Below, in pieces: positions 1 through 64,000 of a stretch of 64,000 bases of DNA. The translations under genes were made by a program, and so were the position numbers. The notes beneath the pieces are model-generated. The model made no database searches. It was given only the letters and a program-made list of their open reading frames with translations, and was not told the DNA's origin. The DNA is from Ranitomeya imitator (Eukaryota), in contig NC_091288.1 in the NCBI RefSeq assembly GCF_032444005.1, forward strand, positions 217,434,001-217,498,000, given 5' to 3'. Each line of letters begins with the position of its first letter. The first letter of the stretch is position 1.

Positions 1-3000
1 CAGATGGACCATTTTAGAAAAGCGATCACAGACCACCCAAATGACAGACATTTTTTGAGAAACGGGAAGGTCAGAAATGAAATCCATCGAAATATGTGTC
101 CAAGGCCTCTTCGGGACCGGCAAGGGCAAAAGCAACCCACTGGCACGTGAACAGCAGGGCTTAGCCCTAGCACAAATTCCACAGGACTGCACAAAAGCAC
201 GCACATCCCGTGACAGAGATGGCCACCAGAAGGATCTAGCAACCAACTCCCTGGTACCAAAGATTCCTGGATGACCGGCCAGCACCGAACAATGAAGTTC
301 AGAGATAACTTTACTAGTCCACCTATCAGGGACGAACAGTTTCTCGGCCGGACAACGATCAGGTTTATTAGCCTGAAATTTCTGCAACACTCTCCGCAAA
401 TCAGGGGAGATGGCAGACACAATGACTCCTTCCTTGAGGATACTCGCCGGCTCAGATAACCCCGGAGAGTCGGGCACAAAACTCCTAGACAGAGCATCCG
501 CCTTCACATTTTTAGAGCCCGGAAGGTATGAAATCACAAAATCAAAACGAGCAAAAAATAACGACCAACGGGCCTGTCTAGGATTCAAGCGCTTGGCAGA
601 CTCAAGATAAGTAAGGTTCTTATGATCAGTCAAAACCACCACGCGATGCTTAGCACCCTCAAGCCAATGACGCCACTCCTCGAATGCCCACTTCATGGCC
701 AGCAACTCTCGGTTGCCCACATCATAATTACGCTCAGCAGCAGAAAATTTCCTGGAAAAGAAAGCACATGGTTTGAACACTGAGCAACCAGAACCTCTCT
801 GTGACAAAACCGCCCCTGCACCAATCTCAGAAGCATCAACCTCGACCTGGAACGGAAGAGAAACATCAGGTTGACACAACACAGGGGCACAGCAAAAACG
901 ACGCTTCAACTCCTGAAAAGCTTCCACGGCAGCAGAAGACCAATTAACCAAATCAGCACCCTTCTTGGTCAAATCGGTCAATGGTCTGGCAATGCTAGAA
1001 AAATTACAGATGAAGCGACGATAAAAATTAGCAAAGCCCAGGAATTTCTGCAAACTTTTTAGAGATGTCGGCTGAGTCCAATCCTGGATGGCCTGAAGCT
1101 TAACCGGATCCATCTCGATAGTAGAAGGGGAAAAGATGAACCCCAAAAATGAAACTTTCTGCACACCGAAGAGACACTTTGATCCCTTCACGAACAAGGA
1201 ATTAGCACGCAGTACCTGGAAAACCATTCTGACTTGCTTCACATGAGACTCCCAATCATCTGAGAAGATCAAAATGTCATCCAAGTAAACAATCAAGAAT
1301 TTATCCAGATACTCACGGAAAATGTCATGCATAAAAGACTGAAAAACAGATGGAGCATTGGCAAGTCCGAACGGCATCACCAGATACTCAAAATGACCCT
1401 CGGGCGTATTAAATGCCGTTTTCCATTCATCTCCCTGCCTGATTCTCACCAGATTATACGCACCACGAAGATCAATCTTAGTAAACCAACTAGCCCCCTT
1501 AATCCGAGCAAACAAGTCAGAAATCAATGGCAAGGGATACTGAAACTTAACAGTGATCTTATTAAGAAGGCGGTAATCAATACACGGTCTTAGCGAACCA
1601 TCCTTCTTGGCTACAAAAAAGAACCCTGCTCCCAATGGTGACGACGATGGGCGAATATGTCCCTTCTCCAGGGACTCCTCCACATAACTGCGCATAGCGG
1701 TGTGTTCAGGTACGGACAAATTAAATAAACGACCCTTAGGGAATTTACTACCAGGAATCAAATCGATAGCACAATCACAATTCCTATGCGGAGGTAGGGC
1801 ATCAGACTTGGACTCTTCAAATACATCCTGAAAGTCCGACAAGAACTCTGGGATGTCAGAAGGAATGGATGACGAAATAGACAAAAATGGAACATCACCA
1901 TGTACTCCCTGACAACCCCAGCTGGTTACCGACATAGAGTTCCAATCCAATACTGGATTATGGGTTTGTAGCCATGGCAACCCCAACACGACCACATCAT
2001 GCAAATTATGCAGTACCAAAAAGCGAATAACTTCCTGATGTGCAGGAGCCATGCACATGGTCAGCTGGGCCCAGTACTGAGGCTTATTCTTGGCCAAAGG
2101 TGTAGCATCAATTCCTCTCAACGGAATAGGACACCGCAAAGGCTCCAAGAAAAATCCACAACGTTTAGCATAATCCAAATCCATCAGATTCAGGGCAGCG
2201 CCTGAATCCACAAACGCCATGACAGAATATGATGACAAAGAGCACATTAAGGTAATGGACAAAAGGAATTTGGACTGTACAGTACCAATAACGGCAGAGC
2301 TATCGAACCGCCTAGTGCGTTTAGGACAATTAGAAATAGCATAAGTAGAATCACCACAATAGAAACACAGTCTGTTCAGACGTCTGTGTTCGTGCCGTTC
2401 TACTTTAGTCATAGTCCTGTCGCACTGCATAGGCTCAGGCTTACTCTCAGACAATACCGCCAGATGGTGCACAGATTTACGCTCGCGCAAGCGACGACCG
2501 ATCTGAATGGCCAAGGACATAGACTCATTCAAACCAGCAGGCATAGGAAATCCCACCATTACATCCTTAAGAGCTTCAGAGAGACCCTTTCTGAACAAAG
2601 CCGCTAGTGCAGATTCATTCCACAGAGTGAGTACTGACCATTTTCTAAATTTCTGACAATATACTTCTACATCATCCTGACCCTGGCATAAAGCCAGCAG
2701 ATTTTTCTCAGCTTGATCCACTGAATTAGGCTCATCGTAAAGCAATCCCAGCGCCTGGAAAAATGCATCAACATTACTCAATGCAGAATCTCCTGGTGCA
2801 AGAGAAAACGCCCAGTCCTGTGGGTCGCCGCGCAAAAAAGAAATAATAATCAAAACCTGTTGAATAGGATTACCAGAAGAATGAGGTTTCAAGGCCAAAA
2901 ATAGCTTACAATTATTTCTGAAGCTCAGGAACTTAGTTCTGTCACCAAAAAACAAATCAGGAATCGGAATTCTTGGTTCTAGCATCGATTTCTGATCAAT

Positions 3001-3069
3001 AGTATCTTGAATCTTTTGTACATTTACAACGAGATTATCCATTGAGGAGCACAGAGCCTGAATATCCAT
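1..3069 (-). CDS. Gag-Pol polyprotein (capsid-like gag, zinc knuckle, aspartic protease, RT, RNase H, integrase N-terminal half); open off the window edge
   Basis: Manually translated from ATG 3069 (MDIQALCSSMDNL...) with no stop in 1023 codons. Motifs: CFYCGDSTYAISNC knuckle (~2326-2367), VDSGA protease (DSG 2200-2208), YLDD (1276-1287), VDASEIGAGAVL and TDHKNL RNase H, LHCSVLAGHPG...WWPSL...C..C integrase zinc domain, ISMDFISDLP and VCDRFSKM integrase core. Absent from the ORF track, apparently because its stop lies outside the window. Confidence 0.95.
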   Translation of the reverse strand, partial: MDIQALCSSMDNLVVNVQKIQDTIDQKSMLEPRIPIPDLFFGDRTKFLSFRNNCKLFLALKPHSSGNPIQQVLIIISFLRGDPQDWAFSLAPGDSALSNVDAFFQALGLLYDEPNSVDQAEKNLLALCQGQDDVEVYCQKFRKWSVLTLWNESALAALFRKGLSEALKDVMVGFPMPAGLNESMSLAIQIGRRLRERKSVHHLAVLSESKPEPMQCDRTMTKVERHEHRRLNRLCFYCGDSTYAISNCPKRTRRFDSSAVIGTVQSKFLLSITLMCSLSSYSVMAFVDSGAALNLMDLDYAKRCGFFLEPLRCPIPLRGIDATPLAKNKPQYWAQLTMCMAPAHQEVIRFLVLHNLHDVVVLGLPWLQTHNPVLDWNSMSVTSWGCQGVHGDVPFLSISSSIPSDIPEFLSDFQDVFEESKSDALPPHRNCDCAIDLIPGSKFPKGRLFNLSVPEHTAMRSYVEESLEKGHIRPSSSPLGAGFFFVAKKDGSLRPCIDYRLLNKITVKFQYPLPLISDLFARIKGASWFTKIDLRGAYNLVRIRQGDEWKTAFNTPEGHFEYLVMPFGLANAPSVFQSFMHDIFREYLDKFLIVYLDDILIFSDDWESHVKQVRMVFQVLRANSLFVKGSKCLFGVQKVSFLGFIFSPSTIEMDPVKLQAIQDWTQPTSLKSLQKFLGFANFYRRFICNFSSIARPLTDLTKKGADLVNWSSAAVEAFQELKRRFCCAPVLCQPDVSLPFQVEVDASEIGAGAVLSQRGSGCSVFKPCAFFSRKFSAAERNYDVGNRELLAMKWAFEEWRHWLEGAKHRVVVLTDHKNLTYLESAKRLNPRQARWSLFFARFDFVISYLPGSKNVKADALSRSFVPDSPGLSEPASILKEGVIVSAISPDLRRVLQKFQANKPDRCPAEKLFVPDRWTSKVISELHCSVLAGHPGIFGTRELVARSFWWPSLSRDVRAFVQSCGICARAKPCCSRASGLLLPLPVPKRPWTHISMDFISDLPVSQKMSVIWVVCDRFSKMVHL

Positions 3070-3201
3070 GTCCACAGCTGTGTCCTGAAGCACTCTAATG
3101 TCTAGGGGAAAAAAAAGACTGAAGACAGAGCTAAGAAAAAAAAATGATGTCAGGATTTCTTTTTTCCCTCTATTGGGAATCATTGGTGTGGCTCCTTGTA
3201 C

Positions 3202-3949
3202 TGTTATGGCTGGCAATCAGGCAACACAGCGTGCAGTAATCAGCGCACATACAGAGATCTGGCAATAACCCAAAACAATAGGACGAGCTCTGAGACGTGG
3301 AATCTCTGTAGACTGCAGTACCTGATCTATCCTCACACAACTGTAAGCAGCAGTGGATTGCGCCTATCAACTACCTATGCAACTCGGCACTGCCTGAGGA
3401 GCTGACTAGCCTGAAGATAGAAATACAAGCCTGACTTACCTCAGAGAAATACCCCAAAGGAATAGGCAGCCCCCACATATAATGACTGTTAGCAAGATGA
3501 AAAGACAAACGTAGGAATGAAATAGATTCAGCAAAGTGAGGCCCGATATTCTAGACAGAGCGAGGATAGCAAAGAGAACTATGCAGTCTACAAAAAACCC
3601 TAAAACGAAAACCACGCAAAGGGGCAAAAAGACCCACCGTGCCGAACTAACAGCACGGCGGTGCACCCCTTTGCTTCTCAGAGCTTCCAGCAAAAGTTAA
3701 TAGCAAGCTGGACAGAAAAAACAGAAAACAAACTAGAAGCACTTATCTAGCAGAGCAGCAGGCCCAAGGAAAGATGCAGTAGCTCAGATCCAACACTGGA
3801 ACATTGACAAGGAGCAAGGAAGACAGACTCAGGTGGAGCTAAATAGCAAGGCAGCCAACGAGCTCACCAAAACACCTGAGGGAGGAAGCCCAGAGACTGC
3901 AATACCACTTGTGACCACAGAAGTGAACTCAGCCACAGAATTCACAACA
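3202..3949 (-). repeat. 5' LTR (748 bp) of the Ty3/Gypsy element
   Basis: TGTT...AACA inverted termini; alignable along its length with the solo LTR at 12226-13032; TATA-like TATTTA at 3845-3840 on -. Confidence 0.9.
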
Positions 3950-6183
3950 GCTCCCCCTAGTGGTGGCTGCAGACAGGATCTTATCATGTATCTCTGTATA
4001 AAGGGAGCTCCCCCTAGTGGTGGCTGCAGACAGGATCTTATCATGTATCTCTGTATACAGGGAGCTCCCCCTAGTGGTGGCTGCAGACAGGATCTTATCA
4101 TGTATCTCTGTGTACAGGGAGCTCCCCCTAGTGGTGGCTGCAGACAGGATCTTATCATGTATCTCTGTATACAGGGAGCTCCCCCTAGTGGTGGCTGCAG
4201 ACAGGATCTTATCATGTATCTCTGTGTACAGGGAGCTCCCCCTAGTGGTGGCTGCAGACAGGATCTTATCATGTATCTCTGTATACAGGGAGCTCCCCCT
4301 AGTGGTGGCTGCAGACAGGATCTTATCATGTATCTCTGTATACAGGGAGCTCCCCCTAGTGGTGGCTGCAGACAGGATCTTATCATGTATCTCTGTATAC
4401 AGGGAGCTCCCCCTAGTGGTGACTGCAGACAGGATCTTATCATGTATCTCTGTATACAGGGAGCTCCCCCTAGTGGTGGCTGCAGACAGGATCTTATCAT
4501 GTATCTCTGTATAAAGGGAGCTCCCCCTAGTGGTGGCTGCAGACAGGATCTTATCATGTATCTCTGTATACAGGGAGCTCCCCCTAGTGGTGGCTGCAGA
4601 CAGGATCTTATCATGTATCTCTGTGTACAGGGAGCTCCCCCTAGTGGTGGCTGCAGACAGGATCTTATCATGTATCTCTGTATACAGGGAGCTCCCCCTA
4701 GTGGTGGCTGCAGACAGGATCTTATCATGTATCTCTGTATACAGGGAGCTCCCCCTAGTGGTGGCTGCAGACAGGATCTTATCATGTATCTCTGTATACA
4801 GGGAGCTCCCCCTAGTGGTGGCTGCAGACAGGATCTTATCATGTATCTCTGTATACAGGGAGCTCCCCCTAGTGGTGGCTGCAGACAGGATCTTATCATG
4901 TATCTCTGTATACAGGGAGCTCCCCCTAGTGGTGGCTGCAGACAGGATCTTATCATGTATCTCTGTATACAGGGAGCTCCCCCTAGTGGTGACTGCAGAC
5001 AGGATCTTATCATGTATCTCTGTATACAGGGAGCTCCCCCTAGTGGTGGCTGCAGACAGGATCTTATCATGTATCTCTGTATAAAGGGAGCTCCCCCTAG
5101 TGGTGGCTGCAGACAGGATCTTATCATGTATCTCTGTGTACAGGGAGCTCCCCCTAGTGGTGGCTGCAGACAGGATCTTATCATGTATCTCTGTGTACAG
5201 GGAGCTCCCCCTAGTGGTGGCTGCAGACAGGATCTTATCATGTATCTCTGTATACAGGGAGCTCCCCCTAGTGGTGGCTGCAGACAGGATCTTATCATGT
5301 ATCTCTGTATACAGGGAGCTCCCCCTAGTGGTGGCTGCAGACAGGATCTTATCATGTATCTCTGTATACAGGAAGCTCCCCCTAGTGGTGACTGCAGACA
5401 GGATCTTATCATGTATCTCTGTATACAGGGAGCTCCCCCTAGTGGTGACTGCAGACAGGATCTTATCATGTATCTCTGTATACAGGGAGCTCCCCCTAGT
5501 GGTGGCTGCAGACAGGATCTTATCATGTATCTCTGTATACAGGAAGCTCCCCCTAGTGGTGACTGCAGACAGGATCTTATCATGTATCTCTGTATACAGG
5601 GAGCTCCCCCTAGTGGTGGCTGCAGACAGGATCTTATCATGTATCTCTGTATACAGGGAGCTCCCCCTAGTGGTGGCTGCAGACAGGATCTTATCATGTA
5701 TCTCTGTATACAGGGAGCTCCCCCTAGTGGTGACTGCAGACAGGATCTTATCATGTATCTGTATACAGGGAGCTCCCCCTAGTGGTGGCTGCAGACAGAA
5801 TCTTATCGTGTATCTCTGTATACAGGGAGCTCCCCCTAGTGCTGACTGCAGACAGGATCTTATCATGTATCTCTGTATACAGGGAGCTTCCCCTAGTGGT
5901 GGCTGCAGACAGGATCTTATCATGTATCTCTGTATACAGGGAGCTCCCCCTAGTGGTGGCTGCAGACAGGATCTTATCATGTATCTCTGTATACAGGGAG
6001 CTCCCCCTAGTGGTGGCTGCAGACAGGATCTTATCATGTATCTCTGTATACAGGGAGCTCCCCCTAGTGGTGGCTGCAGACAGGATCTTATCATGTATCT
6101 CTGTATACAGGGAGCTCCCCCTAGTGGTGGCTGCAGACAGGATCTTATCATGTATCTCTGTATACAGGGAGCTCCCCCTAGTG
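3950..6183. repeat. 57-bp minisatellite, ~39 copies
   Basis: Unit GCTCCCCCTAGTGGTGGCTGCAGACAGGATCTTATCATGTATCTCTGTATACAGGGA; variant units recur at 513- and 570-bp spacing. Confidence 0.98.
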
Positions 6184-6900
6184 TTTGGGATCAGGTGTTG
6201 GCTTTACATCTGTGTCAGATGTAGCTGATCCTGTAATGCTGCGGTTTGCCCAGGTAGCTTACCTGAGGTCAGGGCCATATTTATATTTGGAAGAGAGGAG
6301 GGAAAGGTCAGAGGTCGCCTCAGTCTCATTTCAGTCTCTTTTGCTGAATCCTCATGAAAAAAATAAACTTGAGGAAATTATATGGGGAGGGGAATTAAAG
6401 GGCCCATCATCCTAGAAATCATCTTCCTCTGTCAGATCATTGAAATATAATCGGGCATAATGGTGTTATCCAGAATTATGTGCCCCCCCTCTTCTCCTCA
6501 TTACGATTTTTCTATGGAGTCAGATGAAGCCCCCAGGAATAAGACGGTTAATATCTTAAATTTTTGTTTAGAGGAGACAGAACACGATCATCTGAAATAA
6601 TACGACCGTTATTACATGTGATACCATAATATGTGCTGCACACCCTTACTGTCAACGCCAGCTGCACCAAGTCACACCATGTCAGGGACTAGTCAGCTGT
6701 TTAAAGGGACAGTACAATACATGGTAATTCAGCTGTGTCATTCCAGGAGGCTCTGGAGACAGAATAGAATGGAATTTAAATAAGACTAAAAATTTATGAA
6801 TTATGGTTGCATGTCACTTTAAGATTTAAAGGGGACATGCACATTAATATAAAATTCAGTTTAGGGTGTAAAGGTTCTTCCTGTGGCTGTGTTCTTGCAG

Positions 6901-11803
<4,903 letters not shown>

Positions 11804-12225
11804 GAGGAGCCATGTGGATGGCGGAAAAATGACCACAACCACCTCTCACCCTCAGCAAATCTGTATGAAGGATCTAGTTGATTCCTGGGATACTTGATTA
11901 TAATACACCTCCCACATACGTAGGCTCCTCCCCTCATTGTGGCTCCTCCCCTTTGTCTATGTACGACAGTTTTCTGAATTCTTTCATTTGTGGCTCTTGA
12001 TCACTCTGTCCTTGTGGTTCTCCACGTACTGACTTCCCGTTACAGGAGGTGACATTCAGACTACCTCAGCCTCCCGGAGGCAAAGCAGCAAACTTGTACA
12101 TTGTAACAAACCCTCCATAAAGAACAGTTTACATACATCTCTCTGAGTTTCTGTGCTCGGGGTGTGGCGTATATAGATTACATGAATGCTTAATAATTTG
12201 GGTCTGAGATTCTAAGTGCGGGGTC

Positions 12226-13032
12226 TGTTGTGAATTCTGTGGCAGAGCTCCCTCCTGTGGTCACAAGTGGTACTTCTGCTGATTCTCTCTGTGAGCTTCC
12301 GTTGGTGGAGGAAAGTGGTACTGCGGCTTCTGAGTTTCCTTCCTCAGGTGATGTGGTGAGGTCGTTAGGTGCTGCTCTACTTAACTCCACCTAGTGCTTT
12401 GATCCTGGCCTCCTGTCAATGTTCCAGTATTGGACTTGTTTTCTACTGGATTGTTCCTGTGGCCTGCTGCTCTGCATAGCTAAGTTTTCCTTTGCTATTT
12501 TGTTTGCTGTTTTTTCTGTCCAGCTTATCTATTTGTTTTGCTGGAAGCTCTGGGACGCAGAGGGTGTACCTCCGTGCCGTTAGTTCGGTACGGAGGGTCT
12601 TTTTGCCCCCTTTGTGTGGTTTTTTAGGGTTTTGTGTTGACCGCAAAGTTACCTTTCCTATCCTCGCTCTGTTCAGAAAGTCAGGCCTCACTTTGCTTAA
12701 TCTATTTCATCGCTACGTTTGTCTTTTCATCTTTACTCACAGTCATTATATGTGGGGGGTCTGCCTTTTCCTTTGGGGTATTTCTCTGAGGCAAGGTAGG
12801 CTTATTTTCTATCTTCAGGCTAGCTAGTTTCTCAGGCTGTGCCGAGTTGCATAGGGAGCGTTAGGCGCAATCCACGGCTGCCTCTAGTGTTGTTGGAGAG
12901 GATCAGGGATTGCGGTCAACAGAGTTCCCACGTCTCAGAGCTCGTTCTATATTTTTGGGTTATTGTCAGATCACTGTATGTGCTCTGACCGCTATGTCCA
13001 TTGTGGTAATTGCCTAATCATAACTCATAACA
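12226..13032 (+). mobile_element. Solo LTR (807 bp) related to the LTR at 3202-3949
   Basis: TGTTGTGAATTCTGTGG...CATAACA, colinear with the other LTR apart from an extra ~50-bp segment; flanked by the direct repeat GGGGTC (12220-12225, 13033-13038); no internal sequence. Confidence 0.9.
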
Positions 13033-13215
13033 GGGGTCGTCCAAGGAGGACGCTCGCTACTAAGAAGGCTAACACTTTTTAACTTTCAGCTATTTTTCAC
13101 TAAGTAGCCGGATGCAGAAAGCAGCCAGGACTCTGCAGCCATTTTCAGCTATGGAGATGTCATATTGTCAGTCACCCAAGCTCCATCCACGTGCACAGCC
13201 CCTGCTAGCCACACC

Positions 13216-14203
13216 TCTTTATGTGACTCCACCTCTTTCTGTAGCTCCACCCCTTTCTGTGTGCCCATCTTTCTGTGACTCCACCTTTTTTTGTACTCCA
13301 TTTCTTTCTGTGACTCCACCTCTTTCTGTAGCTCCACCTCTTTCTGCAACTCCACCTCTTTGTGACTCCACCTCTTTCTGGAGCTCCACCTCTTTATGTT
13401 ACTCCACCGTTTTGTAGCTCCGCCTCCTTATGTGACCCCACCCCTTTATGTGACCCCATCCCTTTCCGTGACTCCACCTCTTTCTGTAGCTCCACCCCTT
13501 TCTGTGTGCCCATCTTTATGTAACTCCACCTCTTTCTGTAGCTCCACCTCTTTATGTGACCACCCCTTTCTGTAGCGCCACCTCTTTCTGTACCTCCACC
13601 TCTTTGTGACTCCACCTCTTTATGTGACTCCACCTCTTTCTGTAGCTCCACACCTTTCTGTGTGCCCATCTTTATGTAACTCCACCTCTTTCTGTAACTC
13701 CACCTCTTTATGTGAGCACCCCTTTCTGTAGCTCCACCTCTTTGTGACTCTACTTCTTTGTGACTCCACCTTTCTGTGACCACCTCTTTCTGTAGCTTCA
13801 CCTTTCTGTGGCTCCACCTCGTTCTGTGACTCCACCTCTTTCTGTGCTCCACCTCTGTGACTCCACCTCTTTGTGTGACTCCACCTCTTTCTGTGCTCCA
13901 CCTCTATGTGACTCCACCTCTTTGTGTGACTCCACCTCTTTCTGTAGCTTCACCTTTCTGTGGCTCCACCTCGTTCTGTGACTCCACCTCTTTCTGTGCT
14001 CCACCTCTATGTGACTCCACCTCTTTGTGTGACTCCAGCTCTTTCTGTAGCTCCACCCCTTTCTGTGACTCCACCTCTTTCTGTGACTCCACCTCTTTCT
14101 GTGCTCCACCTCTATGTGACTCTACCTCTTTGTGTGACCCCACCCCTTTTTGTGACTCCACCCCTTTCTGTAGCTCCACCTCTATGTGACTCCACCTCTT
14201 TGT
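13216..14203. repeat. Degenerate ~18-19-bp tandem repeat
   Basis: Recurrent TGTGACTCCACCTCTTTC / TGTAGCTCCACC units. Confidence 0.9.
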
Positions 14204-15060
14204 GTGAAGCAGACTGGCTCCCTGGGGGATGAGAGGATCCCGCAATGAATGCAGGGCACCAATGGCCGGTCCTGGTGGTCCTCCTGTGGATGCCATCTTG
14301 TGACTGGCGGTCACAGGAGACGGTGATTTTCGCTCTATACAGCAGCGACTGGTACAAGCCTCTAATAGGGGTAAGAAAGTCAGAAAATAATGTGATGGAA
14401 AAAATAAAAAACATAAAAATAAATCCACATATTTGGTGTCACTGCATCTATAAAGGTCGGAATTATCAAAATATAAAAATGAAATGACCCAACCGGTAAG
14501 TGAAAAAATAAAAACACCAGAATTAGATTTTTTGGGGCCGTCGTAACTCTATAAAAAAATGGAAAAAAGACGATAAAAGCATCGTGTGCACCCCGAAATC
14601 TTATCAATAACAACATGGGCTAAGGGTGCAAAAAATAATCCCTGACCGGACACTGAAAACGCTACAGGTCTTGGACAATGGCGCCACAAGTGAAATATAT
14701 ATATTTTTTTTTTTCACAAATTTAAAAACATTTTTTCACAAGAAAAATAAAAAATATTGTCTAATGTCGCCGTAATTGTGTGAACCTGGAAAATCGCATT
14801 GTTGAGGAATTATTACCACATCGTGTGCCCTGTAAATAAAAAAAAAACAAAATCATCGTGTCATTGCGCCATTTTTTGCAATTTTTCTGCATTTGGAATT
14901 CTTTTAAAATAATTTTCTAATACATCACAATAAAACGAACGGAGTCACTCAAAAGTACAACTCGTCCTGCAAAATACGAGCCGTCACACGGCTGCAGGGA
15001 GGGAAGAATAAAGGAGTTATGGCTCTGGGAAAAAAATACGGAAATGGAAAATAGCCGTGT

Positions 15061-15303
15061 CAGGAAAGGGTTAATGGTAAGGCCGGCCTCCCGGAAAGGG
15101 TTAATGGTAAGGCCGGCCTCCTGGAAAGGGTTAATGGTAAGGCCGGCCTCCCGGAAAGGGTTAATGGTAAGGCCGGCCTCCTGGAAAGGGTTAATGGTAA
15201 GGCCGGCCTCCTGGAAAGGGTTAATGGTAAGGACAGCCTCCCGGAAAGGGTTAATGGTAAGGACGGCCTCCCGGAAAGGGTTAATGGTAAGGCCGGCCTC
15301 CCG
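15061..15303. repeat. 30-bp tandem repeat, ~8 copies
   Basis: Unit CCGGAAAGGGTTAATGGTAAGGCCGGCCTC. Confidence 0.95.
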
Positions 15304-15600
15304 GCTGGTAACATTGGCCCCATGTTCTGGGTCACACCCCTGAGGAGCACTGCAGGCTGAGGCTTCCTCCCTCCCCACCAGAGGGCGCTGATAACAGGCC
15401 CTAGAGGTAGATCCCTCCCCGATTCCACACCGGCCGCCGGTCAGAGCGGTCTGCGGTCAGTCAGCTGCGGCTCAGGCACGAGCGGCGGGGATCGGGACGC
15501 ATCGCGGCGGCAGGACATCGTGTCTGTGTGTGAACAGTGACATGCAGCCGCTGCTCACGTTATGGGGGCCCTCTACACCCACAGGTGCTACTGGGGGACC

Positions 15601-15616
15601 CCACTAGGGGGAGCTA
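15601..15616 (+). promoter_or_regulatory. Candidate CTCF site
   Basis: CCACTAGGGGGAGCTA matches the CTCF core consensus CCASYAGRKGGCRS at 13 of 14 positions; motif match only. Confidence 0.45.
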
Positions 15617-15990
15617 GCCGCATGTGCTATACTGCTCTGGCGGCTGCAGGAATACGCTGATTTAAAGGGATGTTCCCCCAGGGCTGGGGTGTGACACCAC
15701 GTTATGGTCGGGGGCATCTGATTTCTGGTATTAACACTATACACTGAGGCCCCCGATCCCCCGCTATATGGAGGGGGCGCCCCGGAGTGTGGGATCATGG
15801 ATGTTATAACCGGTCATAGGGAGCGATCACAAGGAGCAGTCAGAGAGCTGGACACGACTTATCTGTGGGCAGACAGCTCGGGTACAGCAGATTAGATACA
15901 GACAAGCTCATATCTGTGATACACACTGCAGCAAAGGTGGCGAAACAGGGGCCCGAGACAGGAACTACCGCCCCAAATACCACAGGAATG

Positions 15991-17108
15991 GTGTATCTAA
16001 TCCTCTCCTGTGTGATACTGACTGCTGAGCCGTGTATCTAATCCTATCCTGTGTGATACTGACTGCTGAGCCGTGTATCTAATCCTCTCCTGTGTGATAC
16101 TGACTGCTGAGCTGTGTATCTAATCCTATCCTGTGTGATACTGACTGCTGAGCCGTGTATCTAATCCTATCCTGTGTGATACTGACTGCTGAGCCGTGTA
16201 TCTAATCCTCTCCTGTGTGATACTGACTGCTGAGCCGTGTATCTAATCCTATCCTGTGTGATACTGACTGCTGAGCCGTGTAGCTAATCCTATCCTGTGT
16301 GATACTGACTGCTGAGCCGTGCATCTAATCCTCTCCTGTGTGATACTGACTGCTGAGCCGTGTATCTAATCCTCTCCTGTGTGATACTGTCTGCTGAGCC
16401 GTGTATCTAATCCTCTCCTGTGTGATACTGACTGCTGAGCTGTGTATCTAATCCTATCCTGTGTGATACTGACTGCTGAGCCGTGTATCTAATCCTCTCC
16501 TGTGTGATACTGACTGCTAAGCCGTGTATCTAATCCTATCCTGTGTGATACTGACTGCTGACCCGTGTATCTAATCCTATCCTGTGTGATACTGACTGCT
16601 GAGCCGTGTATCTAATCCTCTCCTGTGTGATACTGACTGCTGAGCTGTGTATCTAATCCTATCCTGTGTGATACTGACTGCTGACCCGTGTATCTAATCC
16701 TATCCTGTGTGATACTGACTGCTGAGCCGTGTATCTAATCCTATCCTGTGTGATACTGACTGCTGAGCCGTGTATCTAATCCTCTCCTGTGTGATACTGA
16801 CTGCTGAGCCATGTATCTAATCCTATCCTATGTGATACTGACTGCTGAGCTGTGTATCTAATCCTATCCTGTGTGATACTGACTGCTGAGCCATGTATCT
16901 AATCCTATCCTATGTGATACTGACTGCTGAGCTGTGTATCTAATCCTATCCTGTGTGATACTGACTGCTGAGCCGTGTATCTAATCCTATCCTGTGTGAT
17001 ACTGACTGCTGAGCTGTGTATCTAATCCTATCCTGTGTGATACTGTCTGCTGAGCCGTGTATCTAATCCTATCCTGTGTGATACTGACTGCTGAGCTGTG
17101 TATCTAAT
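15991..17108. repeat. 41-bp satellite family A, ~27 copies
   Basis: Unit TGTATCTAATCCT(A/C)TCCTGTGTGATACTGACTGCTGAGCCG; same family as 34824-42545. Confidence 0.98.
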
Positions 17109-17597
17109 CAGGAATATGTTGCCACCATATACTGGAGTAAAATAGGAGTGGTAGTGATCGAGCTTTTGGGATTCAGTTTCCTTCGTGTGCAATAATTCGT
17201 CTGTACCAGAAGGTGGCGCCACATGTATGATATCATCCAGGACAATAAGTCGCTCATTCTATAACTTTCCACTTTCTTCTGCACTTCTAGTTGTGGCGCC
17301 ACTCCAGCTTTTTTTTTTGTTTGTTATTTTTCAGCACTGGAGTGGCGCTTTAAATGTAACCCCGGTCATATACTCACCCTCTGGCATTTCACCATATGTG
17401 GCGCCGGTCCAGTCGCACTATGCCATCTTGTGAGCGCAGCACCTGATTGGCCAGAAGTCAGAACTTTGTCACGAGCGCTCGATGTGACTCCGGGAGCCGG
17501 AACCAAGCCACTGACAGATCACAGCGAGCAGGAGGTGAGTGTCAGACAGCGGACAGAGAACATGGACAAATGCTGGACCAACATACTGACATAGGGA

Positions 17598-19235
17598 GTG
17601 CAGCTCTGGAGTATAATACAGGATGTAACTCAGGATCAGTAATGTAATGTATGTACACAGTGACTGCACCAGCAGAATAGTGAGTGCAGCTCTGGAGTAT
17701 AATACAGGAGGTAACTCAGGATCAGTAATGTAATGTATGTACACAGTGACTGCACCAGCAGAATAGTGAGTGCAGCTCTGGGGTATAATACAGGATGTAA
17801 CTCAGGATCAGTAATGTAATGTATGTACACAGTGACTGCACCAGCAGAATAGTGAGTGCAGCTCTGGGGTATAATACAGGAGGTAACTCAGGATCAGTAA
17901 TGTAATGTATGTACACAGTGACTGCACCAGCAGAATAGTGAGTGCAGCTCTGGAGTATAATACAGGATGTAACTCAGGATCAGTAATGTATGTACACAGT
18001 GACTGCACCAGCGGAATAGTGAGTGCAGCTCTGGAGTACAATACAGGATGTAACTCATGATCAGTAATGTAATGTATGTACACAGTGACTGCACCAGCAG
18101 AATAGTGAGTGCAGCTCTGGAGTATAATACAGGATGTAACTCAGGATCAGTAATGTAATGTATGTACACAGTGACTGCACCAGCAGAATAGTGAGTGCAG
18201 CTCTGGAGTATAATACAGGATGTAACTCAGGATCAGTAATGTAATGTATGTACACAGTGACTGCACCAGCAGAATAGTGAGTGCAGCTCTGGAGTATAAT
18301 ACAGGATGTAACTCAGGATCAGTAATGTAATGTATGTACACAGTGACTGCAGCAGCAGAATAGTGAGTGCAGCTCTGGAGTATAATACAGGATGTAACTC
18401 AGGATCAGTAATGTAATGTATGTACACAGTGACTGCACCAGCAGAATAGTGAGTGCAGCTCTGGAGTATAATACAGGATGTAACTCAGGATCAGTAATGT
18501 ATGTACACAGTGACTGCACCAGCAGAATAGTGAGTGCAGCTCTGGAGTACAATACAGGATGTAACTCAGGATCAGTAATGTAATGTATGTACACAGTGAC
18601 TGCACCAGCAGAATAGTGAGTGCAGCTCTGGGGTATAATCAGGATGTAACTCAGGATCAGTAATGTAATGTATGTACACAGTGACTGCACCAGCAGAATA
18701 GTGAGTGCAGCTCTGGGGTATAATACAGGAGGTAACTCAGGATCAGTAATGTAATGTATGTACACAGTGACTGCACCAGCAGAATAGTGAGTGCAGCTCT
18801 GGGGTATAATACAGGATGTAACTCAGGATCAGTAATGTAATGTATGTACACAGTGACTGCACCAGCAGAATAGTGAGCGCAGCTCTGGGGTATAATACAG
18901 GATGTAACTCAGGATCAGTAATGTAATGTATGTACACAGTGACTGCACCAGCAGAATAGTGAGTGCAGCTCTGGAGTATAATACAGGATGTAACTCAGGA
19001 TCAGTAATGTATGTACACAGTGACTGCACCAGCAGAATAGTGAGTGCAGCTCTGGGGTATAATACAGGATGTAACTCAGGATCAGTAATGTAATGTATGT
19101 ACACAGAGACTGCACCAGCAGAATAGTGAGTGCAGCTCTGGAGTATAATACAGGATGTAACTCAGGATCAGTAATGTAATGTATGTGCACAGTGACTGCA
19201 CCAGCCGAATAGAGAGTGCAGCTCTGGAGTATAAT
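17598..19235. repeat. 86-bp tandem repeat, ~19 copies (some 81-bp variants)
   Basis: Unit GAGTGCAGCTCTGGAGTATAATACAGGATGTAACTCAGGATCAGTAATGTAATGTATGTACACAGTGACTGCACCAGCAGAATAGT. Confidence 0.97.
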
Positions 19236-19614
19236 GCAGGCTACATTACAGAATGATTACTGTATAAATGTGGTGGGGTTCACTATATACTGATGGGTGG
19301 GGTGCTATAATTTTAGTTTTGGACCCCGAGGCCTTCGCTTTGCTCCCTGTGAATACCCCCTTTGTATCCGCAGTGTCTCGTGAATTCGGCAGCGCTCCTT
19401 GGTTCCGTCAGTCTGTTACTGACCTTTTCCCATCCTCGGTGGCAGATTCTCGGTTCCCTCCAGCGTTTCGGCTTCGCTCCTGGACACAGGTCAGTGCCGC
19501 GTCCTCGATATGTGATTGTCACCTTTGCAGGACTTTGCGCCTCAGTGACGGTGTTGATGGATGACGGCTGTCGGATTATGTCCTGGTCGTTGATTTCTGC
19601 TCTCTCCGCCCAGG

Positions 19615-25439
<5,825 letters not shown>

Positions 25440-25817
25440 CTGATTGTATCCGGACGTTACCTTATCTATATGTAATATATACTGTATGTAATATAGTATG
25501 TGAAACGAAGGTCTCTGCTGACTCTTTTATAACTGGACTTAGGGCGGTCATTTCATTGGCTCTGCTCCATGACGTTATCTTTAAGTTGTTCCTGCCGTTT
25601 CCTTACTTCCATGGACTTTTGCACCTTCCTTTTAGTCTTTCGTAGTTTAGTATTTCGGGTGATGTCAGATGCAGGAGTCTCCAAGCCATGGAAGATCTCT
25701 CCCTCAGACCAAGATCCTGGAGGGCACCTCACGAGACATAAGTGTCCTTCAGGGCAAAGGTCATTGCCAAGAAATGTTTCCTCCATATTCCATGCCCGTG
25801 TTCAGGGCAAACACCCC

Positions 25818-28800
25818 TGTTAAGATGACCACTGGCCCCAGGAAATGTGTAAGGATTTGGACTGTACATCTGTTCATGTCTGCTGTTGCCCTCAGTTCAG
25901 TTACCTAAGATGGAGTCACTGGCCTCACGGGGGCCATTTTGCTTCCTGTCAGACTTTCCCTGTTCCTGTCTGTGGTGTATATAAGGGAGCTCTGTACATT
26001 ACTCATTGCTTGAGTATCTTGTTCCTGGACTTGTGATCAAGCTGGAAGAACTGCTATCTTGCTGGTTCTTTGTTACCTTGGGATACCCCGTCTGTCTCCG
26101 GATCTACATCTCTTCATCGTAAGACTTGTTTCCCTGCATCTGCTCTGCACTCCTCTCTGCTGCTGGACTGTTCCCTGCTAGGAGGCCTGGCCTGGTCTCC
26201 AGGTCTCTGGACCTGACATACTTGGACTTCCACGGTCTGTACACGTGCTTACTGCTTATCCAGCTCTGTCTGCTACTAACCTGCTACTAACCTTTTCTCA
26301 TACCCCAAGATCGGACAACAGAGCAGGTGGAGGCGTTGGTCTGCTCCTTTCACCAAAATGTACTTTCCAAGTTATCCCCCAAGTACCCTCACTTGTCTTC
26401 CCTTCCTTTGAGGTCCATGTGGTCAGACTCTACGTCCCCTTCTCCATGCGAGTGGTGGTGGTGTATCGTCCTCCCGGCCCCTCTCATCAGTTCCTGGATC
26501 ACTTTGCCACCTGGCTTCCACACTTTCTTTCCTGTGACACCCCCACCCTTATCATGGGTGATTTCAACATCCCTATTGCCTCTCCCCTCTCCCCATCTGC
26601 TTCTCACCTTTTGGCTCTAACCTCCTCTTTCGGCCTCTCGCAGCATACTAACTCGCCAACACATGAAGATGGAAACTCCCTTGACTTGGTCTTCTCCCGG
26701 CTTTGCTCAGTGGATGATTTCACAAACTCCCCTCTCCCGCTCTCTGACCACAACCTTCTTTCATTCTCTATCAAGAACTGCCTTCCCGCTCAGGTCACCC
26801 CCACTTTCCACACTTATAGAAACATACAGGCCATTAACACCCAGGAACTTATGAAGAACTTGCAGTCCTCATTGGCCCCAATCTCCTCCATCTCATGTCC
26901 TGATTCTGCTCTGAAGCATTACAATGAAACCCTGCAAAGTGCCCTGGATGAAGCTGCTCCTCCTATACATAAAACAACTCGGCACAGACGGCAACAACCG
27001 TGGCACACGCTGCAAACACGTTTCCTGCAGCGGTGCTCCAGGTGCGCAGAACGTCTGTGGAGAAAATCTAATCTACCCGAAGATTTCATCCATTATAAGT
27101 TCATGCTAAAGACATACAATTCTGCCCTTCACCTCTCCAAACAAACCTACTTCAACACCCTCATCACCTCCCTGTCCAATAACCCTAAACGTCTCTTTGA
27201 CACGTTCCAGTCCCTACTCAACCCAAGAGCGCAGGCCCCAACCACGGATCTCCGTGCTGACAATCTGGCCAATTACTTCAAAGAAAAAATTGACCATATT
27301 CGACAGGAAATCATCTCCCAATCTCTTCATACCATGCACTGTCCTCCCTCCCCCACTGCATCTAGTTCACTCTCTGACTTTGAACCAGTTACAGAAGAAG
27401 AAGTAAGCAGGCTCCTTGCATCTTCTCGCCCGACCACTTGCACCAGTGACCCCATTCCGTCACATTTCCTCCAGTCCCTTTCCCCGGCTGTCACCTCTCA
27501 CCTAACAAAAATATTCAACCTTTCCCTCACTTCCGGTATTTTTCCCTCCTCATTTAAGCATGCCATCATACATCCATTACTTAAAAAACCATCCCTCGAC
27601 CAAAACTGTGCCGCTAATTATAGACCTGTCTCTAATCTTCCCTTCATCTCTAAACTCCTCGAACGCCTGGTCCACTCCCGTCTTACCCGCTATCTCTCAG
27701 ATAACTCTCTTCTCGACCCTCTTCAATCTGGTTTCCGCTCTTTACACTCTACTGAAACTGCCCTCACTAAAGTCTCTAATGACCTACTAACAGCTAAATC
27801 TAATGGTCACTACTCCATGCTAATTCTCTTGGATCTCTCTGCAGCATTTGATACTGTGGATCATCAGCTCCTCCTCACTATGCTCCGCTCCATCGGCCTC
27901 AAGGACACCGTTCTCTCCTGGTTCTCCTCCTATCTCTCTGACCGATCCTTCACTGTATGTTTCGCTGGTTCCTCCTCCTCTCACCTTCCCCTTACTGTTG
28001 GGGTTCCTCAAGGATCAGTCCTAGGCCCCCTCCTCTTCTCTTTGTATACTGCCCCTATTGGACAAACAATCAGTAGATTTGGCTTCCAGTACCATCTCTA
28101 TGCTGACGACACCCAACTATACACTTCTTCTCCTGATCTCACGCCTGCCTTATTAGAAAACAACAGTGATTGTCTTACCGCTGTCTCTAGCATCATGTCC
28201 TCCCTCTATCTGAAACTAAACCTGTCAAAAACTGAACTCCTCGTGTTTTCTCCCTCTACTAACCTACCTTTGCCTGACATTGCCATCTCCGTTTGCGGTT
28301 CCACCATTACTCCAAAGCAACATGCCCGCTGCCTTGGGGTCATCCTTGATTCTGACCTTTCATTCACCCCCCACATCCGATCACTGGCTCGCTCTTCTTA
28401 CCTGCATCTCAAAAACATTTCTAGAATTCGCCCTTTTCTTACTTTCGACTCTGCAAAAACTCTTACTGTTTCACTTATTCATTCTCGTCTGGACTATTGT
28501 AACTCTCTACTAATCGGCCTCCCTCTTACCAAACTCTCCCCACTCCAATCTGTCCTGAATGCTGCTGCCAGGATCATATTCCTCACCAACCGTTACACCG
28601 ATGCCTCTACCTTGTGCCAGTCATTACACTGGTTACCCATCCACTCAAGAATCCAGTACAAAACTACTACCCTCATCCACAAAGCACTCCATGGCTCAGC
28701 ACCACCCTACATCTCCTCTCTGGTCTCAGTCTACCACCCTACCCGTGCCCTCCGCTCCGCTGATGACCTCAGGTTAGCATCCTCAATAATCAGAACCTCC

Positions 28801-29526
28801 CACTCCCGTCTCCAAGACTTTACACGTGCTGCGCCGATTCTTTGGAATGCACTACCTAGGATAATACGATTAATCCCCAATCCCCACAGTTTTAAGCGTG
28901 CCCTAAAAACTCATTTGTTCAGACTGGCCTACCGCCTCAATGCATTAACCTAACGATCCCTGTGTGGCCTATATTAAAAAAAAAAAAAATTAATTAACTG
29001 GTTCATGCAGCTTTACACGAACACCCAAGCCTTACACTATGGCTGGTCCGAATAACTATAGCAATTGTTACCATCCACCTCTCGTGTCTCCCCTTTTCCT
29101 CATAGTTTGTAGCTTGCGAGCAGGGCCCTCACTCCTCTTGGTATCTGTTTTGAACTGTATTTCTGTTATGCTGTAATGTCTATTGTCTGTACAAGTCCCC
29201 TCTATAATTTGTAAAGCGCTGCGGAATATGTTGGCGCTATATAAATAAAAATTATTATTATTATTATTATTATTAACCTGCGGTGTCATAGCTGTTTACC
29301 TGCATACCATCATAAATATTCTTGAACTCTTAACCTGTTGTCTCTCGGCCTCTTTTCTGACCCATGATACTGATCTCCACTGCACTGAGCACTAAATTTA
29401 TAACAAAATGACTGACAGGCCTCGGGGCAGCCTGGGGCTCTTCTCTGGGTCACTGGGACCCAATATGGATCTGGCTCAGGTTTGGGGCTACCAAGTCATA
29501 CGAACCCTCAGTATCCCGGTCTAACA
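25818..29526 (+). mobile_element. Candidate solo LTR (~720 bp net) split by the second LINE
   Basis: TGTTA at 25818 and TAACA ending at 29526; TATATAA near 25977; flanks CCCC vs CCTC give only an imperfect TSD. Confidence 0.35.
26294..29273 (+). mobile_element. Second L2-clade LINE, 5'-truncated inside the endonuclease, RT intact
   Basis: TSD TAACCT (26288-26293, 29274-29279); (ATT)n tail from 29251; open frame to 28953 with [24 protein letters not shown] subfamily distinct from the first LINE. Confidence 0.95.
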
Positions 29527-29629
29527 CCTCATGCAGTTAGTCCACACTCCCAAATTGGCACCAAAAAGCCTTTTTATATGGCTGCCCACCACCCCTTCTA
29601 TCAGAATGGTGACTCAACATAATGATAAC

Positions 29630-30236
29630 AGTGTGATGCAGCAGCAAAAAGGGCAAATACAATTCTGGGATGTATTAACAGAAGCATACAGTCAAGATCA
29701 CGAGAAGTCATTATTGCCCTCTACTCCTCTTTGGTCAGGACTCATCTGGATACTGTGTCCAGAATTGGGCAACACATTATAAAAAAGAAATCAACAAATT
29801 GGAGCAAGTTCAGAGAAGAAAGACCAGAATGGTGACCGGTCTGCAAACCAGGTCCTATGAGGAACGTTTACAGGATTTCGGAATGTTTAGCAGCAAAAAA
29901 GAAGACGGAGAAGAGACTTAATAGCTGTTTACAAATATCTGAAGGGCTGTCACAGTGTAGAAGGATCAGCTTTATTCTCATTTGCACATGGAAACAGGAG
30001 AAGGAATGGGATGAAACTGAATGGGAGGAGACAAAGATTAGATATTAGAAAACACTTTTTGACAGTGAGGACGATCAATGAGTGGAACAGGCGAGAGGTG
30101 GTGAGTTCTCCTTCAATGGAAGTCTTCACACAGAGGCAGGACAGACATCTGTCTGGGATGATTTAGTGACTCCTGCTTTGAGCAGGGGGCTGGACCAGAT
30201 GACCCAGGAGGTCCCTTCCAACTCTATCATTCTATG
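29630..30236 (+). mobile_element. CR1 LINE 3' fragment, degenerate
   Basis: Broken frame AAKRANTILGCINRSIQSRSREVIIALYSSLVR... and a CR1-type 3' end GGTCCCTTCCAACTCTATCATTCTATG. Confidence 0.85.
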
Positions 30237-30432
30237 TCAGTACCATTTATCCCCAGCATAGGCCGGCTCCTCATGGACTAGCCAAGTCTCGTCTGTAACC
30301 TGTCCTCCAAGAGTCTCTGATTCCATCATCCAGTCATTGCTTCAAATATGAACCGAGACCCATGACATAGATAACCTGCCACCTCGACAACCTGCCTACT
30401 AGCTGGATGACTGAGGAATTAGACATTCTGTT

Positions 30433-31202
30433 ACCTAGACAACCGGCAAAGTAAATGATCCATCACCTAGACAACCAGCATAGTAAATGATCCATCACCT
30501 AGACAACTAGCAAAGAAAATGATCCATCACCTAGACAACCGGCAAAGTAAATAATCCATCACCTAGACAACCGGCAAAGTGAATGATCCATCACCTAGAC
30601 AACCGGCAAAGTAAATAATCCATCACCTAGACAACCGGCAAAATAAATGATCCATCACCTAGACAACCGGCAAAGTAAATAATCCATCACCTAGACAACC
30701 GGCAAAGTAAATAATCCATCACCTAGACAACCGGCAAAGTGAATGATCCATCACCTAGACAACCGGCAAAGTAAATAATCCATCACCTAGACAACCGGCA
30801 AAGTAAATGATCCATCACCTAGACAATCGGCAAAGTAAATGATCCATCACCTAGACAACTAGCAAAGTAAATGATCCATCACCTAGACAACCGGCAAAGT
30901 AAATGATCCATCACCTAGACAACCGGCAAAGAAAATGATCCATCACCTAGACAACTGGCAAAGTAAATAATCCATCACCTTGACAACCGGCAAAGACAAT
31001 GATCCATCACCTAGACAACCGGCAAAGTAAATGATCCATCACCTAGACAACCGGCAAAGAAAATGATCCATCACCTAGACAACAGGCAAAGTAAATGATC
31101 CATCACCTAGACAACCGGCAAAGTAAATGATCCATCACCTAGACAACCGGCAAAGTAAATGATCCATCACCTAGACAACTGGCAAAGTAAATGATCCATC
31201 AC
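30433..31202. repeat. 32-bp tandem repeat, ~24 copies
   Basis: Unit TGATCCATCACCTAGACAACCGGCAAAGTAAA; decays into degenerate copies up to ~31350. Confidence 0.96.
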
Positions 31203-31906
31203 CGAGATTTGTCACAGGTCGTTAATCACTTATACAACCTGTTACCTCCGTGAACCATCACCTAGATGATCTGCCAACTACATGACCCACCACCTAGATG
31301 ACCGTCACCTCAACAGCCTGTTAGCTACACGAGCTGTAACCTAGACAAACCACAAATAAAACCCAAATAATCCTACAATGTATACAAGAAAGTCCTTTAG
31401 TCAATCATTGAATGAGAAAGGTTTATGATTAACCCGCCGCTCACATGATCCAGTAGCCATTATTTTCTCTGTCGGAGTGCAGGTACGTCACCCTCAGAGC
31501 TGCATTTATACTTCTGCTGTTCTTCTATCGCCAGGGAGCAGAGCATGGTGGGATGTCATGTGATGTCACAAGCTCGTTTGTGAGGTTTAGATAAAGCTTA
31601 GACATACGCCAACATTTTTAATGCAGATTTGGATGTGAGTGGAGTGTACAATATGGTCCACAATGGAGGTTGGTGTGTGGAGGGGAATAATCTCATCGGA
31701 GGCACGACATGTCCCTTTAATTGGCAAGTGCAGGACTTCACAGGCCAGCGAGTCCAGACTTGAGGGTCACGTGGGGAAATCTCTATTATTTAGGCTGCGA
31801 CGCTCCCTAGAAACCATCTGAAGAGGAATTCCTGCCGATGTCTTTCCGCTTTCACCACATTTGAATTTCTCCGTATTTCACCGACGGCTCGTCCGGCGCC
31901 GTCCTC

Positions 31907-34576
<2,670 letters not shown>

Positions 34577-34823
34577 AGATTCCGTCAGCGGGAGCATCGT
34601 CATCGCACTGCCCAATGTGCGCACAGACGGACAGATCTCCGGACACACAGACATTACACAGGAAGGTTTCTGGGACTTGTATAGTAGTGGTCTGATACCG
34701 GCGCTGGTGTTGAACTATAAGTCCCAGCACAGAACGGACACTGCACCCTGTCATAGGAATTATAATCCCACCAAAGACTCCAGAGAAGAGAGACGAGTGC
34801 AGATCCGTCCATTACACCAGGGT

Positions 34824-37800
34824 CTGTGTATCTAATCCTATGTGATACAAACTGTTGAGCTGTATCTAATCTTATCCTGTGTGATACTGCCTGCTGAGCT
34901 GTGTATCTAATCCCATGCAGTGTGATACTCTCTGCTGACCTGTGTATCTAATCCTCTCCTGTGTGATACTGTCTGCTGAGCTGTGTATCTAATCCTATAT
35001 TGTGTGATACTGACTGTTGAGCCATGTATCTAATCCTATCCTGTGTGATAGTGACTGCTGAGCTGTGTATCTAATCCTATCCTGTGTGATACTGACTGCT
35101 GAGCCGTGTATCTAATCCTATATTGTGTGATACTGACTGTTGAGCCGTGTATCTAATCATCTCCTGTGTGATACTGTCTGCTGAGCCGTGTATCTAATCC
35201 TATCCTGTGTGATACTGTCTGCTGAGCAGTGTATCTAATCCTCTCCTGTGTGATACTGACTGCTGAGCCGTTTATCTAATCCTATCCTGTGTGATACTGA
35301 CTGCTGAGTCATGTATCTAATTCTATATTGTGTGATACTGACTGTTGAGCCGTGTATCTAATCCTCTCCTGTGTGATACTGACTGCTGAGCCGTGTATCT
35401 AATCCTATCCTGTGTGATACTGACTGCTGAGCTGTGTATCTAATCCTCTCCTGTGTGATACTGACTGCTGAGCCGTGTATCTTATCCTATCCTGTGTGAT
35501 ACTGACTGCTGAGTCGTGTATCTAATCCCATCCTGTGTGATACTGTCTGCTGAGCCGTGTATCTAATCCTATCCTGTGTGATACTGTCTGCTGAGCCGTG
35601 TATCTAATCCTCTCCTGTGTGATACTGACTGCTGAGCCGTGTATCTAATCCTCTCCTGTGTGATACTGACTGCTGAGCTGTGTATCTAATCCTATCCTGT
35701 GTGATACTGTCTGCTGAGTTGTGTATCTAATCCTCTCCTGTGTGATACTGACTGCTGAGTTGTGTATCTAATCCTCTCCTGTGAGATACTGACTGCTGAG
35801 TTGTGTATCTAATCCTCTCCTGTGAGATACTGTCTGCTGAGTTGTGTATCTAATCCTCTCCTGTGTGATACTGACTGCTGAGTTGTGTATCTAATCCTCT
35901 CCTGTGAGATACTGTCTGCTGAGTTGTGTATCTAATCCTCTCCTGTGTGATACTGACTGCTGAGTTGTGTATCTAATCCTATCCTGTGTGATACTGTCTG
36001 CTGAGTTGTGTATCTAATCCTCTCCTGTGTGATACTGACTGCTGAGCCGTGTATCTAATCCTCTCCTGTGTGATACTGACTGCTGAGCCGTGTATCTAAT
36101 CCTCTCCTGTGTGATACTGACTGCTGAGTTGTGTATCTAATCCTCTCCTGTGTGATACTGTCTGCTCAGCCATGTATCTAATCCTCTCCTGTGTGATACT
36201 GACTGCTGAGCCGTGTATCTAATCCTATCCTGTGTGATACTGACTGCTGAGCAGTGTATCTAATCCTATCCTGTGTGATACTGACTGCTGAGCCGTGTAT
36301 CTAATCCTCTCCTGTGTGATACTGACTGCTGAGCCGTGTATGTAATCCTCTCCTGTGTGATACTGTCTGCTGAGCCGTGTATCTAATCCTATCCTGTGTG
36401 ATACTGACTGCTGAGCCGTGTATCTAATCCTCTCCTGTGTGATACTGTCTGCTGAGTTGTGTATCTAATCCTCTTCTGTGTGATACTGACTGCTGAGCCG
36501 TGTATCTAATCCTATCCTGTGTGATACTGACTGCTGAGTTGTGTATCTAATCCTCTCCTGTGTGATACTGACTGCTGAGCCGTGTATCTAATCCTCTCCT
36601 GTGTGATACTGTCTGCTGAGCCGTGTATCTAATCCTCTCCTGTGTGATACTGACTGCTGAACCGTGTATCTAATCCTATCCTGTGTGATACTGACTGCTG
36701 AGCCGTGTATCTAATCCTCTTCTGTGTGCTACTGACTGCTGAGCTGTGTATCTAATCCTATCCTGTGTGATACTGACTGCTGAGTTGTGTATCTAATCCT
36801 CTCCTGTGTGATACTGACTGCTGAGCCGTGTATCTAATCCTCTCCTGTGTGATACTGACTGCTGAGCCGTGTATCTAATCCTCTCCTGTGTGATACTGTC
36901 TGCTGAGCCGTGTATCTAATCCTCTCCTGTGTGATACTGACTGCTGAGCCGTGTATCTAATCCTCTCCTGTGTGATACTGACTGCTGAGCCGTGTATCTA
37001 ATCCTCTCCTGTGTGATACTGTATGCTGAGCCGTGTATCTAATCCTCTCCTGTGTGATCCTGACTGCTGAGCCGTGTATCTAATCCTATCCTGTGTGATA
37101 CTGACTGCTGAGCCATGTATCTAATCCTCTCCTGTGTGATACTGACTGCTGAGCCGTGTATCTAATCCTCTCCTGTGTGATACTGACTGCTGAGCCGTGT
37201 ATCTAATCCTCTCCTGTGTGATACTGACTGCTGAGCCGTGTATCTAATCCTCTCCTGTGTGATACTGTCTGCTGAGCCGTGTATCTAATCCTCTCCTGTG
37301 TGATACTATCTGCTGAGCCGTGTATCTAATCCTCTCCTGTGTGATACTGTCTGCTGAGCCGTGTATCTAATCCTCTCCTGTGTGATACTGTCTGCTGAGC
37401 CATGTATCTAATCCTATCCTGTGTGATACTGACTGCTGAGCCGTGTATCTAATCCTATCCTGTGTGATACTGTCTGCTGAGCCATGCATCTAATCCTATC
37501 CTGTGTGATACTGACTGCTGATCCGTGTATCTAATCCTCTCCTGTGGGATACTGTCTGCTGAGCTGTGTATCTAATCCTCTCCTGTGGAATACTGTCTGC
37601 TGAGCTGTGTATCTAATCCTATCCTGTGTGATACTGACTGCTGAGCCGTGTATCTAATCCTCTCCTGTGTGATACTGACTGCTGAGCCGTGTATCTAATC
37701 CTCTCCTGTGTGATACTGTCTGCTGAGCTGTGTATCTAATCCTCTCCTGTGTGATACTGACTGCTGAGCCGTGTATCTAATCCTCTCCTGTGTGATACTG

Positions 37801-40800
37801 ACTGCTGAGCCGTGTATCTAATCCTACCCTGTGTGATACTGACTGCTGAGCCGTGTATCTAATCCTCTCCTGTGTGATACTGACTGCTGAGCCGTGTATC
37901 TAATCCTATCCTGTGTGATACTGACTGCTGAGTCGTGTATCTAATCCCATCCAGTGTGATACTGTCTGCTGAGCCGTGTATCTAATCCTCTCCTGTGTGA
38001 TACTGACTGCTGAGCTGTGTATCTAATCCTCTCCTGTGGAATACTGTCTGCTGAGCTGTGTATCTAATCCTCTCCTGTGGAATACTGTCTGCTGAGCTGT
38101 GTATCTAATCCTATCCTGTGTGATACTGACTGCTGAGCCGTGTATCTAATCCTCTCCTGTGTGATACTGACTGCTGAGCCGTGTATCTAATCCTCTCCTG
38201 TGTGATACTGTCTGCTGAGCTGTGTATCTAATCCTCTCCTGTGTGATACTGACTGCTGAGCCGTGTATCTAATCCTCTCCTGTGTGATACTGACTGCTGA
38301 GCCGTGTATCTAATCCTACCCTGTGTGATACTGACTGCTGAGCCGTGTATCTAATCCTCTCCTGTGTGATACTGACTGCTGAGCCGTGTATCTAATCCTA
38401 TCCTGTGTGATACTGACTGCTGAGTCGTGTATCTAATCCCATCCAGTGTGATACTGTCTGCTGAGCCGTGTATCTAATCCTATCCTGTGTGATACTGACT
38501 GCTGAGTCGTGTATCTAATCCCATCCAGTGTGATACTGTCTGCTGAGCCGTGTATCTAATCCTATCCTGTGTGATACTGCTGAGCCGTGTATCTAATCCT
38601 CTCCTGTGTGATACTGACTGCTGAGCCGTGTATCTAATCCTATCCTGTGTGATACTGACTGCTGAGTCGTGTATCTAATCCCATCCTGTGTGATACTGTC
38701 TGCTGAGCCGTGTATCTAATCCTATCCTGTGTGATACTGTCTGCTGAGCCGTGTATCTAATCCTCTCCTGTGTGATACTGACTGTTGAGCCGTGTATCTA
38801 ATCCTCTCCTGTGTGATACTGACTGCTGAGCTGTGTATCTAATCCTATCCTGTGTGATACTGTCTGCTGAGTTGTGTATCTAATCCTCTCCTGTGTGATA
38901 CTGACTGCTGAGTTGTGTATCTAATCCTCTCCTGTGTGATACTGTCTGCTGAGTTGTGTATCTAATCCTCTCCTGTGTGATACTGACTGCTGAGTTGTGT
39001 ATCTAATCCTATCCTGTGTGATACTGTCTGCTGAGTTGTGTATCTAATCCTCTTCTGTGTGATACTGACTGCTGAGCCGTGTATCTAATCCTCTCCTGTG
39101 TGATACTGACTGCTGAGCTGTGTATCTAATCCTATCCTGTGTGATACTGACTGCTGAGCCGTGTATCTAATCCTCTCCTGTGTGATACTGACTGCTGAGC
39201 CGTGTATCTAATCCTCTCCTGTGTGATACTGTCTGCTGAGCCGTGTATCTAATCCTATCCTGTGTGATACTGACTGCTGAGCCGTGTATCTAATCCTCTC
39301 CTGTGTGATACTGTCTGCTGAGTTGTGTATCTAATCCTCTTCTGTGTGATACTGACTGCTGAGCCGTGTATCTAATCCTATCCTGTGTGATACTGACTGC
39401 TGAGTTGTGTATCTAATCCTCTCCTGTGTGATACTGTCTGCTGAGCCGTGTATCTAATCCTCTCCTGTGTGATACTGTCTGCTGAGCCGTGTATCTAATC
39501 CTCTCCTGTGTGATACTGACTGCTGAGCCGTGTATCTAATCCTATCCTGTGTGATACTGACTGCTGAGCCGTGTATCTAATCCTCTCCTGTGTGATACTG
39601 TCTGCTGAGTTGTGTATCTAATCCTCTTCTGTGTGATACTGACTGCTGAGCCGTGTATCTAATCCTATCCTGTGTGATACTGACTGCTGAGTTGTGTATC
39701 TAATCCTCTCCTGTGTGATACTGACTGCTGAGCCGTGTATCTAATCCTCTCCTGTGTGATACTGTCTGCTGAGCCGTGTATCTAATCCTCCCCTGTGTGA
39801 TACTGTCTGCTGAGCCGTGTATCTAATCCTCTCCTGTGTGATACTGTCTGCTGAGTTGTGTATCTAATCCTCTCCTGTGTGATACTGACTGCTGAGCCAT
39901 GTATCTAATCCTATCCTGTGTGATACTGACTGCTGAGCAGTGTATCTAATCCTCTCCTGTGTGATACTGACTGCTGAGCCGTGTATCTAATCCTCTCCTG
40001 TGTGATACTGTCTGCTGAGCCGTGTATCTAATCCTATCCTGTGTGATACCGTCTGCTGAGCCGTGTATCTAATCCTCTCCTGTGTGATACTGACTGCTGA
40101 GCCGTGTATCTAATCCTACCCTGTGTGATACTGACTGTTGAGCCGTGTATCTAATCCTCTCCTGTGTGATACTGTCTGCTGAGCTGTGTATCTAATCCTC
40201 TCCTGTGTGATACTGACTGCTGAGCCGTGTATCTAATCCTACCCTGTGTGATACTGACTGCTGAGCCGTGTATCTAATCCTATCCTGTGTGATACTGACT
40301 GCTGAGCCGTGTATCTAATCCTCTCCTGTGTGATACTGACTGCTGAGCCGTGTATCTAATCCTCTCCTGTGTGATACTGACTGCTGAGCCGTGTATCTAA
40401 TCCTACCCTGTGTGATACTGACTGTTGAGCTGTGTATCTAATCCTCTCCTGTGTGATACTATCTGCTGAGCCGTGTATCTAATCCTCTCCTGTGTGATAC
40501 TGACTGTTGAGCTGTGTATCTAATCCTCTCCTGTGTGATACTGACTGCTGAGCCGTGTATCTAATCCTCTCCTGTGTGATACTGACTGCTGAGCCGTGTA
40601 TCTAATCCTCTCCTGTGTGATACTGACTGCTGAGCCGTGTATCTAATCCTACCCTGTGTGATACTGACTGTTGAGCTGTGTATCTAATCCTCTCCTGTGT
40701 GATACTATCTGCTGAGCCGTGTATCTAATCCTCTCCTGTGTGATACTGACTGTTGAGCTGTGTATCTAATCCTCTCCTGTGTGATACTGACTGCTGAGCC

Positions 40801-42545
40801 GTGTATCTAATCCTACCCTGTGTGATACTGACTGTTGAGCTGTGTATCTAATCCTCTCCTGTGTGATACTATCTGCTGAGCCGTGTATCTAATCCTCTCC
40901 TGTGTGATACTGACTGTTGAGCTGTGTATCTAATCCTCTCCTGTGTGATACTGACTGCTGAGCCGTGTATCTAATCCTACCCTGTGTGATACTGACTGTT
41001 GAGCCGTGTATCTAATCCTCTCCTGTGTGATACTGACTGCTGAGCCGTGTATCTAATCCTACCCTGTGTGATACTGACTGCTGAGCCGTGTATCTAATCC
41101 TCTCCTGTGTGATACTGTCTGCTGAGCCGTGTATCTAATCCTACCCTGTGTGATACTGACTGCTGAGCTGTGTATCTAATCCTCTCCTGTGTGATACTGA
41201 CTGCTGAGCTGTGTATCTAATCCTATCCTGTGTGATACTGACTGCTGAGCTGTGTATCTAATCCTCTCCTGTGTGATACTGCCTGCTGAGCCGTGTATCT
41301 AATCCTATCCTGTGTGATACTGACTGCTGAGCCGTGTATCTAATCCTATCCTGTGTGATACTGACTGCTGAGCTGTGTATCTAATCCTCTCCTGTGTGAT
41401 ACTGTCTGCTGAGCCGTGTATCTAATCCTACCCTGTGTGATACTGACTGCTGAGCCGTGTATCTAATCCTCTCCTGTGTGATACTGTCTGCTGAGCCGTG
41501 TATCTAATCCTCTCCTGTGTGATACTGACTGCTGAGCTGTGTATCTAATCCTCTCCTGTGTGATACTGACTGCTGAGCCGTGTATCTAATCCTCTCCTGT
41601 GTGATACTGTCTGCTGAGCTGTGTATCTAATCCTCTCCTGTGTGATACTGACTGCTGGGCTGTGTATCTAATCCTCTCCTGTGTGATACTGCCTGCTGAG
41701 CCGTGTATCTAATCCTCTCCTGTGTGATACTGTCTGCTGAGCCGTGTATCTAATCCTCTCCTGTGTGATACTGACTGCTGAGCTGTGTATCTAATCCTCT
41801 CCTGTGTGATACTGACTGCTGGGCTGTGTATCTAATCCTCTCCTGTGTGATACTGCCTGCTGAGCCGTGTATCTAATCCTCTCCTGTGTGATACTGTCTG
41901 CTGAGCCGTGTATCTAATCCTCTCCTGTGTGATACTGTCTGCTGAGCCGTGTATCTAATCCTCTCCTGTGTGATACTGACTGCTGAGCCGTGTATCTAAT
42001 CCTATCCTGTGTGATACTGACTGCTGAGCTGTGTATCTAATCCTCTCCTGTGTGATACTGACTGCTGAGCTGTGTATCTAATCCTCTCCTGTGTGATACT
42101 GACTGCTGAGCCGTGTATCTAATCCTCTCCTGTGTGATACTGTCTGCTGAGCCGTGTATCTAATCCTATCCTGTGTGATACTGTCTGCTGAGCCGTGTAT
42201 CTAATCCTATCCTGTGTGATACTGACTGCTGAGCCGTATATCTAATCCTATCCTGTGTGATACTGACTGCTGAGCCGTGTATCTAATCCTCTCCTGTGTG
42301 ATACTGACTGCTGAGCCGTGTATCTAATCCTCTCCTGTGTGATACTGACTGCTGAGCCGTGTATCTAATCCTCTCCTGTGTGATACTGACTGCTGAGCCG
42401 TGTATCTATTCCTCTCCTGTGTGATACTGACTGCTGAGCCGTGTATCTAATCCTCTCCTGTGTGATACTGACTGCTGAGCCGTGTATCTAATCCTCTCCT
42501 GTGTGATACTGACTGCTGAGCCGTGTATCTAATCCTATATTGTGT
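34824..42545. repeat. 41-bp satellite family A, ~7.7 kb, ~188 copies
   Basis: Same unit as 15991-17108; internal 492-bp (12-unit) duplication, e.g. the CCTACCCT variant at 37823 and 38315. Confidence 0.99.
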
Positions 42546-42654
42546 GATACCGTCTCGGTAACCCCTCAGCACTACTCCCCCCATCATCTCATCTCTGACT
42601 GTGACAAATTTATAATCCTCATATGACTATAAAATTAATAAAGTCTGTACCCTT

Positions 42655-42937
42655 AACAAAGATGGCGGATACGGAACTTCCACTTTTTCCGGAAGTGCCT
42701 CTCCGGAGTCAGCATTTCGGAACTCTATGATTTCTCTTATCTAATTTTGACACGTTGCACGTCAGGCCACGTCACCAGGCCGGAGCATTCTGGGAAATGT
42801 AGTGTTCTTGAGTGACGTCATCCTTTGATTTAACTGAGGATCCGTACGTACGCGGACTACAAGTCCCGGCTCCACGTTGTCTCTGGAGTAGTAATTGAAG
42901 CCGGCTCTGTAGTAGAGCGAGGCGCGGATACGTGAAC
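42655..42937 (+). promoter_or_regulatory. CpG-rich housekeeping-type promoter of the EHD/dynamin-like gene
   Basis: YY1-type AAGATGGCGG (42659-42668), ETS/GABP CCGGAAGTG (42689-42697), ZNF143/THAP11 SBS GCATTCTGGGAAATGTAGT (42785-42803), CRE TGACGTCA (42813-42820), second ACTACAAGTCCC (42856-42867). Confidence 0.8.
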
Positions 42938-45900
42938 ATGTCCGGGAAAGTGAAGGTTCGGGCCGCTGCTAATGCGGAGGCGATGGCCGGGACCGTGTCC
43001 GTTAATGAGCGGATCCTGAGAGACTGCCACAACCTGTACACGGACGCTGAGAACGGTGAGAACCGGCAGCGTGTGTCTGTATATACAGTGTGTGTGTGTC
43101 CGCTCCTGTGCCCCGGCACGGTGTGTGTGTGTCCGCTCCTGTGCCCCTGCACGGTGTGTGTGTGTCCGCTCCTGTGCCCCTGCACGGTGTGTGTGTGTCC
43201 GCTCCTGTGCCCCTGCACGGTGTGTGTGTGTCCGCTCCTGTGCCCCGGCACGGTGTGTGTGTCCGCTCCTGTGCCCCTGCACGGTGTGTGTGTGTGTCCG
43301 CTCCTGTGCCCCTGCACGGTGTGTGTGTGTCCGCTCCTGTGCCCCCTGCACGGTGTGTGTGTGTCCGCTCCTGTGCCCCTGCACGGTGTGTGTGTGTCCG
43401 CTCCTGTGCCCCTGCACGGTGTGTGTGTGTCCGCTCCTGTGCCCCTGCACGGTGTGTGTGTGTCCGCTCCTGTGCCCCTGCACGGTGTGTGTGTGTCCGC
43501 TCCTGTGCCCCTGCACGGTGTGTGTGTGTCCGCTCCTGTGCCCCTGCACGGTGTGTGTGTGTCCGCTCCTGTGCCCCTGCACGGTGTGTGTGTGTCCGCT
43601 CCTGTGCCCCTGCACGGTGTGTGTGTGTCCGCTCCTGTGCCCCTGCACGGTGTGTGTGTGTCCGCTCCTGTGCCCCTGCACGGTGTGTGTGTGTCCGCTC
43701 CTGTGCCCCTGCACGGTGTGTGTGTGTCCGCTCCTGTGCCCCGGCACTGTGTGTGTGTGTGTCCGCTCCTGTGCCCCGGCACTGTGTGTGTGTCCGCTCC
43801 TGTGCCCCGGCACTGTGTGTGTGTCCGCTCCTGTGCCCCTGCACGGTGTGTGTGTCCGCTCCTGTGCCCCGGCACTGTGTGTGTGTCCGCTCCTGTGCCC
43901 CGGCACTGTGTGTGTGTGTGTCCGCTCCTGTGCCCCGACACTGTGTGTGTGTGTGTCCGCTCCTGTGCCCCTGCACTGTGTGTGTGTGTGTCCGCTCCTG
44001 TGCCCCTGCACGGTGTGTGTGTGTGTCCGCTCCTGTGCCCCGGCACGGTGTGTGTGTGTGTCCGCTCCTGTGCCCCTGCACGGTGTGTATGTGTGTCCGC
44101 TCCTGTGCCCCGGCACTGTGTGTGTGTGTGTCCGCTCCTGGGCACCTGTGCGCCCTGGATTATTGTATTGTGCTAGATGCCCCCGGTAGCTGGCCTGTGT
44201 CTTGGCTACGTGCACACGGTCAGTACACGTTGCGGGTTGGACTTGTGTACAGTATAGTGGCTGTCTTCAAGAAATCCCATCTCCACTGAGTGCACCGACG
44301 CCGACAGCTCACCCGCGGAGACAGACATGTGGTGCGTCTCTCCAGACTGCAGCATATCTATCTTGTGGAAGCGCTCGGTCTCTGTAAGGCTACGTTCACA
44401 TTCGCGTCTTTGGACGTGAAACGCACGCAAAAACGCATTGTTTTGTGACACATGCGTCCATTTTTGGCTTGATTTTGGACGCAAAAAAAATGCAACTTGC
44501 TGCGTCCTCTGCGCCTTGACGCTTGCGCCAAAAAAGACGCATGCATCACAAAACGCAAGACAACGCATGTCCATGCGCCCCCATGTTAAATTTAGGGGCG
44601 CATGACGCATGTGTCGCCGTGGCTGCGCCCGACGCAGCCCCGCAAACCGCTAATGTGAACGTAGCCTATGATCTCACCGTACAATGTATCAGACGCGGTG
44701 ATTCCGCACAGTTCAGTGATCACAAAGGATTCACCTGCGTCCAATAGCCGGCAGCGGACATGTGCTGCGTCCAAAGTGCTGCCGATTCCTGACCGTGTGC
44801 TCGGACCCTAACACTGTGGCCCCTCCTGGCTGGGTCCTGGCCCCCAGTATACAGTCCCGTCCCCCCGTGTGTGCACATTTCACCGCTCGTCTCCTCTCTG
44901 CAGGTCTCATTGCTCTCGCCTCGCACCTCGGCCTCACGTTCCTCCCCCCGAGGAAGAAGATCACCGTGATGTTAATGGGAAATCACTCGGCCGGGAAGAG
45001 CAGCTTCATCAACTGGTGAGGGTGGTCCGGGGTGTGGTGGTCCCGGTGGGGTGCTCTGCTGCTCGGGGGTTGCCCCTGGGTCTGTTAACGGTGGTGGTGG
45101 GGGGGTTCCGCTCCTGGTGGGGTGCGTTGCTGCTAGTGAGGGGGTGCGCTGCAGCTACCCGGGGGAGGCGAGTATGAGCGTGGACTGGTGCGTCCTGCGG
45201 AGGGTCCGGCGTTAACCGCTCCCCCCGCTTGTGACCAGGACGTGTGACACATATTCGGGGGAGTATAATGACCCCCAACATCTGTACCCTTCCCCCACAA
45301 CTGCTTATTCTTTCATGTGCGTTTCCAACTCCTGATTTGGTCCCGGCAGATTATTGGGCCCCGGCCCCTCATGGTGTCTCCGTCCTCCGCAGGTACATAG
45401 AGGAGCACATACAGCGGACCGGCGTCGCCATAGAAACACAAGGATTTGCCTTCATAACGAGCGGCCGCAAGAGGGAGTCACTGACGGTGAGCAGAGGGCG
45501 GCGGGGATCGGACATTCTCCAGGGACGGGGGTCAGATTGTCAGCGTCGGGGCGGCTCCCACCGCTCTCACTCCTGTCTCTGATCTTTCACAGGGCGACGC
45601 CACCCTCCACCTGTACCCGCACTTCAAGCCCCTGCAGTCCTTCCAGGGTAAGGAACCACCGCTGATGAGGAGGGCACCTGACCGGTGTCTGCCACCGCTG
45701 ATGAGTAGGGTGCCTTCTCACCGACTGGTGTCTGCCGCCACTGATGAGGAGAGCGCCTTCTCACCGACTGGTGTCTGCCACCACTGATGAGGAGGGCGCC
45801 TTCTCACCGACTGGTGTCTGCCACCACTGATGAGGAGGGCACCTTCTCACCGACTGGTGTCTGCCACCACTGATGAGGAGGGCGCCTTCTCACCGACCGG

Positions 45901-48900
45901 TGTCTGCCACCACTGATGAGGAGGGCGCCCGCTCACCGACCGGTGTCTGCCATCGCTGAGGAGGAGGGCGCCCATTCACCGACCGGTATCTGCCACCGCT
46001 GATGAGGAGGGCGCCCACTCACCGACCGGTGTCTGCCACCGCTGATGAGGAGGGCGCCCACTCACCGACCGGTGTCTGCCACCGCTGATGAGGAGGGCGC
46101 CCACTCACCGACCGGTGTCTGCCACCACTGATGAGGAGGGCGCCTTCTCACCGACCGGTGTCTGCCATCGCAGATGAGGAGGGCGCCTGACCGGTATCTG
46201 CCATCGCTGATGAGGAGGGCGCCTTCTCACCGACCGGTGTCTGCCACCACTGATGAGGAGGGCGCCTTCTCACCGACCGGTGTCTGCCATCGCTGAGGAG
46301 GAGGGCGCCCACTCACCGACCGGTATCTGCCACCGCTGATGAGGAGGGCGCCCACTCACCGACCGGTGTCTGCCACCGCTGATGAGGAGGGCGCCCACTC
46401 ACCGACCGGTATCTGCCACCACTGATGAGGAGGGCGCCTTCTCACCAACCGGTGTCTGCCACCACTGATGAGGGCGCCTTCTCACCGACCGGTGTCTGCC
46501 ACCACTGATGAGGAGGGCGCCTTCTCACCGACCGGTGTCTGCCACCACTGATGAGGAGGGCGCCTTCTCACCGACCGGTGTCTGCCACCACTGATGAGGA
46601 GGGCGCCCGCTCACCGACCGGTTAAGTAAATAAGGCAGCACACTGTAGCGCTGAAACATGCAAATATGAAACACGAAAATTGAACTGCATTACTGCACTA
46701 GAAATATGAAAAATGAGAGCGTTTAGCGCATAAAAATGGCCAATTTTATGTGTACCTGGTAGCCCCTTTACGGCATCTCTCTTATACCAGGTCCTACACT
46801 TGCCTTACCTCGCTGAGCAGGTCCAATACCCCTCCACAGAGAGAGAGAATTTTAGTCTAGGAAGAGGTTTCACATGCACCCATTCAGATGGAGACGTTTA
46901 TTCTCAGCGAGGTAAGGCAAGCGTAGGACCTGGTATAAGAGAGATGCCGTAAAGGGGCTACCAGGTACACATAAAATTGGCCATTTTTATGCGCTAAACG
47001 CTCTCATTTTTCATATTTCTAGTGCAGTAATGCAGTTCAATTTTCGTGTTTCATATTTGCATGTTTCAGCGCTACAGTGTGCTGCCTTATTTACTTAACT
47101 ATATACGAGTTGGCGACTCTGGGTTCAGCACCTGTTCACACTTAGTCTGTTTGGATGTGCCGGTCAGGTTTTTGAAATGTTCGCTCACCGACCGGTGTCT
47201 GCCACCACTGATGAGTAGGGCTCCCCCTGACCGGTGTCTGCCATCACTGATGAGGGCACCTGACCGGTGTCTGCCACCGCTGATGAGGGCGTCTGACCGG
47301 TGTCTGCCATCGCAGATGAGGAGGGCGCCTGCTCACCGACTGGTGTCTGCCATCGCAGATGAGGAGGGCGCCCCCTGACCGGTGTCTGCCACTGCTGATG
47401 AGGAGGGCGCCCCCTGACCGGTGTCTGCCACCGCTGATGAGGAGGGCGCCCCCTGACCGGTGTCTGCCACTGCTGATGAGGAGGGCGTCTGACCGGTGTC
47501 TGCCACTGCTGATGAGGAGGGCGCCCCCTGGTGTCCTCTGCTCGGCCTCTCCTGACTCGTGCCCCCTCTCCCGCAGGCGTGTCTGAATACCTGTGCACGG
47601 AGATCTCCACCTCGCGGCAGAAGAAGTTCAGCCTGGTGACGTTCGTGGACACCCCGGGGCTGGTGGACGGGGACATGAAATACCCCTTTGATGTGAACAG
47701 AGCCCTCTTGTGGCTGGGTGAGTGTACTGCTGTAGTAGAGCCGGTTATGGGGTGCAGCGGACCAGATTGCTGCATTTTAATCTGGTGTCCAACTGTATGG
47801 AAATTCTGCTAATCCGGGATGGGATGAGAAGTGAGGGTCTGACACTCGGACCCCCATTGACCATTTAGAGAGCGCGGGACGAGCGGGGAATCTCTGTAGC
47901 AGATTATCAGTGGGAGGCGACAGTCCGATAATCCGGCCCGTGTCTCTCAGGGGAGCTCTGCGACCTGGTGCTGGTCTTCTTCGACCCCATGGGGCAGGCG
48001 CTGTGTAAGCGCACCCTGGACATCGTGGAGAAGATCAACGAGAGCCACGGGGACAAACTGCACTTCTACCTGAGCAAAGCGGACGAGGCCGGAGGGGAGA
48101 GCGACCGGCAGGTGAGCGCCAGTGCTGCTCTAGTCGCCTCCAAAGCTGCGGCTGTTGTTGCTTTCTGGACACTACTTTTCTCGCAGGAGGCTGAATTACG
48201 ATCGCAGCTCTGGATGTGACCCGTGTCTTTCCTTGCAGAGAGTCCTGATGCAGATTGTCCAGGAGTTGTGCAAGCGGCCGGGGCTGAACAAGTGCGGCTT
48301 CGACATGCCGACCATCTACATCCCGAACCCCAATAAGGTGAGACCCCCGGACTGACGGCAGGAGGCGCTGCTGCCCCCTGGTGTCCGCTGACAGTTATAC
48401 TGACTCGTTCCAGCCGAGTCGCTGCGTCAATCAGATCGAGGACGTGTGTAAGACCATCGAGAAGACCATCACCCAGACCGTGCAGACCACCCTCAACGCC
48501 CTGGGCAGAGACTGCCAGAAACTGAGCGAGGGCATCGAGAGCAAACTGCGGGAGGACGAGTGAGCGCCGGTCACAGGGGTGGGGGGTCTCGGCTAGTCCG
48601 GAGCGTGTGTGTGACCCTCTCCTCCCACCGCAGTGACACCGTGTGGAGGAACAGACGGGCCCGGCTGCGCGGCTGCCTCTTCGGGCTGACGGGATTCCTG
48701 CTCCCGCTCTTCCTCTTCGCCTCCATCTTGTTCGGGGTCCTCCCCCGCCAGCTGTGGCTGAGTCTCCTGGGGCTGTCCGGAGTGGAGACGCTGGAGCTCT
48801 ACCTGGTGAGGATGGGGGGAGTAGTCCTTACTATGGGGTCGTCTCATCAGAAGAACTTACCGCCGCTGCTGTTCTTTCCCGCCGCAGTCTCCGCTGCACA

Positions 48901-49298
48901 CGCTGTGGTCCATGGTCCCGGAGGACTACGTGCTCTACACCTTCCTCGGGCTGCTGCTCCTCACCCTGCTCTTCCTGCTCCTGGCGCAGAGATGTTTCAG
49001 GTACCCGGCGCCCCCTCCTGGCCGTTCTCCCGAGCGAGCGCCCCCCCGTCGTCTGACCCGCACTCTTCTCTTTCCTTCCCAGAACCCAGGAGACTCTGAG
49101 CAAGAAACAACGCCGCTACTTGCTGGACCGCCGCGCCTACGTCACCGAGGTGGTGGAGCACAAGCGGGTAAGAGCGACTGTCTGCAGCGCTGCACATGGT
49201 GCCGCCCGTCGGCTGCTTCTCACCGTTATCTCTCCCATCAGAAGCGGCTGTACGAGGATTACCTGAAGCAGAGCGTGGGCGAACACGACATGAGCTGA
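42938..49298 (+). CDS. Uncharacterised EHD/dynamin-superfamily P-loop NTPase with two C-terminal transmembrane segments, 450 aa
   Basis: 12 exons: 42938-43055, 44904-45015, 45393-45486, 45593-45647, 47577-47717, 47951-48111, 48239-48337, 48414-48559, 48634-48805, 48888-49000, 49083-49167, 49242-49298 (1353 nt, all GT-AG, phases consistent, no internal stop). G1 GNHSAGKS, G3 DTPG, G4-like SKAD; hydrophobic segments CLFGLTGFLLPLFLFASILFGVL and YVLYTFLGLLLLTLLFLLLA. Confidence 0.88.
43086..44140. repeat. ~33-bp GT-rich minisatellite, ~32 copies, in intron 1 of the NTPase gene
   Basis: Unit CGG(TG)nTCCGCTCCTGTGCCCCTGCA with variable (TG)n; starts ~30 bp after the exon 1 donor. Confidence 0.97.
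44388..44666. mobile_element. MITE, PIF/Harbinger (Tourist)-like, 279 bp
   Basis: 15-bp TIR GGCTACGTTCACATT / AATGTGAACGTAGCC; flanks TAA and TAT (TWA-type TSD with one mismatch); internal palindromic structure. Confidence 0.75.
45655..47530. repeat. 43-bp GC-rich minisatellite (36-39-bp variants to the right), interrupted at 46622-47181
   Basis: Unit CTCACCGACCGGTGTCTGCCACCACTGATGAGGAGGGCGCCTT; lies in intron 4 of the NTPase gene. Confidence 0.95.
46622..47181. mobile_element. 560-bp insertion with 197-bp inverted arms; possibly Penelope-like
   Basis: Arms 46621-46817 and 46903-47099 are reverse complements with one mismatch; 85-bp spacer; 14-bp TSD CGCTCACCGACCGG (46608-46621, 47182-47195). 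The family assignment is inference only. Confidence 0.7.
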
Positions 49299-49519
49299 GG
49301 GCGGCCGTCACCCACAGGGACCCCCACACTACACGGTGCCACCCTGCCCACCGGCACGACGGTACCGTCCGCGGGACGTCACCACCAGCAATAACTACGG
49401 AGCGCCGCTCCTGCCCCCCAATTATGCAAGAACAGACTGCCCGAATCATGGCGTCCTATAGGGACGAGACACTGCCAAACTGTGCCAAGCAATGTGGTGC
49501 AGATGTAGCAGAGCTGTGC

Positions 49520-50215
49520 TGTTACGTAGGACTGCAGAGCACATCTACATTATCTGTGTTGTTACATAGGACTGCAGAGCACATCTACATTATCTGCTGT
49601 TACGTAGGACTGCAGATCACATCTACATTATCTGTGTTGTTACGTAGGACTGCAGATCCCATCTACATTATCTGTGCTGTTACGTAGGACTGCAGAGCAC
49701 ATCTACATTATCTGTGCTGTAACGTAGGACTGCCGAGCACATCTACATTATCTGTGCTGTTACGTAGGACTGCAGAGCACATCTACATTATCTGTGCTGT
49801 TACGTAGGACGGCCGAGCACATCTACATTATCTGTGTTGTTACGTAGGACTGCAGAGCACATCTACATTATCTGTGTTGTTACATAGGACTGCAGATCCC
49901 ATCTACATTATCTGTGCTGTTACGTAGGACTGCAGAGCACATCTACATTATCTGTGTTGTTACGTAGGACTGCAGAGCACATCTACATTATCTGTGGTGT
50001 TACATAGGACTGCAGAGCACATCTACATTATCTGTGTTGTTACGTAGGACTGCAGAGCACATCTACATTATCTGTGTTGTTACATAGGACTGCAGAGCAC
50101 ATCTACATTATCTGTGTTGTTACGTAGGACTGCAGAGCACATCTACATTATCTGTGTTGTTACATAGGACTGCAGAGCACATCTACATTATCTGTGCTGT
50201 TACGTAGGACTGCAG
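49520..50215. repeat. 40-bp tandem repeat, ~17 copies, in the predicted 3' UTR of the NTPase gene
   Basis: Unit GTTACGTAGGACTGCAGAGCACATCTACATTATCTGTG(C/T)T; lies between the stop (49298) and AATAAA (50452). Confidence 0.96.
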
Positions 50216-50364
50216 GCACCACCTGCTCCATCATCTCTTCCCCGTGCGCTGCAGTGACACATTCGGCTCTGCTACATCTGTGCCTAGTACACTCCAGTAT
50301 AGATTTAGACTCTCGTCGCTGGTTCCCTTTTTTTATCGGGCATTCCTGATCCCGCCAGTATTGC

Positions 50365-50378
50365 CCAGCAGGGGGCGC
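50365..50378 (+). promoter_or_regulatory. Candidate CTCF site
   Basis: CCAGCAGGGGGCGC is a full match to CCASYAGRKGGCRS; motif match only. Confidence 0.5.
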
Positions 50379-50451
50379 CCCCTCCGTCTCCCGCGTTGTG
50401 AACTCTCATCCGCCTTCTTCGAGGTTTGTTTTTTTTTTTTTTGTACAAGAG

Positions 50452-50457
50452 AATAAA
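50452..50457 (+). terminator. Poly(A) signal of the NTPase gene
   Basis: First AATAAA I found after the stop codon, followed by a T/GT-rich tract. Confidence 0.7.
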
Positions 50458-50529
50458 TTATTTACTAATAGATTTTTGTGTCGCTTTTCAAGCCCAGCGC
50501 TTGTTGTCAGTGAATGAACACAGAAGCAC

Positions 50530-50861
50530 GACTAGTACATCACACCTTTATTCCAGCTCCTGCAGCCACGAAGGGGTTAACGAAGCTATGACCGGAATAC
50601 ACTGCAGCAGGCGGAGCAGCGCTCTGCGTCTCCTCTACACCGCTGCGACCAGATGTGATGTGCTGCAGCGCTTCGCTACCATCGTGTGTGGAGGCGGTGT
50701 GCCGGAGCGATGCTCTGCAGCGGGGGTAGGGCCAGCGGCCGCCTGCGTCTGCTCCGTGTCTCCCTGGTGAACGGCGGAGACTTCTGTCCACATTCACCAA
50801 TATCTCTGAGCCTGTCACGTGCCATCAAATCCTGCGCCCTAGAGCCGTCCGGAGAGGAAAC
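50530..50861 (-). other. nupr1: Predicted non-coding third exon (3' UTR) of nupr1
   Basis: Acceptor TTCCCTGCAG|G on - at 50861, immediately after the satellite; donor GTGAG at 56108, 3 nt after the stop codon. The left boundary is estimated from the poly(A) signal. Confidence 0.65.
50547..50552 (-). terminator. Poly(A) signal of nupr1
   Basis: AATAAA on -, ~310 nt into the predicted non-coding last exon that starts at 50861. Confidence 0.7.
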
Positions 50862-50878
50862 CTGCAGGGAAATCACCC

Positions 50879-53800
50879 GGGCAGTATTATAGCAGTTATA
50901 TTCCTGTACATAGGGGCAGTATTATAGCAGTTATATTCTTGTACATAGGGGCAGTATTATAGCAGTTATATTCCTGTACATAGGGGCAGTATTATAGCAG
51001 TTATATTCTTGTACATAGGGGCAGTATTATAGCAGTTATATTCCTGTACATAGGGGCAGTATTATAGTAGTTATATTCTTGTACATAGGGGCAGTATTAT
51101 AGGAGTTATATTCTTGTACATAGGAGCAGTATTATAGCAGTTATATTCTTGTACATAGGGGCAGTATTATAGCAGTTATATTCCTGTACATAGGGGCAGT
51201 ATTATAGGAGTTATATTCTTGTACATAGGGGCAGTATTATAGGAGTTATATTCTTGTACATAGGGGCAGTATTATAGTAGTTATATTCTTGTACATAGGG
51301 GCAGTATTATAGCAGTTATATTCCTGTACATAGGGGCAGTATTATAGGAGTTATATTCTTGTACATAGGGGCAGTATTATAGGAGTTCTATTCCTGTACA
51401 TAGGGGCAGTATTATAGCAGTTATATTCTTGTACATAGGGGCAGTATTATAGGGGTTCTATTCCTGTACATAGGGGCAGTATTATAGGAGTTATATTCTT
51501 GTACATAGGAGCAGTATTATAGGAGTTATATTCTTATACATAGGAGCAGTATTATAGGAGTTATATTCTTGTATATAGGGGCAGTATTATAGTAGTTATA
51601 TTCTTGTACATAGGAGCAGTATTATAGTAGTTATATTCTTGTACATAGGAGCAGTATTATAGTAGTTATATTCTTGTACATAGGAGCAGTATTATAGTAG
51701 TTATATTCTTGTACATAGGAGCAGTATTACAGCAGTTATATTCTTGTACATAGGGGCAGTATTACAGCAGTTATATTCTTGTACATAGGGGCAGTATTAC
51801 AGCAGTTATATTCTTGTACATAGGGGCAGTATTATAGTAGTTATATTCTTGTACATAGGAGCAGTATTATAGTAGTTATATTCTTGTACATAGGAGCAGT
51901 ATTATAGTAGTTATATTCTTGTACATAGGGGCAGTATTATAGGAGTTATATTCTTGTACATAGGAGCAGTATTATAGGAGTTATATTCCTGTACATAGGG
52001 GCAGTATTATAGTAGTTTTATTCTTGTACATAGGGGCAGTATTATAGTAGTTATATTCTTGTATATAGGGGCAGTATTATAGCAGTTATATTCCTGTACA
52101 TAGGGGCAGTATTATAGTAGTTTTATTCTTGTACATAGGGGCAGTATTATAGTAGTTATATTCTTGTACATAGGAGCAGTATTATAGTAGTTATATTCTA
52201 GTACATAGGGGCAGTATTATAGTAGTTATATTCTTGTACATAGGGGCAGTATTATAGTAGTTATATTCTTGTACATAGGGGCAGTATTATAGCAGTTATA
52301 TTCTTGTACATAGGGGCAGTATTATAGCAGTTATATTCCTGTACATAGGGGCAGTATTATAGGAGTTATATTCCTGTACATAGGAGCAGTATTATAGTAG
52401 TTATATTCTTGTACATAGGGGCAGTATTATAGCAGTTATATTCTTGTATATAGGGGCAGTATTATAGCAGTTATATTCCTGTACATAGGGGCAGTATTAT
52501 AGGAGTTATATTCCTGTACATAGGATCAGTATTATAGTAGTTATATTCTTGTACATAGGGGCAGTATTATAGTAGTTATATTCTTGTATATAGGAGCAGT
52601 ATTATAGTAGTTATATTCTTGTACATAGGGGCAGTATTATAGGAGTTATATTCTTGTATATAGGAGCAGTATTATAGTAGTTATATTCTAGTACATAGGG
52701 GCAGTATTATAGTAGTTATATTCTTGTACATAGGGGCAGTATTATAGGAGTTATATTCTTGTATATAGGAGCAGTATTATAGTAGTTATATTCTTGTACA
52801 TAGGGGCAGTATTATAGGAGTTATATTCTTGTATATAGGAGCAGTATTATAGTAGTTATATTCTTGTACATAGGGGCAGAGTTATAGGAGTTATATTCTT
52901 GTACATAGGGGCAGTATTATAGTAGTTATATTCTTGTACATAGGGGCAGAATTATAGTAGTTATATTCTTGTATATAGGGGCAGTATTATAGCAGTTATA
53001 TTCTTGTACATAGGAGCAGTATTATAGTAGATATATTCTTGTACATAGAGGCAGTATTATAGTAGTTATATTCTTGTACATAGGAGCAATATTATAGTAG
53101 TTATATTCTTGTACATAGGGGGCAGTATTATAGTAGTTATAGTCTTGTACATAGGGGCAGTATTATAGTAGTTATATTCTTGCACATAGGGGCAGTATTA
53201 TAGTAGTTATATTCTTGTACATAGGGGCAGAGTTATAGGAGTTATATTCTTGTACATAGGGGCAGTATTATAGTAGTTATATTCTTGTACATAGGGGCAG
53301 AATTATAGTAGTTATATTCTTGTATATAGGGGCAGTATTATAGCAGTTATATTCTTGTACATAGGAGCAGTATTATAGTAGATATATTCTTGTACATAGA
53401 GGCAGTATTATAGTAGTTATATTCTTGTACATAGGAGCAATATTATAGTAGTTATATTCTTGTACATAGGGGGCAGTATTATAGTAGTTATAGTCTTGTA
53501 CATAGGGGCAGTATTATAGTAGTTATATTCTTGCACATAGGGGCAGTATTATAGTAGTTATATTCTTGTACATAGGGGCAGAGTTATAGGAGTTATATTC
53601 TTGTACATAGGGGCAGAGTTATAGGAGTTATATTCTTGTACATAGGGGCAGTATTATAGTAGTTATATTCTTGTACATAGGGGCAGAATTATAGTAGTTA
53701 TATTCTTGTATATAGGGGCAGTATTATAGTAGTTATATTCTTGTACATAGGAGCAGTATTATAGTAGTTATATTCTTGTACATAGGAGCAGTATTATAGT

Positions 53801-56077
53801 AGTTATATTCTTGTACATAGGGGCAGAGTTATAGGAGTTATATTCTTGTACATAGGGGCAGTATTATAGTAGTTATATTCTTGTACATAGGGGCAGAATT
53901 ATAGTAGTTATATTCTTGTATATAGGGGCAGTATTATAGCAGTTATATTCTTGTACATAGGAGCAGTATTATAGTAGATATATTCTTGTACATAGAGGCA
54001 GTATTATAGTAGTTATATTCTTGTACATAGGAGCAATATTATAGTAGTTATATTCTTGTACATAGGGGGCAGTATTATAGTAGTTATAGTCTTGTACATA
54101 GGGGCAGTATTATAGTAGTTATATTCTTGCACATAGGGGCAGTATTATAGTAGTTATATTCTTGCACATAGGAGCAGTATTATAGTAGTTATATTCTTGT
54201 ACATAGGAGCAGTATTATAGTAGTTATATTCTTGTACCTAGCAGTATTATAGTAGTTATATTCTTGTACATAGGGGCAGAATTATAGGAGTTATATTCTT
54301 GTACATAGGGGCAGTATATTAGTAGTTATATTCCTGTACATAGGGGCAGTATTATAGTAGTTATATTCTTGTATATATGGAGCAGTATTATAGGAGTTAT
54401 ATTCTTGTACATAAGGGCAGTATTATAGTAGATATATTCTTGTACATAGAAGCAGTATTATAGCAGATATATTCTTGTACATAGAAGCAGTATTATAGCA
54501 GTTATATTCTTGTATATAGGGGCAGTATTATAGTAGTTCTATTCTTGTACATAGGGGCAGTATTATAGTAGTTCTATTCTTGTACATAGGGGCAGTATTA
54601 TAGTAGTTCTATTCTTGTACATAGGGGCAGTATTATAGTAGTTCTATTCTTGTACATAGGGGCAGTATTATAGTAGTTCTATTCTTGTACATAGGGGCAG
54701 TATTATAGTAGTTCTATTCTTGTACATAGGGGCAGTATTATAGTAGTTCTATTCTTGTACATAGGGGCAGTATTATAGCAGTTATATTCTTGTACATAGG
54801 GGCAGTATTATAGCAGTTATATTCTTGTACATAGGAGCAGTATTATAGCAGTTATATTCTTGTACATAGGGGCAGTATTATAGTAGTTATATTCTTGTAC
54901 ATAGGGAGCAGTATTATAGTAGCTATGTTCTTGTACATAGGAGCAGTATTATAGTAGTTATATTCTTGTACATAGGAGCAGTATTATAGTAGTTATATTC
55001 TTGTACATAGGGGCAGTATTATAGTAGTTATATTCTTGTACATAGGGGCAGTATTATAGCAGTTATATTCCTGTACATAGGGGCAGTATTATAGGAGTTA
55101 TATTCCTGTACATAGGATCAGTATTATAGTAGTTATATTCTTGTACATAGGGGCAGAATTATAGGAGTTATATTCTTGTACATAGGGGCAGTATATTAGT
55201 AGTTATATTCCTGTACATAGGGGCAGTATTATAGTAGTTATATTCTTGTATATATGGAGCAGTATTATAGGAGTTATATTCTTGTACATAGGGGCAGTAT
55301 TATAGTAGATATATTCTTGTACATAGAAGCAGTATTATAGTGGTTATATTCTTGTATATAGGGGCAGTATTATAGTAGTTCTATTCTTGTACATAGGGGC
55401 AGTATTATAGTAGTTCTATTCTTGTACATAGGGGCAGTATTATAGTAGTTCTATTCTTGTACATAGGGGCAGTATTATAGCAGTTATATTCTTGTACATA
55501 GGGGCAGTATTATAGCAGTTATATTCTTGTACATAGGAGCAGTATTATAGCAGTTATATTCTTGTATATAGGGAGCAGTATTATAGTAGCTATATTCTTG
55601 TACATAGGAGCAGTATTATAGTAGTTATATTCTTGTACATAGGAGCAGTATTATAGTAGTTATATTCTTGTACATAGGAGAAGTATTATAGTAGGTATAT
55701 TCTTGTACATAGGGGCAGTATTATAGTAGTTATATTCTTGTACATAGGAGCAGTATTATAGTAGTTATATTCTTGTACATAGGAGCAGTATTATAGTAGG
55801 TATATTCTTGTACATAGGAGCAGTATTATATTAGTTATATTCTTGTACATAGGAGCAGTATTATAGTAGTTATATTCTTGTATATAGGAGCAGTATTATA
55901 GTAGTTCTATTCTTGTAAATAGGGGCAGTATTATAGTAGTTATATTCTTGTACATAGGAGCAGTATTACAGCAGTTATATTCTTGTACATAGGGGCAGTA
56001 TTATAGCAGTTATATTCCTGTACATAGGGGGCAGTATTATAGCACTGATATTCTCTTATATAGGAGGCAGTATTATT
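50879..56077. repeat. 35-bp AT-rich satellite, ~5.2 kb, ~148 copies, filling nupr1 intron 2
   Basis: Unit GCAGTATTATAGTAGTTATATTCTTGTACATAGG(G/A); a block of variants recurs near 53030, 53380 and 53975. Confidence 0.99.
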
Positions 56078-56111
56078 TTATACCATGTGACGCTTCTTTT
56101 ACTCTCACCCA

Positions 56112-56675
56112 TCACTCTTTTCCAGGTTTACTCTTTTTCTTGTTTTCCGTCTTCTGCAGTTTCTCCACAATCTTCCTCTCGTGGCCCGCGGCGTTGTCTT
56201 TATTTGTGTTCTCTTGTGCCTCTTTCTTCGTCCGCCCCTTCCTGGCTGACGACGTTACTGTGGGGATGAAGACTCCTTGTTAGCGGTGAGGACAGTGATC
56301 GGTTTGGGTCGGTGTCTGGTCCCGCTCTCCGGTTCCTCTGACTTCTGTGACTATTATTGCACAGATCTGCCAGATGAGCCCGACAATCAGCGTTCTGTAT
56401 AATGGGGGCGCTGGCCCTTTAAATGGTGAAATTTCACAACATAACGCTGATTGTAGCGTGTAAGATGACGCCAGATACAGTATTATTACACGTTCCCCCC
56501 CCCCCCTCCCGTAGATGTGAAGCCCCCAATCTCGAGGGGATTATATGGGGGCTCTCGGGGTCAGAGGTTACTTACAGGCGTAGCGGTCGGTGAGGTTGTA
56601 GTAGTCGTAGTCATCGAAGTACCGAACCTCGAAGTCGGTGGGCTGCAGCTTGTCGGCCTGTACGTAGGAGGTCAT
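56112..56675 (-). CDS. nupr1: Nuclear protein 1 (p8/COM1), 81 aa
   Basis: Exon 1 56675-56576 (Kozak GCCACCATG, donor GTAAGT) and exon 2 56257-56112: MTSYVQADKLQPTDFEVRYFDDYDYYNLTDRYALTSSARKGRTKKEAQENTNKDNAAGHERKIVEKLQKTENKKKSKPGKE. RKGRTK.EA..NTN....GHERK is the NUPR1 family signature. Not in the ORF track. Confidence 0.95.
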
Positions 56676-56764
56676 GGTGGCGTCTCTGGGGGTCTCTCTC
56701 TGGGGGTCTCTCAGCGTCTGTCGCTCTCAGATTCTCAGGTTGTTTTTGTGTCTCTTCTTTGGCT

Positions 56765-56840
56765 GGAGTTTATATTATGGAGACTCCGCCCACTCTGTCC
56801 TGCTCCGCCCCTGACCACGCCCCCACGTTGCATCAGACTC
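56765..56840 (-). promoter_or_regulatory. nupr1 core promoter: TATA box, GC boxes and a C/EBP-ATF (AARE) element
   Basis: TATAAA (56774-56769), GGGCGG (56791-56786, 56810-56805), GGGGCGTGG (~56823-56815), TGATGCAAC (56835-56827). Confidence 0.75.
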
Positions 56841-56868
56841 CAGTGTTTACATCTGATTACAGCATCGT

Positions 56869-59800
56869 CTGCAGAGCATCTCACCTGAGGAATCACACCC
56901 CGTACTGCCCTGCAGAGCATCTCACCTGAGGAATCACACCCCGTACTGCCCTGCAGAGCATCTCACCTGAGGAATCACACCCCGTACTGCCCTGCAGAGC
57001 ATCTCACCTGAGGAATCACGCCCTGTACTGCCCTGCAGAGCGTCTCACCTGAAAAATCACACCCCGTACTGCCCTGCAGAGCATCTCACCTGAGGAATCA
57101 CACCCCGTACTGCCCTGCAGAGCGTCTCACCTGAGGAATCACGCCCTGTACTGCCCTGCAGAGCGTCTCACCTGAGGAATCACGCCCTGTACTGCCCTGC
57201 AGAGCGTCTCACCTGAAAAATCACACCCCGTACTGCCCTGCAGAGCGTCTCACCTGAGGAATCACACCCCGTACTGCCCTGCAGAGCGTCTCACCTGGGG
57301 AATCACACCCCGTACTGCCCTGCAGAGCATCTCACCTGAGGAATCACACCCCATACTGCCCTGCAGAGCGTCTCACCTGAGGAATCACACCCCGTACTGC
57401 CCTGCAGAGCGTCTCACCTGAGGAATCACGCCCTGTACTGCCCTGCAGAGCGTCTCACCTGAAAAATCACACCCCGTACTGCCCTGCAGAGCATCTCACC
57501 TGAGGAATCACACCCCGTACTGCCCTGCAGAGCATCTCACCTGGGGAATCACACCCTGTACTGCCCTGCAGAGCGTCTCACCTGAAAAATCACACCCCGT
57601 ACTGCCCTGCAGAGCGTCTCACCTGAGGAATCACACCCCGTACTGCCCTGCAGAGCGTCTCACCTGGGGAATCACACCCCGTACTGCCCTGCAGAGCATC
57701 TCACCTGAGGAATCACACCCCATACTGCCCTGCAGAGCGTCTCACCTGAGGAATCACACCCCGTACTGCCCTGCAGAGCGTCTCACCTGAGGAATCACGC
57801 CCTGTACTGCCCTGCAGAGCGTCTCACCTGAAAAATCACACCCCGTACTGCCCTGCAGAGCGTCTCACCTGAGGAATCACACCCCGTACTGCCCTGCAGA
57901 GCATCTCACCTGGGGAATCACACCCTGTACTGCCCTGCAGAGCGTCTCACCTGAAAAATCACACCCCGTACTGCCCTGCAGAGCGTCTCACCTGAGGAAT
58001 CACACCCCGTACTGCCCTGCAGAGCGTCTCACCTGAAAAATCACACCCCGTACTGCCCTGCAGAGCGTCTCACCTGAGGAATCACATCCCGTACTGCCCT
58101 GCAGAGCGTCTCACCTGAGGAAACACATCCCGTACTGCCCTGCAGAGCATCTCACCTGAGGAATCACATCCCGTACTGCCCTGCAGAGCGTCTCACCTGA
58201 AAAATCACACCCCGTACTGCCCTGCAGAGCGTCTCACCTGAGGAATCACACCCCGTACTGCCCTGCAGAGCATCTCACCTGGGGAATCACACCCTGTACT
58301 GCCCTGCAGAGCGTCTCACCTGAAAAATCACACCCCGTACTGCCCTGCAGAGCGTCTCACCTGAGGAATCACACCCCGTACTGCCCTGCAGAGCGTCTCA
58401 CCTGGGGAATCACACCCCGTACTGCCCTGCAGAGCATCTCACCTGAGGAATCACACCCCATACTGCCCTGCAGAGCGTCTCACCTGAGGAATCACACCCC
58501 GTACTGCCCTGCAGAGCGTCTCACCTGAGGAATCACGCCCTGTACTGCCCTGCAGAGCGTCTCACCTGAAAAATCACACCCCGTACTGCCCTGCAGAGCG
58601 TCTCACCTGAGGAATCACACCCCGTACTGCCCTGCAGAGCATCTCACCTGGGGAATCACACCCTGTACTGCCCTGCAGAGCGTCTCACCTGAAAAATCAC
58701 ACCCCGTACTGCCCTGCAGAGCGTCTCACCTGAGGAATCACACCCCGTACTGCCCTGCAGAGCGTCTCACCTGAAAAATCACACCCCGTACTGCCCTGCA
58801 GAGCGTCTCACCTGAGGAATCACATCCCGTACTGCCCTGCAGAGCGTCTCACCTGAGGAAACACATCCCGTACTGCCCTGCAGAGCATCTCACCTGAGGA
58901 ATCACATCCCGTACTGCCCTGCAGAGCGTCTCACCTGAAAAATCACACCCCGTACTGCCCTGCAGAGCGTCTCACCTGAGGAATCACATCCCGTACTGCC
59001 CTGCAGAGCGTCTCACCTGAGGAATCACATCCCGTACTGCCCTGCAGAGCGTCTCACCTGAGGAATCACATCCCGTACTGCCCTGCAGAGCGTCTCACCT
59101 GAGGAATCACACCCTGTACTGCCATGCAGAGCGTCTCACCTGAGGAATCACCCCGTACTGCCATGCAGAGCGTCTCACCTGAGGAATCACACCCCGTACT
59201 GCCCTGCAGAGCATCTCACCTGGGGAATCACACCCCGTACTGCCCTGCAGAGCGTCTCACCTGGGGAATCACACCCCGTACTGCCCTGCAGAGCGTCTCA
59301 CCTTGGGAATCACACCCCGTACTGCCCTGCAGAGCGTCTCACCTGGGGAATCACACCCCGTACTGCCCTGCAGAGCGTCTCATCTGGGGAATCACACCCC
59401 GTACTGCCCTGCAGAGCGACTCACCTGAGGAATCACACCCCGTACTGCGCTGCAGAGCGTCTCACCTGAGGAATCACACCTCGTACTGCCCTGCAGAGCG
59501 TCTCACCTGAAAAATCACACCCCGTACTGCCCTGCAGAGCGTCTCACCTGAGGAATCACATCCCGTACTGCCCTGCAGAGTGTCTCACCTGAGGAATCAC
59601 ACCCTGTACTGCCCTGCAGAGCGTCTCACCTGAGGAATCACACCCTGTACTGCTCTGCAGAGCGTCTCACCTGGGGAATCACACCCCGTACTGCCCTGCA
59701 GAGCGACTCACCTGAGGAATCACACCCCGTACTGCCCTGCAGAGCGTCTCACCTGAGGAATCACACCCCGTACTGCCCTGCAGAGCGTCTCACCTGAGGA

Positions 59801-62800
59801 ATCACACCCTGTTCTGCTCTGCAGAGCGTCTCACCTGGGGAATCACACCCCGTACTGCCCTGCAGAGCGACTCACCTGAGGAATCACACCCCGTACTGCC
59901 CTGCAGTGCGTCTCACCTGAGGAATCACGCCCTGTACTGCCCTGCAGTGCGTCTCACCTGAGGAATCACGCCCTGTACTGCCCTGCAGAGCGTCTCACCT
60001 GAGGAATCACGCCCTGTACTGCCCTGCAGAGCGTCTCACCTGAAAAATCACACCCCGTACTGCCCTGCAGAGCGTCTCACCTGAGGAATCACACCCCGTA
60101 CTGCCCTGCAGAGCGTCTCACCTGGGGAATCACACCCCGTACTGCCCTGCAGAGCATCTCACCTGAGGAATCACACCCCGTACTGCCCTGCAGAGCGTCT
60201 CACCTGAGGAATCACACCCCGTACTGCCCTGCAGAGCGTCTCACCTGAGGAATCACACCCCGTACTGCCCTGCAGAGCGTCTCACCTGAGGAATCACACC
60301 CCGTACTGCCCTGCAGAGCATCTCACCTGAGGAATCACACCCCGTACTGCCCTGCAGAGCGTCTCACCTGAGGAATCACACCCCGTACTGCCCTGCAGAG
60401 CGTCTCACCTGAGGAATCACACCCTGTACTGCCCTGCAGAGCGTCTCACCTGAGGAATCACGCCCTGTACTGCCCTGCAGAGCGTCTCACCTGAAAAATC
60501 ACACCCCGTACTGCCCTGCAGAGCGTCTCACCTGAGGAATCACACCCCGTACTGCCCTGCAGAGCGTCTCACCTGAAAAATCACACCCCGTACTGCCCTG
60601 CAGAGCGTCTCACCTGAGGAATCACACCCCGTACTGCCCTGCAGAGCGTCTCACCTGAAAAATCACACCCCCGTACTGCCCTGCAGAGCGTCTCACCTGA
60701 GGAATCACATCCCGTACTGCTCTGCAGAGCGTCTCACCTGAGGAATCACATCCCGTACTGCCCTGCAGAGCGTCTCACCTGAGGAATCACATCCCGTACT
60801 GCCCTGCAGAGCGTCTCACCTGAGGAATCACATCCCGTACTGCCCTGCAGAGCGTCTCACCTGAAAAATCACACCCCGTACTGCCCTGCAGAGCATCTCA
60901 CCTGGGGAATCACACCCCGTACTGCCCTGCAGAGCATCTCACCTGAGGAATCACACCCCGTACTGCCCTGCAGAGCTTCTCACCTGAGGAATCACACCCC
61001 GTACTGCCCTGCAGAGCGTGTCACCTGAGGAATCACGCCCTGTACTGCCCTGCAGAGCGTCTCACCTGAAAAATCACACCCCGTACTGCCCTGCAGAGCG
61101 TCTCACCTGAGGAATCACACCCCGTACTGCCCTGCAGAGCATCTCACCTGGGGAATCACACCCTGTACTGCCCTGCAGAGCGTCTCACCTGAAAAATCAC
61201 ACCCCGTACTGCCCTGCAGAGCGTCTCACCTGAGGAATCACACCCCGTACTGCCCTGCAGAGCGTCTCACCTGAAAAATCACACCCCGTACTGCCCTGCA
61301 GAGCGTCTCACCTGAGGAATCACATCCCGTACTGCCCTGCAGAGCGTCTCACCTGAGGAAACATCCCGTACTGCCCTGCAGAGCGTCTCACCTGAGGAAT
61401 CACATCCCGTACTGCCCTGCAGAGCGTCTCACCTGAAAAATCACACCCCGTACTGTCCTGCAGAGCGTCTCACCTGAGGAATCACATCCCGTACTGCCCT
61501 GCAGAGCGTCTCACCTGAGGAATCACATCCCGTACTGCCCTGCAGAGCGTCTCACCTGAGGAATCACATCCCGTACTGCCCTGCAGAGCGTCTCACCTGA
61601 GGAATCACACCCTGTACTGCCATGCAGAGCGTCTCACCTGAGGAATCACCCCGTACTGCCATGCAGAGCGTCTCACCTGAGGAATCACACCCCGTACTGC
61701 CCTGCAGAGCATCTCACCTGAGGAATCACACCCCCGTACTGCCCTGCAGAGCATCTCACCTGGGGAATCACATCCCGTACTGCCCTGCAGAGCGTCTCAC
61801 CTGAGGAATCACATCCCGTACTGCCCTGCAGAGCGTCTCACCTGAGGAATCACATCCCGTACTGCCCTGCAGAGCGTCTCACCTGAGGAATCACATCCCG
61901 TACTGCCCTGCAGAGCGTCTCACCTGAGGAATCACATCCCGTACTGCCCTGCAGAGCGTCTCACCTGAGGAATCACACCCTGTACTGCCATGCAGAGCGT
62001 CTCACCTGAGGAATCACCCCGTACTGCCCTGCAGAGCGTCTCACCTGAGGAATCACACCCCGTACTGCCCTGCAGAGCATCTCACCTGAGGAATCACACC
62101 CCCGTACTGCCCTGCAGAGCATCTCACCTGGGGAATCACACCCCGTACTGCCCTGCAGAGCGTCTCACCTGGGGAATCACACCCCGTACTGCCCTGCAGA
62201 GCGTCTCACCTTGGGAATCACACCCCGTACTGCCTTGCAGAGCGTCTCACCTGGGGAATCACACCCCGTACTGCCCTGCAGAGCGTCTTATCTGGGGAAT
62301 CACACCCCGTACTGCCCTGCAGAGCGACTCACCTGAGGAATCACACCCCGTACTGCCCTGCAGAGCGTCTCACCTGAGGAATCACACCCCGTACTGCCCT
62401 GCAGAGCGTCTCACCTGAAAAATCACACCCCGTACTGCCCTGCAGAGCGTCTCACCTGAGGAATCACATCCCGTACTGCCCTGCAGAGCGTCTCACCTGA
62501 GGAATCACACCCTGTACTGCCCTGCAGAGCGTCTCACCTGAGGAATCACACCCTGTACTGCTCTGCAGAGCGTCTCACCTGGGGAATCACACCCCGTACT
62601 GCCCTGCAGAGCGACTCACCTGAGGAATCACACCCCGTACTGCCCTGCAGAGCGTCTCACCTGAGGAATCACACCCCGTACTGCCCTGCAGAGCGTCTCA
62701 CCTGAGGAATCACACCCTGTACTGCTCTGCAGAGCGTCTCACCTGGGGAATCACACCCCGTACTGCCCTGCAGAGCGACTCACCTGAGGAATCACACCCC

Positions 62801-64000
62801 GTACTGCCCTGCAGAGCGTCTCACCTGAGGAATCACACCCCGTACTGCCCTGCAGAGCGTCTCACCTGAAAAATCACACCCCGTACTGCCCTGCAGAGCG
62901 TCTCACCTGAGGAATCACATCCCGTACTGCCCTGCAGAGCGTCTCACCTGAGGAATCACATCCCGTACTGCCCTGCAGAGCGTCTCACCTGAGGAATCAC
63001 ATCCCGTACTGCCCTGCAGAGCGTCTCACCTGAGGAATCACACCCTGTACTGCCCTGCAGAGCGTCTCACCTGAGGAATCACCCCGTACTGCCATGCAGA
63101 GCGTCTCACCTGAGGAATCACACCCCGTACTGCCCTGCAGAGCGTCTCACCTGAGGAATCACACCCCCGTACTGCCCTGCAGAGCATCTCACCTGAGGAA
63201 TCACACCCCTTACTGCTCTGCAGAGCATCTCACCTGGGGAATCACACCCTGTACTGCCCTGCAGAGCATCTCACCTGAGGAATCACACCCTGTACTGCCC
63301 TGCAGAGCGTCTCACCTGAGGAATCACCCCGTACTGCCCTGCAGAGCGTCTCACCTGAGGAATCACACCCTGTACTGCCCTGCAGAGCATCTCACCTGAG
63401 GAATCACACCCTGTACTGCCCTGCAGAGCGTCTCACCTGAGGAATCACACCCTATACTGCCCTGCAGAGCGTCTCACCTGAGGAATCACCCCGTACTGCC
63501 ATGCAGAGCGTCTCACCTGAGGAATCACCCCGTACTGCCATGCAGAGCATCTCACCTGAGGAATCACCCTGTACTGCCCTGCAGAGCATCTCACCTGGGG
63601 AATCACAACCCGTACTGCCATGCAGAGCGTCTCACCTGAGGAATCACACCCTGCATTGCCTTGCAGAGCGTCTCACCTGGGGAATCACACCCTGTACTGC
63701 CCTGCAGAGCGTCTCACCTGGGGAATCACACCCCATACTGCCCTGCAGAGCGTCTCACCTGAGGAATCACCCCGTACTGCCATGCAGAGCATCTCACCTG
63801 AGGAATCACCCTGTACTGCCCTGCAGAGAGTCTCACCTGAGGAATCACCCCGTACTGCCATGCAGAGCGTCTCACCTGAGGAATCACCCTGTACTGCCCT
63901 GCAGAGGGTCTCACCTGAGGAATCACCCCGTACTGCCCTGCAGAGCATCTCACCTGGGGAATCACACCCCATACTGTCCTGCAGAGCGTCTCACCTGAGG
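56869..64000. repeat. 41-bp satellite family B, >7.1 kb, >170 copies, runs off the right edge
   Basis: Unit GCAGAGCGTCTCACCTGAGGAATCACACCCCGTACTGCCCT; unrelated in sequence to family A; higher-order duplications at ~738 bp and ~2.87 kb. Confidence 0.99.

What the first reader, a model, noticed from the sequence alone, without database searches (positions are those of the whole stretch)
42938..49298. Membrane-anchored EHD/dynamin-like NTPase with mitofusin/atlastin-like topology: candidate undescribed membrane-remodelling protein
Seen: a G domain that parallels EHD proteins (GNHSAGKSSFINW; GVAIETQGF; FVDTPGLVDG..KYPFD....WLGELCDLVLVFFDP; YLSKAD), then a predicted helical stalk (NQIEDVCKTIEKTITQTVQTTLNALGRDCQKLSEGIESKLRED), a basic patch RNRRARLR, two long hydrophobic segments ~35 aa apart, and a basic helical tail. 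There is no EH domain and no signal peptide. Established: EHDs are soluble ATPases with an EH domain; sarcalumenin is luminal; the pattern G domain-stalk-TM pair-tail is that of the fusogens atlastin/Sey1 and mitofusin. Inference: both termini are cytosolic and the protein may tether, fuse or tubulate an organelle membrane. I do not recognise a named mammalian ortholog; that impression needs a database search.
Basis: partly seen in the sequence, partly recalled or inferred. Interest (0 to 1): 0.78.

Follow-up and report, generated by a model that had tools for sequence, protein, structure and literature searches.

The report
Membrane-anchored EHD-like NTPase, uncharacterised family
This frog gene is real and expressed, and it encodes a membrane-anchored relative of the EHD membrane-shaping ATPases; its family runs from protists to fish and frogs, was not seen in any amniote, and I found no study of its function.

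Summary
Window 42938-49298 (+) holds a 12-exon, all GT-AG gene for a 450-aa protein. It is 98.4% identical to NCBI 'uncharacterized protein LOC143785277' of Ranitomeya variabilis and orthologous to zebrafish si:ch211-11k18.4.

- **Expression:** mRNA-like contigs in four public runs carry every splice joint of exons 5-12, including both transmembrane (TM) exons.
- **Fold:** an AlphaFold2 model (pLDDT 89) superposes on EHD4 (Z 26.8, 3.5 Å over 319 residues). This covers the N-terminal helices, the G domain and the helical domain.
- **Membrane anchor:** there is no EH domain. One long helix runs from the G domain into TM1. A second hydrophobic helix and a basic tail helix follow, and the flanking charges put both termini in the cytosol.
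- **Catalytic motifs:** the G1-G4 motifs are intact in 75 family members. The methionine that makes EHDs ATP-specific is absent.
- **Distribution:** hagfish to frogs, many invertebrates, choanoflagellates, amoebozoans, oomycetes, Hemimastix and a malawimonad. I saw no amniote, Drosophila or nematode member.
- **Bacterial kin:** proteins of about 450 aa share the P-loop signature and have a TM hairpin at the same place. They link this family to EHDs.

The only literature trace of the gene is one microarray table row. The likely function is a nucleotide-driven membrane shaper or tether; this is inferred, not tested.

The parts
42938..43055 (+). Exon 1 (aa 1-40): start codon and the first N-terminal helix, which in the model joins the helical domain.
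   Evidence: GT donor at 43056. The stop-free ORF trick found full-length orthologs through these residues. AF2 predicts a helix at residues 22-35.
44904..45015 (+). Exon 2 (aa 40-77): second N-terminal helix and the P-loop GNHSAGKS (44978-45001).
   Evidence: AG/GT borders. The P-loop is conserved in 72-74 of 75 family members.
45393..45486 (+). Exon 3 (aa 77-108): switch I region with T92.
   Evidence: Borders. Position 92 is T or S in 75 of 75 members. It aligns to the EHD2 switch I threonines.
45593..45647 (+). Exon 4 (aa 109-127).
   Evidence: Borders. Its 3' end is the loose end of spliced contigs in 4 runs (table 7).
47577..47717 (+). Exon 5 (aa 127-174): G3 motif DTPG (47648-47659) and switch II.
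   Evidence: Borders. Spliced contigs cover it. D151, P153 and G154 are each present in 74 of 75 members.
47951..48111 (+). Exon 6 (aa 174-227): G4 motif SKAD (48073-48084).
   Evidence: Joint 47716/47950 is seen in 4 runs. The motif [ST]KxD is conserved: K in 73 and D in 74 of 75 members.
48239..48337 (+). Exon 7 (aa 228-260): end of the G domain.
   Evidence: Joints seen. It is nearly invariant among vertebrates.
48414..48559 (+). Exon 8 (aa 261-309): start of the long stalk helix, the counterpart of EHD helix alpha8.
   Evidence: AF2 predicts one helix over residues 268-343 at pLDDT above 90. The A2 profile aligns through this region to the bacterial kin.
48634..48805 (+). Exon 9 (aa 309-366): basic patch (48647-48670), TM1 (about 48668-48748) and the first part of the loop.
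   Evidence: Hydropathy. The exon is present in spliced contigs of 4 runs. Net charge is positive before TM1 and -2 in the loop.
48888..49000 (+). Exon 10 (aa 367-404): end of the loop and TM2 (about 48921-49000).
   Evidence: Hydropathy peak of 2.6. AF2 predicts a helix at residues 378-402. The exon is present in the spliced contigs.
49083..49167 (+). Exon 11 (aa 404-432): basic tail helix.
   Evidence: AF2 predicts a helix at residues 411-443. Joints seen.
49242..49298 (+). Exon 12 (aa 433-450 plus stop): conserved C-terminal motif around L435, Y436, Y439, L440, Q442 and S443.
   Evidence: These columns are invariant among 14 vertebrates. Joint 49166/49241 is seen in 4 runs.

Best explanation
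**What it is.** An intact, expressed gene for an integral-membrane NTPase of the EHD branch of the dynamin superfamily. The cytosolic N-terminal part has the EHD core: two N-terminal helices, a large G domain, and a helical domain. The EH domain is missing.

**What differs from EHDs.** EHDs dip a polybasic, hydrophobic tip (the alpha8-alpha9 loop) into one membrane leaflet. This protein has instead a basic patch followed by a hairpin of two hydrophobic helices. A basic tail helix then runs back along the stalk. Both termini face the cytosol.

**How it most likely works (inferred).**
- Nucleotide binding lets the G domains pair across the nucleotide pocket and build oligomers on the membrane that holds the hairpin.
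- The hairpin acts as a permanent wedge.
- Hydrolysis resets the assembly.
- The outcome is shaping, stabilising or tethering of a curved organelle membrane.

**Nucleotide.** GTP is at least as likely as ATP.

**Shown:** the gene model, its expression, the fold, the motifs, the topology signals and the phyletic spread.
**Inferred:** enzymatic activity, oligomerisation, the membrane action and the organelle.
For: **Gene and expression**
- Gene model and splicing.

**Likeness to EHD**
- Sequence: EHD2 at 6e-11 with the single protein, and at 5e-18 with a 75-member profile. Every other PDB family is at 5e-5 or weaker.
- Structure: the AF2 model has pLDDT 89.4 and pTM 0.81. Against EHD4 (5mvf) it gives Z 26.8, rmsd 3.5 Å over 319 residues, spanning model 21-442 and chain 19-403. 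Foldseek ranks EHD4 and EHD2 first.

**Catalytic motifs**
- GNHSAGKS, T92, DxPG and [ST]KxD are kept in 72-75 of 75 members sharing 27-83% identity.
- Two C-terminal hydrophobic segments are present in most members.

**Topology**
- Net charge is positive before TM1 and after TM2, and negative in the loop.

**Bacterial link**
- 248 bacterial loci encode proteins of about 450 aa with the same P-loop signature and a 45-50 aa hydrophobic hairpin about 260 aa after the P-loop.
- The bacterial profile matches EHD2 and EHD4 at 1e-60, up to EHD2 residue 324-331. The hairpin starts there. By my own recollection of EHD2 residue numbers (not checked here), that is the membrane-inserting tip.
- The family profile aligns to the bacterial proteins from the N-terminal helices into TM1, at 115-158 bits.

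**Literature**
- The tip of the EHD helical domain is its membrane-binding site. Its alpha8-alpha9 loop inserts into the outer leaflet (PMC9741607).

**Selection**
- Frog against shark or fish is 67-75% identical at a constant length of about 450 aa.
Against: - There is no biochemical, localisation or genetic datum for any member. The only paper found is a microarray table row.
- The tryptophan of EHD helix alpha6 is kept in the bacterial kin (consensus YGALCWNL) but aligns to Q235 in this family. By my own recollection (not checked here), that tryptophan sits in the EHD-specific dimer interface. The EHD mode of stable dimerisation may therefore not apply.
- The loop of about 30 aa between the hydrophobic helices differs from the tight bacterial hairpin. 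It could instead lie in the membrane plane.
- AF2 gives a single state and no membrane.
- The organelle is unknown.
- I could not place sarcalumenin in the comparison.
Confidence: 0.6

Rival explanations
1. It is a homotypic tether and fusogen of the atlastin or mitofusin type. G domains on two opposed membranes pair in trans, and hydrolysis pulls the TM hairpins and tails together until the bilayers merge.
For: - The order of parts is the same: cytosolic G domain, helical region, two TM helices, then a cytosolic amphipathic or basic tail.
- Minimal MFN1 and MFN2 structures are the second-best structural matches, at Z 18.5-20.
Against: - The fold and sequence are EHD-type. Described EHD activities are membrane tubulation and scission; I found no report of fusion (PMC9741607).
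- Atlastin is not among the top 50 structural matches.
- The MFN sequence match is not significant, at E about 0.08.
- There is no arginine finger and no RD-type G4 motif.
Confidence: 0.2
2. It is a membrane-bound regulatory NTPase that does not reshape membranes. It could act as a switch or scaffold for a channel, pump or import machine. Sarcalumenin is linked to the Ca2+-store system (PMC7016017), and Toc34 works at the chloroplast translocon.
For: - The best human BLAST hit of the zebrafish ortholog was sarcalumenin, at 2e-05 (PMC3530609).
- Several orthologs are auto-named 'sarcalumenin-like'.
- Weak profile hits to Toc34 and septin P-loops.
- The EHD alpha6 tryptophan aligns to Q235 here.
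Against: - The whole EHD core is conserved, including the long helix that leads into the membrane.
- There is no signal peptide and no acidic luminal region of the sarcalumenin kind.
- The Toc34 and septin hits cover only the P-loop.
Confidence: 0.15
3. It is not a working gene: either a pseudogene or a mis-joined prediction.
For: - The locus is embedded in minisatellites and retroelements.
- The assembly carries H211, where most vertebrate orthologs have R.
Against: - The 450-codon frame is uninterrupted across 12 GT-AG exons.
- Spliced transcripts occur in 4 runs.
- Identity to fish and sharks is 67-75%.
- H occurs at position 211 in 12 of 75 family members.
Confidence: 0.01

Closest known systems
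EHD1-4 / RME-1 (Eps15-homology-domain ATPases, dynamin superfamily)
   Same: - Best sequence and structure match: E 5e-18; Z 26.8 with rmsd 3.5 Å over 319 residues.
- The helical domain is composite, built from helices before and after the G domain.
- The G1-G4 layout is the same.
- Membrane contact is at the end of the long central helix (PMC9741607).
   Different: - No linker and no EH domain.
- No hits to any EHD-specific Pfam model.
- An integral TM pair replaces the peripheral polybasic tip.
- G4 is [ST]KxD followed by E, T or Q, not NKxD followed by Met, so ATP specificity is not implied (PMC5084822).
- The alpha6 tryptophan kept in EHD and in the bacterial kin aligns to glutamine here.
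- Significant sequence similarity covers residues 58-241 only.
Bacterial EHD/sarcalumenin-like GTPases with a C-terminal TM pair (noted by Schaffer, Iyer, Burroughs and Aravind 2020, PMC7016017; no experimental study found)
   Same: - Length of about 450 aa.
- P-loop signature HS[AS]GKS[ST][FL][IV]N.
- N-terminal helices, G domain, and a long helix running into a hydrophobic hairpin about 255-260 aa after the P-loop, followed by a C-terminal tail.
- hhalign E 1e-44; 115-158 bits against the family profile.
   Different: - Only about 21-30% identity.
- The bacterial hairpin is tight (45-50 aa with no loop), whereas the eukaryotic family has a loop of about 30 aa.
- The bacterial proteins are much nearer to EHDs (209 bits) than this family is (68 bits).
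- In the tree the eukaryotic family lies on one side of a branch with 100% support.
Mitofusin / Fzo1 and atlastin / Sey1 (membrane-anchored fusion GTPases)
   Same: - Topology: cytosolic G domain, helical bundle, two TM helices, cytosolic tail.
- MFN1 and MFN2 are the second-best structural matches, at Z 18.5-20.
   Different: - No significant sequence match (MFN1 E about 0.08; atlastin absent).
- Half the size of mitofusin, with no HR1/HR2 bundles.
- No GBP-type arginine finger or RD motif as in atlastin.
Sarcalumenin (SRL)
   Same: - An EHD-related G domain without an EH domain.
- It was the best human BLAST hit of the zebrafish ortholog, at 2e-05 (PMC3530609).
   Different: - By my own knowledge (not tested here), SRL has a signal peptide and an acidic Ca2+-binding region and lies in the SR lumen.
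- This protein has no signal peptide, no acidic region, and a TM pair.
- A direct comparison was not possible because no SRL sequence was at hand.

Membership tests
Dynamin superfamily | Large G domain with G1 GxxxxGK[ST], a switch I Thr, G3 DxxG and G4 [NT]KxD-like motifs | tested here: met
   GNHSAGKS, T92, DTPG and SKAD are present and conserved in 72-75 of 75 members. Pfam Dynamin_N scores 34.1 bits against a cut-off of 27.
Dynamin superfamily | Helical bundle next to the G domain, built from helices N- and C-terminal to it, with the membrane site at its tip | tested here: met
   The AF2 model has helices at 22-47 and 268-443. It superposes on EHD4 over model 21-442. The feature is described in PMC5084822.
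Dynamin superfamily | Assembly-stimulated nucleotide hydrolysis | not testable with these tools
   Needs purified protein.
EHD family | EHD-type G domain plus helical domain fold | tested here: met
   Z 26.8, rmsd 3.5 Å over 319 aligned residues to EHD4 5mvf. Profile E 5e-18 to EHD2.
EHD family | C-terminal EH domain joined by a linker | tested here: not met
   The protein ends at residue 450 after the tail helix. Pfam shows no EH or EF-hand hit at E up to 1.
EHD family | Methionine directly after G4 that excludes guanine, giving ATP specificity (PMC5084822) | tested here: not met
   The residue after D218 is E (26), T (24), Q (7), D (4), S (4) or L (3) of 75; Met is not among these six commonest. 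The nucleotide preference itself cannot be tested here.
EHD family | Peripheral membrane binding through a polybasic, hydrophobic tip | tested here: not met
   A basic patch is kept (residues 314-321), but it is followed by two hydrophobic helices of 25-28 aa.
Sarcalumenin | Signal peptide and luminal acidic Ca2+-binding region before the G domain | tested here: not met
   There is no hydrophobic N-terminus and the G domain starts at about residue 58. Sequence closeness to SRL was not tested, because no SRL sequence was available.
Atlastin / Sey1 | GBP-type G domain (P-loop arginine finger, RD in G4) | tested here: not met
   The P-loop has Ser at that place and G4 is SKAD. Atlastin is absent from the top 50 structural matches and from the profile hits.
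Atlastin / Sey1 | Two TM helices followed by a cytosolic tail helix | tested here: met
   This is a likeness in topology only.
Mitofusin / Fzo | About 740-860 aa with HB1/HB2 (HR1, HR2) bundles, and a significant sequence match | tested here: not met
   The protein has 450 aa. MFN1 E is about 0.08, over the P-loop only. The structural Z of about 20 is below that of EHD.
Bacterial TM-pair EHD-like GTPases | About 450 aa, the HSAGKS-type P-loop signature, and a hydrophobic hairpin about 260 aa after the P-loop | tested here: met
   The eukaryotic proteins nevertheless form their own group, separated by a branch with 100% SH-aLRT support.

The most novel reading that the evidence does not exclude
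This is the vertebrate member of a very old eukaryotic branch of the EHD/sarcalumenin clade, possibly as old as the last eukaryotic common ancestor. On this reading:

- It keeps the bacterial design of an EHD core with a TM hairpin at the membrane-binding tip.
- It works as an integral-membrane, probably GTP-driven, shaper or tether of an organelle.
- It escaped study because it is absent from amniotes, and no Drosophila or nematode member appeared among the hits.
- EHDs would then be the derived form, having lost the hairpin and gained the EH domain.
Probability: 0.45. Interest if true: 0.8.

Novelty: new variant of a known kind. Interest (0 to 1): 0.65.

Why it matters
The dynamin superfamily is considered well mapped in animals. 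Here is a strongly conserved member with an architecture not described for eukaryotes: an EHD fold plus an integral TM pair. Frog against shark is about 68% identical, and frog against insect about 47%.

- **Tractable models.** The gene is present in zebrafish and Xenopus, so knockouts and tagging are straightforward.
- **A loss to explain.** It was seen in every non-amniote vertebrate class sampled but in no amniote. That raises the question of what process was lost or taken over.
- **A link for EHD origins.** It gives a living eukaryotic link between EHDs and their bacterial TM-hairpin relatives. This bears on how peripheral membrane wedges arose from integral ones.

Tried and rejected
- **Exon pieces alone.** Single exons searched against Pfam and the PDB gave nothing useful: a P-loop hit at E 0.03 only, and no EHD hit. 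Full-length relatives were reached by querying the stop-free ORF 42932-44173, scoring only its first 41 residues.
- **Single-sequence AlphaFold2.** The model was useless at pLDDT 46. The 75-sequence alignment gave pLDDT 89.
- **Tree with EHD and sarcalumenin.** It could not be built. No tool returned their sequences as ids, and I did not type sequences. Only profile scores are given.
- **Conserved bacterial gene neighbours.** None recurred beyond overlapping spurious ORFs.
- **Organism of unnamed family representatives.** The look-up of encoding contigs returned assembly accessions only.
- **Curated family models.** NCBIfam and Pfam hold no model specific to this family or to its C-terminal half.
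- **Literature.** Searches for 'sarcalumenin-like', 'EHD-like' with 'transmembrane', and dynamin-superfamily evolution found no description of this family. A 2026 EHD review does not mention it.
- **Supplement of PMC7016017.** It is not held.
- **Pseudogene reading.** Rejected.
Full report
**1. Observation**

The window is vertebrate DNA. The quoted peptides lie on the + strand, in separate short ORFs. Reading the DNA and joining the pieces by GT-AG rules gives 12 exons:

| Exon | Coordinates |
|---|---|
| 1 | 42938-43055 |
| 2 | 44904-45015 |
| 3 | 45393-45486 |
| 4 | 45593-45647 |
| 5 | 47577-47717 |
| 6 | 47951-48111 |
| 7 | 48239-48337 |
| 8 | 48414-48559 |
| 9 | 48634-48805 |
| 10 | 48888-49000 |
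| 11 | 49083-49167 |
| 12 | 49242-49298 |

Together they make 1353 nt and 450 codons plus a stop.

Spliced proteins cannot be handed to the tools by reference. I therefore queried the stop-free ORF 42932-44173, which reads from exon 1 into the intron-1 minisatellite, and scored only its first 41 residues. This returned 450-aa frog proteins. The best is NCBI 'uncharacterized protein LOC143785277 [Ranitomeya variabilis]'. My model differs from it at 7 of 450 residues. I used it (P0001) as the stand-in for the window's protein.

**2. Expression and splicing**

Public runs hold about the exonic share of the words of 47500-49400. I laid four runs from three studies on that stretch.
- They carry contigs of 1.1-1.7 kb that skip all seven introns between exons 5 and 12, exactly at the modelled GT..AG borders.
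- Their loose 5' end reads the end of exon 4.
- The TM exons (9 and 10) are in every spliced contig.

Contigs cannot exclude rare isoforms.

**3. What the protein is**

*Sequence.*
- Pfam gives only the generic Dynamin_N (34 bits, cut-off 27) and MMR_HSR1 models. Nothing matches residues 260-450, and there is no EH domain.
- Against all PDB sequences, the single protein hits EHD2 and EHD4 only (6e-11, residues 60-220).
- A profile of 75 family members raises this to 5e-18. The next families (Campylobacter DLP, Toc34, septin, dynamin, BDLP, mitofusin) score between 3e-4 and 0.1, over the P-loop only. Atlastin is absent.

*Structure.*
- AlphaFold2 with the 75-sequence alignment gives a confident model, with pLDDT 89.4 and pTM 0.81.
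- Its elements are helices at 22-35 and 41-47; a G domain at about 59-260; one unbroken helix at 268-343; helices at 347-374 and 378-402; and a tail helix at 411-443.
- Foldseek ranks EHD4 and EHD2 first (8e-15).
- VIA-align gives EHD4 (5mvf, the open 'active' form) Z 26.8 and rmsd 3.5 Å over 319 residues. This spans model 21-442 against chain 19-403.
- Closed EHD2 gives Z about 21, and minimal MFN1 and MFN2 give Z 18.5-20.

The whole EHD core is therefore present, not just the G domain.

**4. Membrane anchor**

- Hydropathy finds two segments, about 321-347 and 378-404.
- The first is the distal end of the long helix. The stalk therefore runs straight into the bilayer.
- The flanks are basic (R314-R321 before TM1; R and K after TM2). 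The 30-aa loop has net charge -2 and no K or R. By the positive-inside rule, both termini are cytosolic.
[quoted passage not shown] Its alpha8-alpha9 loop inserts into the outer leaflet (PMC9741607). The review PMC5084822 notes that atlastin, mitofusin and BDLP carry TM sequences at that same tip.
- Here the TM pair sits at the end of the alpha8-like helix.

**5. Catalytic motifs**

The 75 members share 27-83% identity with the frog protein. Conservation among them is:

| Position | Count of 75 |
|---|---|
| G65 | 74 |
| S68 | 74 |
| G70 | 72 |
| K71 | 73 |
| S72 | 73 |
| T or S at 92 | 75 |
| D151 | 74 |
| P153 | 74 |
| G154 | 74 |
| S or T at 215 | 72 |
| K216 | 73 |
| D218 | 74 |

- An active NTPase is therefore likely.
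- EHDs use ATP because a methionine right after G4 blocks the guanine amino group (PMC5084822). In this family that residue is E, T or Q, and G4 fits the [NT]KxD consensus. GTP is thus at least as plausible as ATP. This is inference.
- The tryptophan of EHD helix alpha6 is conserved in the bacterial kin ('YGALCWNL') and in EHD. It aligns to Q235 here.
- That this tryptophan lies in the EHD dimer interface is my own knowledge and was not checked here.

**6. Family and distribution**

*Vertebrates.*
- The word search with P0001 found 1170 proteins. The top 120 are all about 450 aa and come from frogs, a salamander, a caecilian, lungfish, coelacanth, bichir, paddlefish, gar, many teleosts (named after zebrafish si:ch211-11k18.4), sharks, rays and a chimaera.
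- Their identity to the frog protein is 67-98%.
- Alignment of 14 vertebrates shows near-invariance of residues 55-290. The TM sequences are less conserved but always hydrophobic.
- Hagfish, a second coelacanth locus and a second gar copy also appear.

*Other eukaryotes.*
- The exhaustive HMMER search found 1937 cluster representatives at E of 1e-3 or better, and 223 at 1e-30 or better.
- Named members include hemipterans, a springtail, Pigoraptor, Monosiga brevicollis, Clastostelium (Amoebozoa), Hemimastix, Gefionella (a malawimonad) and Aphanomyces (an oomycete).
- A search from the planthopper protein added orthopterans, a sawfly, a mayfly, a damselfly, crustaceans, chelicerates and a centipede.
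- It also added molluscs, a brachiopod, an annelid, nemerteans, bryozoans, amphioxus, a hemichordate and cnidarians. All are 445-460 aa and 45-53% identical to the planthopper query.

*What was not seen.*
- No amniote, Drosophila, mosquito or nematode entry appeared in any list.
- A 2012 paper lists human sarcalumenin (2e-05) as the best human hit of the zebrafish gene (PMC3530609).
- Absence from amniotes is thus well supported but not proven. The lists are capped at 120-150 rows.

*Family traits.* In 75 members, the P-loop 'GNHSAGKS' and two C-terminal hydrophobic segments are the rule.

**7. Bacterial kin and the link to EHD**

- A scan of one genome per prokaryotic species with the family's P-loop signature found 248 loci. 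They come from Rhodobacterales, Chromatiales, Planctomycetota, Verrucomicrobiota, Myxococcota and others, including isolates on megabase contigs.
- Their ORFs are mostly 440-490 aa, with a 45-50 aa hydrophobic stretch (a tight hairpin) about 260 aa after the P-loop.
- This fits the remark of Schaffer et al. 2020 (PMC7016017) that the closest bacterial homologs of EHD and sarcalumenin carry a TM pair after the GTPase.

Profile scores put the bacterial group in the middle:

| Comparison | Score |
|---|---|
| Bacterial profile vs EHD2/EHD4 | 209 bits, 1e-60 |
| This family's profile vs bacterial proteins | 115-158 bits, aligned from the N-terminal helices into TM1 |
| This family vs bacterial alignment (hhalign) | E 1e-44 |
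| This family's profile vs EHD2 | 68 bits |

- The bacteria-EHD alignment ends at EHD2 residue 324-331. The bacterial hairpin begins at that point. That this is the EHD2 membrane tip rests on my own recollection of its residue numbers.
- I built a quick maximum-likelihood tree of 33 eukaryotic and 45 bacterial proteins. It separates the two groups by a branch with 100% SH-aLRT support.
- Within the eukaryotes, animals form one group (99) with a choanoflagellate next to them. The other protists lie outside, as expected for vertical descent.
- The tree is unrooted and lacks EHD and SRL. The order of events therefore stays open.

**8. Mechanism**

*Shown:* an expressed, strongly constrained gene; an EHD core; intact nucleotide motifs; and a TM pair at the tip with cytosolic termini.

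*Inferred:*
- Nucleotide-dependent pairing and oligomerisation of the G domains on the membrane that carries the hairpin.
- The hairpin acting as a fixed wedge.
- Hydrolysis resetting the assembly.

The result would be shaping, stabilising or tethering of a curved organelle membrane. I put this at about 0.6. A true atlastin- or mitofusin-like fusion role gets about 0.2. A non-remodelling regulatory role gets about 0.15. The organelle is unknown.

**9. Novelty**

- The gene is catalogued but uncharacterised.
- The only literature trace is one microarray table row. A 2026 review of EHD research does not mention such a relative.
- No curated Pfam or NCBIfam model exists for the family.
- It fails EHD membership on the EH domain, the post-G4 methionine and peripheral binding. 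It fails membership of atlastin, mitofusin and sarcalumenin on their defining features.
- I class it as a new variant of a known kind: an EHD-fold dynamin-superfamily NTPase with an integral hairpin.

**10. Limits**

- EHD and SRL sequences could not be brought into a tree.
- The AF2 coordinates could not be inspected residue by residue.

Noticed in passing
window 42000-42550, 43088-44148, 45675-46622, 47190-47530, 49514-50219, 50879-56076, 56869-64000: The gene is flanked and interrupted by minisatellites. There are 41-bp units upstream, 33-bp x 32 in intron 1, and 43-bp x 22 plus 39-bp x 9 in intron 4. Just after the stop there are 40-bp x 18, then 35-bp x 148 (5.2 kb, AT-rich) and 41-bp x 175 (over 7 kb, running off the window). 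The intron-1 array is stop-free in three frames, which makes 350-450 aa pseudo-ORFs.
   Followed up: partly
window 48062 (codon 211, 48061-48063): The assembly reads CAC (His211), four residues before the G4 motif. Spliced contigs of 3 of 4 runs read CGC (Arg), which is the residue in P0001, the closest frog orthologs and most vertebrates. His occurs at this column in 12 of 75 family members, so it is probably a tolerated allele.
   Followed up: partly
window 47640 (codon 148): One run (X5) reads T for C, which would change the vertebrate-invariant Thr148 (in LVTFVD, just before DTPG) to Met. It rests on a single contig and was not pursued.
   Followed up: no
window 20697-23114 and 26245-28953 (+): Two long ORFs (805 and 902 aa) carry reverse-transcriptase domains (RVT_1, 1e-35 to 6e-37). 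They are retroelement copies upstream of the gene.
   Followed up: partly
Callorhinchus P0135, catfish P0121/P0123, coelacanth P0122, gar P0392: Some fishes have a second, faster-evolving copy. The Callorhinchus one is 42% identical to the frog protein and the catfish ones 57-58%. In the tree, the two that were included (Callorhinchus B and Silurus B) branch inside the vertebrate group. The Callorhinchus copy has an extra N-terminal hydrophobic segment and only one clear C-terminal one.
   Followed up: partly
loci L001-L080 (bacterial): The bacterial TM-hairpin proteins match EHD2 and EHD4 at 1e-60 and keep the EHD alpha6 motif 'YGAL.W'. No conserved operon partner was found within 3 kb. No NCBIfam model names them.
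   Followed up: partly
window 42760-42830: Just upstream of the start codon there is a palindromic TGACGTCA (CRE-like) site near 42812-42819. It was not tested against chance.
   Followed up: no
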